This document shows, one piece after another, positions 1 to 64,000 of a stretch of DNA of 64,000 bases. The DNA is taken from the NCBI GenBank assembly GCA_035553055.1, contig DATNEK010000062.1, forward strand, positions 2,539 through 66,538, written 5' to 3'. A model generated the notes under the pieces. That model did not search any database. It saw nothing but the letters and a program-made list of their open reading frames with translations, and was not told the DNA's origin. This stretch comes from Streptosporangiaceae bacterium (GTDB taxonomy: Bacteria > Actinomycetota > Actinomycetes > Streptosporangiales > Streptosporangiaceae). How positions within the stretch are numbered: position 1 is the stretch's first letter; the number at the start of each line of letters is the position of its first letter. A program made the position numbers and the translations under genes.

Positions 1-177
1 CGCCGACTTCCAGCCGTTGATCAGCGTGAACGGATGCCAGGTCAGCTTCGTCGTCGCCGCTTTCATCGCCACGTGGCCAGGCGTAGACGCGGCAACCGCT
101 GCGGTGCCGCCGGCCAGCGTCAGCAGGGCCGCCGCCGGTGCGATCAGACGCGCAGACCTTCGCGATAGTGATGCCAT
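1..177 (-). CDS. N-terminal fragment of an exported protein (gene continues beyond the left edge)
   Basis: Absent from the ORF track because it is truncated. Reverse-strand ATG at 175-177 is preceded by AAGGA. Translation MASLSRRSARLIAPAAALLTLAGGTAAVAASTPGHV has a basic RR n-region, a hydrophobic core and an Ala-rich cleavage region. GC3 is high. Confidence 0.55.
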   Translation of the reverse strand, partial: MASLSRRSARLIAPAAALLTLAGGTAAVAASTPGHVAMKAATTKLTWHPFTLINGWKSA

Positions 178-498
178 GCTCATCCTTCGGTCGTTCAAAA
201 CAAATGGGTCAGACAACCACGAATATAGAGTGAGCCCAGGTCAGAAGGCGTGTCTCCGCGACTAACTAGAGACAAGACTGAGACTGGCACCGACCCACGC
301 CCCTCCGGGCTCTCGCCGGCGAGAACAGCAACTTCCAACGCTGCCGTAACTCACCGGAGGTCATCGGCGGCTTCGGTCCAACGCTGCAGCCAGGGAGGCG
401 GTTGCGCTATCGCTTCGAAGATCAACTTCGCGCCACGCGCTGCCGGGCCAGGCGGGACGGCCGGGTGGTCCGGCGCTGTTGTTCGCCGGCGCGCACCA

Positions 499-608
499 AC
501 GACAGCAAAGTGCACAGCGCTGTTGTCCCCACGACAGCAAAGTGCACATCGCCGCCGTTCGCCGACGCGAATCAACAACAGCAACGGGCACATCGCCGCT
601 GTCCGGGG
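499..608. repeat. Degenerate ~33-bp tandem repeat, about 3 copies
   Basis: The 18-nt core ACGACAGCAAAGTGCACA is exact at 499-516 and 531-548. A third diverged unit lies at 565-608, and all units end in CGCTGT/CGCCGT...G-rich tails. Confidence 0.7.
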
Positions 609-627
609 CGGGACGGCCGACCCTGGC

Positions 628-701
628 GGAGAGTTTTCGGGCTCGCGGGGGTGAGTTCCCGGCTCACGGAGGATTTTCGTGGGTGCGGACGAAAATTCTC
701 C
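628..701. repeat. Cluster of direct and inverted repeats built on TTTTCG / CGAAAA cores
   Basis: GGAGAGTTTTCG (628-639) is the near-perfect reverse complement of CGAAAATTCTCC (690-701). Nested elements are GTGAG-N7-CTCAC (651-667) and GATTTTCGT-N8-ACGAAAAT (672-696). Confidence 0.6.
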
Positions 702-813
702 GCGACGGGTACGCAACGCGTCCGGCACACGGCAACCTTCCGCCAGGCAAGCGGCGATCTTCCGCGGTCACTCCGCTCGTGCCCCAGCGCGCCTGGCAAC
801 CCCTACTCGCGGG

Positions 814-2034
814 CTACGAGAGGCGTTCGAAGATCATCGCCATGCCCTGGCCGCCGCCGACGCACATGGTCTCGAGTCCGTAGACCTTGTCGTGGAACTG
901 CAGGCTGTTGAGCAGCGTGGACGTAATCCTGGCGCCGGTCATGCCGAACGGGTGACCGACAGCGATCGCGCCGCCGTTGACGTTCAGCTTGTCGATGTCG
1001 ATGCCGAGCTCCTGGTAGGTGGGGATTACCTGGGCCGCGAACGCCTCGTTGATCTCGACGAGGTCGATGTCGTCGATCGTCATGCCGGCCCGTGCTAGCG
1101 CCTGCCTGGACGCTTCGACCGGGCCAAGCCCCATGATCTCGGGCGACAGCGCGGTCAGCCCGGTGGAGACGATCCGTGCCAGCGGCCTGATGCCGAGTTC
1201 GGCCGCCTTCGTGTCGCTCATCACGATCACCGCGGCGGCGCCGTCGTTCAGCGGGCAGCAGTTGCCGGCCGTAACCGTGCCATCCGGCCGGAACACCGGC
1301 TGCAACGCGGCCACCTTCTCCAGCGTCGTGCCGGCCCGCGGCCCGTCGTCGGCCGAGATCACCGTGCCGTCGGGCATGGTGGCCGGCGTAATGTCGCGCT
1401 GCCAGAAACCGTTGGCGATCGCCTTCTCGGCCAGGTTCTGCGACCGGACCCCGAACTCATCCTGCTCAGCCCGGCTTACGTTCCTGAGCTGGGCCACGTT
1501 CTCAGCGGTCTGACCCATCGCGATGTAGATGTCAGGAATCTGGCCGTCCTCACGCGGATCGTGCCAAACTGGCGCGCCGGCCTCCGCTCGCTCGGCAGCC
1601 CGCGTCTCGGCGTCAGCGAACACCGGGTTCTTCGTGTCTGGCGCGCCGTCGCTGCTGCCCTTGACCAGTCGGCTCACCATCTCCACGCCGGCGGAGATGA
1701 ACACGTCGCCTTCGCCTGACCTGATCGCGTGGTACGCCATCCTGGTTGACTGCAGTGAAGACGAGCAGTACCTGGTGATCGTGGTGCCAGCCATCCCGTC
1801 GAGCCCGAGCATGACCGCGACCACGCGGGCCATGTTGTAACCCTGCTCGCCGCCAGGCAATCCGCAGCCGAGTATCAGGTCCTCGATCTGCGCTGGATCA
1901 AGCTGCGGCACCTTGGCCAGCGCGGCCTTGATCATCTGGATCACCAGGTCGTCGGGACGGATGGTGGTCATGGTCCCCTTGAATGCCCGCCCGATCGGCG
2001 AGCGCGCGGTCGCGACGATAACTGCCTCAGGCAT
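814..2034 (-). CDS. Acetyl-CoA C-acetyltransferase (thiolase)
   Basis: 406-aa ORF with thiolase hallmarks: N-terminal VIVATARSPIGRAFKG, catalytic-Cys region RYCSSSLQ, and C-terminal NVNGGAIAVGHPFGMTGAR and CVGGGQGMA. Confidence 0.95.
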   Translation of the reverse strand: MPEAVIVATARSPIGRAFKGTMTTIRPDDLVIQMIKAALAKVPQLDPAQIEDLILGCGLPGGEQGYNMARVVAVMLGLDGMAGTTITRYCSSSLQSTRMAYHAIRSGEGDVFISAGVEMVSRLVKGSSDGAPDTKNPVFADAETRAAERAEAGAPVWHDPREDGQIPDIYIAMGQTAENVAQLRNVSRAEQDEFGVRSQNLAEKAIANGFWQRDITPATMPDGTVISADDGPRAGTTLEKVAALQPVFRPDGTVTAGNCCPLNDGAAAVIVMSDTKAAELGIRPLARIVSTGLTALSPEIMGLGPVEASRQALARAGMTIDDIDLVEINEAFAAQVIPTYQELGIDIDKLNVNGGAIAVGHPFGMTGARITSTLLNSLQFHDKVYGLETMCVGGGQGMAMIFERLS

Positions 2035-2079
2035 GGTGGCTCCCTGGCCAGGCGATATCGGTGTTTACCGAACAGTAGC

Positions 2080-3726
2080 TCACGTGGACCTGTGCCGAGT
2101 ATTCAGGCCAGCAGCAGGCCGCCCGCCCGGCCGCCCGCGCGTGGGCACGGCCCGCGCACCCACCAGCGCGGCGGCGTTCTGCCTGGCGGCGCCGAGGAGA
2201 TCCCTCGCGTGCTCTCGAACGCTGTAGTCGCCGGGCGCCAGCGACCTTGCGAGCGCGACGTCTAGGTCGTTGCCGCAGCGCTTGAGCAGGACAGAGAAGT
2301 CGCGCCGTACCGGCTCGTGCAGGTCGTAGCCGAATGACCGGTGGATCCGGGCGAACAGCGGCTTATACATCCTGGCCCGCTCGTGCAGCCCGGACGAATA
2401 GGACATCGGGTTCTTCGGCCTGGCCGTGATATAGGCGGGCAGCACGTCGGCGTACGCCTGCCGCAGCACCCACTTCTCGACGCCGTCGCGCACCTTGAAC
2501 CGCGCGGGCAGCCGGAGCGCCAGCTCGACCAGGGCGGGGTCGAGGAACGGCACGCGCGCCTCGACCCCGTGGCCCATGCTGACCCGGTCAACCCGCTGCA
2601 ACTCGGTCCGGCCCAGGTTCGCGATCTTGTGCAGGAACAACCTCCGTTGCTGATCCGTCCTGGCCATCTGGTACATCGGGTACCCGCCGAACAGTTCGTC
2701 GGATCCATCCCCGGTCAGCACGACCTTGACGCCGACCTCGGCGATCCTGCGGAACAGCGGCACGGACACGACCGAGTTGATGATGTCGCCGTACTCGGTC
2801 AGCTCGGAGATCCTGATCGCTTCCCTGATCTCGGGCAGCCGGATCTGGTGCTGCGCGACCTCGATCACCTCGTGCGGGACGCCGAGTTCGGCGGTGAGCC
2901 GCCGCGCGTAGCCGATGTCCTCGCTTCCGGGCGCGCCGACCGTGAATGCGACGCAGTCGGGGTGCAACGCCCGCACGTGCAGGAGCAGCAGCGAGCTGTC
3001 GAGGCCGCCAGACAAGATCACGCCGACCCGGTGCTCGGTGTCGACCCGCGCCTGAATGCTGTCCTGCAGCGCCACCCTGACCAGAGCCATCGCCTCGGCC
3101 TCTGTCTCGATGCTGGCCGGCGCCGCCACATCGCGAACGCCCAGGCTCAGCAGCCCGCTATAGGGCGCGAGCTCGGGCTCGCCGCCCGCCGCTGACCAGC
3201 CGTGCCAGCCGGGCGGCACCTCGCTGATCGGCGCGCCGACCGGCACAAGCGCCTTGATCTCTGAGGCCACGTGCAGGCAGCCGCGGGCGACCGACCAGTA
3301 GAGCGGCTTGACGCCGACCGCGTCCCTGGCCAGGTAGACGCGACCAGTCATCAGGTCGGCGACCGCGAACGCGAACTCACCGCGAAAATTGCGCACGGCG
3401 GTCTCGCCCCACCGCGCGAACGCGGCCAGCACGACCTCGGTGTCGCAGTCGGTGCGGAACTCATGCCCGAGCCCGCGTAGTTCATCGCGCAACCCGCGGT
3501 GGTTGAAGACCTCGCCGTTATAGCAGAGCAGCCACCGGCCGTCAGGCGACGCCAGCGGCTGCGCGCCGCCCGCCGGGTCAACGATCGGCAGCCGGTGCGT
3601 GCCGGCCAGCAGGCGAGCGTGCGCGGCCACTTGCTCGACCTCACCGCGCGGCCTCAGCGCCCCGAGCATTTTGCAGAACATAATCCCGCTCGGACCATGC
3701 CCGGCCACAAGTGCGATGCCGCACAT
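2080..3726 (-). CDS. Asparagine synthase family glutamine amidotransferase (AsnB-like)
   Basis: The track ORF extends to 3999, but class-II amidotransferases need Met-Cys at the N-terminus, and MCGIALV begins at 3726. It also has the SGGLDSS PP-loop. The start lies 5 nt after the stop of the upstream ORF. Confidence 0.9.
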   Translation of the reverse strand: MCGIALVAGHGPSGIMFCKMLGALRPRGEVEQVAAHARLLAGTHRLPIVDPAGGAQPLASPDGRWLLCYNGEVFNHRGLRDELRGLGHEFRTDCDTEVVLAAFARWGETAVRNFRGEFAFAVADLMTGRVYLARDAVGVKPLYWSVARGCLHVASEIKALVPVGAPISEVPPGWHGWSAAGGEPELAPYSGLLSLGVRDVAAPASIETEAEAMALVRVALQDSIQARVDTEHRVGVILSGGLDSSLLLLHVRALHPDCVAFTVGAPGSEDIGYARRLTAELGVPHEVIEVAQHQIRLPEIREAIRISELTEYGDIINSVVSVPLFRRIAEVGVKVVLTGDGSDELFGGYPMYQMARTDQQRRLFLHKIANLGRTELQRVDRVSMGHGVEARVPFLDPALVELALRLPARFKVRDGVEKWVLRQAYADVLPAYITARPKNPMSYSSGLHERARMYKPLFARIHRSFGYDLHEPVRRDFSVLLKRCGNDLDVALARSLAPGDYSVREHARDLLGAARQNAAALVGARAVPTRGRPGGRPAAGLNTRHRST

Positions 3727-3731
3727 AGCGA

Positions 3732-4784
3732 TCAGCCCGTCGCCGGTTGCGGCAGTCTTTGGGGGGTTGTCCCCCCTGGGCGGTACTGCGGGGGGCTCTG
3801 GGGGGTCGTCCCCCCTGGGAGGTACTGCGAGGGGTTCTGAACGATGCTCGGTCGCAAGCACACGTGCCACGCCTGGCCTTCGTCGATGACGTTCACCTCG
3901 CCTGCGCGTTGCCGATCGAGCAACAGCCCGCGCAGGATCCGGTGTGCGTGGAACCTGCGGTACCAGGCCATCTCGATGTCGGCGGCGTATCCAACGCAAT
4001 GCGAGCTTGGCAGCAGCGCGGCGTACCCGAGTTCCCTGAGCCTGCGTTGATGGGCCACGCTTCTGGTGAGGCTGTTGACCCAGAGTGGTGGCGCGCCCCG
4101 AGGCGCGAGGTCAGCGAAATCGTCGGCAAGCTGGTTGAGCCAGGCAACGGTCTGCGGCCTCGCCATCGCCAGCCACAGCCCGGCCGTCCGCGGCGAGCGG
4201 CCAGGCAGCGTGCGGCGCTCGGCCGATCTCGCCGCCCTGGACAACAACGTCCCCGCCTGATGCCGGTACCTGAAAGTGAGCTGATCGATCGCGCTGAGTT
4301 CATCTAGGTCGATCAGTTCGGTCGCGTCGAGCAGATCGTCGTCGGTCTCGTAGCAGTGATCGCGACCCCACCAGACCGCCTCGATCTGGGCCAGCATCGA
4401 GATCCGAATCAGGGCAGCTAGGCTGCGCGGGCTGTTGCGCGCCCGCGGATCGTAGTTGCGCACCTCGAACAGCAGCTTCGCGATCGTCGCGTCGCGCCCC
4501 TCGGGAGTCGATTCGAGCACCGCGGTGAACGCGGGCTCGTCAAGCCGCCGCTCGAGCAAAAGCTCGGCGCTCAGCCGATCTGAGCTATCGAATTGCCTGA
4601 ACTCGACGACAAGTTCGCCGACTGCCGCGCGATACGGGTCGACGTCCGGCTCGCACGGAGCGAAGTCGGCGATGGGCGGCCCGCCGACCAAGGTGTCCGC
4701 GCCGCCCGCCCGATGGTCGGCAAGCCACAGTGTCACAATGCCCCCAGTTGTGATGTGAATGATTTGGCGCCCCCCACAGCGCAC
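3732..4784 (-). CDS. Hypothetical protein with a C-terminal LAS/M15 (VanY-like) zinc-peptidase motif set
   Basis: SSHCVGYAADIEM matches SxHxxGxAxD, and a later DEGQAWHV matches ExxH. GC3 bias is coding-like. The start is uncertain (alternative GTG at 4736). The last ~30 codons are encoded by a tandem REP-like repeat. Confidence 0.7.
   Translation of the reverse strand: MRCGGRQIIHITTGGIVTLWLADHRAGGADTLVGGPPIADFAPCEPDVDPYRAAVGELVVEFRQFDSSDRLSAELLLERRLDEPAFTAVLESTPEGRDATIAKLLFEVRNYDPRARNSPRSLAALIRISMLAQIEAVWWGRDHCYETDDDLLDATELIDLDELSAIDQLTFRYRHQAGTLLSRAARSAERRTLPGRSPRTAGLWLAMARPQTVAWLNQLADDFADLAPRGAPPLWVNSLTRSVAHQRRLRELGYAALLPSSHCVGYAADIEMAWYRRFHAHRILRGLLLDRQRAGEVNVIDEGQAWHVCLRPSIVQNPSQYLPGGTTPQSPPQYRPGGTTPQRLPQPATG
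3758..3835. repeat. Two tandem ~39-bp units, each carrying a G6-TYGT-C6 hairpin (REP-like element)
   Basis: TTTGGGGGGTTGTCCCCCCTGGGCGGTACTGCGGGGGG followed by CTCTGGGGGGTCGTCCCCCCTGGGAGGTACTGCGAGGGG. The reverse complement shares CCCAGGGGG-ACGA-CCCCC with the hairpin at 27826-27845. Confidence 0.85.
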
Positions 4785-4976
4785 TGAGTGTAATGACGCG
4801 ACCGCGAGTGGTAACTGAGTTTGGAGCTACGTCCCTCGTGACCGCGACACCCCCCATGTCGCGATCGCCCGCCCGTGCGCTGGATCGGTCGCTGACCCTC
4901 AGCGGCTACCGGGCTCGCTAGGCTGGGTAGGTCTGGCGAGCGCAGCGTGGCGCCGCCCGCGAGCTGAGGTGGGGTT

Positions 4977-6359
4977 ATGGCTGTCTACGAGTCATTGATC
5001 GACTTGATCGGGAACACTCCGCTGCTCAGGCTGCGCAAGGTCACCCGCCGCATTGGCAGCGGTCATGGGGCGCCCGCGGTGCTCGCCAAGATCGAATACG
5101 TCAACCCAGGCGGCTCGGTCAAGGACAGGATCGCGCTGCGGATGGTGCAGGACGCCGAGGAATCTGGCGCGCTCAAGCCAGGCGGCACGATCGTGGAGCC
5201 GACGTCGGGCAACACCGGCATCGGCCTGGCCATCGTCGCCGCGGAGAAGGGCTACAAGTGCGTCTTCGTCTGCCCCGACAAGGTCGCCCAGGACAAGATC
5301 AGCGTACTGCGCGCGTACGGCGCCGAGGTGGTGGTCTGCCCGACAACCGTCTCGCCCGAGTCGCCCGACTCCTACTACAGCGTCTCGGACCGGCTCGCCG
5401 CTGAGATCCCCGGCGGCTGGAAGCCGAACCAGTACGCCAACCCTGCGAACCCGCAGTCGCACTACCTGACCACGGGCCCGGAGATCTGGACCCAGACCGA
5501 GGGCAGGGTTACCCACTTCGTGGCAGGCATCGGGACGGGCGGCACGATCTCGGGTACCGGCCGATACCTCAAGGAGGTCTCCGGCGGCCGGGTCAAGGTG
5601 ATCGGCGCTGACCCGGAGGGCTCGGTTTACTCCGGTGGCACCGGCCGTCCATACCTGGTCGAGGGCGTCGGCGAGGACTTCTGGCCTGACACCTACGACA
5701 AGACCATCTGCGACAAGATCATCCCGGTAAGCGATGCCGACTCGTTCCTGATGACCCGAAGGCTCGCCAGCGAGGAAGCGCTGCTCGTTGGCGGCTCGTG
5801 CGGGATGGCCGTGGTGGCCGCGCTCGCGGTAGCCGAGCAGGCCGGTCCCGATGACGTGATCGTGGTGCTGCTGCCCGACGGCGGTCGTGGCTACTTGTCG
5901 AAGGTGTTCAACGACGACTGGATGGCCGACTACGGTTTTCTGACCTCAGAGACAGCCGAGCCGCGAATCGCCGACGTGCTCGATCGCAAACGCGGCCAGT
6001 TGCCGCTGTTCGTGCACGCGCATCCCGATGAGACCGTTCGGGGCGTGATCGAGACGCTGCGCGAGTACGACGTCTCTCAGCTCCCTGTCCTGAAGGAGGA
6101 ACCGCCGGTGATGGCCGCCGAGGTTCTCGGCTCGATTACCGAGCGTGAACTGCTCGACGCCCTGGTCACCGGACGGGCGGCGCCCGACGAGCCAGTCTCC
6201 GCGCACATGTCGCCGCCGCTGCCCATGATCGGTTCTGGCGAGCCGATCAGCGCCGCGATCGCGGCGCTTGAGAAGGCAGGTGCCGCCGTGGTGCTCGTTG
6301 GCGGAAAGCCGGCTGGAATGATCACCAGGCAGGATGTACTGACCTTCCTGGCTGGGTAG
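4977..6359 (+). CDS. cbs: Cystathionine beta-synthase (PLP fold plus tandem CBS domains)
   Basis: GGSVKDRIAL (PLP lysine) and TSGNTGIGLA. The C-terminal ~120 aa has a CBS-pair pattern. It is followed by metB, as in mycobacteria. Confidence 0.93.
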   Translation: MAVYESLIDLIGNTPLLRLRKVTRRIGSGHGAPAVLAKIEYVNPGGSVKDRIALRMVQDAEESGALKPGGTIVEPTSGNTGIGLAIVAAEKGYKCVFVCPDKVAQDKISVLRAYGAEVVVCPTTVSPESPDSYYSVSDRLAAEIPGGWKPNQYANPANPQSHYLTTGPEIWTQTEGRVTHFVAGIGTGGTISGTGRYLKEVSGGRVKVIGADPEGSVYSGGTGRPYLVEGVGEDFWPDTYDKTICDKIIPVSDADSFLMTRRLASEEALLVGGSCGMAVVAALAVAEQAGPDDVIVVLLPDGGRGYLSKVFNDDWMADYGFLTSETAEPRIADVLDRKRGQLPLFVHAHPDETVRGVIETLREYDVSQLPVLKEEPPVMAAEVLGSITERELLDALVTGRAAPDEPVSAHMSPPLPMIGSGEPISAAIAALEKAGAAVVLVGGKPAGMITRQDVLTFLAG

Positions 6360-6386
6360 TACCCGCTCATCGAGCAAACACCGTCG

Positions 6387-6506
6387 GATAGTCGCAGTTC
6401 GGATAGTCGCAGTTCAGGTAGTCGCAGTTCAGATAGTCGCAGTTCAGATAGTCGTAATTCAGATAGTCGCACGGCAGATAATCGCGTATCAGAATATCCG
6501 AAATCG
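6387..6506. repeat. 15-bp tandem repeat, about 8 progressively decaying copies
   Basis: Units from 6387 read GGATAGTCGCAGTTC x2, AGGTAGTCGCAGTTC, AGATAGTCGCAGTTC, AGATAGTCGTAATTC, AGATAGTCGCACGGC, AGATAATCGCGTATC, AGAATATCCGAAATC. The array is intergenic between cbs and metB. Confidence 0.95.
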
Positions 6507-6537
6507 GAGTAGAGGTTTAAGGGAGGCGACCGCGCTG

Positions 6538-7746
6538 ATGGCTCACATCAAGGCGACTGACGGGTTCGAGACCCTGGCGATTCACGCCGGGCAGGAACCA
6601 GATGAGCTCACCGGCGCCGTCGTGCCGCCCATTTATCAGGCATCGACCTACAAGCAGGATGGGGTCGGCGGCGTGCGCGGCGGCACGCACGCGGGTGCTA
6701 GCGCCGGCGCCGGCCGCTGGATCGAGGGCTACGAGTACTCACGCACCGCGAACCCGACCAGGGGAGCGCTCGAGGAGTGCCTGGCCGCGCTTGAGGGCGG
6801 GACAAGAGCGCTCGCGTTCGCCTCCGGCATGGCAGCGGAGGACTGCCTGATCCGCACGATCTGCCAGCCGGGCGATCAGGTGCTGATTCCGCACGACGCC
6901 TACGGCGGCACCTACCGCCTGTTTGACAAGGTGCTCGCTGGCTGGGGCCTGCGCTACTACCCGGTGCCGATTTCCGACCCAGCCGCGGTACGGGCCGCTG
7001 TGGCGGCCCACGGCGCGAAGCTGATCTGGGTGGAGACGCCGACCAACCCGTTGCTGTCGATCGCCGACATCGGCCTGCTCGCGGAGATCGCCCACTCGGC
7101 GGGTGCGCTGCTCGCCGTCGACAACACGTTCGCTTCGCCGTACCTCCAGCAGCCGCTGAGCCTCGGCGCTGACGCTGTTGTGCATTCGACCACGAAGTAC
7201 ATCGGCGGCCACTCCGATGTGGTCGGCGGCGCGATCGTGGTGCCGGACGCCGAACTCGCTGAGCGGCTTGCCTTCATGCGGAACGCAATTGGCTCGGTCG
7301 GCGGGCCGTTCGACGCGTGGCTGACGCTGCGAGGCGTCAAGACGCTGTCGGTCAGGATGGACAGGCACTGCGCCAACGCGCTGGCGGTGGCGACGATGCT
7401 GGCCAGCCACCCGAAGGTGGCGCAGGTCTACTACCCGGGCCTGGCCGAGCACCCGGGCCACGAGGTCGCGGCCAAGCAGATGCGCGGCTTCGGCGGCATG
7501 GTCTCGTTCCTGCACGCCGACGGTCCTGACGCGGCTATCGAGATGTGCGGCCGCACCAGGCTGTTCACGCTCGGCGAGTCACTTGGCGGTGTCGAATCGC
7601 TGATCGAGTACCCGGCCACCATGACCCACGCGTCGGTCGCCAGCTCGCCGCTTGCCGTTCCGCCCGACCTGGTCAGGCTGTCCGTCGGCATCGAGAACGG
7701 CGAGGACCTGATTGAGGACCTGCGCGCCGCACTGGGCGCAGGGTAG
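6538..7746 (+). CDS. metB: Cystathionine gamma-synthase/gamma-lyase (Cys/Met-metabolism PLP enzyme)
   Basis: YSRTANPTR and STTKYIGGHSDVVGG (PLP lysine). AGGGAGG RBS lies before the ATG. Confidence 0.93.
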   Translation: MAHIKATDGFETLAIHAGQEPDELTGAVVPPIYQASTYKQDGVGGVRGGTHAGASAGAGRWIEGYEYSRTANPTRGALEECLAALEGGTRALAFASGMAAEDCLIRTICQPGDQVLIPHDAYGGTYRLFDKVLAGWGLRYYPVPISDPAAVRAAVAAHGAKLIWVETPTNPLLSIADIGLLAEIAHSAGALLAVDNTFASPYLQQPLSLGADAVVHSTTKYIGGHSDVVGGAIVVPDAELAERLAFMRNAIGSVGGPFDAWLTLRGVKTLSVRMDRHCANALAVATMLASHPKVAQVYYPGLAEHPGHEVAAKQMRGFGGMVSFLHADGPDAAIEMCGRTRLFTLGESLGGVESLIEYPATMTHASVASSPLAVPPDLVRLSVGIENGEDLIEDLRAALGAG

Positions 7747-7774
7747 CTCGTCTCCCCGGCGATATTTTCCCCAG

Positions 7775-9700
7775 TTAGCCGGCGAGATGGCGGGGCGAGA
7801 TCGTGGCGTCCGAGCCCAGGCGCATGCGGGCGGCGTGCTGTTCCTGGCCGATCACGTGCATGACCGCGTTGATAAGCGCCAGGTGGGTGAACGCCTGCGG
7901 GAAGTTACCCAGGTGCCGACCCGATTTCGGGTCGATCTGCTCGGCGTAGAGCAGCAGCGGGCTCGCGTAGGAGAGCACCTTCTCGCACAGGTCCCTGGCC
8001 ATGGTGTGCTCGCCGATCTCGGACAGCGCCGAGACCAGCCAGAACGAGCAGATCGTGAACGTGTTCTCGGTGCCGGTGAAGCCGTCGTCGGTCTGTTCTG
8101 ACCGGTAGCGGAGCACCAGGCCGTCCTGGGTCAGCTCGTCGGCTATGGCGAGTACCGTCGCCTTGATCCGGTCGTCGGATGGCGGCAGGAACCTGAGCAG
8201 CGGCATCAGCAGCAGCGAGGCGTCCAGTGCCGTGGTGCCGTAGTGCTGGCAGAACACCCCACGGTCGTCGACGGCGTTCGCGCAGACGTCCGCCTTGATC
8301 TCGTCGGCCGCGAGCTGCCACTGCGCGGCGATCTCTGGCTCATCCCTGATCCTGGCTAGCCTGGCGCCCCGGTCGGCCGCCACCCAGCAGAACATCTTCG
8401 ACGAGGTGAAGTGCTGCGGGTCGCCTCTGACCTCCCAGATGCCGCGGTCCTTTTCGCGCCAGTGCGCGAGCGCCTGTTCGACCTGCAGCTTGGCCATCTG
8501 CCATACCCGCTCGTCCAGCCAGTCCCTTGACTTGGTGTGCAGGTAGAGCGAGTCGAGCACGGCTCCCCAGACGTCGTTCTGCCGCTGGCTGTAGGCCGCG
8601 TTGCCGACCCTGATCGGCCGCGCGCCCTGGTAGCCGCGCAGGTGGTCGAGCAGGTACTCGTCCAGGTTCCTAGAGCCGTCGATGCCGTAAACGATCTGCA
8701 GCTCGTCGCGATCGCGTTCGACCAGGTCGGCGATGAAGGCGAAGTAGTCGGCCGCCTCCCACTCGAAACCAAGCGTGAACAGGCCCCACAAGGCGAATGT
8801 CGCGTCCCTGATCCAGCTGTACCTGTAGTCGAAGTTGCGTTCGCCGCCCGGTGCCTCGGGCAGGGAAGTCGTGGCTGCGGCGGCGATCGCGCCGGTAGGC
8901 GCGTAGGCGAGACCTTTCAGCGTGAGCGCGCTCCTGGCCAGGTAGGTGCGCCAGCGGTGGTCGGGCAGGTTCCCGCGAGCCAGCCAGTGCCGCCAGTGGT
9001 GCGCGGTCCACATCATCCGCTGGTGTGCCTCTTCATAGGTCTCGGGCGGCGGCCGGTGCCCCCAGGACAGCGCGCAGAACCTGGTGTCGCCCTCCCTCAG
9101 CAAGGTTCGGGCCTTGGCTCCCGATCCTTCGACGCCGATCATGATGTCCGAGGTGAGGGTCAGCGTTCGGCCTTCGCCATCCGGGCTGATGCTGACCTGA
9201 TGGAAGCCGCGATCGGTGAAGTTCCAGTGCGCGCGCTGACGCCCGTAGTCGAACCGGGGTTCGCAGTCCATGATGAGCTGGACCGACCCGTTCGTGCAGT
9301 GCACCGTGCGCAGCAGCAGGTGCTCGGAGTCATAGTCGGTCGGCGGCCTTCGGTGCGACCCACGCTCGGGGTTCTGGTGCTTCCACGGGCCCATCACCAG
9401 GCAGTCGTGGACGATGACCCAGCCTTCGCCGGAGCCCCAGGTGGTCTCGAGCACCATCGTGCCTGGCAGGTAGCGGCGATCAGCCGGCACCTCGACATCG
9501 GCCGGGCCGAACTTGAACCAGCCAGCGTCGCGATCGAGCAGCGACCCGAACACGCTCGGGCCGTCGAGCCGTGGCAGGCACAGCCACTCTATCGACCCGC
9601 TCGGCGCTATCAGCGCGGTGACCTCACCGTCGGAAAGGAACCCGTAGTCAGCGATCGGCGGGAACGGGGAGAAATCAAGATGTGCGGACTCGCCCGGCAT
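7775..9700 (-). CDS. GH15 family glycoside hydrolase (glucoamylase/trehalase-like)
   Basis: PIADYGFLSDGEVTALIAPSGSIEWLCLPRLD N-domain and an (alpha/alpha)6-type C-domain (NFDYRYSWIRDA, FCWVAADR). Start refined to ATG 9700, preceded by GGAGGTGG. The track ORF begins at 9763. Confidence 0.88.
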   Translation of the reverse strand: MPGESAHLDFSPFPPIADYGFLSDGEVTALIAPSGSIEWLCLPRLDGPSVFGSLLDRDAGWFKFGPADVEVPADRRYLPGTMVLETTWGSGEGWVIVHDCLVMGPWKHQNPERGSHRRPPTDYDSEHLLLRTVHCTNGSVQLIMDCEPRFDYGRQRAHWNFTDRGFHQVSISPDGEGRTLTLTSDIMIGVEGSGAKARTLLREGDTRFCALSWGHRPPPETYEEAHQRMMWTAHHWRHWLARGNLPDHRWRTYLARSALTLKGLAYAPTGAIAAAATTSLPEAPGGERNFDYRYSWIRDATFALWGLFTLGFEWEAADYFAFIADLVERDRDELQIVYGIDGSRNLDEYLLDHLRGYQGARPIRVGNAAYSQRQNDVWGAVLDSLYLHTKSRDWLDERVWQMAKLQVEQALAHWREKDRGIWEVRGDPQHFTSSKMFCWVAADRGARLARIRDEPEIAAQWQLAADEIKADVCANAVDDRGVFCQHYGTTALDASLLLMPLLRFLPPSDDRIKATVLAIADELTQDGLVLRYRSEQTDDGFTGTENTFTICSFWLVSALSEIGEHTMARDLCEKVLSYASPLLLYAEQIDPKSGRHLGNFPQAFTHLALINAVMHVIGQEQHAARMRLGSDATISPRHLAG

Positions 9701-9726
9701 CGGCGACCACCTCCAGCCGCAGGCGT

Positions 9727-10293
9727 CTAGCGCCAGACCATCAAGACCAGTATTACCAGCCAAATCAGACTGACTACGCCGCCCATCATCGCGATCCGGC
9801 CGCGCTCAACGGCGGCGACGTGGCTGGCTACGGTGGCCGAGCCCGAGCCCTGACCGGCGATCGCTTCACTATCAGGGGCGGGCGTCGGCTCGACTGCCGC
9901 GTCGGTTAGCCCGGCCGCTGAGTGCTGGCTGTCGGCGGCGGCGACCTGCGACGACGGCGTCGCGGCGGCCTCATCGAGCGCCTTGATCGCCTTCCGCTGA
10001 TCCCGCATGATCAGGCCGAGCAACGCCAGCGCGACGACGAACAGGGTCGCCGACACGATCACCCACGCCTGGCCAGCCTTCGAGATCATCGAGGCGAGCG
10101 CCATTCCGGCGATGAGCACGCCAAGGGTGCCGAGCGCGAAGACGAACGTGATTCTGTTCAGGTACCGCAGAATTCTGACGTCGCGCTGCCGGATATACCG
10201 CGGGGTCGACATGACCGCCAGCGTGACCGGCCCGATGGTGAAGGCCACGAACGCGAGGTGCAGCCAGAGGACCAGGTTCTTGGGAAACGACAT
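9727..10293 (-). CDS. Hypothetical integral membrane protein
   Basis: 188-aa ORF with 4-5 hydrophobic spans and good GC3. No recognisable motif. Confidence 0.7.
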   Translation of the reverse strand: MSFPKNLVLWLHLAFVAFTIGPVTLAVMSTPRYIRQRDVRILRYLNRITFVFALGTLGVLIAGMALASMISKAGQAWVIVSATLFVVALALLGLIMRDQRKAIKALDEAAATPSSQVAAADSQHSAAGLTDAAVEPTPAPDSEAIAGQGSGSATVASHVAAVERGRIAMMGGVVSLIWLVILVLMVWR

Positions 10294-10356
10294 GCGCAGA
10301 GTCTAGAACCCGGCTACTCGACAGCGCGGGTTGACAGCGCCGGGGGGACGGAAATA

Positions 10357-10388
10357 CCAGAACCAGGTGAGTACTTACCTGGCTCTGG
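10357..10388 (-). terminator. Stem-loop followed by a short T-tract downstream of the small membrane gene
   Basis: On the minus strand, CCAGAGCCAGGT-AAGTACTC-ACCTGGTTCTGG forms a stem of at least 12 bp with one wobble pair, followed by TATTTCC. Confidence 0.5.
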
Positions 10389-10413
10389 CACTCACGTTTT
10401 CAGCTAACTACGC

Positions 10414-10650
10414 TCAAGACTTCTTGTTCTGGATCCAGGCGAAAACCAGCAGGCCAAGGCCGATGACAGCGGCGACGCCGCCGCGGAAGAGGTGGCCACC
10501 GTGCTTCACGTGGCTGCCCACGTTCAGGAAGCTGGGCGCCGCGCCAACGAACCAGAGGACGCCTACCACGATTGCCACGACGCCTATGACAGCAAGGGCG
10601 ATGACTACTGGCTTCCTGCCCGTGCCGGACGCCGTGCTTGTTGTGCTCAC
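10414..10650 (-). CDS. Small two-span membrane protein
   Basis: 78 aa with a GTG start preceded by GGGAGGAAAAG. Two hydrophobic helices flank GSHVKHGGH. Confidence 0.65.
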   Translation of the reverse strand: MSTTSTASGTGRKPVVIALAVIGVVAIVVGVLWFVGAAPSFLNVGSHVKHGGHLFRGGVAAVIGLGLLVFAWIQNKKS

Positions 10651-10837
10651 TTCTTTTCCTCCCTTGGGGAACTTTCCGCTTGATCTCCTCGCCGACAGGC
10701 GGGGACTTACCCGTCGCCGGAGGCGACCACGTGCGGCACCGTACTACGGACGGAGCCGGGTGAGTGCTTAGTTCACGAAAGCGCCTGATTTTGCTTGCTC
10801 GGGGATCAGGCGACGCGGCTCTTGCGTCACGGTTACC

Positions 10838-12805
10838 TCACCTGCTCGCTGCCCTGCGTGACCGCAAGAAGTCACTGACCACGTACTCACCGAGGCTGTC
10901 CGGCATCGCGCGCAGCACTCGGCCGCCGTTCCGCTTTGCTACCTCGTCAACGAACGAGCTAAGCCGTTCGTCGTCAGCGAGCATGAATATATTCAGTGTT
11001 GCCCTACGTCTGGTCATTTTATCTACTTCGGCCATGGTAAGTTCCAGCGTCTCCGGCGACGGCGGCCAGTCGAACCACGACCGGCCGTCTCTGCGCAGGT
11101 GAGCCGTCGGCTCGCCGTCGGTGATCACCAGCACGATCGGGTTGTGCTCTGGCCTGCGGTCAAGGAACCGGCCAGCGAGCACGAGCGCGTGGTGCAGGTT
11201 GGTGCCCTGCACCATGTCCCAGGTAAGCCCGGCCAGGTCGGTCTCCCTGAGTTCCCTCGCGTAGTTGGAGAACCCGACTACCTGGAGAGCGTCCTGCGGG
11301 AAGCTGGTCCTGACCAGCGAGTAGAGCGCGAGCGCGGTCTGCTTGGCCGCGCCCCACGTGCCGCGCAGGGCCATTGAGTATGACAGGTCGACGAGCAGGC
11401 ACACGGCGGCCGACGCGCGTCGTTCGGTCTCGCTCACCTCAAAGTCGCTCACCGCGAGCTTGACCGCCCTTCCTCCCTGCCCACCATTCCTACCGCGGAT
11501 GAGTGCGTTGCGCACGGTGGTGGCGGTGTCGATGGGCTGCTCGTCACCGAATCGCCACGGCCTGGTCGCCCCGGTGAGTTCGCCGGCCTGGCCAACGTCG
11601 TGCTGATCGTGATCTCCGTGCCCGCCCTCGGCCAGCTTGGCGAATACCTTGCGCAGCGCGGTGTCGCCCAGCCTGCGCACCGCTTTCGGCGTCAGCTCGA
11701 GCTTTCCTTCTTTGTTCGCGATGTAGCCCTGCCGCTCAAGTTCCCGCTCGATGCGCTTGAGCGCTTCCATGTCGTCGACGGCCTGGCGACCGAGCGCGCG
11801 CCTGATCGCCTCTTCGTCGATGTCGTCGAGCATCGCGCCCGGGTAGTCCTGCCTGAGTGCCTCTTCGAGTTCGGCGAGGTCGGCAAGTTCCGACACCGCC
11901 GTGGTGGCGTCGCCGAGGCCGAGCGGCTCGCTGCCGGTCATTCGCTCGCGCCCGCCCTGACCGTCCCAGTCCACGTCAGGCCTGCGCTCCCTCAGCGCAG
12001 CAGCCAGCCTGGCCATTTCCTGCGCGAGCCCGGCGTCCTCAAGCGTCTGTGCCATCAGCCCGGCGAGCTCGCCGCGCTGCTCGTCGGTCAGCGAGTTAAG
12101 CAGCCGCTGGGCCGCCGCTATGCGCCTGACCAGCGAGTCGACGAGTTCGTCCAGGTTCTGGGGCGAATCGGGAAAGAACTCGCCGTACTGCTCCATGAAC
12201 GCGTCGAAATCCTGCTGTGTGTGTTCGCCGCGAGCGTCAGCCTCGATCATGTCGGTCAGCGCGGCCATCATCTCCTTGACCCGCTGCATGCCTTCGGCGC
12301 TCGACTCCGACATCGCGTTTTTGATGCCGCGGAACTGGCTGTCAAGTACCTCGCGCCTGAGCAGGTCCTTGAGCTGTTCGAAGGTGCGCGCCGCCGCCTG
12401 GCTGCGCCACTCGTAGTTAGCGAGCTGCCTGATAGCGGTCGCGGTGTCGCGCGACAGCGCGTCGAGTTCCGCTTCGCGCATCCTGGCTTCATCGCTCGGG
12501 TCAGGGAACAGCTCGGCGCGCTCCTGTCCGATGGCGGTGTCGAGCAGCGCGCTCGCCTGCTCGAGTATCCCGTCGAGCCTGCCGCTCCTGCGCAAGTCGC
12601 GTTGCCGCTCGCGCACCTGCCTGAGCAGGTCATCGAGGCCGTGGCGGCCCGCCATTCCGCGCCGGATCAGGTCGCGTAGCGCGTTGGCGACACTGTCGCC
12701 GACCAGGACAGAATCGCCGAGCGCGTCGACGGCACCGCGCACGTCATAAGGCGGTTCTAGCGGGTCAGGGCCACCGTGGAACTGCCCGTACCGATAGCCG
12801 TTCAC
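10838..12805 (-). CDS. VWA domain-containing protein (partner of the upstream AAA+ ATPase)
   Basis: C-terminal VWA domain with MIDAS motif DLSYS and ITDGEPT. It has a long helical N-region and lies 93 nt downstream of the ATPase gene. Confidence 0.88.
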   Translation of the reverse strand: MNGYRYGQFHGGPDPLEPPYDVRGAVDALGDSVLVGDSVANALRDLIRRGMAGRHGLDDLLRQVRERQRDLRRSGRLDGILEQASALLDTAIGQERAELFPDPSDEARMREAELDALSRDTATAIRQLANYEWRSQAAARTFEQLKDLLRREVLDSQFRGIKNAMSESSAEGMQRVKEMMAALTDMIEADARGEHTQQDFDAFMEQYGEFFPDSPQNLDELVDSLVRRIAAAQRLLNSLTDEQRGELAGLMAQTLEDAGLAQEMARLAAALRERRPDVDWDGQGGRERMTGSEPLGLGDATTAVSELADLAELEEALRQDYPGAMLDDIDEEAIRRALGRQAVDDMEALKRIERELERQGYIANKEGKLELTPKAVRRLGDTALRKVFAKLAEGGHGDHDQHDVGQAGELTGATRPWRFGDEQPIDTATTVRNALIRGRNGGQGGRAVKLAVSDFEVSETERRASAAVCLLVDLSYSMALRGTWGAAKQTALALYSLVRTSFPQDALQVVGFSNYARELRETDLAGLTWDMVQGTNLHHALVLAGRFLDRRPEHNPIVLVITDGEPTAHLRRDGRSWFDWPPSPETLELTMAEVDKMTRRRATLNIFMLADDERLSSFVDEVAKRNGGRVLRAMPDSLGEYVVSDFLRSRRAASR

Positions 12806-12898
12806 GTGCGCTCGCCTTCCCCGTCCTGCCGGTTGTACTCGGCCTTGCCAGCCATAATCGCTAAGCCCTCGCTGAGCCTCGCTAAGCCGGCCCGTGGC

Positions 12899-14338
12899 TC
12901 AGCTGCGGTAGACGGTGCCGCCATCAACAACATCCTTCGACAGCCTGCGCATCAGGTAAAGGCCTTCTAGCGCGAACTCGAGCGCCGCCGCCGCCTGCCC
13001 GAACGACTCGCCGCCACCGCCGTCAAGCCGCTCCATGATCTTGGCGAGCCCTGGCACCTCGCCGATTCTGCGCAGCAGTTCGGCGGCTGGCAGCAGATCG
13101 GACGACTCGACGCTGCCGCCGTCAGTGAACCTGGCGATCAGGCCGGACAGGTCGGCGCTGCCCAGGTGCGCGCGGAACGTGTCGGCGGTGGCGCGGCGCA
13201 GCAGGTGCTCGAGCACCTCGGCCTCCCTGCCCTCCTCGCTGACTTCGAACTCGACCTTCCCGCGCAGCGTGGTGACCACGGCCGGGAGGTCGCAGATCCT
13301 GGCCACCGGCTGGTCTTCGCCGCTAATCGCCGCTCGCCTGACCGCTGCCGCAACCGCCGCCTCGGCGGCGGCGATCGCGAACCGAGCCGATACACCAGAC
13401 CGGGCGTCCACCGCTGGCGAGGCGCGCACCAGCCTGGTGAACCTGGCGATCACCTCGATCAGATGCGCTGGCAGCACGGCATCGGAGTTGTTCCCGCTGG
13501 CCCAGGCGATCTCGGCTTCCTGCCTGACGACGGCGAGTTCGTCGTCGAGCGAAAGCGGGTAGTGCGTCCTGACCTCGGCGCCGAACCGGTCCTTGAGTGG
13601 CGTGATGATCCGGCCCCGGTTCGTGTAGTCCTCAGGGTTGGCGCTCGCCACGAGCACCAGGTCGAGCGGCAGCCGCAGCGCGTAGCCGCGAACCGCGATG
13701 TCGCGCTCTTCGAGCACGTTGAGCAGCGAGACCTGGATCCGCTCGGCCAGGTCGGGCAACTCGTTCAGGCAGAACACGCCCCGGTTGGTTCGCGGCACCA
13801 GGCCGTAGTGGATCGTCTCCGGATCGCCGAGAGTGCGGCCCTCCGCCACCTTGACCGGGTCGATGTCGCCGATCAGGTCGCCCACGCTGGTGTCTGGCGT
13901 GGCCAGCTTCTCGCCATACCTGTCGTCCCTGTGCTGCCAGCTCACCGGCAGCTCATCGCCCATCTCGGCGGCCAGCCTGACGCACCTGACACAGGTCGGC
14001 GCGTACGGGTGGTCGTTGATCTCGCATCCGGCGATCACCGGCGACCATTCGTCGAGCAGGCCAGTCAGCGTCCTGATCAGCCTTGTCTTACCCTGGCCCC
14101 GTTCGCCAAGCAAGATGACGTCGTGACCGGCGATCAGCGCGCGCTCCAGGTGCGGCCTTACCGTCTGGTCGAAGCCGAGTATCCCAGGGAACGGATCTTC
14201 GCCTGCGCGCAACCTCGCGATCAGGTTGCGCCGCATCTCGTCCTTGACGGTGGTGAACTCATGAGCTGTCCCGCGCAATTCGCCAAGGGTGTTGACGGTT
14301 GGGGCGGTGGCGGATGGGGACTGGCGTTGTGGCTGCAC
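12899..14338 (-). CDS. AAA+ ATPase, Mg-chelatase ChlI/BchI-like
   Basis: Walker A LLGERGQGKT, Walker B VFCLNELPDL, plus VASANPEDY...PLKDRF, which is typical of ChlI/MoxR-like ATPases. Confidence 0.88.
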   Translation of the reverse strand: MQPQRQSPSATAPTVNTLGELRGTAHEFTTVKDEMRRNLIARLRAGEDPFPGILGFDQTVRPHLERALIAGHDVILLGERGQGKTRLIRTLTGLLDEWSPVIAGCEINDHPYAPTCVRCVRLAAEMGDELPVSWQHRDDRYGEKLATPDTSVGDLIGDIDPVKVAEGRTLGDPETIHYGLVPRTNRGVFCLNELPDLAERIQVSLLNVLEERDIAVRGYALRLPLDLVLVASANPEDYTNRGRIITPLKDRFGAEVRTHYPLSLDDELAVVRQEAEIAWASGNNSDAVLPAHLIEVIARFTRLVRASPAVDARSGVSARFAIAAAEAAVAAAVRRAAISGEDQPVARICDLPAVVTTLRGKVEFEVSEEGREAEVLEHLLRRATADTFRAHLGSADLSGLIARFTDGGSVESSDLLPAAELLRRIGEVPGLAKIMERLDGGGGESFGQAAAALEFALEGLYLMRRLSKDVVDGGTVYRS

Positions 14339-14397
14339 GATTCGACACTATGTGCATTGCGGCGTGGTCCGCATCTTTGCCAGGCTCACGGAGGCTC

Positions 14398-15399
14398 ATG
14401 ATGACGAAGCGCGGGCCCGTCCTCGTTATCGACATTGGCGGTACGAAGATGGCCGCCGGCGTGGCCGAAGCCGGTGGTCGGCTGATCACCTGGTCGCAGG
14501 TTCCTACGCCGCGCGACGTCGACGCCGAGAAGCTGTGGCTGACCCTGGAGTCCGTGCTGCTCCAGGTGCTCAAGGTGGCCAAGATCGGCGACCCGGCCGA
14601 GCTTTCTGGCATTGGCTGCGGCTGCGGCGGGCCGATGGAGTGGCCGGCCGGGGTGGTCTCGCCGCTCAACATTCCAGGCTGGCGCGATTTCCCGCTGCGC
14701 GACCGGCTGGTGGAGCGGTTCGCAGGCGGTACCGGTGGCGATTTTCCAGTCCGTGTCCACAACGACGCGGTCGCGATGGCCGTGGGCGAGCACTGGCGCG
14801 GTGCCGGCCGCGGCCGCAGGAACATGCTCGGAATGGTGGTCTCGACCGGCGTCGGGGGAGGGCTCGTTCTCGACAACCATCTGATCGACGGCGCTTCCGG
14901 AAACGCCGGGCACATCGGCCATGTCGTGGTCGATCCGGACGACGGGCCGTTGTGCGTCTGCGGCGGACGCGGCTGCCTCGAGGCGATCGCCTGCGGTCCG
15001 GCGCTGGTGGAGTGGGCGCAGGCCGAGGGCTGGAGGCCAGGCCAGCCGGGCATGACGGCGAAGGACCTGGCCGGTGACGCCACCCAAGGGCACTCGGTCG
15101 CCCGGGCGGCGATGCGCAGGGCGGGCCGCGGCCTCGGCATAGCGATAGCCTCGGCCACCAACTTGTGTGACCTAGAGGTCGTCTCCATCGGCGGCGGCTT
15201 GTCCCAAGCCGGGGCGCTGATCTTTGATCCTCTGCAGGAGTCGCTGGCCGCGCACACGATGCTCGACTTCGCGCGCGAAGTCCTGGTCGTGCCCGCGGCG
15301 CTCGGCCAGCACGCGGGCCTGGTAGGAGCGGCAGCCCTGGTGGTATCCGGCCACCAGTACTGGACCGGCGACTTACGGTCGGCCACCCTCGCCAGATAG
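14398..15399 (+). CDS. ROK family sugar kinase (glucokinase-like)
   Basis: VLVIDIGGTKMAAG phosphate-1 motif and the ROK zinc motif CVCGGRGCLEA. Start refined to ATGATG at 14398. The track ORF begins at 14299. Confidence 0.88.
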   Translation: MMTKRGPVLVIDIGGTKMAAGVAEAGGRLITWSQVPTPRDVDAEKLWLTLESVLLQVLKVAKIGDPAELSGIGCGCGGPMEWPAGVVSPLNIPGWRDFPLRDRLVERFAGGTGGDFPVRVHNDAVAMAVGEHWRGAGRGRRNMLGMVVSTGVGGGLVLDNHLIDGASGNAGHIGHVVVDPDDGPLCVCGGRGCLEAIACGPALVEWAQAEGWRPGQPGMTAKDLAGDATQGHSVARAAMRRAGRGLGIAIASATNLCDLEVVSIGGGLSQAGALIFDPLQESLAAHTMLDFAREVLVVPAALGQHAGLVGAAALVVSGHQYWTGDLRSATLAR

Positions 15400-15501
15400 C
15401 CCGGACAGCCTCTGCCGACGGCGGCGCCCGCGGCACCGTCGGCTCGCGCGGCCTGGCCTGAGTCATGGGTCGTCTCGTGGTCGCGGACGCCGCCGGGCGG
15501 G

Positions 15502-16638
<1,137 letters not shown>

Positions 16639-16759
16639 TCACGCCCCTCGCTCGGCTTCTGTTGTCCTGGCAGAATCGATCAAGAGGACAGGATGCGCAA
16701 CTGTTCTCCTGTTGGCTAGGCAGTTTGCTTAGCTAGGAGCGCGAACGAGCGACAATATT

Positions 16760-17263
16760 GTGCACGATGTCTTGGCGGTGAGTCGACCGGTGATCGATGA
16801 ACTCGATGCTCGTATCGTCGAATTGCTCACCGTTGAGCCGCGGATCGGGGTGCTAGAGGCATCCCGGCGCCTTGGCGTTGCCAGGGGCACCATCCAGGCC
16901 AGGCTGGACCGGATGCAGCATCGCGGCGTGATCACCGGATACGGTCCCGACATCGACCCGGCCGCGATCGGTCACGCGGTGACCGCGTTCGTCACGCTCG
17001 AACTGACCCAGGGTGGCGGCCGCGATCAAGTCAACGCCAGGCTGGCGGGCATCGACGAGATTCTCGAGGCGCACACGATCACAGGAGCGGGTGACGTGCT
17101 GTGCCGCGTAGTCGCGCGTGACAACACCGACCTGCAGCGGGTCATCGACGCGATCGTCGATGTACCGGGAGTCGTGCGCACGGCAACGGTAATCGCGCTG
17201 GCGACCGCGGTCACGTACCGGACCACGCCGCTGGTGCGCGCTACCGCGGCGGCGGGCGGCTGA
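16760..17263 (+). CDS. Lrp/AsnC family transcriptional regulator
   Basis: N-terminal HTH (LDARIVELLTVEPRIGVLEASRRLGVARGTIQARL) and a C-terminal AsnC ligand domain. It is divergent from hppD. The exact start is uncertain. Confidence 0.88.
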   Translation: MHDVLAVSRPVIDELDARIVELLTVEPRIGVLEASRRLGVARGTIQARLDRMQHRGVITGYGPDIDPAAIGHAVTAFVTLELTQGGGRDQVNARLAGIDEILEAHTITGAGDVLCRVVARDNTDLQRVIDAIVDVPGVVRTATVIALATAVTYRTTPLVRATAAAGG

Positions 17264-17298
17264 GCGGCGGGCGGCTGAGCGTCGGCTTGCTCGCGCCT

Positions 17299-17937
17299 TT
17301 AGCCGGCTTGCCCGACACCGGCGTAGGGCATCTCGGCGATGCCGGTCGCTATACCTCGGACCGTATCGATCAGCTCGTGCCTGTCGGCTTGGCTGGCGAA
17401 GAACATCCAGCCCACGCTGATGCCGCCGATCGCCATCGCGGCCCTCACCCGCTCAGTGAGCCCGGCGCCTGGTTCGGTCAGCAAGTCGATGAGGAACTCG
17501 ATCCGCTCCTTGAACAGCTCTCCTCTGCTCTTGGCCGACGAGAGCATGCTCACCGCCGCCTGGTTCTGGTGCAGCATGCGAAACACCTGGTCACCTTCGG
17601 CCACGATGTCGACATACCGGCTCAGCAGCTCACGCCTTGTCTCCGCCGTTCTCGGCTGCGAGCGGCCCCACTCGATGAGCGCATCCATCTGCTTGGAGTA
17701 GTCCTCGACCAGGCTGGTGACGATGTCTTCTTTGGACTTGAAGTGGTAATAAAGCGCGGCCTTGGTCACGTCGAGTCGCTCGGCGATCTCACGGAGCGAG
17801 GTCCCCTCGTAGCCGTGCTCGGTGAACAGCTCGACAGCCACCTGCTGGATTCTGGCGCGAGTGTCAGAACGGGCGCGCGAGTCGCCCTCGCCGCGCTCCG
17901 GCGTGAGTACCTGACCGACCCGCTGGGGGTCATTCAT
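17299..17937 (-). CDS. TetR family transcriptional regulator
   Basis: HTH segment FTEHGYEGTSLREIAERLDVTKAALYYHFKSKEDI. Start refined to ATG 17937, preceded by AGAGGTGG. Confidence 0.9.
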   Translation of the reverse strand: MNDPQRVGQVLTPERGEGDSRARSDTRARIQQVAVELFTEHGYEGTSLREIAERLDVTKAALYYHFKSKEDIVTSLVEDYSKQMDALIEWGRSQPRTAETRRELLSRYVDIVAEGDQVFRMLHQNQAAVSMLSSAKSRGELFKERIEFLIDLLTEPGAGLTERVRAAMAIGGISVGWMFFASQADRHELIDTVRGIATGIAEMPYAGVGQAG

Positions 17938-17959
17938 TTGCGTGCGCCACCTCTGATGT

Positions 17960-18033
17960 AACCTACTTGACGGCCGGTTAGTTGGCAGCATAGGCTACCA
18001 CAGCAAGAATGCTAGCCGGTCGGCAAGTAGGTT
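17960..18033. promoter_or_regulatory. Candidate TetR operator pair / divergent promoter region
   Basis: AACCTACTTGACGGCCGG (17960-17977) and CCGGTCGGCAAGTAGGTT (18016-18033) are reverse complements at 16 of 18 positions. A nested GGCAGCAT...ATGCTAGCC symmetry lies between them. Confidence 0.4.
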
Positions 18034-18102
18034 GCCAGAAAACGGCAATGAGCCGGGCACATGGCTTCGGCCGCGACGGGACGGGAACGAGGGAGCTCAC
18101 AC

Positions 18103-19674
18103 ATGTCAGAGGTCGAGGCGGTGGCCAGCCAGAGAGCGGAGCCAGCGTTCGGGCGAAGGCGCGATGTCATGATCGTGCTGCCCGGTCTGCTGCTCGCGCT
18201 TATCCTCGCCATGCTTGACCAACTCGTTGTGTCAACAGCGCTGCCGAGGATTGTCGGCGATCTGGGCGGTCTCAACCACCTGTCCTGGGTCGTCACCGCG
18301 TACGTGCTTGCCTCGACCATCACGACGCCGCTCTACGGCAAGCTCGGCGACCTGTACGGCCGCAAACGGCTGCTGATCACGGCGATCGTGATCTTCCTGG
18401 TCGGCTCGGCGCTGTCCGGGCAGGCGCACTCGATGGATCAGCTGATCGCGTTCCGCGCGCTGCAGGGGCTGGGTGCGGGCGGCCTGATTGTCGGCACCAT
18501 CGCCACCATCGGCGACTTGGTCTCGCCACGTGAGCGCGGCCAGTACATGGGTTACATGATGGCCGCGATGATGATCGCGATGATCGCTGGTCCGCTGGTC
18601 GGCGGCTACATTACCGACAGCCTGTCCTGGCGCTGGATCTTCTACATCAACATGCCGATCGGCGGCGCGGCTTTGCTCTACATCCTCGCGACGCTGCACC
18701 TGCCGGTCAAGAAGATCGCTCACAAGATCGACTATCTGGGCTCGATCCTGCTCGCGGTCGGCGCGACCGCGATTGTGCTGGTCACCACCTGGGGTGGCAC
18801 CCAGTACGCGTGGGGGTCGGCGACGATCATGTCGCTGATCGTGGTGGCCATCGGTGCGGTCGCGGCGTTCATCTGGATCGAGTTCCGTGCCGAGGAGCCG
18901 ATCCTGCCGATGCACGTGTTCAAGAACCGGAACTTCTCGCTGGCCAGCAGCATGAGCTTCCTGCTCGGTCTGGCGATGTTCGGCGCGATGACCTTCCTGC
19001 CGCTCTACCAGCAGACCGTGCAGCATGCCTCCCCGACCGTCAGTGGCCTGCTGCTGATCCCGATGATGCTCGGCGCCACCACCACGTCGCTGATCGCCGG
19101 CCGGATGACCGTGAAGACCGGCAAGTACAAGATGCTGCCGATCATCGGCGGCGGGGTCATGACCTTCGCGATGCTGCTACTGGCCACGCTTGGCCCGAAC
19201 ACCTCGCGATTCGTCTCGGCCATCTTCTTCGGGATCTTCGGCATCGGCATGGGCTTCCTGATGCAGATCACCACGCTGATCGCACAGAACAGCGTCGACC
19301 CGAAGGACATGGGCGTGGCGAGCAGCTCACGCTCGTTCTTCCAGCAGATCGGCGGCTCGATCGGAGTGTCGATCTTCGGGGTGGTGTTCTTCAAGGCGCT
19401 GAACGGCTCGATCGCAGGCAAGCTGCCCGGTTTGAAGGTCAACGGAACCGGCGGGCTGAGCCCCACGGCCGTGCAGCACATGCCGGCCGCGATCCGCGCC
19501 GTCGTGTTCGGCGGCATCGCTCACGGCCTCGACACGGTGTTCATCTGGGCGGCGCCGACCGCGGCGATCGTGTTCGCGCTGGCCTGGCTGGTCAAGGAGA
19601 TTCCGCTGCGCGGCCGCGCCGACGGACCGCCGGCGGTGTCCGAGCCGCAGCCCGAGCCGTCGCTGGTCTCCTGA
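18103..19674 (+). CDS. MFS transporter, DHA2 (14-TM EmrB/QacA-like) drug:H+ antiporter
   Basis: 14 hydrophobic spans and motif GKLGDLYGRKR between TM2 and TM3. Start refined to ATG 18103, preceded by GGGAACGAGGGAG. Confidence 0.9.
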   Translation: MSEVEAVASQRAEPAFGRRRDVMIVLPGLLLALILAMLDQLVVSTALPRIVGDLGGLNHLSWVVTAYVLASTITTPLYGKLGDLYGRKRLLITAIVIFLVGSALSGQAHSMDQLIAFRALQGLGAGGLIVGTIATIGDLVSPRERGQYMGYMMAAMMIAMIAGPLVGGYITDSLSWRWIFYINMPIGGAALLYILATLHLPVKKIAHKIDYLGSILLAVGATAIVLVTTWGGTQYAWGSATIMSLIVVAIGAVAAFIWIEFRAEEPILPMHVFKNRNFSLASSMSFLLGLAMFGAMTFLPLYQQTVQHASPTVSGLLLIPMMLGATTTSLIAGRMTVKTGKYKMLPIIGGGVMTFAMLLLATLGPNTSRFVSAIFFGIFGIGMGFLMQITTLIAQNSVDPKDMGVASSSRSFFQQIGGSIGVSIFGVVFFKALNGSIAGKLPGLKVNGTGGLSPTAVQHMPAAIRAVVFGGIAHGLDTVFIWAAPTAAIVFALAWLVKEIPLRGRADGPPAVSEPQPEPSLVS

Positions 19675-19688
19675 CTCTCGCGAAAGAC

Positions 19689-19715
19689 GACCCCGGACCA
19701 CGCAGGTCCGGGGTC
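19689..19715. terminator. Bidirectional stem-loop between the convergent MFS and greA genes
   Basis: GACCCCGGACC-ACGCA-GGTCCGGGGTC is a perfect 11-bp stem. It is followed by GCTTCTTTCC on the plus strand and TCGTCTTTCG on the minus strand. Confidence 0.6.
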
Positions 19716-19729
19716 GCTTCTTTCCAGGC

Positions 19730-20230
19730 TTAGCTGGCGCCGTAAGGCACCGCGTCGATGATCTCGACGGTCACTGAACGGCCGTTCGGCCGGTTAAAGC
19801 TCGCTGACTCGCCGACCTTCTTGCCAGATATCGCCGAGCCAAGCGGTGACTTCGGCGAGTACACGTCGATCGGCGCGCCGCTTTCCTCGCGCGAGGCAAG
19901 CAGGAACGTCACCTCGGTGTCCTCGCCTTCGAACTTAACCGTCACGGTCATGCCCGGGCCGACGACACCGTCGGTCCGTGGCGGTTCGCCGACCTTGGAG
20001 TGCGTCAGGATGTGGGTCAGCTGGTGTATCCGCGCCTCCTGCTTGCCCTGCTCCTCCTTGGCGGCGTGGTAGCCGCCGTTCTCGCGCAGGTCGCCCTCTT
20101 CCCGAGCTGCCTCTATCTTCTTGGCAATGTCGATCCTGCCCTGACCGGAGAGGTGGTCCAGCTCGGCCTTGAGCCGGTCGTACGCCTCCTGAGTTAGCCA
20201 GGTGACAGTGTCGTCACGGGTCTCGGTCAC
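19730..20230 (-). CDS. greA: Transcription elongation factor GreA
   Basis: TWLTQEAYDRLKAELDHL coiled-coil domain and a C-terminal GreA/B domain. Start refined to GTG 20230, preceded by GAGGAG, giving a 166-aa product typical of GreA. Confidence 0.92.
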   Translation of the reverse strand: MTETRDDTVTWLTQEAYDRLKAELDHLSGQGRIDIAKKIEAAREEGDLRENGGYHAAKEEQGKQEARIHQLTHILTHSKVGEPPRTDGVVGPGMTVTVKFEGEDTEVTFLLASREESGAPIDVYSPKSPLGSAISGKKVGESASFNRPNGRSVTVEIIDAVPYGAS

Positions 20231-20818
20231 AAGCACTCCTCGCATCCGCCGTACGGAGACCAACTCCGCCGGGCCCCGGCCGGGCCCCATCATGGGGGTA
20301 ATTCATCGAGACTACTTTGTCCACCTGAGTCAGTTCAACCATCTACAGGTCAGGCTAATAATTCGAACTCGATATCGAAATTGAATCAGTATTAAAGGTA
20401 AATTTCTCCCACGGATTTTAGAGACAGCGGGTACAAGTCGCTAGTTTCGGCCCGCTGAAGTTGAGGTGACCGCAGAAGAACGCTAGACCTAACAGGCCGC
20501 CCTGCGAGCGGAAGCGCGCAATGTTGTGTCCGAGCGCGTCTCGGGCGGCTGCGGAATGCCGCTCAGGGTCACGCTTGTTGAGTCATGCGGCGCATGCCGG
20601 CAGCGCGGTATCCCGGCCAGGGACGCACGGGAGGCGGCGCTTTCGCCCGAATAGTCCCATCGAGAGGCAAATCTCGGATGTCAGCAGCAGCAGGTCCTGA
20701 GTCAGCCGTGCCGCGTGACGGCGGCGCCCAGGCGCTCATCCCGGACGGCGTCGATCTTGCTCCGCCTACTGAGTGCGCGTGCTCCGGCGAGCGCCTCGCC
20801 CATGGCGACGCCGGGCCG

Positions 20819-21712
20819 TTGCGACTGATGGCCGTCCACGCGCATCCCGATGACGAGTCAAGCAAGGGCGCGGCGACGATGGCCAGGTACGTCAGGGAGG
20901 GCGTCGACGTGCTGGTCTGCACGCTGACCGGCGGCGAGCGCGGCGACATACTCAACAAGGCCATGGACCGGCCCGAGGTGCGGGCCAACCTGCCGCGGAT
21001 CCGCAGGGAGGAGATGGCCAAGGCGCGCGACATCCTGGGCGTCCGCCAGCAGTTTCTCGGATTCGTCGACTCAGGGCTGCCGCAGGGCGATCCGCTGCCG
21101 CCGCTGCCTGACGGCTGCTTCGCGCTCCAGCCGCTCGAAGTCGCGGCCAAGCCGCTGGTCAAGGCGGTACGCGAGTTCAAGCCGCACGTGATTCTCACCT
21201 ACGACGACAACGGCGGTTACCCGCACCCCGACCACATCATGACCCACCGGGTGTCGGTCGAGGCGTTCGAGGCAGCCGCCGATCCCGAGCGCTACGCCGA
21301 TTGCGGTGACCCGTGGCAGCCGCTGAAGCTCTACTACTTCGTCAGCTTCCACCGGGCGAGGTTCATGGCGCTGCACGAGAAGATGCTCGAGCATGGCCTT
21401 GAGTCGCCCTACGCTGAGCGTCTTGCCGAGTGGTCGCAGCGGCCAGGCGATCCGTCGATGAAGGTGTTCGAGATCACCACGCGGGTGCCGTGCGGTGACT
21501 ACTTCGAGATCCGCGATCAGGCGCTTATCGCGCACGCCACCCAGGTCGACCCGAACGGAAGCTGGTTCGGCTGCCCGGTGAGCCTGCAGCGGGAGGCGTG
21601 GCCGACCGAGGACTATCATCTGGCTAGGTCGATAGTTGATACGCCGGCTGTGAACGCCGACGATCTGGAAGACGACCTGTTCGCCGGGATCCGAGAGAAG
21701 GTGCGGTGTTGA
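20819..21712 (+). CDS. mca: Mycothiol S-conjugate amidase (LmbE/PIG-L family)
   Basis: LRLMAVHAHPDDES, TLTGGERG and HPDH. In my recollection the mycobacterial Mca N-terminus begins just before LRLMAVHAHPDDES. The start is uncertain: TTG 20819, ATG 20828, or an upstream in-frame ATG at 20678. Confidence 0.88.
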   Translation: MRLMAVHAHPDDESSKGAATMARYVREGVDVLVCTLTGGERGDILNKAMDRPEVRANLPRIRREEMAKARDILGVRQQFLGFVDSGLPQGDPLPPLPDGCFALQPLEVAAKPLVKAVREFKPHVILTYDDNGGYPHPDHIMTHRVSVEAFEAAADPERYADCGDPWQPLKLYYFVSFHRARFMALHEKMLEHGLESPYAERLAEWSQRPGDPSMKVFEITTRVPCGDYFEIRDQALIAHATQVDPNGSWFGCPVSLQREAWPTEDYHLARSIVDTPAVNADDLEDDLFAGIREKVRC

Positions 21713-21924
21713 TTGTCCTGGCAGCTGCGGGGGCGACCAAGACCAGCTTGCTCGCTCAGCCAGGCACAGTCGCGTTCCTTGTCGTTTTCGGCATGGCAGT
21801 GATCTTGTACTTTGTCTTCCGGTCGATGTCGAAACATCTGCGCAAGGTGAACCAGATGGCACGCGACGAGGCGGAGGCGGTCGCTCGCGCCGAGGGGCAG
21901 GACGCTTCAGACCCGTCCAGGTAG
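21706..21924 (+). CDS. Small membrane protein coupled to mca
   Basis: 72 aa with one hydrophobic helix. The start overlaps the mca stop (GTGTTGA). It occupies the same position as the small membrane gene that follows mca in mycobacteria. Confidence 0.6.
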   Translation: MLIVLAAAGATKTSLLAQPGTVAFLVVFGMAVILYFVFRSMSKHLRKVNQMARDEAEAVARAEGQDASDPSR

Positions 21925-22476
21925 CGGCATGCCGTAGGCAAGCAGCACTTGCCCTGGCGATGGCGACCAGTCTCTGCCTGGCAGCCTGCGAAAGCCGGCC
22001 CGCTCGTAAAGTCGCTGCGCAGCGCGCATCTCGGGCTGCGTGAGCAGTACCAGATGATCGACTCCGCTGGCGCTCGCACGCTCGATCACCGCCGCGAGCA
22101 GAGCACTTCCGACGCCAGCGCCTTGAGCATCGGGAGCGACGGCAAGCGCTCTGATCTCGGCCTCGGCTGAGCCGGTCACGACCTGGCCGGCGTGCGGCCA
22201 TGGCTGCAGCATGACGGTGCCGGAGATAGCGTCGTGCTGGCCGGCACCTGGCCGCGGCGCTGACACGGCGACGAGTACGGCGCCGGCTCCGTCGGCGCCG
22301 AGTTCGCGCAACTGCGCCTCGTAGCCCGAGTTCTCTGACAGATACCCGCCCGAGCGATATGCGGTAACCCTTAGCTGCCCGACCTCGGCCATCTCCTGCG
22401 GCAAAGCGTCGCGAATAAGCACGAAACTTAAGCTATCCCCACGGCCGTCATAGCTCGGCCGGGCGAGTGTGCGCAC
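21907..22476 (-). CDS. GNAT family N-acetyltransferase
   Basis: Acetyl-CoA motif A: LAVAPDAQGAGVGSALL, followed by RLYERAGF. Confidence 0.85.
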   Translation of the reverse strand: MRTLARPSYDGRGDSLSFVLIRDALPQEMAEVGQLRVTAYRSGGYLSENSGYEAQLRELGADGAGAVLVAVSAPRPGAGQHDAISGTVMLQPWPHAGQVVTGSAEAEIRALAVAPDAQGAGVGSALLAAVIERASASGVDHLVLLTQPEMRAAQRLYERAGFRRLPGRDWSPSPGQVLLAYGMPLPGRV

Positions 22477-22542
22477 CGGGTATCCCGGGCAACTAGCCTG
22501 GAGCCCGCCGACGACAACGTGGCGTGAAGGAGTGAGCTATCG

Positions 22543-22887
22543 GTGAACCAGTCATCTCCGCAAGGCCAGGTTCCGCACGTGCAGGCATCCGCGGTGCCAG
22601 CGGACGGATGGCTGCTTGATGTGCGAGAGCCAGACGAGTGGGCGGCCGGTCACGCCCCGGAGGCCAGGCACATCCCGCTCGGCGAACTCGGCGTGCGCGT
22701 CGCCGAGATTCCCGCCGACCAGGCCGTCTACGTGATCTGCCGGTCGGGCCATAGATCGGCGCAGGCGACCGAGGCGCTTAACGCGGCGGGCTGGCAGGCG
22801 ATCAACGTCGCAGGCGGAATGCAGCAGTGGGCGGCCGCAGGCCGAGTCATGGTCAGCGAGTCAGGCGCGCAGCCCTACGTGGCCTGA
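22543..22887 (+). CDS. Rhodanese-like sulfurtransferase domain protein
   Basis: 114 aa with LLDVREPDEW and the active-site loop CRSGHRS. Confidence 0.88.
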   Translation: MNQSSPQGQVPHVQASAVPADGWLLDVREPDEWAAGHAPEARHIPLGELGVRVAEIPADQAVYVICRSGHRSAQATEALNAAGWQAINVAGGMQQWAAAGRVMVSESGAQPYVA

Positions 22888-22916
22888 GGTTTCGAGCGCG
22901 ACCACCGAAGTCCCGG

Positions 22917-23852
22917 TTACCTGGCGCCTAGGCCGAGCAAGAGGCCGTCGGCGACGACGGCAGGCGAGCTCGTGATGAACATCGGCACGCCGTCGGTCGG
23001 CGCTTCGATGGTCTGGAGTAGCTCGGCGCCGTCGATGGTCGAGACGGTGCCGAGCACCTGCCCTTGGGCCACCGACTCGCCCGGCCGCACGGCCGGCTCC
23101 CACCACCCGGCGTGCGCGCAGCGCATCCAGATGAAGCGACTCAGCCTGATCGGCGCACTCAGCCCAGCGTCAGCCAGCGACGGCGGGGGTTCATCGCTCA
23201 TGCCTAGCTGCGCGAGCACTCGGTTGAGGCCACGCACGTGCATCTCGACCGCGGCGGGTTCTACCAGGCCGCAGCCTCCCGCCTCGGCGGTGATCGCCGG
23301 GATGCCAAGCTCGGCCGCCGCCGCGCTCGTGGTCCCGGCGACGGCGCGGTCGGGTCCTGGCTCTTGCCTGATCACATAGCCGAGCCCATACGCGACCGCC
23401 AGCTCGGCAGCGCGCTCCTGCGCCGGCCCGGCGTCGTAGAGCGCGAAGGGCTCGAGCGCCTCAGGCTGGTCGCCGCAGTGCGCGTCGATGACCGCGTCGG
23501 CCCCGGCAATGAGCGCACCGAACGCGGCATGCGCGAACCGCTCGGTAAAGGAACCGGAAGGGTTACCGGGAAAATGCCGGTTCAGGTTCTTGCCGTCGGC
23601 CGGGATCACGAACGGGCTGCGGGCTTCGAACGCTGGCAGGTTGAGCACCGGCACCGCGCGCACCGAGCCGCGAAGCTCGCGCTGCGCCAGGCCAGCCGCC
23701 CACGCGCGGACGCCAGCCATCGACGCGTACTCGCAACCGTGCACGCCGGCGATCACGGTCAGCTTCGGTCCGTCACCGGAGCCGGCTACGTCGACGACTG
23801 GAACCTCGCACCCGGCTATGTCGATCGTGTGCCGGCGCACCGTCGCGGGCAT
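22917..23852 (-). CDS. Succinylglutamate desuccinylase/aspartoacylase (AstE/AspA, M14-like) family deacylase
   Basis: LTVIAGVHGCEYAS (HxxE zinc site) and a later DAHCG. It lies 3 nt downstream of the reductase-amidase fusion gene. Confidence 0.8.
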   Translation of the reverse strand: MPATVRRHTIDIAGCEVPVVDVAGSGDGPKLTVIAGVHGCEYASMAGVRAWAAGLAQRELRGSVRAVPVLNLPAFEARSPFVIPADGKNLNRHFPGNPSGSFTERFAHAAFGALIAGADAVIDAHCGDQPEALEPFALYDAGPAQERAAELAVAYGLGYVIRQEPGPDRAVAGTTSAAAAELGIPAITAEAGGCGLVEPAAVEMHVRGLNRVLAQLGMSDEPPPSLADAGLSAPIRLSRFIWMRCAHAGWWEPAVRPGESVAQGQVLGTVSTIDGAELLQTIEAPTDGVPMFITSSPAVVADGLLLGLGAR

Positions 23853-23855
23853 GGC

Positions 23856-26027
23856 TCAGTCCTTCCTCGGGTCACTGGAGTAGGTCATCGGCGAGAACAC
23901 CTGCTCGGCGGCAGCGGCGACGTCCAGCAAATCGAAGTCGGCGCCGCGCCGGCCGGCGAGCTGCAATCCGGCCGGGAGCCCCGCGATCGGCACGGGCAGC
24001 GAGATCGCCGGGTGGCCGGTCAGGTTGTACGGGCCGGTGAACCGGCCTTCGCCGTTGTCGTCGCCCAATCCGAAGGGCGGGTCCTGCTCGGGTGCGGTGT
24101 AGCCGACCGTCGGCCCGGCCAGCACGTCGACCCCTGCGAGGTTCAGTTCGATCGAGGCGGTCAACTCGGCCTGTTCGTCAAGCGCTCTGGCGAACATCGC
24201 GTCTGTCACCGACGCGCCGAACGCGAGCAGCGCCCTGGTGCCGTCGCTATAACGGCTGGTGTCCTTGCTCGCGTGGGTAGCAAAAGTTTCTTTAGAAACA
24301 ATAACCGCCAGCGACTGTTCCCACTTGGCAAGCTGGTCGAGCCAGGAGCCGGTCAGCTCGTGCAGCTCCCAGCCGGCCTGCGCCAGAGCAGCGAGGGCTG
24401 CCGTCACAGCGTCCGCGACCTCAGTGGTCACCGACGAGTCAGCGAGCTGCGCGCTGAGCACGCCGACGCGAAAACGCCTCCCGCGCCGGCCTCCATCGCC
24501 GGATCCGGGTGCGGGCAGGGGCTGGGCGGCGATCACGGAGAGCAGCCTGGCTGAGTCAGCCACGGTCGCGGTCAGCGTGCCGGCGTGGTCGCAGCGCGGC
24601 GAGAGCGGGAAGATGCCGCCGACGGGGACAAATCCGTAAGTCGGCTTGAGGCCGACGACTCCGCAGTAGGAGGCAGGAATCCTGATCGATCCGCCGGTGT
24701 CGGTGCCGATGGACAGCGCGCATACGCCGGCGGCGATCAGCGCGGCTGATCCTCCCGATGAGCCGCCCGAAGTGCGCGACGGGTCCCTCGGGTTGCGGGT
24801 GTCCCCGATGTCGGGATGGGCGAACCCCGCCGCATACTCCAGGCACTGAGTCGCGGCGAACACCTCCGCGCCGGCGGCGCGCAGGCGCGTCACGATGACC
24901 GCGTCCTTCTTGGCTGGCCCGGGGTCGCTGGCCGGGCTGCCGCATCTGGTCGGCACGCCGGCGATCGAGGCGATGTCCTTGACCGCGACCGGCTCGCCAG
25001 CCAGTGGTCCGTGCGCGGCCCGGTCAGGAGCGCCGATCACGGCGGCGACGGCGTTCAGCGGCGTGCCGAGGCGGTCGAGACGCTCATAGGTCGCCAGCAG
25101 GTCGAGGTTGGACCGCGAGCAAACCCGGTCGCCGCTCTCGATGGCCTGGACTAGCTCGATGATCCTGGCGATCAGCGGCGCCTGCGGTCCGGCCAGCCCG
25201 TCGAGGATCGCGGCGACCTCGGTCGGACGGTGCAGCACGGCAAGATCGCGGTAGATGCCCGAATGCGTCTTCGCTGACCGCCGGTTGAACTCGGCCAGTC
25301 TCGTCAGCGATCCGTCGAGATCGGCTGGGTCAAAGCCGTCGAGTGGCACCGCCGGCAGCGGCGCCTGGGCGAGCACTTGCCTTGCCACCGCGAGCATGAG
25401 CGGCTGATACGCGGGATCGTCAAGCGTGTCGGCGATCGGCAGATCGCTGACCGCGCCCGCGGCGAGCATCGCGCCGTAAGCCTCCTTGGCCCAGATATAG
25501 CCGAGCACGTTGGAGGTGATCTCGGCGTCGGCGATGTCGGCGGCGAGCGAGGTGATCCGGTCGCTGATTGTGCCGTCAGTCTCGCCGACCACGAACGTTG
25601 CCCGGTTGCCGCGCAGCACAAGGCCAGGTTCGATGACGTCGGCGCCGAAGTTGACGCAGGCCTCGACCACCTTGCCTGGTCCAACCGCATCGGCGAGCAC
25701 AGCCGTGTTCAGCCCGTTCTGCATGGACAGCACGTAGCCGGAACCGCCAAGCCGCCCGGCGACCGCCGCGGCGGCGGTCGCCGTGTGATGCGCCTTGACC
25801 GAGATGAGCACCGGGCAGTCAAGCACCGAAGGCAACTCGTCAGGAAGAACCGCTCCGGCGTGCGCGGTGAAGTCCTCCACCGGGCCGGTGATCCTGATGC
25901 CATGCGCTCTGACCGCGTCGACGACGCGCGGGTCAGCGTCCGCGATTAGCACATCGTGGCCGTCCCGTACCAGGCCGGCCGCCACAGTACCCCCGATGGC
26001 CCCACAGCCAAGCACTATATAACGCAC
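23856..26027 (-). CDS. Fusion protein: ketopantoate-reductase-like (ApbA/PanE) N-domain plus amidase-signature (GatA-like) C-domain
   Basis: N-terminus [19 protein letters not shown] is a Rossmann motif in an ApbA-type ~300-aa module. The C-terminal half has [21 protein letters not shown] and [14 protein letters not shown], the amidase signature. Confidence 0.85.
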
Positions 26028-26036
26028 GGCTCGGAA

Positions 26037-26148
26037 CGTTACAACACGGTAACGCCATCGGTCTAGGTATCAGCCTACTATTTACAACTCGCCGGTTTGC
26101 GGCCAGATTATGAAAAACAAAGGTTTGTCCAGCTAGGCTGGTCAGCCT
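26037..26148. promoter_or_regulatory. Divergent promoter region with two short palindromes (candidate LacI-type operators)
   Basis: CGTTAC-N6-GTAACG at 26037-26054 and AGGCTG-GT-CAGCCT at 26135-26148. Both lie in the relatively AT-rich gap between the fusion gene and the ABC binding-protein gene. Confidence 0.25.
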
Positions 26149-26238
26149 GTAGGGCGAGCAGCGTGGCTTGCCGTGTGCCCCGGGCGAGCGGGGATAGCAC
26201 AGCGGTCGGATCTCGGTCGCCTTAACTAAGGAGCTTGC

Positions 26239-27810
26239 GTGAGGGTTCGAATCACATCGGCCAAGGCTCTGATCGCGGCCAGCGCACTCGTTGTACTGGC
26301 CGCCTGCGGTTCAGGAGGAAGTTCGTCGTCCAGCGGATCCGCCGCGCCGGCCGGCGCTCCGATCCGCGGCGGCAACCTCGTATTCGACGCTCTCCAGGAC
26401 GCGCAGTCGATGAACAACACGACCGTCTTCGACAACAACTCGATCTGGATCTTCGAGCAGATCTTCCAGCCGCTGTACACCGTCACGAACAACGGCAAGG
26501 GCGTGGAGCCTTGGCTGGCTACCAGTTACACGATGTCGCCAGACAAGAAGTCATACACGTTCAAGCTCAGGCCAGGCGTGAAGTTCTCCAACGGCAAGCC
26601 GATGACGTCAGCCGACGTGAAGTTCTCGATCGACCAGGACCGCAAGGCGAAGGGCGGATGGGACTTCCTGGACTTGGCGATCGCCTCGGTCGACGACCCG
26701 TCGCCAGGCACGGTGGTCATTCACCTCAAGTACCCGTGGGCGCCGCTGCTTGCCGACTTGTCGATCTTCGCCAACGGCATCGTGCCGAACAACTACGACG
26801 GCCAGACCGAAGCGCAGTTCTACACCCACCCGATCGGCACCGGCCCGTTCATGTGGGATTACTGGCACAAGGGCCAGGCGCTCAAGCTGGTGCGCAACCC
26901 GTACTACTGGCAGCGGGGCAAGCCCTACCTGAACAGCGTGACCTGGGAGGACGTGCCGAGCGACAACACCAGGGAACTCAACCTCAAGGGCGGCCAGGCT
27001 CAGATCGACCAGACTCCGGCCTGGTCAACGGTGGACAGCCTGAAGACCACGCCGGGCGTGACAATGTCCTTGTTCCCCTCGACTCAGACCAACTACCTGG
27101 CGTTCAACGAACATCGCAAGCCGTTCGGCGACGTGCACGTTCGCCGGGCTATCTCGTTCGCGATCAACCGGGCAGCGCTGGTCAAGGCCGTTCTGTTCGG
27201 CAACGGCAAGCCGGCCAACTCACTGTTGCCGCCGCAGGTGCCGTTCTACCAGGCCGCCACCCAGGGGCTGCAGTTCGACCTGACCGCCGCCAAGGCGGAG
27301 ATGGCCAAGTCCTCCGTTCCGCACGGCTTCAGCACCGAAATCATCGTCCCGTCAGGAAACTCGGACTACATCACGATCGCGACGATCCTGCAGGCCGAGC
27401 TGAAGCCTCTCGGCATCAAGCTCAACATCAGCGAGCTTGACCCGAACACCGTCAATAACGACGAACAGCACTTCAAGTACGACATGGTGCTGACGCTGTG
27501 GACGATGGACATCCCTGACCCTGATGAGCTCACCTACTTCGCTGTCGACCCCCAAGGTGGCGCGAGCTCCTTCTTCACGTTCTACAACAACCCGACGGTG
27601 GTCAAGGACACCGTCGCCGCGGAGAAGACCACCGACCCGGCCGCTCGCCAGTCTTTCTACAACGTCGTGCAGGCCGACGCGGCGGCTGACGCGTTCATGG
27701 CCTTCCTGTACTACTCGCCTTACCCATACGCCTCGACGAGCAACGTGCACGGCTTCTTCGTGACACCTCTCGGCAACATGCACATGGAGGACGTCTGGCT
27801 CAGTAAGTAA
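26239..27810 (+). CDS. ABC transporter substrate-binding lipoprotein, family 5 (peptide/nickel type)
   Basis: Lipobox LVVLAACGSGG. Length and sequence pattern are those of an SBP_bac_5 protein. AAGGAG precedes the GTG start. Confidence 0.9.
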   Translation: MRVRITSAKALIAASALVVLAACGSGGSSSSSGSAAPAGAPIRGGNLVFDALQDAQSMNNTTVFDNNSIWIFEQIFQPLYTVTNNGKGVEPWLATSYTMSPDKKSYTFKLRPGVKFSNGKPMTSADVKFSIDQDRKAKGGWDFLDLAIASVDDPSPGTVVIHLKYPWAPLLADLSIFANGIVPNNYDGQTEAQFYTHPIGTGPFMWDYWHKGQALKLVRNPYYWQRGKPYLNSVTWEDVPSDNTRELNLKGGQAQIDQTPAWSTVDSLKTTPGVTMSLFPSTQTNYLAFNEHRKPFGDVHVRRAISFAINRAALVKAVLFGNGKPANSLLPPQVPFYQAATQGLQFDLTAAKAEMAKSSVPHGFSTEIIVPSGNSDYITIATILQAELKPLGIKLNISELDPNTVNNDEQHFKYDMVLTLWTMDIPDPDELTYFAVDPQGGASSFFTFYNNPTVVKDTVAAEKTTDPAARQSFYNVVQADAAADAFMAFLYYSPYPYASTSNVHGFFVTPLGNMHMEDVWLSK

Positions 27811-27825
27811 CGGTGCGGTGCTGGC

Positions 27826-27845
27826 CCAGGGGGACGACCCCCTGG
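27826..27845. repeat. REP-like hairpin CCAGGGGG-ACGA-CCCCCTGG between the binding-protein and permease genes
   Basis: Perfect 8-bp stem with a 4-nt loop and no T-tract. It has the same core as the tandem elements at 3758-3835. Confidence 0.8.
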
Positions 27846-27895
27846 AACCCCCGCACGCCCGCAACTGGCACAGGTACGTTGAGAGGTGAGAGCCA

Positions 27896-28840
27896 TTGGG
27901 ACGGATGACGTTCGTCTTCCAGCGTCTGCTGATGCTGATACCAGTGGCGATCGGCGTCACGATCGTCGTTTTCTTCATGATCCACTTGATCCCCGGCGAC
28001 CCGGCGAGCACGATACTCGGGATCCATGCCACCCCGAAAGCCGTGGCCTTTCTGCACCACGAATGGGGTCTTGACCGGCCGCTGGTAAGCCAGTACTGGC
28101 TGTTCATGGACCGGCTGGTGCACGGCAATCTCGGCCAGAGCCTGTACTACAGCGCGCCGGCGGCCAGCATCATCGCGACGCGGATACCCGCCACGCTGTG
28201 GCTCCTGGTCTACGCGGTCATTCTCGCCATCGCGATCAGCGTCCCGCTCGCCATGATCGCGGCAAGCCGCAAGGATGGTGTACGCGACCACGTGGTCAGG
28301 GCCGTCCCGCTGGTCGGTCTCGGGATGCCGCCGTTCTGGCTCGCGATCCTGTTGATCTACGCCTTTGCCATCACCGTGCACTGGTTCCCTACCAGCGGCT
28401 ACGGCGCCGGGTTCTTCGGTCACCTGCACTCGATGTTCCTGCCTGCGCTCGTGGTGGCGATCGCGCTCGCGCCTGTGGTCATCCGCGCGCTGCGGGCCAG
28501 CATGCTCAACGTGCTCGGCGCCGAGTACATCACCACGGCGAAGTCCAAGGGAGTGCCAGCGCCGCGACTGTTTCTGCGGCACGTGCTGCGCAACGCGGTG
28601 ATCCCGGCGGTGACCGTGCTCGGCATCAACATCGGCTTCCTGATTGGCGGGACCGTCATCATCGAGAACGTCTTCGCGATTCCCGGCATCGGACAGCTGA
28701 TGATCAGCTCGATCTTCCAGCGCGACTTCCCGGTCGTGCAGGGCGTGACCCTGGTATTCGGAGTCCTCGTCGTCATGGTCAACCTGCTGGCCGACCTGTC
28801 CTATGCCGCGCTTGACCCGAGAGTCAGGTTCGACCGATGA
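27896..28840 (+). CDS. ABC transporter permease (DppB/OppB-like)
   Basis: 6 TM spans and a typical N-terminus FQRLLMLIPVAIGVTIVVFF. Alternative ATG start at 27905. Confidence 0.9.
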   Translation: MGRMTFVFQRLLMLIPVAIGVTIVVFFMIHLIPGDPASTILGIHATPKAVAFLHHEWGLDRPLVSQYWLFMDRLVHGNLGQSLYYSAPAASIIATRIPATLWLLVYAVILAIAISVPLAMIAASRKDGVRDHVVRAVPLVGLGMPPFWLAILLIYAFAITVHWFPTSGYGAGFFGHLHSMFLPALVVAIALAPVVIRALRASMLNVLGAEYITTAKSKGVPAPRLFLRHVLRNAVIPAVTVLGINIGFLIGGTVIIENVFAIPGIGQLMISSIFQRDFPVVQGVTLVFGVLVVMVNLLADLSYAALDPRVRFDR

Positions 28841-29712
28841 GTGCCATCTCGGCGGACGGTCTAATGGCCGTCGAGCGGCAAGTCGCGCCGCGCTCGGTGC
28901 GCCGTTGGTACCGGCAGCCGGCGCTGGCGTTCGGTGTCGTCCTGCTCGGGCTGATCGTGATCGCCGCAGTGCTCGGTCCGCTGCTGAGCCCCTACAACCC
29001 GATCACGCAGAATCTCGGCCAGACGCTGCTCGGACCGAGCGCGCACCACCTGGTCGGCACCGACCAGCTTGGCCGCGACACCTTTACCAGGCTGCTTTAT
29101 GGTCTGCGCAACGACCTGCGCATCGCGTTCCTCGCGGTGGTTTCGCCGTTCTGCATAGGCGTGGTGCTCGGCAGTATCTCCGGCTACTTCGGCGGCTGGG
29201 TCGACGCCGTGATCATGCGGCTGGTCGACATCGTCGTCGCCTTCCCTTTCTACGTGCTGGTCATCGCTCTGGTCTTCGTGCTCGGCCCCGGTCAGCGCAG
29301 CATCTACATCGCGATCACGCTGGTCGGCTGGGTGTCCTACGCGCGGATCATCCGCAGCGAGATCCTGGTCGCCAAGAGGCAGGATTACGTGCTCGCCGCG
29401 CAGTCGGGCGGCCTGTCGGCCGTGCGCATCATGGCCAGGCACCTGCTGCCTAACGTCGTCAGCCAGGCAATCATTTACGGCATGTCCGACATCGTGCAGG
29501 ACATCTTGGCGATCGTCGCGCTCGGCTACTTCGGGCTAGGCATTCCGCCGCCGACGCCTGATCTCGGCTCAATGATCAACGACGGGCAGAACTTCATGAC
29601 CACGCACTGGCAGCTCACTACGTTCCCCGGCCTCGTCGTCGTTCTTGTCGGGCTGTCGCTTTCTCTGATCGGCGACGGGCTCGCCGACATCATCAGGCCA
29701 GGTCAGGCATGA
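28837..29712 (+). CDS. ABC transporter permease (DppC/OppC-like)
   Basis: 6 TM spans. Overlaps the previous gene by 4 nt (ATGA). Confidence 0.9.
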   Translation: MSAISADGLMAVERQVAPRSVRRWYRQPALAFGVVLLGLIVIAAVLGPLLSPYNPITQNLGQTLLGPSAHHLVGTDQLGRDTFTRLLYGLRNDLRIAFLAVVSPFCIGVVLGSISGYFGGWVDAVIMRLVDIVVAFPFYVLVIALVFVLGPGQRSIYIAITLVGWVSYARIIRSEILVAKRQDYVLAAQSGGLSAVRIMARHLLPNVVSQAIIYGMSDIVQDILAIVALGYFGLGIPPPTPDLGSMINDGQNFMTTHWQLTTFPGLVVVLVGLSLSLIGDGLADIIRPGQA

Positions 29713-30749
29713 CCATCGGAGATGCGGGAGCGTTGTCGGGGGCAGGCACGGGCGGTACCGTGCTCGAGGTTCGCGATCTGCGCGTGCGGATAGCGGCCCG
29801 GCACGGAACCGTCCGCGCGGTCGACGGCGTCTCGCTCGAGGTGGCCAGGGGCGAGGCGGTCGGCCTGGTCGGTGAGTCAGGATCAGGCAAGAGCATGACG
29901 CTTCGCGCGATTCTCGGCGTGCTGCCGCCCGAAGCGAAAGTCACCTCGGGCCAGATCCTGCTCGATGGGGTCGATCTGGTACCGCTGTCGAATTCAGACC
30001 TCAACCGGATACGCGGCCCGAAGATATCGATGATCTTCCAGGAGCCGATGAGCGCGCTCAACCCGGTCATGCGGGTCGGTTACCAGATAGCGGAAGGTCC
30101 GCGGGTACATCTCGGCTACAGCAAGGCCCAGGCCGCGGAACGTGCGCTCGAGCTAATGCGCCGGGTCGGCATTCCCGATCCCGAGCGGCGGTTCCGTGCC
30201 TATCCGCACGAGTTCTCCGGCGGAATGCGGCAGCGCGTAATGATCGCGATCGCGCTGTCCTGCGAACCCGAGATCATCTTGTGCGACGAGCCGACCACCG
30301 CGCTCGACGTGACCATCCAAGATCAGATCCTGCGGTTGCTCGCCAGCCTGTGCCGCGAGTCAGGGGTGAGCCTCATCTTCGTCACCCATGACCTCCCTGT
30401 CGTCGCCCAGCTATGCCAGCGGGTCGCGGTCATGTACGGAGGAGAACTGGTCGAGCGTGGTCATGTGCACGATGTGCTGCTCGACCCGCGCCATCCATAC
30501 ACACTGGGGCTGGTCAGGTCCGCGCCTGACGTGGAGTACGTGCGCGAGTCGCTGGTGCCGATCCCCGGGTCGCCGCCTAGCCTGGTCAGCCCGCCATCGG
30601 GATGCCGGTTCCATCCCCGATGCGCATTCGTCGAACAGGACTGCCGGGTGCAACCAACTCCGCTGCGCGAGCTGCCTGGCGGCCGGTACACCGCCTGCCT
30701 GCACTATGAGCGCTGCGAGGAAGCCCTAGCCGATCGGATCAGGCCATGA
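29709..30749 (+). CDS. ABC transporter ATP-binding protein (DppD-like)
   Basis: Walker A GESGSGKS, signature FSGGMRQR, Walker [12 protein letters not shown], and a C-terminal oligopeptide-type CRFHPRC. Confidence 0.93.
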
Positions 30750-31789
30750 CTGAACCGCTCCTTTCGGTCAGCGACATGGCCGTGTCGTTCACCGTGGGCT
30801 CGCGGCTCGCCGCCAGCATCAAGCACGAGCAGCGGCTGCTGCGCGCTGTCGACGGCGTCGATCTCGACCTCGCCAAGGGCGAGGCGCTGGCGCTGGTCGG
30901 CGAGTCTGGTTCTGGCAAGTCCACCTTCGCGCTCGCACTCGCCGGCCTTCGGCCCGCCGACCGCGGGCAGATCAAGTTCGACGGAAGGGTCCTGCCATCC
31001 CGCAGGTCGAGCGCCGATCAGCAGCGCATCCAGATGGTCTTCCAGGATCCCTACTCCTCGCTCAACCCGAGGCTGACCGTGGGCGGCATGCTCCGCGAGC
31101 TGATTCGGGTGCATCACATCGTGCCCCAAGGCCAGGCCGACTCTTACTGCAAGGAGCTGCTCAGGCTGGTCGGGCTCGACGGGGAGGCGATGCGCGCGTA
31201 CCCGCGGCAGTTCTCTGGCGGCCAGCGCCAGCGGGTCGCGATCGCAAGGGCCCTCGTGCTCAAGCCGGACGTGCTGGTCGCCGACGAGCCTGTGTCGGCG
31301 CTCGACGTCAGCGTCCAGGCGACGATACTGAACCTGCTGGCCGACCTGCGGGCCGAACTCGGACTGACACTGCTACTGATCTCGCACAACCTGGCGGTGG
31401 TCAGGCACCTATGCGACCGGGTCGCCGTTATGTACCTGGGCCGGATCGTCGAGGTCGCGCCGACCGAGCAGCTTTTCGCCGACCCGAGGCACCCCTACAC
31501 CAAGGGCCTGCTCGCCGCCATCCCGCGGCTGACCGCCGACCCAGTCAGGGAAGCCGATGAGGGACCCGCGGTGGTCGGCGACCCGCCGAGCGCGCTGCGC
31601 ATCCCGGTCGGCTGCAGGTTCCGCACCCGGTGTCCCATCGCGCAGCAGCGCTGCGAGTTCGACGACCCGCTGCTGACGGCGGCACCAGGCAGCCCCGCCC
31701 ATCGGGCCGCGTGCCATTTCGCGTTCGAAGGGGCGATCGACGCACCGCCGGCCGGGCAGCGGGCGGCCGTGCCGGGGAAAGGGGACTAG
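30746..31789 (+). CDS. ABC transporter ATP-binding protein (DppF-like)
   Basis: [28 protein letters not shown] and CRFRTRC. Confidence 0.93.
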   Translation: MTEPLLSVSDMAVSFTVGSRLAASIKHEQRLLRAVDGVDLDLAKGEALALVGESGSGKSTFALALAGLRPADRGQIKFDGRVLPSRRSSADQQRIQMVFQDPYSSLNPRLTVGGMLRELIRVHHIVPQGQADSYCKELLRLVGLDGEAMRAYPRQFSGGQRQRVAIARALVLKPDVLVADEPVSALDVSVQATILNLLADLRAELGLTLLLISHNLAVVRHLCDRVAVMYLGRIVEVAPTEQLFADPRHPYTKGLLAAIPRLTADPVREADEGPAVVGDPPSALRIPVGCRFRTRCPIAQQRCEFDDPLLTAAPGSPAHRAACHFAFEGAIDAPPAGQRAAVPGKGD

Positions 31790-31803
31790 CCATCACTCCG
31801 ATC

Positions 31804-32730
31804 ATGATTGCCAGCGAACGCGGCGAGGTCGGCCTGGCCGCTGGCATGGATTTGCTCAGGGTCGGCAAGAGCGCGATGGATGCGGTCGAGGCCGCCGTCA
31901 GGGTCGTCGAGGCGAACGAGGCCGATCATTACGTCGGCGTCGGCGGCCTGCCGAACTTGCTCGGGGTGGTCGAGCTTGACGCCTCGATCATGGACGGGGC
32001 GACCAGGCGGGCCGGAGCGGTAGCGGCGGTCACCGGCTTCCCTCACCCGATTTCCATCGCTCGCGCCGTCTGCGACCGGCTGCCCCAGCATCTGCTGCTG
32101 GTCGGCGCCGGTGCCGAGCGGTTCGCAGATGAGGCCGGCATCGAGCGCGGCGAGACGCTGACCGACGAAGCCAAGCGCATGTGGCGCGAAGGGCTAGAAC
32201 CCGATGGCCTCGCTCGCGCGCGGGAGAGCTTCGGACCCGGCGAAGCGGAATACCGGCGCTGGGCACTCGACCGGATCGCGGCCATGGTGCCGCCCAGCGG
32301 GCCATGGGGTACGGTCAACGTGCTCGCGCTCGACGCCGCCGGCAACCTGGCGGTCGCGGTCAGCACTAGCGGCTACCCATGGAAGTTCCCCGGCCGGGTC
32401 GGCGACTCGGCGCTGATCGGCGCTGGCAACTACTGCGACAACCGGTTCGGCGCCGCCGCTTGCACCGGTCGAGGCGAGCTCGCCATCCGGGCGAGCACGG
32501 CCAGGTGCGCGGTGCTGGCGCTGGCCAGCGGCTTGGGTCCGGCGCAGGCGTGCGCCAGCGTCCTAGCCGATGCCGCCGAGCTGCCCGACGACTTCAGGTC
32601 GGGACTGCAGGTGCTTTGCCTGACACCGGACGGCAGCCACGCCGGAGCTTCAACCAGGCCAGGGTCGACCTACAGCGTGATGAGCGCCGCCGACGACACC
32701 TACCGCATACAGGAAAGAGCCCAGATATGA
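31804..32730 (+). CDS. Ntn-hydrolase, isoaspartyl peptidase / L-asparaginase (asparaginase_2 family)
   Basis: GTVNVLALDAAGNLAVAVSTSG (autoprocessing Thr) and GRVGDSALIGAGNY. Start refined to ATG 31804 because the track ORF overlaps the preceding ATPase gene. Confidence 0.85.
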   Translation: MIASERGEVGLAAGMDLLRVGKSAMDAVEAAVRVVEANEADHYVGVGGLPNLLGVVELDASIMDGATRRAGAVAAVTGFPHPISIARAVCDRLPQHLLLVGAGAERFADEAGIERGETLTDEAKRMWREGLEPDGLARARESFGPGEAEYRRWALDRIAAMVPPSGPWGTVNVLALDAAGNLAVAVSTSGYPWKFPGRVGDSALIGAGNYCDNRFGAAACTGRGELAIRASTARCAVLALASGLGPAQACASVLADAAELPDDFRSGLQVLCLTPDGSHAGASTRPGSTYSVMSAADDTYRIQERAQI

Positions 32731-32754
32731 GGACACGGCTATGAGAGCGCAGCT

Positions 32755-33579
32755 ATGAAGGTCTTCCTGTCCAGTGATATGGAAGGGACCGCGGGCGTCG
32801 TCGACTGGGAGCAGTGCGTCGGCCAGGGCGCTGAGGCGGCGGCCGGCCGGAAGCTGCTGCTCGCCGAGGTCAACGCGGCGATCGAGGGTGCGCTCGCTGG
32901 CGGCGCCACCGAGATCGTGGTCAACGACTCGCACTCGACCATGCGCAATCTTCCGCCGGGCGAGCTGAAGGGCGGCGCCTCCTATATATCTGGCAGCCAC
33001 AAGCCGCTCTACATGATGCAGGGGCTGGACGACAGTTTCGGCGCCGTGCTGTTCGTCTCTTATCACGGCTCGATCGGAGCCCCGGCCGGACTTTCCCATA
33101 CTTATAACCCCAGGGCCGTCATGGAGGCCAGGCTCGACGGCGTGGTGACCGGCGAGGCCGGAATCAACGCGCTGGTCGCCGCTCACTACGGTGTGCCTGT
33201 CGTGGCTGTGACCGGCGACCGCAGCGCCTGCGACGAGACCACGGCGCTGATCCCGGGCGTGCACGCAGCCGTGGTGAAGGAGACCGTGAGCCGGGTTGCC
33301 GCGCACAGCCTGCACCCCGATCGGGCCTGCGGGCTGATACGCGAAACCGCCCGGCAGGCCGTCGCCGGCGCGTCGGCGATCAAGCCGCCACCGCTCGCCA
33401 GCGCCACGCTCGAAGTCGATGTCAGGACCACCGACATCGCCGAGGCGGCTAGCTGGGTGCGCGGGGTTGAGCGGATCGGCGACCGCGGGCTGCGCTTCGC
33501 CGGTGATACCCCGCTCGCCGTCTACCGTTCGTTCTGTGCCGCGATCCTGCTGACCAGGACAATTGCGGAAGTGGTATGA
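32755..33579 (+). CDS. M55 family D-aminopeptidase (DppA-like)
   Basis: MKVFLSSDMEGTAGV N-terminus, VNDSH and GYH-type metal ligands. Confidence 0.85.
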   Translation: MKVFLSSDMEGTAGVVDWEQCVGQGAEAAAGRKLLLAEVNAAIEGALAGGATEIVVNDSHSTMRNLPPGELKGGASYISGSHKPLYMMQGLDDSFGAVLFVSYHGSIGAPAGLSHTYNPRAVMEARLDGVVTGEAGINALVAAHYGVPVVAVTGDRSACDETTALIPGVHAAVVKETVSRVAAHSLHPDRACGLIRETARQAVAGASAIKPPPLASATLEVDVRTTDIAEAASWVRGVERIGDRGLRFAGDTPLAVYRSFCAAILLTRTIAEVV

Positions 33580-34628
33580 CCGCGGGGGGTCGGGCATCGG
33601 TCCCTGGTGCTCCGGGGCCAACGGAGCGGAGGGTGTCCCGGCTGGTCGACATCGCCGAGGCGGTGGGCGTCCATACGTCGACGGTCTCGCGCGTGCTCAA
33701 CGGCGACCCGGCGCAATCGGTAAGGCCCGAGATCTACCAGCAGATACTCAGCGTCGCCCGGCAGCAGGGTTACCGGCCGAACGCGCTGGCCAGAGCGCTG
33801 AAGCAGCGGCGGGTCGGCGCGTTCGCCTTCGTCATACCGCTGCTGCGCAACCCGATCTGGGTGCGGCTGCAGCGCGGTGCGCTGCAGCGGGCGGCCGAGC
33901 GCGGATTCGTCGTGATGATCATGGAAGATCCCGACGACGACCCCAAGCCGCCCGACAGCTACCGGTACCTGGTGGACGAGAGCCGCGCCGACGGGCTGCT
34001 GATCGCCACTTCGCTCCGGATCAGCGAGCACGCCGATGGCGTCTCGATCGCACCGCACGTCTACGTCAACCGCCGTGGCCCGCGTCGCGGCAACAACGTG
34101 GTCATGGATGAGCCTGGCGCCGTCCGGATCTTCCTTGACCATGTCGCCGAGCTCGGCCATCGCAGCGTCGCGCTCATCGACGGCCCGGCCGACGTCGATA
34201 CGGTGCATCGCCGGGTGACCGCGGCCAGGCGGATCTGCACCGCCCGCGGGCTGACACTCGCCGTGCTGCACACGGCCGCTACCGAGGAGGGCGGCTGGGA
34301 AGCGGCGAACCGAATGCTGAATAACCGGTCCAGGCCGACCGCCTGCGCGGTGGGCAGCCTCAACCAGCTATTCGGCGTGCTCGCGGCGCTTCGCCAGGCC
34401 GGGGTCGCTGTGCCAGAGTCGATGTCGGTCGTGAGCTTTGACGAAGATGAGTGCCTGGCCTTTCTCGAGGTCCCGGTCACCAGCGTCGCGATGCCGCTCG
34501 CTGAACTAGGCAGCGCCGCCGTCGACGCGCTCATCACCAGAGTAGAAGGCGGCGAGGAACGCGACGTGCTGGTCAGGGCGCCAATGACGCTCCTGCGAAG
34601 GAACTCGGTCGGCTCATCGCCGCGTTGA
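33576..34628 (+). CDS. LacI family transcriptional regulator
   Basis: HTH segment LVDIAEAVGVHTSTVSRVLNG and a sugar-binding-fold C-domain. The ATGA start/stop overlap links it to the preceding gene. Confidence 0.9.
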   Translation: MTAGGRASVPGAPGPTERRVSRLVDIAEAVGVHTSTVSRVLNGDPAQSVRPEIYQQILSVARQQGYRPNALARALKQRRVGAFAFVIPLLRNPIWVRLQRGALQRAAERGFVVMIMEDPDDDPKPPDSYRYLVDESRADGLLIATSLRISEHADGVSIAPHVYVNRRGPRRGNNVVMDEPGAVRIFLDHVAELGHRSVALIDGPADVDTVHRRVTAARRICTARGLTLAVLHTAATEEGGWEAANRMLNNRSRPTACAVGSLNQLFGVLAALRQAGVAVPESMSVVSFDEDECLAFLEVPVTSVAMPLAELGSAAVDALITRVEGGEERDVLVRAPMTLLRRNSVGSSPR

Positions 34629-34758
34629 TCGACGGAGATTGTCGAAATTGGCCCGATTAGAGGGCACTTGGGCGGGGAACCTACCTGGCTGGCTATCCGT
34701 TGTGCTGTCAACCGATGCGTGGCCAGTAACGTCATAAGTACTAGCCTGTCACTTGAGG

Positions 34759-34818
34759 ATCAGCATGGTGTCAATCAGCATGGTGTTAATCAGCACGATG
34801 CTGATCAGAGCGGGCTGA
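34759..34818. repeat. 15-bp tandem repeat, 4 decaying copies, directly upstream of an LCP gene
   Basis: ATCAGCATGGTGTCA, ATCAGCATGGTGTTA, ATCAGCACGATGCTG, ATCAGAGCGGGCTGA. Confidence 0.9.
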
Positions 34819-34845
34819 CCAACGCGCGGAGCTTCCGGAGGACTC

Positions 34846-36372
34846 ATGAAGCGCATGCGGTCGAGGCGGGCGAAAATTGTCCGCTGGACCTCGATCGCGA
34901 TAGCGGCCGTGCTTGTGGCCGGCACGTTCAGCGCCTACATCGTCATAAAGCTAAAACTCGACGGCATCACGCACATCGCGAAGATCGACGCCACCCACCG
35001 GCCGCCGCGCTACAACGATGCGACCAATATCCTGCTGCTCGGCTCGGACGACAGGCACGGTCACAACGGCTCGATCGGCGGCCGTAATGGATGCAACTGC
35101 TCAGACACGATCATGGTCGCGCACATCTCGCCAGGCCGCGGCAAGGTAACGGTCGTCAGCATCCCGCGCGACACGATGGTGCCGCTCTACGCGTGCTCGC
35201 CCTGGAACGGCCTGCCTGGCCAGCAGGCCGACCCCTACGCCGTCGAACGGATCAACGCCACGCTCGCCGCAGGCGGACCCGAGTGCGTCAGGGAGACCGT
35301 CGAGCAGCAGAGCGGCGTCTACATCGACAACGTGATCGAGATCGACTTCACCGCGTTCGAGCAGGTTATCAACGACGTGGGAGGCGTCAACGTCTGCCTG
35401 CCGTTCTCGATACACAACGTGATCACGCTGGCCGGAGGCACCGGGCTCGATCTGACCGCCGGCTACCACCACATCTGGGGCCGGGTCGCGCTGCAGTTCT
35501 GGCGGACGAGGGAAGACATCGCCGACGGGTCAGACATCGCCAGGATCGCCCGCGATCAGTACCTGCTCGCCCAGCTTGTCAAGGGCGTGTTGCGCAGCGG
35601 CTTGCTGCACAGCCCGTCGAAGCTGTACAAGGTGCTCGGCGACGTGGCCACCAATATGGTGACCGACGCTAGCGATGTCGGCCTGCTGCACCTGGCCACT
35701 AGCCTGGCCGGCGTCTCGACGAGCAACGTGCAGTTCATCACCGCGCCCTGGGTGTCCTATCCGGGTGACCCCAACGAGGTCGAGTTCGCCCAGCCGCAGG
35801 CGAACGCGGTTTTCTGGGCGATCGCCCACGACACGAAGCTGCCGAAGATCACTAAAAAGAAGGGGAAGCGGAACGCCGCCGTGCCAGGCACGAGCCCGAC
35901 GCCAGTTTCGACCCCCACGGTGGGGACCGCGGCTCAGCCGCTGACTGTGAGCCCGTCGCTGGTCAAGGTCTTGATCTTGAACGGATCGTCCGGGGCCAAT
36001 CTGACCAGCCAGGCTTCTGCCGACCTGACGAGCCGCGGGTTCACCGTCGTAGGCACGGGCTATGCGGCCACGACCAGCTACACCACATCGGTGATCCAGT
36101 ACGCGTCGGCGACCGACCTGCCGGCCGCCAGGACACTCAAGCAGCAGTTCAGTTCGGTCACGCTCCAGCTCGATCCCAGCCTGACAGCGGGCACGGTCCA
36201 GGTCATACTCGGGTCGGACTTCACCAAGCTCGCCCCGCCCACGCAGACCGCGCAGGCGGTCAGCGGGCTGTCGACCAACTACGGCGGCATCACCGCGAAC
36301 GTGTCCTGCCGCAACAGCGCGTTCTACGGCTACTACGACCAGTCGCCCGTCCCCAACACCTGCGCCTGCTAA
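34846..36372 (+). CDS. LCP (LytR-CpsA-Psr) family glycopolymer ligase with a LytR_C domain
   Basis: N-terminal TM anchor. LCP core NILLLGSDDR...SDTIMVAHI...VVSIPRD. C-terminal LytR_C segment VLILNGSSGANL...VILGSDF. GGAGGA precedes the ATG. Confidence 0.9.
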   Translation: MKRMRSRRAKIVRWTSIAIAAVLVAGTFSAYIVIKLKLDGITHIAKIDATHRPPRYNDATNILLLGSDDRHGHNGSIGGRNGCNCSDTIMVAHISPGRGKVTVVSIPRDTMVPLYACSPWNGLPGQQADPYAVERINATLAAGGPECVRETVEQQSGVYIDNVIEIDFTAFEQVINDVGGVNVCLPFSIHNVITLAGGTGLDLTAGYHHIWGRVALQFWRTREDIADGSDIARIARDQYLLAQLVKGVLRSGLLHSPSKLYKVLGDVATNMVTDASDVGLLHLATSLAGVSTSNVQFITAPWVSYPGDPNEVEFAQPQANAVFWAIAHDTKLPKITKKKGKRNAAVPGTSPTPVSTPTVGTAAQPLTVSPSLVKVLILNGSSGANLTSQASADLTSRGFTVVGTGYAATTSYTTSVIQYASATDLPAARTLKQQFSSVTLQLDPSLTAGTVQVILGSDFTKLAPPTQTAQAVSGLSTNYGGITANVSCRNSAFYGYYDQSPVPNTCAC

Positions 36373-36464
36373 CGGCGGTGGGTTTGGCTGCGCGGTGCGG
36401 ACCTTGCGTCATCGCGGGCGGCACGTCCGGGCCTGGCGGACAGCTTCCGCGCTCGCGGGGCGGG

Positions 36465-38246
36465 TCACGGATAGCTTTCATGCGATAGCGCGGAAAACTT
36501 ACCCGGATCGGAGACTGGCGCCAGCAAGATGGCTGCCGTATCTGGCGGTAGCAGCACGACATCGCTCGCAAGCCGCACCCGCGGATCTGAGGCGGCGAGA
36601 AGCGCCGAGTTCTGATCGAGGTCGCAGGTCCAGCCGGACTGGCCGACGTTGGCAGCGATCAGCAGCGAACCGCGCCGGACGGTGAGCCAGCCCGCGGCCT
36701 CGTCGCAGGCGGCGGCTGTCCTGTCGATCCTCGGCTCGGTGAGGTCGGGATAGGTGGCGCGCAGCTTGAGCAGCTTCCGGTACCAGGCCAGCAGGTCAGC
36801 GTGGCTGTCCTTGCCTGGCTGCGTCCAGTCGAGCTTGGCCAGCTCGAACGTGGAGACGCTTTGCGGGTCGGGTATGGCGTCAGGTTCCCAGCCGAAGTCC
36901 GCGAACTCGGCGCGCCTGCCCTCCCGCACGGCATCGGCTAGCTCGGGGTCGGCGTGGTCGGTGAAGTACGGGAACGGGCTGGTCGCGCCCCACTCCTCGC
37001 CCTGGAAGATCATCGGCGCGAACGGCGAGGTCAGCAGCAGCGTCGCGGCCACGCGCAGCCGGCCGTCGCTCATCAGCGCCGGAGAACGCTCGCCGGCGGC
37101 GCGATTGCCGACCTGGTCGTGGTTCTGCGTGCAGACGACGAACTGGCTGCCGACCAGCCCCGCTCGCTGGCTGGCGCGGGCCGAGTCGCCGCTGTCGTGC
37201 ACCCAGGCTTGACTGAGTGCGCTGGCCAGCACGGCCAGCGAGCCGTAGTCGCGGTAGTAACCGGTGCGTTCGCCGGTCAGTGCCGCGTGCAGCGCGTGGT
37301 GCCAGTAGTCGGCCCAGCACGCGTCGAGGCCGTAGCCGCCCGCGTCGGGGCTCATCACGAGCTTCGGTTCGATCACCGCGTTTTCCGCGATGACGATCAG
37401 CGTCCTGCGCAGGTGAGCCGCGAGCGCTTGGACCTCGGCGGTCAGCTCGGCGAGTATGTGCGTCGCCGACGCATCTGAGATGGCGTGCACGGCGTCGATC
37501 CGCAGACCATCGAAGTGATAGTCGCGCAGCCACATCAGCGCGTTAGCGATGACGAACCTGCGCACCTCGCCGCTGTCCTGGCCGTCGAAATTGACCGCGT
37601 CGCCCCAGTTCGTCTGGTACTTGGAGGTGAGGTAAGGCCCGAACTCCTGCAGGTAGTTTCCGGCCGGGCCGAAGTGGTTGTACACGACGTCGAGTATCAC
37701 CGCGATGCCGTGGGCGTGAGCGGCATCGACCAGCCGCTTGAGCTCGTCGGGGCCGCCGTAGGCGTGATGAGGTGCGAACAGGTTCACCGGGTCGTAACCC
37801 CAGCCACGGTCGCCTGGGAACTCGGCGACGGGCATGATCTCAAGTACGTCAACGCCGAGGTCGGCTAGGTGCGGCAGGTGCTCGATCGCCCCGGCGAACG
37901 TCCCTGGCGCTGAGAACGTGCCGATGTGGCATTCATAGAGCACCGCACCGGGCAGCGGGACGCCGCGCCAGCCTTGGTCCGACCAGACGAAACTGCCGTG
38001 ATCGACCAGCCTGGACGGCCCGAAGACGCCAGCGGGCTGGAACGCGGATCGGGGATCGGCGCGCGGCGGCCCGCCATCGAGGCTGAAAGCGTAGTCGGTG
38101 CCGGCGTCGGCGGACTCTGCTTCCCTGGTCCACCACCCGCCCGCGGTCCGCTCCATCGGCAGCCGCCGGTCGCCGAGCAGGACGTCGACGCGCTCTGGGC
38201 GCGGCGCCCACACCCTGAACACATGCCCGCGAGCCGAATGGCGCAC
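36465..38246 (-). CDS. treZ: Malto-oligosyltrehalose trehalohydrolase
   Basis: GH13 motifs DVVYNHFGP and GLRIDAVHAI. The N-domain segment FRVWAP lies near the proposed start. Start refined to GTG at 38244-38246, which overlaps the treY stop by 1 nt (TAGTG). Confidence 0.9.
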   Translation of the reverse strand: MRHSARGHVFRVWAPRPERVDVLLGDRRLPMERTAGGWWTREAESADAGTDYAFSLDGGPPRADPRSAFQPAGVFGPSRLVDHGSFVWSDQGWRGVPLPGAVLYECHIGTFSAPGTFAGAIEHLPHLADLGVDVLEIMPVAEFPGDRGWGYDPVNLFAPHHAYGGPDELKRLVDAAHAHGIAVILDVVYNHFGPAGNYLQEFGPYLTSKYQTNWGDAVNFDGQDSGEVRRFVIANALMWLRDYHFDGLRIDAVHAISDASATHILAELTAEVQALAAHLRRTLIVIAENAVIEPKLVMSPDAGGYGLDACWADYWHHALHAALTGERTGYYRDYGSLAVLASALSQAWVHDSGDSARASQRAGLVGSQFVVCTQNHDQVGNRAAGERSPALMSDGRLRVAATLLLTSPFAPMIFQGEEWGATSPFPYFTDHADPELADAVREGRRAEFADFGWEPDAIPDPQSVSTFELAKLDWTQPGKDSHADLLAWYRKLLKLRATYPDLTEPRIDRTAAACDEAAGWLTVRRGSLLIAANVGQSGWTCDLDQNSALLAASDPRVRLASDVVLLPPDTAAILLAPVSDPGKFSALSHESYP

Positions 38247-40972
38247 TAAGAGGGCCCAGAGCGCAGTGAGGCAGACGCGTTCTCGCGGGCCAGGATCTGG
38301 ACGGGGAAGCGCCGCAACAGCGCCGCGGCGCGCACGTTGCCGCTGCTGAAATGCTCGTCGGTGAGCACGCTCGTCCACTGGCCGGGAGGCAGGGCCACCT
38401 CGGTTCCTGTCCACGGGTCGGCCATGCCCGTCGCCAGCCTCGGTACGATCACGGCAAGCCGGTCTGACCTGGTGAACGCCACGAACCTGTCGGCGTGCGG
38501 ACCGCTGACTTCCACCGCGTCGTAACCGGCGTTCCTGTCGTACAAGTCAGGGAACGCCCGCCGGTGCGCGAGCAGCTTCGCGATCAGCCAGATCTTCGGT
38601 CCGCCCGCGTCGTCGCGCGCCAGCGCGCCAGCCGGTCCGCTGTCGGCGACATCGGAGAGCAGCGCCCACTGGCTCGCGAAGCTGATTGGCCTGCGGTTGT
38701 CCGGGTCGACCAGGGAAAGATCCCAGATCTCGGTTCCCTGGTAGATGTCGGGCACGCCCGGGCAGGTCAGCAGCAGCGCGGTCTGCGCCAGCGAGTTGAA
38801 CCGGCCTCTGGCGACGATCTTGTGCTCATCAAGGAACGACTCGAGGCTGGCGACGAAGTCGTGATCGCCGAGCACGGCCGTGACGAACTCGTCGATAGCG
38901 GCCTCGTAGCCCTCCTGCGGATCGGTCCACGAGGTGTGCTGCTTGGCTTCCCTGACCGCCTTGATCATGAACGCGGCTGTCCGTTCCGCGTCGATCGGCC
39001 AGGCGCCGACGAGCGTCTGATAGAGCAGGTGCTCGACCGCCAGGTCGGGCCAGCCGCCGCGCCCGTGCTTGGCGATACGCCGCTTGTGCTTGGTGTTCTG
39101 CTCGGCCCAGGCGGTCACGGCCGCCTCCCAGGCGGCCGGTAGCTCGGAGAGCACGCAGATCCTCGTGCGCACGTCGCCGCTGCGCTTGGTGTCGTGCGTC
39201 GACAGCGTGAGCATCGCCTCTGGCCAGTGCAGCGCCGCGTACCGCATCGCGTCATGGAAGTCGCCCACGGTGGCGCCGAACCTGGCCGGGTCGCCGCCTA
39301 CCTCGTTCAAGCAGATCAGCGGCTGGTACCGGTAGAACGCGGTGTCCTCTATGCCCTTGGCCATGACCGGCGCGCTCACCTGAGCGAACCTGATGGCGAA
39401 CTGGCCTTCCTGGTCACCTTCGTAGCGCAGCACGAGCAGCCCGCCGATGAAGTCGAAGAGCTCGGAGTCCAGGTCAGGCCTGCGCTGCCGGGCCGCGGTC
39501 ACCGCCGCCGCGACCTTGGCCCGGTCGGCGAGCGTCACCTCATGGCCGACGCGCGGATAGCAGCGGTAGACCGCGAAGGCCGCGAGCACCTCACGCAAAG
39601 ACTCGCGCAGCTCCCTGCGGGTGTAGTCGCGCTGGCGGCGATGCCGCTCGCAGATGTCGGCGAGCTGGCTGGTCAGCCGTTCCACCTCGGCGGCTAGGTC
39701 CTCGCGCATGATCTGGAGCTTGGCCGAGCGCGCGATCTCGGCGAAGTCCGCGTTCTGGCCGGTGAAGCGGGCGTAGCCGGCGAGCAGCTCGCGATAGCCG
39801 CTGGGATCGATGAACAGCCGGTTGACCAGGTTAAGGAAGCCGTAGCCCGACGTGCCGGCTACCGGCCATGATCCTGGCAGCTCTTCGTCGGGGCCAAGTA
39901 TCTTCTCGACCACGATGTAGGCATCGCCGACGGCGGCCCGAAGCCTGGTCAGATAGCCCTCGGGATCGGCTAGCCCGTCCACGTGATCGATGCGGAACCC
40001 GTCGAGCGAGCCGTCACGCGCGAGTCGCAGCACGAGCCTGTGAGCGTCGTCGAACACCTCGTCGCGCTCGACTCGCAGTCCGGCCAGCCGGTCGATGTCG
40101 AAGAACCGGCGATAGGACATCTCCTCGGCGGCCGTGCCCCAGTAGGCGAGCCGGTAGTTCTGCCTGCTGAGCAGCTCGTCGAGCCGGTCGGGATCATCGT
40201 TGATCGCGTCGATCTCGGCGTCGATGGCCTTGGCGACATCTTCGGCCTGCTCGGCCAGCGCCGCCAGCCTTGACTTGAGCTTCTCGCTTTCGCTGTGGCG
40301 CTCAGCGACCGCCGCCTGGTCGGTAAGCAGAGCGTGCGGCAGACTGCCGAGCTCGCTCGCGATGCCCTTCAGCTCAGTTGATCCGACCCGATCGGCCGCG
40401 CTGGCGAGCAAGTCGTCAAGCGTGCGCGGCGAAAGGGGCGCTTCCTGGTCGTGGTATGTCACCACAAAGCCGGCGCTCTTACGCGCTATCTTCAGCTCGC
40501 CCGCCTCGAGCACGCGCCCGTAGCGGTCAGCCAGCACCGGCATGAGAACGGTGGCGGTGAGCTTGCGCTCGGGTGGATCCCAGTCGATGTCGAAGTAGCT
40601 CGCGTACCGGCTGGCCGGGCCGTTCTCGAGCACATCCCACCACCACTTGTTATCGCGGCCGGCCAGTGCCATGTGGTTGGGCACGATGTCGAGTATCTGG
40701 CCAAGTCCGGCAGTCCGGAGCGCCGCGGTGAGCCTGTCATAGGCTGGTGCGCCGCCGAGCCGGTCGTCAAGCTTGGCGTGGTCGACGACGTCATAGCCGG
40801 CCGACGAGGTCGTGGCCGCCTGCAGGAACGGCGAGCAGTACAGGTGGCTGACTCCCAGCCTGGACAGGTAGCCGGCGATGTTCGCCGCGTCATCGAAGGT
40901 GAACTCGGGACCGAACTGCACCCGGTAGGTGGCCAACGGCGTCGTGACGCTGCGCGGTTCGAAGTCAGTCAC
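38246..40972 (-). CDS. treY: Malto-oligosyltrehalose synthase
   Basis: ATYRVQFGPEFTFDDAANIAGYLSRLGVSHLYCSPFLQA, ILDIVPNHMA and GFRIDHVDGL. Start refined to GTG 40972, preceded by GGGAGG. Confidence 0.9.
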   Translation of the reverse strand: MTDFEPRSVTTPLATYRVQFGPEFTFDDAANIAGYLSRLGVSHLYCSPFLQAATTSSAGYDVVDHAKLDDRLGGAPAYDRLTAALRTAGLGQILDIVPNHMALAGRDNKWWWDVLENGPASRYASYFDIDWDPPERKLTATVLMPVLADRYGRVLEAGELKIARKSAGFVVTYHDQEAPLSPRTLDDLLASAADRVGSTELKGIASELGSLPHALLTDQAAVAERHSESEKLKSRLAALAEQAEDVAKAIDAEIDAINDDPDRLDELLSRQNYRLAYWGTAAEEMSYRRFFDIDRLAGLRVERDEVFDDAHRLVLRLARDGSLDGFRIDHVDGLADPEGYLTRLRAAVGDAYIVVEKILGPDEELPGSWPVAGTSGYGFLNLVNRLFIDPSGYRELLAGYARFTGQNADFAEIARSAKLQIMREDLAAEVERLTSQLADICERHRRQRDYTRRELRESLREVLAAFAVYRCYPRVGHEVTLADRAKVAAAVTAARQRRPDLDSELFDFIGGLLVLRYEGDQEGQFAIRFAQVSAPVMAKGIEDTAFYRYQPLICLNEVGGDPARFGATVGDFHDAMRYAALHWPEAMLTLSTHDTKRSGDVRTRICVLSELPAAWEAAVTAWAEQNTKHKRRIAKHGRGGWPDLAVEHLLYQTLVGAWPIDAERTAAFMIKAVREAKQHTSWTDPQEGYEAAIDEFVTAVLGDHDFVASLESFLDEHKIVARGRFNSLAQTALLLTCPGVPDIYQGTEIWDLSLVDPDNRRPISFASQWALLSDVADSGPAGALARDDAGGPKIWLIAKLLAHRRAFPDLYDRNAGYDAVEVSGPHADRFVAFTRSDRLAVIVPRLATGMADPWTGTEVALPPGQWTSVLTDEHFSSGNVRAAALLRRFPVQILARENASASLRSGPS

Positions 40973-41237
40973 CGGGCCGTCACCTCCCGCCGCCACCTTG
41001 ACCACACTAGATAAGCATGGCCCGCTATGTGCGCATTTCCGCAGAACAACTTCGCCGCGCGCCGGGACGCTCCGGCCCGGAGGACTGGTCGGCAGGCTGC
41101 CCGTGACGGCCGCGATCAAACGCGCCGTTCGCCACTGGCTGGCCATTGACGTGTAGGCCAGGCAGGCGAGGACAGTTCGGATGAGTTGTCATTGTCTACC
41201 GCATCGGGACGGCGCGTCCTGAGCAGGAGATGTCATA

Positions 41238-41417
41238 ATGCTCGCCATCATCGCTGCCATTCTTTTCGCGATCGCATTCATGCTCAACGCCACGTCGACG
41301 GCGACCGATGCGCTCTTTGCCCCGATCAGCCTGGCGCTTGTTGGCCTGGCTCTGCTGGCTCTGCACCAGGCGGGGATGGGTCCTGGCTACTCCTACCCAC
41401 GGCGGCGTAAGCGTTAG
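41238..41417 (+). CDS. Small (59-aa) two-span membrane protein, absent from the ORF track
   Basis: ATG at 41238 lies 7 nt after GCAGGAGA. Translation is MLAIIAAILFAIAFMLNATSTATDALFAPISLALVGLALLALHQAGMGPGYSYPRRRKR, with a TAG stop at 41415-41417. GC3 is high. The product is just below the 60-aa length of the shortest ORFs in the track. Confidence 0.6.
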   Translation: MLAIIAAILFAIAFMLNATSTATDALFAPISLALVGLALLALHQAGMGPGYSYPRRRKR

Positions 41418-41455
41418 CGGCTATGACTTCCTCGCGCAATTTTCTGCCAATGATC

Positions 41456-41911
41456 TCATTCCTGGCCGCTGCAATCCGGGCACAGACCGAACAGTTCCAC
41501 CGTGTGACCGACATTGGTGAATCCAGCCTGGTTGGCTACCTGTTCTGCCCACCGTTCGACCGCGCGCCCTTCGACCTCGACGCTGCGGCCGCAGGTGCGG
41601 CAGGTCAGGTGGTGGTGATGGGTGTCGGTCTGGCACCTGCGGTACAGGATCTCGCCGGTTGAGTCCCTGATCGCGTCGATCCGGCCGGACTCGCTGAGCG
41701 CTTGCAGGTGCCGGTACACGGTCGTGAGCCCGACTTGCTCGCCTCGCTCGCGTAGTTCAGCATGGATCTGCTGAGCGCTGCAGAAACCGGGCAGCCGGTC
41801 GAACACCGCGGCGACCGCCTCGGCTTGCCTGGTACCTCTGATCCTGGTGCCGAGCGGTCGGCCGGCGCTAGCGCGATCGGGCGTGCTCACATCTGGCACG
41901 TTAGCAGTCAC
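41456..41911 (-). CDS. Fur family metalloregulator
   Basis: Winged-helix segment [27 protein letters not shown], and C-terminal CPDC (structural Zn site). The start is uncertain: GTG 41911 or 41890. The track start at 42028 would run through the divergent gene start. Confidence 0.85.
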
Positions 41912-41972
41912 GTCCGCTCGCTCTGGACGTTCGAGCAGGGTACGGATGAGTTCATGGGGAGAAAATGGAGTC

Positions 41973-44060
<2,088 letters not shown>

Positions 44061-44221
44061 CCCCGCATCGGCCGTCGGGTAACCCTTATCGCCGGGTCGC
44101 GCGTCTGCCTTATAGCGCACACATGCGTGCTAGTTACCCTTGGGTGGCTTTCGCGTGACCTGTGCGGCGAGGCATAATCCGATTAGCGACTTCAACCGCC
44201 CCCAAGCGGAAGGGAACCAGA

Positions 44222-45529
44222 TTGCGCGGTCTGGCGCGTCGGCTACTCCCTGTCGTCGCCTTCATGCTCGTACTTAGCCTGGTGCTTGCCGGGCTGCTGC
44301 GGCATTCACGTTCCCAGCTGGCCTTGCCGGGCACCGGGCAGGCCCGGTCGGCGGCGGCCCATCCGAGTGTGGCACCCACGCAAGCGGGAGTGAACTGGGC
44401 GGTTGGCGCGATCCCGGGCGTCGGTCCTGGTGGTTCGCCGCTAACCAAGCCAGGCATCGCCCTGACTGTCGCGGCCAAGCCGCTTCCCGCATCCGCGCGC
44501 ACGGCCGTGCCCAAGCCGGTCAGGCTGCTGCCAGCCGACGTGCTCGTCGTTGATCCGACGGCACTGCCGGCCTCGGTCCTTCGCGAGCTCCGCCGCCTGC
44601 GCGGCGTCGCGGCGGCTGTGCCTGTCGACGCCGGGCGGATCAAGGTCAACGGCGTCTTCGTGAATGTGCTCGGGGTTGACCCCGCCACGTTCCGCCCGTT
44701 CGCCGCCAACCCGACCGCGGGATCGACCACCCTGTGGGACAACATCGCGGCGGGCGGTATGGCCATCTCCTACACGATGGGCAGGCAGGACAGGCTGAGC
44801 TTGAACAAGCCCGTCGAGGTGACCGGGTCCCGCACGCTGCGGGTGCCTGTGGCCGGCTTCGGCACAGTGGGCGTCGGCGGTGTCGACGCGGTCGTGTCGC
44901 ACGGCGTGGCCAGGTCGCTCGGCCTGCCGTCGGCTAACGCGATCATCATCAGCGCGCCGAGAGCCAGGCTCGACGTCCTGATGCGCAAGATCAAGAAGCT
45001 GCTGCCAGCTAACGCGTCCGTGGCTCCGCTGGTGACCCAGTTCATCGACGGCCAGGCAACGGTCACCACCGGTGCGGCTGGCGATGACATCGCCTCGGCG
45101 CCCGGGCAGGGCCTGAGTTCGACGCAGCTTGTCAAGTTCCTCACCGCGGCGATGAGCCGCATCGGCGACCCTTACATCTGGGGAGCGGCCGGCCCGAACG
45201 CGTTCGACTGCTCGGGTCTGGTGCAGTGGTCGCTGGCGAAGGCTGGCGTGGTGATGCCGCGCGTGGCCGCCGATCAGGCCAGAACCGGCCCGTTGCTCAG
45301 GCTCAGCCAGCTTCGGCCTGGCGACCTGCTCTTTTACCACACCGATCCGACGGCGCCCAACTACATCTCGCACGTGGCCATCTACGTCGGCAACGGCTGG
45401 ATGCTGCAGGCGCCGCAGACCGGCATGGACGTCGAAGTGGTCAAGGCCGACTTCGGCGCGGGCTTCGCGGGCGCGATCCGCATCTACCCGCGGATCGCAT
45501 CAGCCGTAGCAACCAGCCTGGTCGGCTGA
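44222..45529 (+). CDS. NlpC/P60 (C40) family peptidoglycan endopeptidase, membrane anchored or secreted
   Basis: C-terminal DPYIWGAAGPNAFDCSGLVQW...ISHVAIYVGNGWMLQAP (Cys-His-His). N-terminal hydrophobic anchor. Start TTG 44222 after GGAAGGGA, or GTG 44162 as in the track. Confidence 0.88.
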   Translation: MRGLARRLLPVVAFMLVLSLVLAGLLRHSRSQLALPGTGQARSAAAHPSVAPTQAGVNWAVGAIPGVGPGGSPLTKPGIALTVAAKPLPASARTAVPKPVRLLPADVLVVDPTALPASVLRELRRLRGVAAAVPVDAGRIKVNGVFVNVLGVDPATFRPFAANPTAGSTTLWDNIAAGGMAISYTMGRQDRLSLNKPVEVTGSRTLRVPVAGFGTVGVGGVDAVVSHGVARSLGLPSANAIIISAPRARLDVLMRKIKKLLPANASVAPLVTQFIDGQATVTTGAAGDDIASAPGQGLSSTQLVKFLTAAMSRIGDPYIWGAAGPNAFDCSGLVQWSLAKAGVVMPRVAADQARTGPLLRLSQLRPGDLLFYHTDPTAPNYISHVAIYVGNGWMLQAPQTGMDVEVVKADFGAGFAGAIRIYPRIASAVATSLVG

Positions 45530-45630
45530 CCAGCTCTTTCCAGTCCGGCCTGATGGCCTGGCGGTTCCGTTGCGCTTCGCTGAGCTGACGCGCGCTTGCC
45601 TCTGCGGGCGTTACGTGTAATCATTATTAC

Positions 45631-46170
45631 ATGAGTACAGAGACATCTGATCAGCAGTCGACGGCGGAACGGCTTCGTGGCTGGTTCATCGGGCGAATGC
45701 CTAGCGAGTGGCTGGACGGCACACCCGAGGTGAAGCTGGACAGGGAAGAGATTACGGTCATCCTGCCGATCGCGGCGCCGCAGATAGCGGACGGCGCTTC
45801 CGCGGCGGAACAGGGCGCCGCCTGGGAGGGCCGCAGCCGCAGGTTCCGCGAGGAGACCAGGCAGCAACGGATCGAGATCGCGCACGAGGCCGAGCACACG
45901 TTCGGCCGCAAGGTCTCGTGGGGCGTGCGCTCGGGTGACCGCGTTGTGATGTACACGACATTTTCTGTCCCCGTGATGACCAGGCTCCGGCAGAACGAGC
46001 GCATGGTGCTTGACACGTTGGTCGACGCTGGGGTGGCGCGCAGCCGAAGCGACGCACTCGCCTGGTGCGTCAGGCTCGTCGGTGAGCACGAGGATTCCTG
46101 GCTGTCCGACCTGCGGACCGCGTTGCAGCACGTCGAGCAGGTGCGTGCCGAAGGGCCAAGGTCGGCCTGA
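45631..46170 (+). CDS. Hypothetical protein, possibly with a ribbon-helix-helix-like C-terminal segment
   Basis: 179-aa ORF with good GC3. The segment VMTRLRQNERMVLDTLVDAGVARSRSDALAWCVRLV weakly resembles an RHH DNA-binding unit. No firm motif. Confidence 0.6.
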   Translation: MSTETSDQQSTAERLRGWFIGRMPSEWLDGTPEVKLDREEITVILPIAAPQIADGASAAEQGAAWEGRSRRFREETRQQRIEIAHEAEHTFGRKVSWGVRSGDRVVMYTTFSVPVMTRLRQNERMVLDTLVDAGVARSRSDALAWCVRLVGEHEDSWLSDLRTALQHVEQVRAEGPRSA

Positions 46171-46275
46171 ATCCCGGCATTCCGGATGGGCACCGATAAT
46201 TGATCTAATCCGTCCGGGGTACACTCCCCAGATCGATCCGGCATGTCCGGGCTCATTCGCTCTGGAGGAGCAGTC

Positions 46276-47808
46276 GTGGTGTATGAGGTGAGGGCCGCGT
46301 TGGTGGAGTGGAATCCAACCGCGGAGCGGCTCCGCGAGCTGACCGAGAAAATGCCAAACAGCCAGATCACCGAGTTCGACAATGTCGTGGTCAAGGCGAG
46401 GGTTGATTCACGCAGCACCAGGTCAACGTTCGTGGTAGACGACTCGACCAACGCCGCCAAGCAGACCATCACCAGGCCGGAATACGACCGCATCTCCGCC
46501 GAGCAGGACGCATACATCGCTGGTGAGCACGTCGTCGTCGTTGACGGCTACATCGGCTCTGACCCGCGGTTCCGCACCAGGGCGCGGCTCATCATGGAAG
46601 CCGCGAACGCCAACGTGGCCGGTATGCAGCGCCAGCTCTACTACCCGGTCGACGCCGACTACGACCCGGCCGCGTGGGAGCCGGACACCACTGTCATCTA
46701 CACGCCGAACCTGGCCGCCCCCGGCTACCCAGATGACCGCGTGATCGCGGTCGACCTGCGTGACAACATCACCCGCGTGCTGAACTCGGACTACTTCGGT
46801 GAGTCCAAGAAGGGCGGCCTGCGGATGTGGAACAACATCGTCTACAACCGCGGCGGCCTCGCGCTGCACGCCGGCTGCAAGGTCATGCCAGCGGACGGCA
46901 ACCCAACGGCGATTCTCATCGTGGGCCTGTCAGGCACGGGCAAGACGACCACGACGTTCACCACGCAGCTGGGCAGCAAGCCCGCGCAGGATGACTTCGT
47001 GGCCCTCATGCCAGGCGGAAAGGTCTACACGACGGAGAACGGCTGCTTCGCCAAGACCTTCGGGCTCGACCCGAGGTTCGAGCCAGCGATCTACGGTGCC
47101 ACCACCAAGCCCGACGCCTACCTGGAGAATGTCTCGGTCGATGCTGACGGCAAGGTCGACTTTTTCGACACTTCCTACACCAAGAACGGCCGGACGACCT
47201 GGCCGTTCTCCTACGTGCACCCGTGGCCTGGCAACGAGGTGCCCCGGGCCGAGTTCCTGCTGATTCTCAACCGCAACGAGAACATCGTCCCCGGTGTCGC
47301 CCGCCTTGACCGGGCGCAGGCGGCCGCCTACTTCATGCTCGGTGAGACCACGGGCACATCGGCAGGCGGCAAGGACGAGGAAGGCAAGTTCCTGCGCGTG
47401 CCCGGCACGAACCCGTTCTTCCCCAGGGACATGGCCGACATGGGCAACCGGATGCTCGAGCTGCTCGACAGCCACGAGCTGAAGGTGTACGTGCTCAACA
47501 CCGGCAGGATCGGCGGCACGGAGGACGCGACGTCCAAGAAGGTCACCATCCCTTACTCATCGGCGATCGTCCAGGCGATCGTGGAGAACTCGATCAGCTG
47601 GGAGACCGACGCTGACTTCGGCTACGAGATCGCGTCCTTCGTGCCTGGAGTAGATGACGTCGAGATCCTGCAGCCGAGGCGCCTATACGCTCGCCAGGGC
47701 CGCGATGACGAGTACGACGCCATGGTCGCCAGGCTGAAGAAGGAGCGGAAGGAGTACCTGGCTTCCTTCCACGGGCTCGACGAGGCCATCGTCAAGTCCA
47801 TCGGCTAA
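46276..47808 (+). CDS. pckA: Phosphoenolpyruvate carboxykinase (ATP-dependent type)
   Basis: Kinase-1a loop IVGLSGTGKTTTTF and overall PckA(ATP)-like organisation. The start is probably GTG 46276 or 46279, after GGAGGAG. The track start is 46243. Confidence 0.88.
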   Translation: MVYEVRAALVEWNPTAERLRELTEKMPNSQITEFDNVVVKARVDSRSTRSTFVVDDSTNAAKQTITRPEYDRISAEQDAYIAGEHVVVVDGYIGSDPRFRTRARLIMEAANANVAGMQRQLYYPVDADYDPAAWEPDTTVIYTPNLAAPGYPDDRVIAVDLRDNITRVLNSDYFGESKKGGLRMWNNIVYNRGGLALHAGCKVMPADGNPTAILIVGLSGTGKTTTTFTTQLGSKPAQDDFVALMPGGKVYTTENGCFAKTFGLDPRFEPAIYGATTKPDAYLENVSVDADGKVDFFDTSYTKNGRTTWPFSYVHPWPGNEVPRAEFLLILNRNENIVPGVARLDRAQAAAYFMLGETTGTSAGGKDEEGKFLRVPGTNPFFPRDMADMGNRMLELLDSHELKVYVLNTGRIGGTEDATSKKVTIPYSSAIVQAIVENSISWETDADFGYEIASFVPGVDDVEILQPRRLYARQGRDDEYDAMVARLKKERKEYLASFHGLDEAIVKSIG

Positions 47809-47885
47809 GACCAGGAGGGATCTGGCGCGCTGGGATCTGACGGCGGGGGTGTCCGATCTGGCAACAGCGGTGCTAACGTTCCGTT

Positions 47886-48629
47886 ATGGGGGAACTACGG
47901 TGCGTAGACGGATCCCTGCTGGGCGTGGTGGCTGTTCCTTGTCGTGATCGGCTTGGCCGGCTGTATGACCTGACGCTTGAGCTAGTCAGGGACTCTCAGC
48001 CATTCGCGATCGTCGGCCAGCGCTGCGGTCACCAGCTCGCGTCGCTGGCCGCGCAGGTCCAGGCGGCACGGGAAGACCCGCGGCAGGCCAGGTCGTGGCC
48101 CGACCCGGACGACAGATTCCCGGTTCCCGGCGCGACCGCGATGTTTGAACCAGGCGATAACGAGTACTTCACGCTCAGGTCGCAAGGTCGTGCCGATCTT
48201 CCTGGCAACGGTGAGATGCGGTGTGTGCTCAGGTCGACCGCGCGCTGGCTGTCAGATACAGGAATTACCAGCGGCGCCAGCCGTGGTCACTGGCAACTCA
48301 GGCGTCGCGCCGTGCTCGAAGCATGGAGCGATCGAGGAACTGGTGTACGAGCTGTGCTGACCTCGGCCGAACTGGTCGTGTTCTTGGATACGGTGCTTAA
48401 AGAACCGGACCGTGCCGTCACGGCAGGCCCGTCTCCGGCCGTGCGAGCGGCCGACGAACGGCTAGGGCGCCGGACGGCCAGAACAATGAACTGGTCGGCT
48501 TGGCGGCAGCGAGGAAGGGTGCCGGATGGGTCTGCGCGATCTTGTCTACCGGCTCTACGAGCGGCGGCTCGAGGCGTCGCTCTCGCGGTCGCGGGTGCCC
48601 AGACACGTGGGAGTGATGTGCGACGGTAA
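47886..48629 (+). CDS. Orphan hypothetical ORF (possibly a decaying gene)
   Basis: GC3 is coding-like only in the central part (about 47990-48180) and atypical at both ends. There is no stop until 104 nt inside the well-supported prenyl-transferase gene. No motif recognised. Confidence 0.35.
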   Translation: MGELRCVDGSLLGVVAVPCRDRLGRLYDLTLELVRDSQPFAIVGQRCGHQLASLAAQVQAAREDPRQARSWPDPDDRFPVPGATAMFEPGDNEYFTLRSQGRADLPGNGEMRCVLRSTARWLSDTGITSGASRGHWQLRRRAVLEAWSDRGTGVRAVLTSAELVVFLDTVLKEPDRAVTAGPSPAVRAADERLGRRTARTMNWSAWRQRGRVPDGSARSCLPALRAAARGVALAVAGAQTRGSDVRR

Positions 48630-49290
48630 TCGCCGCTGGGCGCGCTCGGCGGGACTTACCGACGTCAGCACTGGCCACCGCAAGGGCGCGGACAAGATAT
48701 TCGAGTTGCTCGACTGGTGCCGCGACGCCGGCGTCGAAGTCGTGACATTGTGGCTGCTGTCCACCGACAACCTGGTGGCGAGGCCGGACTCGGAGATCGA
48801 GCCGCTGCTGGCGATCATCGAGGACACCGTCAGGGAACTTGTCGCGCAGAGCTGGCGGGTCAAACCAGTGGGCGCGCTTGACCTGCTGCCGGTGGACACC
48901 GCGCAAGTCATGAAGGACGCGGGCGAAGCGACCGCCAACTACCCCGGGCTTTTGGTCAACGTCGCCGTCGGCTACGGAGGCCGGCGTGAGATCGCCGACG
49001 CTGTCCGTTCACTGCTGCAAGAGCACGCCACCAAGGGCACCACGATCGAGGAACTCGCCGAGATCCTTGATGTCGAGCACATCGCCGAGCACCTGTACAC
49101 GGCTGGCCTGCCCGACCCCGACCTGGTGATCAGGACATCAGGCGAGCAGCGGCTCGGCGGTTTCCTGCTGTGGCAGAGCGCGCATTCTGAGTTCTACTTC
49201 TGTGACGCCTACTGGCCGGCGTTCAGGAAGGTGGATTTCCTGCGGGCGCTGAGGTCGTACGCAGGACGTCACCGTCGCTTCGGCACGTGA
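48526..49290 (+). CDS. Isoprenyl (cis-prenyl) diphosphate synthase, UppS family (syntenic with the mycobacterial Z-farnesyl-PP synthase)
   Basis: PRHVGVMCDGNRRWA, LSTDNL, IRTSGEQRLGGFLLWQSA and FRKVDFLRAL. GAGGAAGGG RBS. Confidence 0.93.
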   Translation: MGLRDLVYRLYERRLEASLSRSRVPRHVGVMCDGNRRWARSAGLTDVSTGHRKGADKIFELLDWCRDAGVEVVTLWLLSTDNLVARPDSEIEPLLAIIEDTVRELVAQSWRVKPVGALDLLPVDTAQVMKDAGEATANYPGLLVNVAVGYGGRREIADAVRSLLQEHATKGTTIEELAEILDVEHIAEHLYTAGLPDPDLVIRTSGEQRLGGFLLWQSAHSEFYFCDAYWPAFRKVDFLRALRSYAGRHRRFGT

Positions 49291-49400
49291 GCAAATTGTC
49301 ATAAACCGTGTTCGGAGCGTGCCGGTACTTCCATGTAGTGCCTTCGCCCAGGTACCGTCAAAGACTGACAGGCGGTGCGTAGCCGCCCGACGGGAAGGCC

Positions 49401-49416
49401 CTCGAGAATTCTCGAG
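49401..49416. promoter_or_regulatory. Perfect 16-bp palindrome CTCGAGAATTCTCGAG upstream of phoH2
   Basis: Read directly from the sequence. It lies in the 250-bp gap between the prenyl transferase and phoH2 genes. Its function is unknown. Confidence 0.3.
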
Positions 49417-49541
49417 CTCCGCGCCTGCGTATGCGGGCGAGATGAGCGAAGGGCCGGTGCCCGGCCCATCGCTGGCCGGTCCCCGGTCCCGGCGACAGCT
49501 TTGTGTCTGAGGTGTCGCCACGGCGAATCATTGGAGACTGA

Positions 49542-51032
49542 GTGGCCACTTCCGCAGCAGCTCGCGCAGCGGGCACGAACACTACCAGCAAGAAGGAATC
49601 GGCGACAAGCTCTGGCAGCACGAAGCCCGCGGGCACGCGGTCAAAGCGCACCACGGCAAGCCCCGCGCGGGCCAGGACAGCGCCAGCCGCGCCAGTCACC
49701 ACGGCCGCTCCGGCCGCCGACCCGTCCGGATTGGCTCGCCGTACCTATGTGCTAGACACCAGCGTCCTGCTCGCCGATCCAGGCGCATTCGGCAGATTCG
49801 CTGAGCACAGAGTCGTGCTGCCGCTGGTCGTGATCACCGAGCTTGAGGCCAAGCGCAACCATCCCGAGCTTGGCTACTTCGCCAGGGCCGCCCTCCGCTA
49901 CCTGGACGACCTGCGGATGACGCACGACCGGCTCGACGCCGACATCGAGATCGGCGATCTCGGCGGGACGGTCAGGGTCGAGCTGAACCACACCGACCCC
50001 TCGGTGCTGCCGGCCGGGTTCCGGCTTGCCGACAACGACACGAGAATCCTGTCCGTCGCGCGCAGCCTGGCGACGGAAGGCGAGAGCGTCGTCCTGGTCA
50101 GCAAGGATCTGCCACTGCGGATCAAGGCCGCGGCCATCGGCTTGGCCGCTCAGGAATATCGCGCGGAACTGCCGCCGGAAACAGGCTGGACCGGCATGCG
50201 CGAGATCGAAATCGCCGGCGCGGAGGTCGACGAGCTGTACGCCAGCGGCACGCTTGACTTGCCTGCGGCCCGTGACCTGCCATGCCACACCGGCTTGGTG
50301 CTCTACTCGAGCTGCGTGGGCTCGGGCAGCGCGCTCGGCCGGGTCCAGCCCGACAAGTCCGTCAGGCTGGTTCGCTGCGACCGCGACGTGTTCGGGCTGC
50401 GCGGCCGCAGCGCTGAGCAGCGGATCGCGCTTGACCTGCTGCTCGACCAGGAGATTGGCATCATCTCGCTCGGCGGGCGGGCAGGCACAGGCAAGTCGGC
50501 GCTCGCGCTCTGCGCCGGACTCGAAGCCGTGCTCGAACGCCGCCAGCACCGCAAAGTCGTCGTCTTCCGTCCGCTCTACCCGGTCGGCGGCCAGGAACTT
50601 GGCTACCTGCCCGGCTCGGAAGCCGACAAGATGAACCCGTGGGCGCAGGCGGTCTTCGACACGCTGGGCGCCGTCACCACCCCTGACGTCATCGACGAAG
50701 TGGTCGCCAGGGACATGCTCGAGGTTCTGCCGCTTACCCACATCAGGGGCCGGTCGCTGCACGACTCGTTCGTGATCGTGGACGAGGCGCAGTCGCTCGA
50801 GCGGGGCGTGCTGCTCACCGTGCTTTCAAGGGTCGGATCAGGCTCACGCGTGGTGCTCACGCACGACATCGCGCAACGTGACAACCTGCGCGTCGGCAGG
50901 CACGATGGCGTCGTCGCGGTGATCGAAAAGCTGAAGGGCCACCCCTTGTTCGCTCACATCACGCTCGTCCGCTCTGAGCGCTCGCAGATCGCCGCCCTCG
51001 TCACCGAGATGCTGGAGGACACGACCGGGTAG
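49542..51032 (+). CDS. phoH2: PhoH2-type protein (N-terminal PIN domain plus PhoH ATPase)
   Basis: [12 protein letters not shown] (PIN acidic residue), Walker [13 protein letters not shown] and FVIVDEAQ. The N-terminus is a low-complexity Ala/Thr/Ser/Lys-rich leader. Confidence 0.9.
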
Positions 51033-51046
51033 CCCGATGGGGTACC

Positions 51047-52099
51047 GTGACGACCGTGGCTGAACCAGTCTCGGTGATAATGCCGGTCCGCAACGAGGAG
51101 CGGCACCTGGCCGAGGCAGTCAGCGCTGTCCTGTGCCAGGACTATCCTGGCGCCCTTGAACTGGTGCTCGCGGTCGGTCCATCGAAGGATAAGACCGAGC
51201 ACATCGCGGAAGGACTTGCCGCCGCCGATCGGCGGATAACCGTAGTCGCTAACCCGTCCGGGCATATCCCGGCCGCGCTCAACGCGGCGGTCAAGGCGTC
51301 GAGGCATGACGTTGTCATCCGGGTAGACGGGCACGCGCTGCTGCCGCCCGGATACATAGCGACAGCGGTGCGGACGCTGGCGGACACCGGTGCTGTCAAT
51401 GTCGGCGGCATCATGGCCGCTGAGGGAATCACGCCGTTCCAGCGCGCGGTGGCGTGGGCGATGACCTCTCCGGCCGGCGTCGGCTCGGCGAAATACCACA
51501 CCGGCGGCGAGCCTGGCCCGGCCAGCTCGGTGTATCTCGGTGCGTTCCGCCGCTCGGCGATCGACGGCGTCGGCGGCTACGACGAGCGATACCTGCGCGC
51601 CGAGGACTGGGAGATGAACCACAGGCTCCGCGAGGCCGGTGGCCTGGTCTGGTTTCAGCCTGAGCTGAAGGTCAGCTACCGGCCCCGCGCCACTATCGGA
51701 GCGCTCTGGTCGCAGTATTTCCACTACGGCCGCTGGCGGCACGTGGTAGCCAGAATGCACGCTGGCACGATCAACCCCCGGTACCTGGCGCCGCCGACCG
51801 CGGTCAGCGCGATGGCGGTAGGGACGCTTGCCGGGCTCGCTGGCCTTTTCGCCCTGGCGGCCGGCGTCGGCGGCTGGCTGCCCTGGCTGCTGGCTGGTTT
51901 CGCCGCGCCGCTGCTCTACCTTCTTGGTGTGCTCGCGGTGACGGCAACGGCAGCGGTGTCGGTACGCGGCCAGGCTCTCGCCATGCTGCCGGCCGTGCTG
52001 GCCACCATGCACATCAGCTGGGGCGTCGGTTTCCTCACCAGCCCGCGCCGCCTGGTCCCAACCCGCCCGATGACGGCGACGTTAGTCCGTAGCGGCTAG
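51047..52099 (+). CDS. Family 2 glycosyltransferase with C-terminal membrane spans
   Basis: VSVIMPVRNEERHLAEAV, IRVDGH and RAEDWEMNHRL, followed by 3-4 C-terminal TM helices. Confidence 0.88.
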   Translation: MTTVAEPVSVIMPVRNEERHLAEAVSAVLCQDYPGALELVLAVGPSKDKTEHIAEGLAAADRRITVVANPSGHIPAALNAAVKASRHDVVIRVDGHALLPPGYIATAVRTLADTGAVNVGGIMAAEGITPFQRAVAWAMTSPAGVGSAKYHTGGEPGPASSVYLGAFRRSAIDGVGGYDERYLRAEDWEMNHRLREAGGLVWFQPELKVSYRPRATIGALWSQYFHYGRWRHVVARMHAGTINPRYLAPPTAVSAMAVGTLAGLAGLFALAAGVGGWLPWLLAGFAAPLLYLLGVLAVTATAAVSVRGQALAMLPAVLATMHISWGVGFLTSPRRLVPTRPMTATLVRSG

Positions 52100-52795
52100 G
52101 AACGACTCGGCGACCTTGAGATCGCCAGGGTAGGTGATCTTGAGGTTCCGCTCGGTGCCGGGGATTGCCCGGATTTTGACGTCGGGCAGGTACCGCAGCA
52201 CGATTCCGCAATCATCGGTTGCACTGAACCCGGCCGCGTCGGGATCGGCGGCAGCGAGCTGATAGGCGCGGCGTATCACGGAGAGCCGGAAACCCTGCGG
52301 AGTCTGGCACCGGGCGAGTGACTCCCTCGGCGGAATTGACGTCATCACGCCACCCGCAACCTCGACGATCGTGTCCGCGGTTGGTACGACGACCCCGACC
52401 GCCTGGCAGTCGGCCAGCGCGGCCACGCAGTCCGCGATGATCCGCTGATCGACCAGCGGCCTGGCCGCGTCGTGGAACAGCACATTGAAGTCGGCCGCCG
52501 ACGGGCCGTCGCCGCTGAGCAACTCGATCGCGCTTAGAGTCGAGCCAGGGCGGTCAATACCACCGGCGATGATCTCGGTGAGTTTGCTGTACCTGCTGCC
52601 GAGCAGTCTGGTGCCTTCTGCCACGAACTCGGCTGGCAACACGACGACGAGGCGTTCCACGCCGGGGGCCTGCTGGAACGCGCTGACCGAGTGCTCAAGC
52701 AGCGTCCGCCCGGCCAGCAGCTGCAGTTGCTTGGGGACCGTACCGCCAAGTCGCAGTCCTGAACCACCCGCGAGCACCACGGCGACCGTTCGCAT
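52082..52795 (-). CDS. IspD/TarI family phospho-polyol cytidylyltransferase
   Basis: AVVLAGGSGLRLGGTVPKQL, HDAARP, QTPQGF and NLKITYPGDLKVAE. Sequence alone cannot separate MEP-pathway IspD from ribitol-5-P cytidylyltransferase. The context is an envelope locus, not ispF. Confidence 0.85.
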   Translation of the reverse strand: MRTVAVVLAGGSGLRLGGTVPKQLQLLAGRTLLEHSVSAFQQAPGVERLVVVLPAEFVAEGTRLLGSRYSKLTEIIAGGIDRPGSTLSAIELLSGDGPSAADFNVLFHDAARPLVDQRIIADCVAALADCQAVGVVVPTADTIVEVAGGVMTSIPPRESLARCQTPQGFRLSVIRRAYQLAAADPDAAGFSATDDCGIVLRYLPDVKIRAIPGTERNLKITYPGDLKVAESFLAATD

Positions 52796-52812
52796 GATCG
52801 GACCTTACCTAG

Positions 52813-54630
52813 ATGGCCGATCCGGCCGCGCCGGGGCGGGTGCTGGACAGATCCGGCGTCGCACAGACGCGCCCGGTTACGGCCCGCTGCTGGTTCGGTC
52901 GCGCGATGAGTACTCTAAGTAATTGGAGAATGTCAATTGGTCATTTCCAATCGCAGCCTGGAGGGCCGATCTTCGCCGGATTGCGGCGAGCCTTTGGCGA
53001 GCCGGGGCGGACCAAGCCAGCCGCCGAGCGGACTGGCTACGCGGGTGTCGATCAAGCTGACCGGCAGTCAGCCGGGGCGCAGCCGCTCGCGCCCAACTTG
53101 TCGCTGGCCAGCCCCAACGTGCGGGCTGCGGCCGAGCCGACGCCGCGACCCGGTGGCATCGCGGGCGACCTGGCGCGACGGGGCCGCGCGGGCGCGGATT
53201 GGACGATCCGGCTGGCCGCGAACCGCGCGATCGCACCGAACTCCCTGACCGGCGTTTCCCTGCTGCTAGGCCTGTGCGCCGCCGCTTGGCTGAGCGGCGG
53301 CACCGGCCAGGACGACGTGCGCGGGCTGATCACGACCGGAACGTGGGTAGTCATGCGCGCCGCGGCCACGCGGCTTTCCTCGGCGACGGCGCGACGGGCC
53401 GGTCGCGGCGGGCAGGTCGGGCGGGGTCGGCAGCTTCAGCCCGACCGCAGCGACTGGATGGTCCTGCCGGGCTTCGACTGGAGCGGGGAAGAACCGCCGA
53501 AGCGGCCCGGCGTCGGGCGGCCCGGCTTCAGGCAGCCCCACCTCAGGCAGCCCCACCTCAGGCAGCACAGCACAGGACTGGCGCGCGAACGGGAGTTCGG
53601 CTGGTTCTACGCCGTGTGCGCGACGGCCGGGGAATCGGCCATCTACGGCGGCATCGCTGCCGGTGCCGAGTCGGCCGGATGGACCGCTACCTGGCCGCTC
53701 GCCGTCGCGATCGTGATCGTCGGGTCGATCGCGGCGATCCCGCGCGCCTGCGGTTCCGCCGCTGCCTTGGCTGGCTTCCGCAGGAGGAAGACCACCAGGG
53801 TCTTCGGCACGCTAGCCGCGCTCACCTTCCCGCCCATCGGCGGCCGCGTACTGCTGGCAACGCTGATCGTGGTCGGTTACGGACCTCGGATCGCGCTGGT
53901 CGTCGTGCTTGCCGCCGGGACGGTGTCCCTGGTTCGCACCCTCATCGAGACCGGCGGCCTGATGGCAGCGGTTCGGCGGGCGGCGGCCGCGTCGTCGGCC
54001 GGAAGGGCCGCGACCTCCGTCGTCTACGACGTGGTGGTGGCCTGCCGCGATGACGGTCCCCTCGCTCGCCGAGCTGGCTGGCTGGTACGCGGAAACCTGA
54101 TGCCGGTGCCGCCGGCCACCGCTGGCCTCGTCGCGATCGGGCTGCTCACCGCGCTCGGCATCAGGAGCCTGCCAGGCATCGTCGCGCTGACGCCCGTTGT
54201 CGTGCTGCTGCTCGCCGCGCCCGGGTCGAGCCACCCGCACGATGGACGGTCCGACTGGCTCGTACCGGTGCTGCTGTGCGTCGCGCAGTACCTGTACCTC
54301 GCGGTGCTCGGCGCGGCCGGGTCGGTGTCCTGGCTAGTCGTCTACACCGCCTGCTCGATGACCGCCATCTGGTACGCGAGCCTGACGGCGAGTCGAGCAC
54401 GGGCTACGCCCCCGCCCGCCAGGACCCGGCTCAGCAGGAGGACGCGGGTCAGCCAGATCATGGCCAGGAGAACTGAAGGCATCGGCTGGGAAGGCAGGGT
54501 CGGCCTTGTCAGCGTGGCCGGGATGTTCGGTATCGCGACGTTCGGGTACCTTGGGCTGACGGCATGCCTTGGCGTGCTGATATGCAGAAAGATGATCAGC
54601 GACTACCTGGGGGAGGACCGGCGCCAGTGA
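52813..54630 (+). CDS. Polytopic (~10-11 TM) membrane protein of unknown function, first gene of the coupled operon
   Basis: Long ORF with good GC3. Its first TM segment APNSLTGVSLLLGLCAAAWLSGG parallels SPNAVTLAFIACGVAAGVVIAFGG of the neighbouring CDP-alcohol transferase, but the DG(x2)AR motif is absent. The start is uncertain: 52813, 52906 or 52929, with an AT-rich patch at 52905-52950. Confidence 0.7.
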   Translation: MADPAAPGRVLDRSGVAQTRPVTARCWFGRAMSTLSNWRMSIGHFQSQPGGPIFAGLRRAFGEPGRTKPAAERTGYAGVDQADRQSAGAQPLAPNLSLASPNVRAAAEPTPRPGGIAGDLARRGRAGADWTIRLAANRAIAPNSLTGVSLLLGLCAAAWLSGGTGQDDVRGLITTGTWVVMRAAATRLSSATARRAGRGGQVGRGRQLQPDRSDWMVLPGFDWSGEEPPKRPGVGRPGFRQPHLRQPHLRQHSTGLAREREFGWFYAVCATAGESAIYGGIAAGAESAGWTATWPLAVAIVIVGSIAAIPRACGSAAALAGFRRRKTTRVFGTLAALTFPPIGGRVLLATLIVVGYGPRIALVVVLAAGTVSLVRTLIETGGLMAAVRRAAAASSAGRAATSVVYDVVVACRDDGPLARRAGWLVRGNLMPVPPATAGLVAIGLLTALGIRSLPGIVALTPVVVLLLAAPGSSHPHDGRSDWLVPVLLCVAQYLYLAVLGAAGSVSWLVVYTACSMTAIWYASLTASRARATPPPARTRLSRRTRVSQIMARRTEGIGWEGRVGLVSVAGMFGIATFGYLGLTACLGVLICRKMISDYLGEDRRQ

Positions 54631-55388
54631 TCGGTATGGTGCTGGCCGCCGGCGCTGGCCGTCGGCTGCGCCCGCACACCGATGCGCTGCCCAAGGCCCT
54701 GCTGCCGGTCGATGGCGAGACAACGATCTTGGACATCGGCCTGCGCAACCTCGCCGCCGTCGGCCTTAGCGAGGTCGTGATCGTCGTTGGCTACGCCGCC
54801 AGCGCTATCGCCCGTCGGGTACCCGAGCTTGAGCGGGCTTACGGCCTCACGATCAGGCTCGTGCACAACGACCGGGCGCAGGAGTGGAACAACGCCTACT
54901 CGCTCTGGCTCGCGAGATCCTATTTCGACCGTGGCGTCCTGCTCGCTAACGGCGACACCGTGCACCCCAAGAGCGTCGAAGAGTCGGTGCTGGCCCGGGC
55001 AAGCGCGATCGCTACCACCGCGCCGGCCCCGCCAGGGCGCCTCGTGATCGCGATCGACGACGTCAAGCCGCTAGCTGACGAAGAGATGAAGGTAACGCTC
55101 GATCACGCCGGGCTGATGCTGCGGATCACCAAGCTGATGGACCCGACGCTGGCGCACGGCGAGTACATAGGCGTCACCCTGATCGAGCCGTCGGCCGCGA
55201 CCGGGCTCGCCGAGGCGCTAGAGACCACCTGGCGGCGTGATCCCGGCCTGTACTACGAGGACGGGTTCGCCGAGTTCGCCAGGAGCGGAGGCGCGGTCCT
55301 GGCGGCGTCCATAGGCGTTGTTGACTGGGTCGAGGTCGACAACCACGAGGATCTGCGGCGGGCCAGGCAGATCGCCGCCCGCTGCTAA
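54627..55388 (+). CDS. LicC/IPCT-like phospho-alcohol nucleotidyl(cytidylyl)transferase
   Basis: GMVLAAGAGRRLRPHTDALPKALLPV and EWNNAYSLWL (compare YNNFYSLYL in LicC). The GTG start overlaps the upstream stop (GTGA). GGGGGAGGA RBS. Confidence 0.85.
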   Translation: MIGMVLAAGAGRRLRPHTDALPKALLPVDGETTILDIGLRNLAAVGLSEVVIVVGYAASAIARRVPELERAYGLTIRLVHNDRAQEWNNAYSLWLARSYFDRGVLLANGDTVHPKSVEESVLARASAIATTAPAPPGRLVIAIDDVKPLADEEMKVTLDHAGLMLRITKLMDPTLAHGEYIGVTLIEPSAATGLAEALETTWRRDPGLYYEDGFAEFARSGGAVLAASIGVVDWVEVDNHEDLRRARQIAARC

Positions 55389-55456
55389 CCTCACCACAGG
55401 CCCGCGCTCCGCTCGCAGGGAGCGGTCTGGCGCGACGGCTGGCTCTAGGAGGATCG

Positions 55457-56509
55457 TTGCCCCTGCTCGCCCGTATGATCGCGGCACCGCTTGTCATCGA
55501 CGTGCGGCCAGGCGCGATCGGCGGCCTCGGCGCGTTGCTCGCCGACCGCCGCATCGCCGTTGAGGGACGGGTGGCGGTGGCGGTCGGCCCTGGGCAAGGT
55601 GAGTCGATCGCGGCCGAGCTTGACATCGGCTCAGCGGAATTGTTCAAGGTTCCAGACGGCAGCCACGAGGTCGCCGTCGCCCTCGGCAAGGACCTGCGAG
55701 CAGGCACCTACGAGGCGGTGGCCGGCATCGGCGGCGGCAAGACGATAGACGTCACCAAGTTCGCGGCGCACATGGCGGGCATTCCGATGGTCTCGGTCGC
55801 GACCAGCCTTGCCCATGACGGCATCGCTTCGCCGGTGAGCACCCTGGCGCACGAGTCTGGCAACGGCTCTTATGGCGTCGTGCCGCCCGTCGCCGTCGTC
55901 GTCGACCTCAACCGGGTCAAGCACGCCCCGGGGTCGCTCGCCATCGCCGGCATCGGAGACGTCGTCAGCAACCTGTCGGCCATCGCCGACTGGGAGCTAT
56001 CCGCGGCCGACACCGGCGAACCGGTCGACGGGCTCGCCGTGGCGATGGCGAGGTCGGCCGCGCAGGCCGTGCTTAACCAGCCAGGCGAAGCCACGTCGAA
56101 CGATTTCCTGACCGTGCTGGCCGAGGCGCTGATCATGTCGGGCATGGCAATGGTCGTCGCCGGGTCGAGCCGGCCGAGCAGCGGCGGCGATCACGAGATC
56201 ATGCACGCGATCAACCACTTGTTCCCCGGCGCGGCGAGCCACGGCGAGCTGGCCGGGCTCGGCGCCTCGTTCTGCGGCTACCTACGCGGGGACACGGCGC
56301 ACTTCGAGGCGATATCCTCCTGCCTGCGCCGGCACGGCCTGCCGAGGCATCCTGAGCAGGTAGGCCTGTCGGCTGAACAGTTCACAGCCGCCGTTATGCA
56401 CGCCCCGGCGACCCGGCCCGGCCGGTACACGATCCTGGAGCGGCTCGCCATGTCACCAGCGCAGGCCCGCGCCAGAGTGGAGGAGTATGTCAGCGCCATC
56501 GCTGGCTGA
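55457..56509 (+). CDS. Iron-ADH-fold dehydrogenase resembling sn-glycerol-1-phosphate dehydrogenase (EgsA/AraM-like)
   Basis: GIGGGKTIDVTKFAA and VSVATSLAHDGIASP. The xHDGIASP block is what I recall from G1P dehydrogenases. Later His ligands are DHEIMHAINH and HGELAG. Confidence 0.75.
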   Translation: MPLLARMIAAPLVIDVRPGAIGGLGALLADRRIAVEGRVAVAVGPGQGESIAAELDIGSAELFKVPDGSHEVAVALGKDLRAGTYEAVAGIGGGKTIDVTKFAAHMAGIPMVSVATSLAHDGIASPVSTLAHESGNGSYGVVPPVAVVVDLNRVKHAPGSLAIAGIGDVVSNLSAIADWELSAADTGEPVDGLAVAMARSAAQAVLNQPGEATSNDFLTVLAEALIMSGMAMVVAGSSRPSSGGDHEIMHAINHLFPGAASHGELAGLGASFCGYLRGDTAHFEAISSCLRRHGLPRHPEQVGLSAEQFTAAVMHAPATRPGRYTILERLAMSPAQARARVEEYVSAIAG

Positions 56510-57260
56510 GCTTCGGTCGCAAGGCCAGCCGCAGGCCGTAATCGACCGGCTGAACGACGAGCACTGGGCCGGCCGTCTGTACATGCGCAAGCTGTCGCCG
56601 TACGCTACCTGGGTATTCGCCAGGCTCGGCTGGTCGCCCAACGCGGTGACGCTCGCCTTCATCGCCTGCGGCGTCGCGGCCGGAGTGGTGATCGCGTTCG
56701 GCGGGCTGCTGACCGCAATCGTCGGGGCGGTGCTGATCCAGGGATACTTGCTCTTTGACTGCTCGGACGGCGAACTGGCCAGGTGGTCGGGCCGCACCTC
56801 GGCGCGCGGGCTCTACCTGGACCTGGTCGGACACTACCTGGGCGAGAGCGCACTGCTGGTCGGGCTCGGGTTTCGCGCGCAGGGTCACCTGACGGTGTCG
56901 GGGGACTACATCACCGCCGGGGTCGGCGCGGCGCTGCTCGCGATGATCGTCAAAGCCGAGACCGACAACGTGATCGTGGCCAGGGCCAAGCAAGGGCTGC
57001 CAGCGACGTACGCCGACGCCGCGCTCGCCCCGGCTGGTTCCGGCCTGGCGCTGGCCAGGAAGCTCGCGAGCGTGCTGCGCGTTCACCGGATCACGCAGGC
57101 AGTCGAACTGTCGGTGCTTGTGCTGGCCGCGGCGATCATCGACGCCGCCAGGGGCGGCCAGGCAGCCACCCGCGTCTTGCTTCTCGTCTGCCTGGTCGTG
57201 GCGGCCCTCATGGTGATCGCGCACCTGGTGGCCATCATGGCGTCGAGGAGACTGCGTTGA
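56487..57260 (+). CDS. CDP-alcohol phosphotransferase family membrane enzyme
   Basis: Intact signature FDCSDGELARWSG...LYLDLVGHYL (D-x2-D-G-x2-A-R ... D-x3-D-like). 6 TM spans. Overlaps the preceding gene by 23 nt. Confidence 0.88.
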   Translation: MSAPSLAELRSQGQPQAVIDRLNDEHWAGRLYMRKLSPYATWVFARLGWSPNAVTLAFIACGVAAGVVIAFGGLLTAIVGAVLIQGYLLFDCSDGELARWSGRTSARGLYLDLVGHYLGESALLVGLGFRAQGHLTVSGDYITAGVGAALLAMIVKAETDNVIVARAKQGLPATYADAALAPAGSGLALARKLASVLRVHRITQAVELSVLVLAAAIIDAARGGQAATRVLLLVCLVVAALMVIAHLVAIMASRRLR

Positions 57261-58117
57261 AGCTGTCGATTGTGATCTTGACCATGGGCAACAGGCCCGA
57301 CGAGGTCGCTCGCGCGATCGGGAGCACGGAGCCGCTCCGAGCGGCAGGCGCCGAGGTGATCGTCGTAGGAAACGGCGCTGACCCGCCGCCGGTGCCAGCC
57401 GACGTGACCGCGCTCAAGCTTCCGGAGAACGCTGGCGTGCCCGGCGGCCGCAACGCGGCAGTGGCGGCCTGCACGGGCGACGTCGTGCTGTTCCTCGACG
57501 ATGATGCCTGGTATCCCGAGCCCGCGGCGCTCGGCGATCACATCACCGAGCGATTCGGCGCTGACCCGTCGCTGGCCGTGCTGTCGTTCCGTGTCGTCGA
57601 TCCGGAAGGCGGGGCAGGCGCGCGCTGGCACGTGCCGCGGCTGCGGGTCGGCGACCCCGAGCGTGCCTCAGAGGTGACCACGTTCGCCGGCGGTGCCTGC
57701 GCGATCAGGCGGTCTGCCTATGACGAGGTCGGTGGCCAGCCTGGCCGGTTCTTCTTCGGGCACGAGGAGACCGACCAGTCCTGGCGGCTGATCGGGCTTG
57801 GCTACCGGATCGAATACGACCCGGCCGCACGGGCGTGCCACCCGCCGGCTGCCAACGCCAGGCACGCGACCTGGTATCGGACGGAAGCTCGCAACCGGGT
57901 CTGGCTGGCCAGAAGAAACCTCCGGTGGCCGCTGGCGATCTGGTACCTGGCCGACTGGGTCGTGCTGACCTTGATCAGGGAACGCTCGGCAAGCGCGCTG
58001 CGCGCCTGGTTCGCCGGCTTCGCCGATGGGTGGCGGCTCGACCCTGGACCCAGGCAGTCGATGTCGCTGCGCACCATCTGGCGCCTCACCAGGGCTGGCC
58101 GCCCCCCCATCGTCTAG
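57257..58117 (+). CDS. Family 2 glycosyltransferase
   Basis: LSIVILTMGNRPDEV, NAGVPGGRN and FLDDDAW (DxD). The TTG start overlaps the upstream stop (TTGA). The track ORF from 56783 is an out-of-context N-extension. Confidence 0.85.
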   Translation: MKLSIVILTMGNRPDEVARAIGSTEPLRAAGAEVIVVGNGADPPPVPADVTALKLPENAGVPGGRNAAVAACTGDVVLFLDDDAWYPEPAALGDHITERFGADPSLAVLSFRVVDPEGGAGARWHVPRLRVGDPERASEVTTFAGGACAIRRSAYDEVGGQPGRFFFGHEETDQSWRLIGLGYRIEYDPAARACHPPAANARHATWYRTEARNRVWLARRNLRWPLAIWYLADWVVLTLIRERSASALRAWFAGFADGWRLDPGPRQSMSLRTIWRLTRAGRPPIV

Positions 58118-58178
58118 GCCGAATCCCGGATCCGCTGGCCAGGCCCATGGTCGGTCGGTGCCCGGATCGACCTCGGAT

Positions 58179-59438
58179 CTAGTGCCCGCCTAGTGGACCG
58201 GCGAAGGCGGCGGAGTCGCGGCAGGCGTTCGCGCGCGCGGTGATGCCGCCGTATTGCCCGGCCAGGTGCGACGACTGTGAGCCGCGGCCAGGTCCCTGCT
58301 GGCCGTCTGGCTTCGCAGCGGCTGCCGCGGAAGCCGGGGCATGGCCGGCCTCCGGGGTGGCGCGCGCGGCATCCGCGCGGCGTTCCGCTGCTTCGCGCGG
58401 GCCCGATCCGCGCTGTCCCGGCAGGTTGCGGTCGTGGGCTATCGCACTGAACAGATCGCTTGCCTGGGGTGCCCACTGAACCCAGTTCTGGTTCTTCGGA
58501 TACACGACGACCGGGATCTGGATGAAGCGCACGGCCGAGAGCTTCATGCTCTGCAGGTGGTTGGCCAGCCAGATCAAGTTCGCCTGAGTCAGCCCGCTGT
58601 CGGTCGTCAGCGACGCCGCGATGTCGGAGACGATCTTGTAGACCTGCGCCGGGTCGCCGAATAGGTTGGCCCGTTTCACCTCCTGGGCTACCGAAGCCAT
58701 GAGGAACTGGTCGCGTTGTATCCGCTCAAGGTCGGAGCCGGCGCCGATGTACCTGACCCGCCAGTACGCCAGCGCCGTCGCTCCCCACACGTGATGCAGG
58801 CCGCTTGAGAGCCGCAGCCTGGAGCGCGCGTCGTGGATCGCGAACGGCAGGCAGATGTCTACGCCACCAAGATCGTTGACGACGTGTTCGAACCCGGTGA
58901 AGTTGAGTTCCATGAAATGGTCAAGGCGAATGTGCGTGGCCTGCTCGATCGTCTTCCACAAGCAGTCGGGTCCGCCAAGCGCGAACGTCGCGTTGATCTG
59001 CTCGATCTGGCGGAGCTGGCCCATCTGGCCAGGAAAGCCGTCAACGGCGGCGCAGGGGAGCACAGGGACCACGGAGTCGCGCGGGATGCTGAGCACGGTC
59101 GCCCGCCGCAGGCCAGGTGACAGGTGCAGCACGAGCACGGTGTCTGACCGCTGCCCACCGATGCGAGCCCCGTACCTGGCGTTCTTGCCCTGCCTGCTGT
59201 CCGAGCCGATGACCAGAATGTTCAGCGAGTCGTTGAGCTTCGGCGGCCGCTTGCCAAGGTCTATCACCGGCACATGGTGGATTCTGCCGACGATCGCGCG
59301 GTAGGCCGCGTACCCAGTCAGCACGGCGGCGACGAGCAGGCAGGCGGTCGCAACGGCAACCCACACGCCGGCATGGGGCGTGGTCCGCCCTCGCGGCCCA
59401 CGCCCCGCAGTTCGCCGCCTTTCTCCCCCGTATTCCAT
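58179..59438 (-). CDS. LCP (LytR-CpsA-Psr) family glycopolymer ligase
   Basis: TM anchor, then NILVIGSDSR...SDTVLVLHL...VLSIPRD. It has no LytR_C domain. Confidence 0.9.
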   Translation of the reverse strand: MEYGGERRRTAGRGPRGRTTPHAGVWVAVATACLLVAAVLTGYAAYRAIVGRIHHVPVIDLGKRPPKLNDSLNILVIGSDSRQGKNARYGARIGGQRSDTVLVLHLSPGLRRATVLSIPRDSVVPVLPCAAVDGFPGQMGQLRQIEQINATFALGGPDCLWKTIEQATHIRLDHFMELNFTGFEHVVNDLGGVDICLPFAIHDARSRLRLSSGLHHVWGATALAYWRVRYIGAGSDLERIQRDQFLMASVAQEVKRANLFGDPAQVYKIVSDIAASLTTDSGLTQANLIWLANHLQSMKLSAVRFIQIPVVVYPKNQNWVQWAPQASDLFSAIAHDRNLPGQRGSGPREAAERRADAARATPEAGHAPASAAAAAKPDGQQGPGRGSQSSHLAGQYGGITARANACRDSAAFAGPLGGH

Positions 59439-59830
59439 AACCTAGGGAGGGTTCTTAGCCGTCCTAGGCCGCGTTAATCCCAGGCCAGAGGAGCCTCACG
59501 GCCAAACTTTGACTGGGAGAGCTGACGAAAGCGAGCGGTGACCTGGTCCGGCGAGGTTGTGCTGGTGCCGGGCCGGGAGAGCGCGATTTCGTCCGCTGCT
59601 GCCATGTGACCACGCGAGATGATCCCCGTTTCTCCATGATCAACCGCCCGGAGCGATGGATCCGGGATTCCATCGCGCCCTGCGCGCCGCGCACTGCGCC
59701 GTCCGGCGCGATGGATCCGGGGTTTCATCAGGGAAAACGGGGGTGAATACGGCAACCCATCGCGGCACTCGACCGGCCCGGCGCGATGAAACCGGCAACC
59801 CATCGCACCCCCGCCGCAGCAGACCGGCAG

Positions 59831-59980
59831 GGCACTCCGCAAGCACCCAGCACCACGGCACTCCGCACCGCAGGTAACGCCGGCACTGCGTACCGCAGGT
59901 AACGCACACACTGCGCACCGCAGGTTAACGCCGGCGCCCCGCACTGCGGGAACCACGGCACCTCACAGTGCGGCGACCCG
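59831..59980. repeat. About 6 degenerate ~25-bp tandem units, each with a CTGCG..CGCAG inverted core
   Basis: GGCACTCCGCACCGCAGGTAACGCC (59857-59881), GGCACTGCGTACCGCAGGTAACGCA (59882-59906) and CACACTGCGCACCGCAGGTTAACGCC (59907-59932), flanked by diverged units. Confidence 0.8.
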
Positions 59981-60147
59981 GCCGCGCTAGCCCGAACCCC
60001 GCCGCCAGGCTAGGTCCGGCACGGCCAGCCAGCAATGTCGGCGCGCTGCCGCCACGCACACCGCATGAGCCGACACCGCCCCGCTACCCCGCCCGCACAC
60101 CGCGCTAGTGGCCTGTCAAGCCGATAGGCCGAGTTTCGCCGAGCCTC

Positions 60148-61776
60148 TTAGGCGCCAGTGAACGCGGTTCCGTAGCCTCTGCAGACGTTCGTTCCGCCGG
60201 TGTAGCCGCTGTATTGCTTGGCGAGATTGCCTGGCGGCGCGCTCTGCTGCGGCGCGAGCGTCTTGAAGTCGGAACCGAGTATGAGCGTGACCGTGCCTGC
60301 CGTTATCGACGGGGTGAGCTGGAGCGTGACGTTCTTGCCTAGCTGTGCCGCGACAGTGCGGGCGGCCGCGAGATCTGCCGTCGAACCGTACTCCACGATC
60401 GACCCGATATAGCTGAACGTGGCCGCGCTCGACCAGCCGAGCACGTGGAAACCACGCTGGGTCAGCGCGGTGCCGGTGACGCTGGCGATGTTCTGCACGC
60501 CGGAGCCGTTCAGCACCTCGACGCTGACCTTCGACGTGCTGAGCAGCTTGGGTCCGGTGCTACTCGGGTTGGTGCGCTTGGCCTTGCCTTTGCCCGCCCG
60601 AGAGCCTGCCTTGCCTTTCTTGCCCTTGTGCACCTTCGGCAGCTTGACATCGTGTGCGACAGCGCTGAAAAGCGTTGGGTCTTGCGTCGGATCCATTTCA
60701 ACCCAGTTGGGATTGCCTGGGTAGGTAGTCGTCGGAATCTCGACGAACTGAATAGCCTTACCGTGGATCCCGGCCATGCTCCGGCCGATATCGAGGATCT
60801 TGGTAGGGCTCAGCCCAGCGTCGGTGGTCAGCGCGTGCGCGTGCACGATCGCCGACACGATCGAGTAGGTCTTGGTCAGGCTGTGCAGTACTTCGGTCTT
60901 GAGTATCCGCTGCACGACCGCGACCATCAGCAACTGGTCACGCTGGATCCGCTGCAGGTCAGAGCCGAGGCCGAAGTCCTCGCGCAACCGCCAGAACTCG
61001 AGCGCCTTGTAGCCCTTGAGGAAATGCTTGCCTGCCGTCAGGCTCAGGTGGTCATAGCGGCTCGGAAGGACCGGGGCTGGAAGGCACACCCAGACTCCGC
61101 CGAGCGCGTCGATCACGCTGATGAACCCGGTGAAGTTCAGCTCGACGAAGTCATCGATCCTGATGTGGGTGGTCTGCTCGAGGGTCTTCCACAGACAGCC
61201 AGGACCGCCGTAAGCGAACGTGGAGTTGAGCTGCTCGACATTCGGAAGGGGCTGCGCGGTCTGGCCGCCGAAGCCTGGCTCTGGCGTGCAGGACAGGATC
61301 GGCACCACGGTGTCACGCGGGAAGCTGAGCACGTAGATGTGGCTGTGACCAGGCGAGATGTGCACGATCATGACCGTGTCCGACCGCTGGCCCTGGGCGA
61401 ACCCGCCGATTTTGCGGTTGCGGCCCGATCGGCTGTCCGACCCGATCAGCAGGACGTTCATGGCGTTGTTGAACTTGGGCGGTCGCTTGCCGAGGTCGGT
61501 GACCGCGATGTGGTTGATGCCGTCGAGCACGTCGCGGTACTTGACGTAGCCAGCGAGCGCAGTCAGCACTAGCACCAACGTCAGTCCGATAGCCGACCAG
61601 CCAGTGACCAGCGTCCTAGCCGGATAGCGACCGACGCCAAGCACGCGCCCCAAACTCCATCGACGGCGCTGGCCGCGACGTTGACGCATGTCCCAGGCGC
61701 CACCACGGCGCGAGCGCGTCATCCAATCCTCCGGGCTGTGTTCGCGGCTACCGAATTCACGGACTGCCGAGGTCAC
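60148..61776 (-). CDS. LCP family glycopolymer ligase with a LytR_C domain
   Basis: NVLLIGSDSR...SDTVMIVHI...VLSFPRD and LytR_C segment VEVLNGSGVQNI...LILGSDF. The start is uncertain (61776, 61722 or 61689). Confidence 0.9.
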   Translation of the reverse strand: MTSAVREFGSREHSPEDWMTRSRRGGAWDMRQRRGQRRRWSLGRVLGVGRYPARTLVTGWSAIGLTLVLVLTALAGYVKYRDVLDGINHIAVTDLGKRPPKFNNAMNVLLIGSDSRSGRNRKIGGFAQGQRSDTVMIVHISPGHSHIYVLSFPRDTVVPILSCTPEPGFGGQTAQPLPNVEQLNSTFAYGGPGCLWKTLEQTTHIRIDDFVELNFTGFISVIDALGGVWVCLPAPVLPSRYDHLSLTAGKHFLKGYKALEFWRLREDFGLGSDLQRIQRDQLLMVAVVQRILKTEVLHSLTKTYSIVSAIVHAHALTTDAGLSPTKILDIGRSMAGIHGKAIQFVEIPTTTYPGNPNWVEMDPTQDPTLFSAVAHDVKLPKVHKGKKGKAGSRAGKGKAKRTNPSSTGPKLLSTSKVSVEVLNGSGVQNIASVTGTALTQRGFHVLGWSSAATFSYIGSIVEYGSTADLAAARTVAAQLGKNVTLQLTPSITAGTVTLILGSDFKTLAPQQSAPPGNLAKQYSGYTGGTNVCRGYGTAFTGA

Positions 61777-62001
61777 GGACTGCCGAGTTCATGGGCTGCC
61801 GAGTTCACGGGCTGCCAAAATCGCATGGTGCCGGTGTCGCGCCCTATGGTACGCGCTCCGGTGAGGAAATATCGCCCGTAAGCACTGGGTCGTGTCGCGG
61901 CCGAGTCCGTAGGCCGCCGGACGGGTCGACCGGGCCCGGCGGAACATTCGGCGGAATAACACGCCTCGGCGACATTTGCGTGACGCGCCAGTCCACTTAC
62001 A

Positions 62002-64000
62002 GTGGAGCCCGTGACCTTGCCTCCATTGCCGCCGCCCGGAGACCAGGAGGAGGTCTCAGGCCGGTCAGATAACGGGATCGCAAGCCGCAGCAGAGCCGGC
62101 GTGCACCTGGCAGCGCGATGGCGTACTCGTTCCCAGCAGCGACCTGGCGATTCTCCGGGAGCGGAGACCAAATCGGCCAACGGCGCCGTCGAAGATGATG
62201 CCGCGAAGAAAACCGATACGGGTTCTGCCGCGTCTACGAATGTGAGGGGCCAATCAGGGCAGGGAGCGGTGGTGGCGAGGCACACAACGGCCAGCGACAA
62301 GGCCGCGCAGGACATTGCGACTGGGCAGGACAACCCGAATGGTGAGGCTGGCATGGCGGCCACGCCAGCGCCCGCACCGGCCCAGACCGCCGCTGCGACC
62401 AAAGTTCGGTCAAGGCCGCTGCGAACATTGCCCGCCCTGCTGACCTTCCGCGGCCCCGGCACGACGCGGGTCAAGCGGGTCAAGCGGGTCAAGCGGCCAA
62501 CCTGGCTGGTCTGGCCTGGCTGGCTGCCCAGGCGGCGCCGCAGCTCCGCGCCAGGTGCGATCGCGCGGCCGGGACGGACGCACGACCTCGCGGCGCGGGC
62601 GTTCGCTAGGCTCACCGTCCTGCCAGCGGTGCTCGTCGTCTCGTGGCTGCTAACCGGCCTGCCGCTGCTGCTCGCCGGCGAGTTCCTGCCGGTGCCTATG
62701 CTGCTCATCTCGGCGCCCCTGGCGACAGCGATCGCCGTCAACGTGCTGCACCGAGTTCCCAGCCACTGGCCGTCGGAGTTTCCTGGTCAGGCGCGGGAGC
62801 GAAGCTGGATGCCGTGGTTCGGCCTGCTCGGCACCGCGCTTGTGGCCGGCGGCTTCGTCGGCTGGCAGCTAGCGAAGAACTCGCCATCCGTGATCGCCAC
62901 GCGGACGCCTGGCGCGTACTTCCAGACCGGATACTGGCTGGCGCAGCACGGCTCGCTGCCGATCCCTGCATCACTGGCAGCGTTCGGGGGGACGCACGCG
63001 GGGCTGCACTTGTCGAGCATCGGGTTCTTCGCGCAGGGACATTCAGTGGTCCCGGCAGTCGTGGCGGGATTGCCGATGCTGCTCGCCGGCGGGTTCTGGA
63101 CCAGTGGTGTTGGCGGCGGAACGTTGGTCATGCCCGTGCTCGGAGGGCTCGCGGTCCTCGCGTTCGGAGGGCTGGTCGGCAGGCTCGCCGGGCGGCAGTG
63201 GGCGCCGGCGGGCGCACTGGTGCTCGCAGTCACAATGCCCGAGCTTTACACAAGCAGGGACTCGTTTAGCGAGCCAGCTATCCAGGTCCTGCTGTTCGGC
63301 GGGTTGTGCCTGCTGCTCGATGCGCTGACCTCCAGTCGCAGTGCACTCGTCAAGCCAGCAGTGGATGACTCGGTTGCCAGGACCCTGCGGCTGGCCGATT
63401 CCGTGATCGCCGTCGGCTCGGCTGGGACAGCGGAGCCGGGAGTGGCTGAACCGGATGGAGCGGCTGAGCCGGTTGCGGTAGCTGGCTCGGGCAAGAGCAC
63501 CACGCCCGATGTGACCGTCCCGATACCAGCTGTCGCCGCTCGCAAACCGGGACGCGGCGGGGTGCTCGGCCTGGCCGAGCGGCTGCTTGCCCGCGCGAAG
63601 CGCCTGGCCGCCTGGCCGCGAACGGTGAACTGGCGCACTCTCTGGCCTACTGTGACGTCGCGGCTCACCGCCGAGCGGATGCTTGCCGCGCTAGGCGGAA
63701 TCGCGCTCGGAATGACATCTCTGCTCAGCCTCGGGTCGCTCGTGTATCTCCTTCCGGCGATCGCCGTGGGCGGAGTCCTTCTGGTGGCTCGGCGGTCGGT
63801 TGGCGTTATTTTCTCCCTTGGGCTTTTTCTTGGTTGCGGGTACGGCGTGGCGGCCGGGTATGTGCTCGCCCGCCCGTGGGCCGACACGATCGCATCGCCG
63901 CTGAAGGTGATCGGCGCTGACGCGGCTGGGACCGCCGTGGTGACCGCCTTGGTGATCATGGCGATGCGACCGGCGCGGGTGCGGCGGGTGGTCCGCAAGA
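62002..64000 (+). CDS. Large polytopic membrane protein with a long basic/disordered N-terminal region; partial, runs off the right edge
   Basis: Absent from the ORF track because it has no stop in the window. The frame is open from 61984 to the window end. High-GC3 translation ...LTVLPAVLVVSWLLTGLPLLLAGEF...TPGAYFQTGYWLAQHGSLPIP...MPELYTSRDSFSEPAIQVLLFGGL... shows many TM helices. Candidate starts are GTG 62002 or 62011 and ATG 62353. A glycosyltransferase-C-like role is only a guess from context. Confidence 0.7.
   Translation, partial: MEPVTLPPLPPPGDQEEVSGRSDNGIASRSRAGVHLAARWRTRSQQRPGDSPGAETKSANGAVEDDAAKKTDTGSAASTNVRGQSGQGAVVARHTTASDKAAQDIATGQDNPNGEAGMAATPAPAPAQTAAATKVRSRPLRTLPALLTFRGPGTTRVKRVKRVKRPTWLVWPGWLPRRRRSSAPGAIARPGRTHDLAARAFARLTVLPAVLVVSWLLTGLPLLLAGEFLPVPMLLISAPLATAIAVNVLHRVPSHWPSEFPGQARERSWMPWFGLLGTALVAGGFVGWQLAKNSPSVIATRTPGAYFQTGYWLAQHGSLPIPASLAAFGGTHAGLHLSSIGFFAQGHSVVPAVVAGLPMLLAGGFWTSGVGGGTLVMPVLGGLAVLAFGGLVGRLAGRQWAPAGALVLAVTMPELYTSRDSFSEPAIQVLLFGGLCLLLDALTSSRSALVKPAVDDSVARTLRLADSVIAVGSAGTAEPGVAEPDGAAEPVAVAGSGKSTTPDVTVPIPAVAARKPGRGGVLGLAERLLARAKRLAAWPRTVNWRTLWPTVTSRLTAERMLAALGGIALGMTSLLSLGSLVYLLPAIAVGGVLLVARRSVGVIFSLGLFLGCGYGVAAGYVLARPWADTIASPLKVIGADAAGTAVVTALVIMAMRPARVRRVVRK

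What the first reader, a model, noticed from the sequence alone, without database searches (positions are those of the whole stretch)
52082..58117. Candidate undescribed pathway: glycerol-1-phosphate dehydrogenase + LicC-like cytidylyltransferase + CDP-alcohol phosphotransferase operon inside an LCP/glycosyltransferase envelope locus
Seen in the sequence: five co-directional genes (52813-58117) are chained by a GTGA overlap at 54627-54630, a 23-nt overlap at 56487-56509 and a TTGA overlap at 57257-57260. They encode an ~11-TM membrane protein and a LicC/IPCT-type phospho-alcohol cytidylyltransferase (GMVLAAGAGRRLRP, WNNAYSLW). They also encode an iron-ADH-fold enzyme with GGGKTIDVTK and SLAHDGIASP, a CDP-alcohol phosphotransferase with an intact DCSDGELAR motif, and a GT2. 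An IspD/TarI-like cytidylyltransferase is divergent from the operon. Another GT2 lies upstream, and two LCP ligases plus a large polytopic membrane protein follow. Established knowledge: the xHDGIASP-type enzymes I recall are sn-glycerol-1-phosphate dehydrogenases (archaeal EgsA, Bacillus AraM) that make the archaeal-type enantiomer. Classical wall teichoic acid uses CDP-glycerol made by TagD from sn-glycerol-3-phosphate. LicC/IPCT enzymes activate phospho-alcohols with CTP, and CDP-alcohol phosphotransferases such as DIPP synthase then form phosphodiesters. Inference: DHAP is reduced to G1P, which is activated to a CDP-glycerol and transferred as glycerol-1-phosphate onto an acceptor. The acceptor could be a lipid-linked envelope glycopolymer later attached by the LCP enzymes. 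Alternatively it could be a polyol, giving a diglycerol-phosphate-like solute. No TagD, TagF or TarJ homologue is present in the window, so this is not the textbook teichoic acid route.
Basis: partly seen in the sequence, partly recalled or inferred. Interest (0 to 1): 0.75.

Follow-up and report, generated by a model that had tools for sequence, protein, structure and literature searches.

The report
Glycerol-1-phosphate cell-envelope decoration operon
A soil actinobacterium carries a tightly conserved operon that most likely makes the "archaeal" mirror-image form of glycerol phosphate, activates it with CTP and attaches it to a cell-envelope sugar polymer, by a route I found no experimental description of.

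Summary
Five co-directional, overlapping genes sit in an LCP/GT2 envelope locus of a Streptosporangiaceae MAG. They encode a DUF5941 membrane protein, a LicC/IPCT-like nucleotidyltransferase, a G1PDH-family dehydrogenase, a CDP-alcohol phosphotransferase and a GT2.

There are two corrections. First, the phosphotransferase signature is not fully intact: the fourth Asp, the presumed catalytic base, is His. This change marks a large uncharacterised subfamily (107 of 113 motif-bearing representatives). Second, the "11-TM protein" has a degenerate CDP-alcohol-phosphotransferase-like fold plus DUF5941, and it travels with the divergent IspD-like gene rather than with the G1P module.

The NTase–G1PDH pair is adjacent in 72 of 78 related loci. 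A published survey finds the set in about 92% of Streptomyces genomes, next to tagGH. The trio recurs in a 32% GC organism. In an FCB-like lineage a GpsA-type G3P dehydrogenase replaces G1PDH. These distant copies lie in Wzx/GT/TagF-type surface-glycan loci.

This supports DHAP → glycerol phosphate → CDP-glycerol → glycerophosphate transfer onto an envelope glycoconjugate. It argues against a compatible solute or an ether lipid. Stereochemistry, nucleotide and acceptor remain inferred. I rate it a new variant of a known kind, interest about 0.68.

The parts
48526..49290 (+). cis-prenyltransferase (undecaprenyl-diphosphate-synthase family); a possible lipid-carrier supplier. Context only.
   Evidence: Pfam Prenyltransf, 238 bits. 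The same position is kept in L081 and L082.
51047..52099 (+). GT2 glycosyltransferase with C-terminal TM helices (GT2a)
   Evidence: Pfam Glycos_transf_2, 75 bits. Hydropathy shows TM segments at residues 256-299. Found in 57 related loci.
52082..52795 (-). IspD/TarI-like cytidylyltransferase, divergent from the operon. Probably a paralogue that activates a polyol phosphate.
   Evidence: Pfam IspD, 158 bits. It scores below both the IspD cutoff (166.6 vs 181.3) and the ribitol-5-P cytidylyltransferase cutoff (133 vs 166). It is equidistant from solved IspD and TarI structures, about 90-100 bits each. It stays next to the DUF5941 gene in L081, where the G1P module is missing.
52813..54630 (+). 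Polytopic membrane protein of the DUF5941 family. The N-terminal half has a CDP-alcohol-phosphotransferase-like fold without the catalytic motif. The C-terminal half has invariant RDDG and HPHDGxxDW motifs. The start may be near 52930.
   Evidence: Homologues carry PF19365. The AF2 model has pLDDT 78. The top Foldseek PDB hits are AF2299, PgsA1, PIPS and CEPT1, with probability about 1 but weak E-values of 0.08-0.6. In L089 the same slot holds a canonical CDP-OH_P_transf protein plus a separate DUF5941 protein. Invariant columns are listed.
54627..55388 (+). LicC/IPCT-like nucleotidyltransferase; proposed CTP:glycerol-1-phosphate cytidylyltransferase
   Evidence: Pfam NTP_transf_3 and NTP_transferase. 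The best solved relative is LicC 1JYK at 48.9 bits, followed by MurU and IPCT. It lies directly upstream of G1PDH in 72/78 loci. Homologues sit next to G1PDH-like or GpsA-like dehydrogenases in distant lineages.
55457..56509 (+). G1PDH-family (EgsA/AraM) NAD(P)H-dependent dehydrogenase; proposed DHAP to sn-glycerol-1-phosphate
   Evidence: NF002022, 224 bits, against GldA at 48 bits. PDB G1PDH entries 4RGQ, 4RFL and 5FB3 score 123-130 bits; GldA scores 51 bits or less. D168, H246 and H262 are invariant and align with GD, EH and HGE of M. jannaschii G1PDH. There are more than 4700 homologues, and JGI names them G1PDH.
56487..57260 (+). CDP-alcohol phosphotransferase of a His-variant subfamily (D-x2-DG-x2-AR-x8-G-x3-D-x3-H); proposed glycerophosphotransferase
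   Evidence: PF01066, 28.6 bits. H116 aligns with D4 of AF2299 and with D93 of PgsA1. His is present in 57/58 orthologues and in 107/113 motif-bearing representatives. The AF2 model has pLDDT 87; Foldseek gives AF2299, PIPS and IPCT-DIPPS at E 5e-5 to 1e-3 and TMq about 0.6.
57257..58117 (+). Soluble GT2 glycosyltransferase (GT2b), translationally coupled to the phosphotransferase
   Evidence: Pfam Glycos_transf_2, 44.6 bits. TTGA overlap. Four representative clusters appear as a single phosphotransferase-GT2 polypeptide: P0274, P0306, P0334 and P0389.
58179..59438 (-). LCP-family glycopolymer-to-peptidoglycan ligase, convergent with the operon
   Evidence: Pfam LytR_cpsA_psr, 129 bits; TIGR00350, 132 bits.
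60148..61776 (-). Second LCP ligase, with a LytR_C domain
   Evidence: Pfam LytR_cpsA_psr, 132 bits, plus LytR_C, 53 bits.
62581..64000 (+). 5' part of a large polytopic membrane protein (about 790 aa in relatives) with no family assignment
   Evidence: tblastn with the 791-aa L082 protein gives 65% identity over 463 residues. There is no Pfam record for the L081 and L082 orthologues.

Best explanation
The operon is a dedicated supply-and-transfer module for glycerophosphate in cell-envelope glycopolymer synthesis. The proposed steps are:
1. The G1PDH-family enzyme reduces DHAP to sn-glycerol-1-phosphate.
2. The LicC/IPCT-like nucleotidyltransferase condenses it with CTP to give CDP-glycerol. 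This would be the enantiomer of the TagD product.
3. The membrane-embedded His-variant CDP-alcohol phosphotransferase transfers glycerophosphate, releasing CMP, onto a membrane-bound acceptor. The acceptor is most likely a polyprenyl-linked glycan or glycolipid.
4. The translationally coupled GT2 builds or extends that acceptor.
5. The product is exported and attached to peptidoglycan by the adjacent LCP ligases. A lipid-anchored, LTA-like fate is also possible.

The DUF5941 protein is a degenerate phosphotransferase-like membrane protein. Together with the divergent IspD/TarI-like cytidylyltransferase it forms a second, separable module at the same locus.

Shown here: gene identities at family level, the His-for-Asp change, and the conserved or replaceable gene neighbourhoods. 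Inferred: every substrate, the stereochemistry and the acceptor.
For: -
- NTase and G1PDH are adjacent in 72/78 loci. G1PDH and the phosphotransferase are the best-conserved genes of the locus apart from PhoH2, with median identities of 75% and 78%.
- The trio NTase / G1PDH-like (NF002022, 223 bits) / His-variant phosphotransferase recurs in a 32% GC genome, beside Wzx, LicD and TagF-like genes.
- In L084 and L086 the same NTase and His-variant flank a GpsA-type G3P dehydrogenase instead. This non-homologous replacement points to glycerol phosphate as the activated alcohol.
- L089 places the module in one string with a TagF-GT2 fusion and near an LCP gene.
- Nonomuraea has G1PDH immediately after a TagF-like gene.
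- In Streptomyces the set is syntenic with tagG and tagH in about 800 of 856 genomes.
- Phosphotransferase-GT2 fusions exist.
- The window holds three LCP genes and a cis-prenyltransferase but no TagD.
Against: - There is no biochemical evidence of any kind.
- The G1PDH score is below NCBI's equivalog cutoff (224 vs 413), so the substrate and the enantiomer are extrapolated.
- The NTase nucleotide and alcohol specificity cannot be read from sequence. Its best hits include UTP- and sugar-1-P-using enzymes.
- His replaces the presumed catalytic base and Mg-2 ligand (PMC6506517), so the chemistry may differ from canonical members.
- The window has no exporter (TagGH or Wzx) and no initiating phosphoglycosyl transferase.
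- Thirteen related loci keep NTase-G1PDH but lack the phosphotransferase and GT2 nearby.
- Some Nonomuraea G1PDH genes have unrelated neighbours.
Confidence: 0.6

Rival explanations
1. Kennedy-type lipid head-group synthesis. CDP-glycerol is transferred directly onto diacylglycerol or a glycolipid. The product would be phosphatidylglycerol (whose head group is sn-glycerol-1-phosphate), a glycerophosphoglycolipid or an LTA anchor, and not a wall-linked polymer.
For: The closest solved folds are lipid head-group synthases and CDP-alcohol:lipid transferases (PIPS, PgsA1, CHPT1/CEPT1). The enzyme is an integral membrane protein. Actinomycetes make LTA without LtaS (PMC3196553).
Against: The distant copies sit in Wzx/Wzy/GT polysaccharide loci. 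There is coupling and fusion to a GT2. LCP genes lie beside the operon, and tagGH is syntenic in Streptomyces.
Confidence: 0.15
2. The activated alcohol is not sn-glycerol-1-phosphate but another small polyol phosphate. One example would be glycerol-2-phosphate, as in the pneumococcal Gtp1-3 CDP-2-glycerol route. A different nucleotide is also possible.
For: The G1PDH score is below the curated cutoff. L090 shows the same NTase plus phosphotransferase pair fed by an aldolase, an FGGY kinase and a generic Fe-ADH, so the module accepts other precursors. CDP-2-glycerol genes exist in pneumococcal cps loci (PMC1391919).
Against: No kinase or phosphotransferase equivalent to Gtp3 is in the operon. 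G1PDH is by far the best model and the best structural relative. Replacement by GpsA (DHAP to G3P) in L084 and L086 argues for direct reduction of DHAP to a glycerol phosphate.
Confidence: 0.1
3. Synthesis of a cytoplasmic compatible solute (a diglycerol-phosphate or glycerophospho-inositol type) by an IPCT/DIPPS-like enzyme pair.
For: The same two enzyme families are used as in IPCT/DIPPS. There are weak NCBIfam hits to the bifunctional IPCT/DIPPS model for both proteins.
Against: True IPCT/DIPPS-like proteins keep the fourth Asp and form a separate group of about 411 aa. This subfamily is His-type and is linked to GT2, Wzx, TagF, LicD, LCP and tagGH genes. It is conserved in mesophilic soil actinomycetes. 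No phosphatase gene is in the operon.
Confidence: 0.04
4. Archaeal-type ether lipid synthesis, the role usually assumed for bacterial G1PDH in the evolutionary literature. G1P would be prenylated by a PcrB/GGGPS-type enzyme.
For: Bacillus AraM feeds PcrB. Coleman et al. propose the same for Streptomyces (PMC6431249). A cis-prenyltransferase lies four genes upstream.
Against: No PcrB/GGGPS or UbiA-type prenyltransferase is in the window or in any of the 90 loci examined. The conserved partners are a nucleotidyltransferase and a CDP-alcohol phosphotransferase.
Confidence: 0.03

Closest known systems
Classical wall teichoic acid route: TagD/TarD (CTP:sn-glycerol-3-phosphate cytidylyltransferase) plus TagB/TagF glycerophosphotransferases, TagGH export and LCP ligation
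   Same: The logic is the same. A glycerol phosphate is activated as CDP-glycerol and transferred on the cytoplasmic face of the membrane to a lipid-linked glycan, which LCP enzymes then ligate. TagF-like genes and tagGH accompany the module in relatives.
   Different: All three enzymes are non-homologous to their classical counterparts. A dedicated G1PDH replaces the housekeeping G3P pool. A Rossmann-like LicC/IPCT-type NTase replaces the HxGH-type TagD. A polytopic CDP-alcohol phosphotransferase replaces the TagB/TagF fold. The predicted enantiomer is sn-1.
IPCT/DIPPS (di-myo-inositol-phosphate synthesis; PDB 4MND, 2XME) and AF2299
   Same: The same pair of enzyme families act in sequence: alcohol-phosphate cytidylyltransferase, then CDP-alcohol phosphotransferase. 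These are the best structural matches.
   Different: Those enzymes are fused, keep the fourth Asp, use inositol-1-phosphate and make a soluble osmolyte. Here the genes are separate, D4 is His, a G1PDH is attached and the context is the cell envelope.
Bacillus subtilis AraM / archaeal EgsA G1P dehydrogenases
   Same: The same family. AraM is the only experimentally known bacterial source of sn-G1P, and the putative Zn-ligand positions are conserved here.
   Different: AraM feeds PcrB to make heptaprenylglyceryl phosphate, and EgsA feeds archaeal membrane lipids. Here the partners are an NTase and a phosphotransferase, and no prenyltransferase is present.
Pneumococcal LicC/LicD phosphocholine pathway and Gtp1-3/WchX CDP-2-glycerol pathway
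   Same: A LicC-type NTase activates a small alcohol phosphate so that it can decorate a surface glycan. LicC is the nearest solved relative of the NTase. LicD genes lie near the trio in L087.
   Different: In those pathways the transferase is LicD/WchX-type, not a CDP-alcohol phosphotransferase. The alcohol is choline or glycerol-2-phosphate, and a kinase or phosphotransferase step is needed.
Streptomyces 'orphan' synteny block (PMC13118837, 2026)
   Same: The gene set is the same: CDP-alcohol phosphatidyltransferase family protein, GT2, sugar-phosphate nucleotidyltransferase and araM. It is present in about 92% of 929 genomes.
   Different: That paper only records the synteny with tagG, tagH and crtB. 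It proposes no pathway and does not note the His variant. The window lacks tagGH and has LCP genes instead.

Membership tests
sn-Glycerol-1-phosphate dehydrogenase (EgsA/AraM) | Fe-ADH/DHQS-like fold, with best match to the curated G1PDH model rather than to GldA, DHQS or ADH | tested here: met
   PF13685, 84.6 bits. NF002022, 224 bits, against GldA at 48 and DHQS at 18. PDB G1PDHs score 123-130 bits; GldA scores 51 or less.
sn-Glycerol-1-phosphate dehydrogenase (EgsA/AraM) | Score reaches the curated equivalog cutoff | tested here: not met
   224 bits against a cutoff of 413 for NF002022. The bacterial clade is divergent from the archaeal seed. NCBI names the protein only 'iron-containing alcohol dehydrogenase family', while JGI/KEGG calls homologues G1PDH.
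sn-Glycerol-1-phosphate dehydrogenase (EgsA/AraM) | Metal-binding Asp/His/His triad | tested here: met
   D168, H246 and H262 are invariant in 20 homologues. They align with GD, EH and HGE of M. jannaschii G1PDH. Their assignment as Zn ligands comes from my knowledge of GldA and G1PDH structures.
sn-Glycerol-1-phosphate dehydrogenase (EgsA/AraM) | Stereospecific DHAP to sn-G1P activity | not testable with these tools
   Needs an enzyme assay with chiral product analysis.
LicC/IPCT-type alcohol-phosphate cytidylyltransferase | N-terminal GxGxR(L)x6PK nucleotide-binding signature and a GT-A-like NTP_transferase fold | tested here: met
   LAAGAGRRLRPHTDALPKAL is present. PF12804 and PF00483 match. 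The best solved relative is LicC 1JYK, including the WNNAYSLW / YNNFYSLY block.
LicC/IPCT-type alcohol-phosphate cytidylyltransferase | CTP specificity and identity of the alcohol phosphate | not testable with these tools
   Only context is available. The NTase is adjacent to G1PDH-type or GpsA-type dehydrogenases in four lineages.
CDP-alcohol phosphotransferase (PF01066) | Full signature D1xxD2GxxARx8GxxxD3xxxD4 | tested here: not met
   D91, D94, G95, A98, R99, G108 and D112 are present, but D4 is His116. His occurs in 57/58 orthologues and in 107/113 motif-bearing representatives. D4 is the presumed catalytic base (PMC6506517).
CDP-alcohol phosphotransferase (PF01066) | Pfam gathering score and the six-TM fold | tested here: met
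   28.6 bits against a cutoff of 22. The AF2 model (pLDDT 87) matches AF2299, PIPS and IPCT-DIPPS at E 5e-5 to 1e-3, probability 1.0, TMq 0.5-0.64.
Classical CDP-glycerol wall teichoic acid pathway (TagD/TagB/TagF/TagO/TagGH) | Presence of a TagD-type cytidylyltransferase, a TagB/F-type glycerophosphotransferase, a TagO initiator and the TagGH exporter | tested here: not met
   None found among about 55 ORFs of the window or by tblastn. TagF-like genes do occur at the homologous locus in relatives, and tagGH occurs in Streptomyces.
LCP (LytR-CpsA-Psr) glycopolymer ligases | LytR_cpsA_psr catalytic domain with an N-terminal TM anchor | tested here: met
   129 and 132 bits, with a third copy at 34846-36372 (127 bits). 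TM segments are shown.
DUF5941 (PF19365) | Match to the Pfam model | tested here: inconclusive
   The window protein itself gives no Pfam hit even at E = 1. Homologues with 35-70% identity carry PF19365, and the conserved motifs are shared.

The most novel reading that the evidence does not exclude
The module is the long-sought LtaS-independent source of glycerophosphate polymers in Actinobacteria. It would also be the physiological role of the 'archaeal' G1P dehydrogenase in bacteria. Cytoplasmic CDP-sn-1-glycerol, the mirror image of the TagD product, would be used by a new His-type class of CDP-alcohol phosphotransferase. One possibility is that polyprenyl phosphate is the acceptor, giving a pyrophosphate-linked primer that LCP enzymes can ligate. 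An anionic phosphate acceptor would also explain why the catalytic-base Asp is replaced by His. The resulting wall- or lipid-linked poly- or mono-glycerophosphate would have the sn-1 configuration of lipoteichoic acid.
Probability: 0.2. Interest if true: 0.85.

Novelty: new variant of a known kind. Interest (0 to 1): 0.68.

Why it matters
- Bacterial G1PDH has been used for twenty years in arguments about the archaeal/bacterial "lipid divide" (PMC6431249, PMC5059525, PMC1586193). Outside Bacillus no physiological role is known. A conserved link to a cytidylyltransferase and a phosphotransferase in envelope loci gives a concrete, testable role that is not a membrane lipid.
- Actinomycetes make poly(glycerophosphate) LTA and WTA but lack LtaS (PMC3196553). 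This module is a candidate for the missing chemistry.
- The His-variant CDP-alcohol phosphotransferases form a large subfamily that spans phyla (3305 representative clusters at E <= 1e-3) and has no characterised member that I could find. Defining their acceptor would add a new class of alditol-phosphate transferase to glycoconjugate biosynthesis.
- The genes are nearly universal in Streptomyces and among the most conserved at the locus, so they may matter for growth or development.

Tried and rejected
- **Archaeal-type lipid reading.** Rejected: no GGGPS/PcrB or UbiA gene appears in the window or in any fetched locus.
- **Compatible-solute reading.** Disfavoured: the Asp-type, roughly 411-aa IPCT/DIPPS-like proteins form a separate group, and all contexts are surface-glycan loci.
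- **Housekeeping IspD.** The divergent gene is unlikely to be the housekeeping IspD. It scores below both the IspD and TarI cutoffs and reaches only about 100 bits to mycobacterial IspD structures. I could not verify this without the whole genome.
- **Profile-profile comparison.** The DUF5941 protein against the phosphotransferase family gave only a weak match at the PNxxT helix (probability 13%). The fold-level similarity therefore rests on Foldseek hits with probability about 1 but weak E-values.
- **Signal scans.** Promoter/terminator, Rfam and tRNA scans of the window gave nothing.
- **Literature.** Searches for DUF5941, and for the combination of CDP-alcohol, CDP-glycerol and polysaccharide, returned no papers. 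The M. jannaschii G1PDH and AF2299/IPCT-DIPPS structure papers are not held, so the G1P phosphate-binding residues could not be checked.
- **Genome scan.** It returned only the 80 closest loci, all Streptosporangiaceae or Nonomuraea. Breadth had to come from a published Streptomyces survey and from five look-ups of distant His-variant proteins.
- **Nonomuraea.** Its G1PDH contexts are heterogeneous. TagF is adjacent in L070 and L075, while L059 has unrelated neighbours. That link is weak.

Full report
**Source and observation**

The window is high-GC DNA (61-72% across the window). It comes from a Streptosporangiaceae metagenome-assembled genome: the dehydrogenase is 100% identical to an NCBI MAG protein on a 69.9-kb contig.

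- The membrane-protein gene ends in GTGA at 54627-54630, where the nucleotidyltransferase can start. An ATG at 54636 is an alternative start.
- After a 68-nt spacer carrying an AGGAGG site, the dehydrogenase starts at TTG 55457.
- It overlaps the phosphotransferase gene by 23 nt (56487-56509).
- That gene ends in TTGA (57257-57260), where the second GT2 starts.
- The start of the first gene is uncertain. A 99%-identical database protein begins 39 codons further in.

**Gene identities**

| Coordinates | Assignment | Evidence |
|---|---|---|
| 54627-55388 | NTP_transferase-type enzyme |. Nearest solved relative is pneumococcal LicC (48.9 bits, including the WNNAYSLW block), then MurU and IPCT |
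| 55457-56509 | G1PDH family | NF002022 224 bits vs 48 for glycerol dehydrogenase. Solved G1PDHs (4RGQ/4RFL, 5FB3) 123-130 bits vs 51 or less for GldA |
| 56487-57260 | CDP-alcohol phosphotransferase | Passes the Pfam threshold. AlphaFold model (pLDDT 87) matches AF2299, PIP synthases and IPCT-DIPPS (E 5e-5 to 1e-3) |
| 57257-58117 | Soluble GT2 | |
| 51047-52099 | GT2 with C-terminal TM helices | |
| 52082-52795 (-) | IspD/TarI-like | Below both curated cutoffs, equidistant from solved IspD and TarI |
| 58179-59438 (-), 60148-61776 (-) | LCP ligases | |
| about 62581 to the window end (+) | Unassigned polytopic protein | |

For the dehydrogenase, D168, H246 and H262 are invariant in homologues. 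They align with the GD, EH and HGE positions of the M. jannaschii enzyme. Its score is below NCBI's equivalog cutoff of 413, so it is a divergent bacterial member of the family.

Scanning about 55 ORFs of the window found no TagD, TagF, TarJ, TagO, TagGH or Wzx (tblastn).

**Correction 1: the phosphotransferase signature**

The family signature is D1xxD2GxxARx8GxxxD3xxxD4. Here it reads D91..D94-G..A-R..G108...D112...H116. His116 aligns with D4 of AF2299 and with D93 of M. tuberculosis PgsA1. D93 is the Mg-2 ligand and the presumed catalytic base (PMC6506517).

The His is not an accident of this genome.
- It occurs in 57 of 58 orthologues in related loci.
- It occurs in 107 of the 113 motif-bearing sequences among the best 150 representatives of an exhaustive search. 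None of those has Asp.
- That search found 3305 representative clusters at E <= 1e-3 and 461 at E <= 1e-10.
- The nearest Asp-type proteins are the IPCT/DIPPS-like group of about 411 aa.

So this is a large, distinct His-variant subfamily. I found no characterised member.

**Correction 2: the membrane protein**

The first gene product belongs to the DUF5941 family: its homologues carry PF19365. Its AlphaFold model (pLDDT 78) finds only CDP-alcohol phosphotransferases as consistent structural matches, at probability about 1 but weak E-values.

It keeps the PNxxT helix but lacks the Asp motif. The invariant residues are in the C-terminal half (RDDG and HPHDGxxDW).

In a 72% GC relative (L089) the same slot holds a canonical, Asp-type phosphotransferase of 529 aa followed by a separate 202-aa DUF5941 protein.

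In L081 the IspD-like and DUF5941 genes remain although the NTase, G1PDH, phosphotransferase and GT2 genes are absent. The five-gene string is therefore two modules.

**Conservation**

A genome scan with a G1PDH alignment returned 80 loci, out of at least 434 relatives. Counts among loci with enough flanking sequence:

| Feature | Loci |
|---|---|
| NTase directly upstream of G1PDH | 72/78 |
| Phosphotransferase directly downstream | 57/75 |
| GT2b following | 52/70 |
| IspD-like gene within 10 kb upstream | 60/65 |
| LCP gene within 10 kb downstream | 55/65 |

G1PDH (median 75% identity) and the phosphotransferase (78%) are, after PhoH2, the most conserved genes of the locus. The DUF5941 protein is the least conserved (36%).

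Variants are informative.
- Thirteen loci keep NTase-G1PDH but have other membrane proteins in place of the phosphotransferase and GT2.
- Seven loci have a TagF-like gene inserted beside the IspD-like gene.
- In two Nonomuraea genomes G1PDH follows a 950-aa TagF-like gene. Another Nonomuraea copy has unrelated neighbours.

A 2026 survey of 929 Streptomyces genomes lists the same phosphotransferase, GT2 and nucleotidyltransferase as conserved "orphans". They are present in 856, 843 and 855 genomes and are syntenic with araM, tagG and tagH (PMC13118837).

**Distant contexts**

I looked up contigs that encode remote His-variant proteins.

| Locus | GC | Gene order and neighbours |
|---|---|---|
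| L087 | 32% | NTase, G1PDH-like (NF002022 223 bits), His-variant; then Wzx, two LicD genes, a second Wzx, TagF-like |
| L084 / L086 | 43% / 54%, one with a T9SS-tail protein | Wzx, NTase, GpsA-type G3P dehydrogenase, canonical phosphotransferase, His-variant; among GT and UDP-sugar genes |
| L090 | 68% | Aldolase, FGGY kinase, generic Fe-ADH, then NTase, phosphotransferase, His-variant, Wzx |
| L088 | 46% | NTase and His-variant in a Wzy/Wzx/Bac_transf locus |

Replacement of G1PDH by a non-homologous enzyme that also reduces DHAP to a glycerol phosphate is the strongest indirect evidence here. It indicates that the NTase activates glycerol phosphate and that the His-variant transfers it.

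Four representative clusters appear as single phosphotransferase-GT2 polypeptides. Some of these could be read-through artefacts of the 4-nt overlap.

**Interpretation**

The best-supported model has five steps.
1. DHAP is reduced to sn-G1P by G1PDH.
2. G1P is activated to CDP-glycerol by the NTase.
3. Glycerophosphate is transferred by the His-variant phosphotransferase to a membrane-bound glycoconjugate.
4. The coupled GT2 builds or extends that glycoconjugate.
5. The product is exported and ligated by LCP enzymes.

This is the logic of wall teichoic acid synthesis, carried out by three non-homologous enzymes and probably with the opposite glycerol enantiomer. The substrates, the stereochemistry and the acceptor are all inferred. 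I put the confidence at about 0.6.

Rivals, in decreasing order of likelihood:
- Direct lipid head-group or LTA-anchor synthesis.
- A different polyol phosphate, such as the pneumococcal CDP-2-glycerol route (PMC1391919).
- A compatible solute.
- An archaeal-type ether lipid. This is the usual assumption in the evolutionary literature (PMC6431249), but no prenyltransferase partner is present in any locus.

**Novelty and limits**

Actinobacterial G1PDH is well known from phylogenomic work (PMC6431249, PMC5059525, PMC1586193). The Streptomyces synteny was noted in 2026.

In the held library I found no functional or mechanistic description of the pathway, no mention of the His variant and no paper on DUF5941. 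The library covers only open-access papers, so a description elsewhere cannot be excluded.

How actinomycetes make poly(glycerophosphate) LTA and WTA without LtaS is an acknowledged open question (PMC3196553). This module makes that question directly testable.

Noticed in passing
window 34846-36372 (+): A third LCP (LytR_cpsA_psr + LytR_C) gene lies about 16 kb upstream of the operon. It follows a peptide ABC transporter, isoaspartyl peptidase and D-aminopeptidase block.
   Followed up: no
window 4977-7746, 19730-21712, 48526-51032: The gene order runs cystathionine beta-synthase, cystathionine gamma-lyase-type PLP enzyme, GreA, PIG-L deacetylase, cis-prenyltransferase, PhoH2 (PIN + PhoH). From memory this resembles the mycobacterial Rv1077-Rv1095 region. 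If so, the envelope locus is inserted into an old actinobacterial core-genome neighbourhood.
   Followed up: no
window 62581-64000 (+); L082:18976-21351; L081:16740-18980: A conserved polytopic membrane protein of about 750-790 aa, with 12 or more hydrophobic segments and no Pfam family, lies divergent from the two LCP genes. It could be a GT-C-like transferase or an exporter for the locus.
   Followed up: partly
L031:11080-12978 (-) and L031:13240-14829 (+), and 12 similar loci: In 13 related genomes the phosphotransferase and GT2 genes after G1PDH are replaced by two unassigned polytopic membrane proteins and a methyltransferase. NTase-G1PDH is kept.
   Followed up: partly
L014, L016, L021, L025, L027, L047, L057 (between the GT2a and IspD-like genes); L075:6903-9755; L089:1-3189: TagF-like CDP-glycerol glycerophosphotransferase genes appear at variable positions of the homologous locus. 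They include a 1174-aa GT2-GT2-TagF fusion. This part of the locus looks like a hot spot for exchange of teichoic-type genes.
   Followed up: partly
L087:573-1868 (-): Next to the low-GC NTase-G1PDH-phosphotransferase trio there is a fusion of an HxGH cytidylyltransferase domain with PEP mutase, plus two LicD genes. This suggests phosphonate decoration of the same glycan.
   Followed up: no
L084:9298-10762, L086:9283-10768, L090:6153-7804, L089:4049-5638 plus 8001-8765: His-variant phosphotransferases are repeatedly paired with a second phosphotransferase-like gene. It is immediately adjacent, and Asp-type, in L084 and L086. It is adjacent but itself His-type in L090. It is Asp-type but three genes away in L089. 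It is degenerate in the window. These enzymes are dimers, so a heterodimer is conceivable.
   Followed up: partly
window 56490-57224 (-), 53199-54053 (+), 50954-52012 (-): Long ORFs in antisense or alternative frames overlap the real genes. This is typical of high-GC DNA. I set them aside because the GC3-based gene call selected other ORFs over these stretches.
   Followed up: yes
P0263 (591 aa): One representative fuses a His-variant phosphotransferase to an N-terminal domain of about 340 aa. That domain has no Pfam match, and I read it as sulfotransferase-like from its P-loop-like motif.
   Followed up: no
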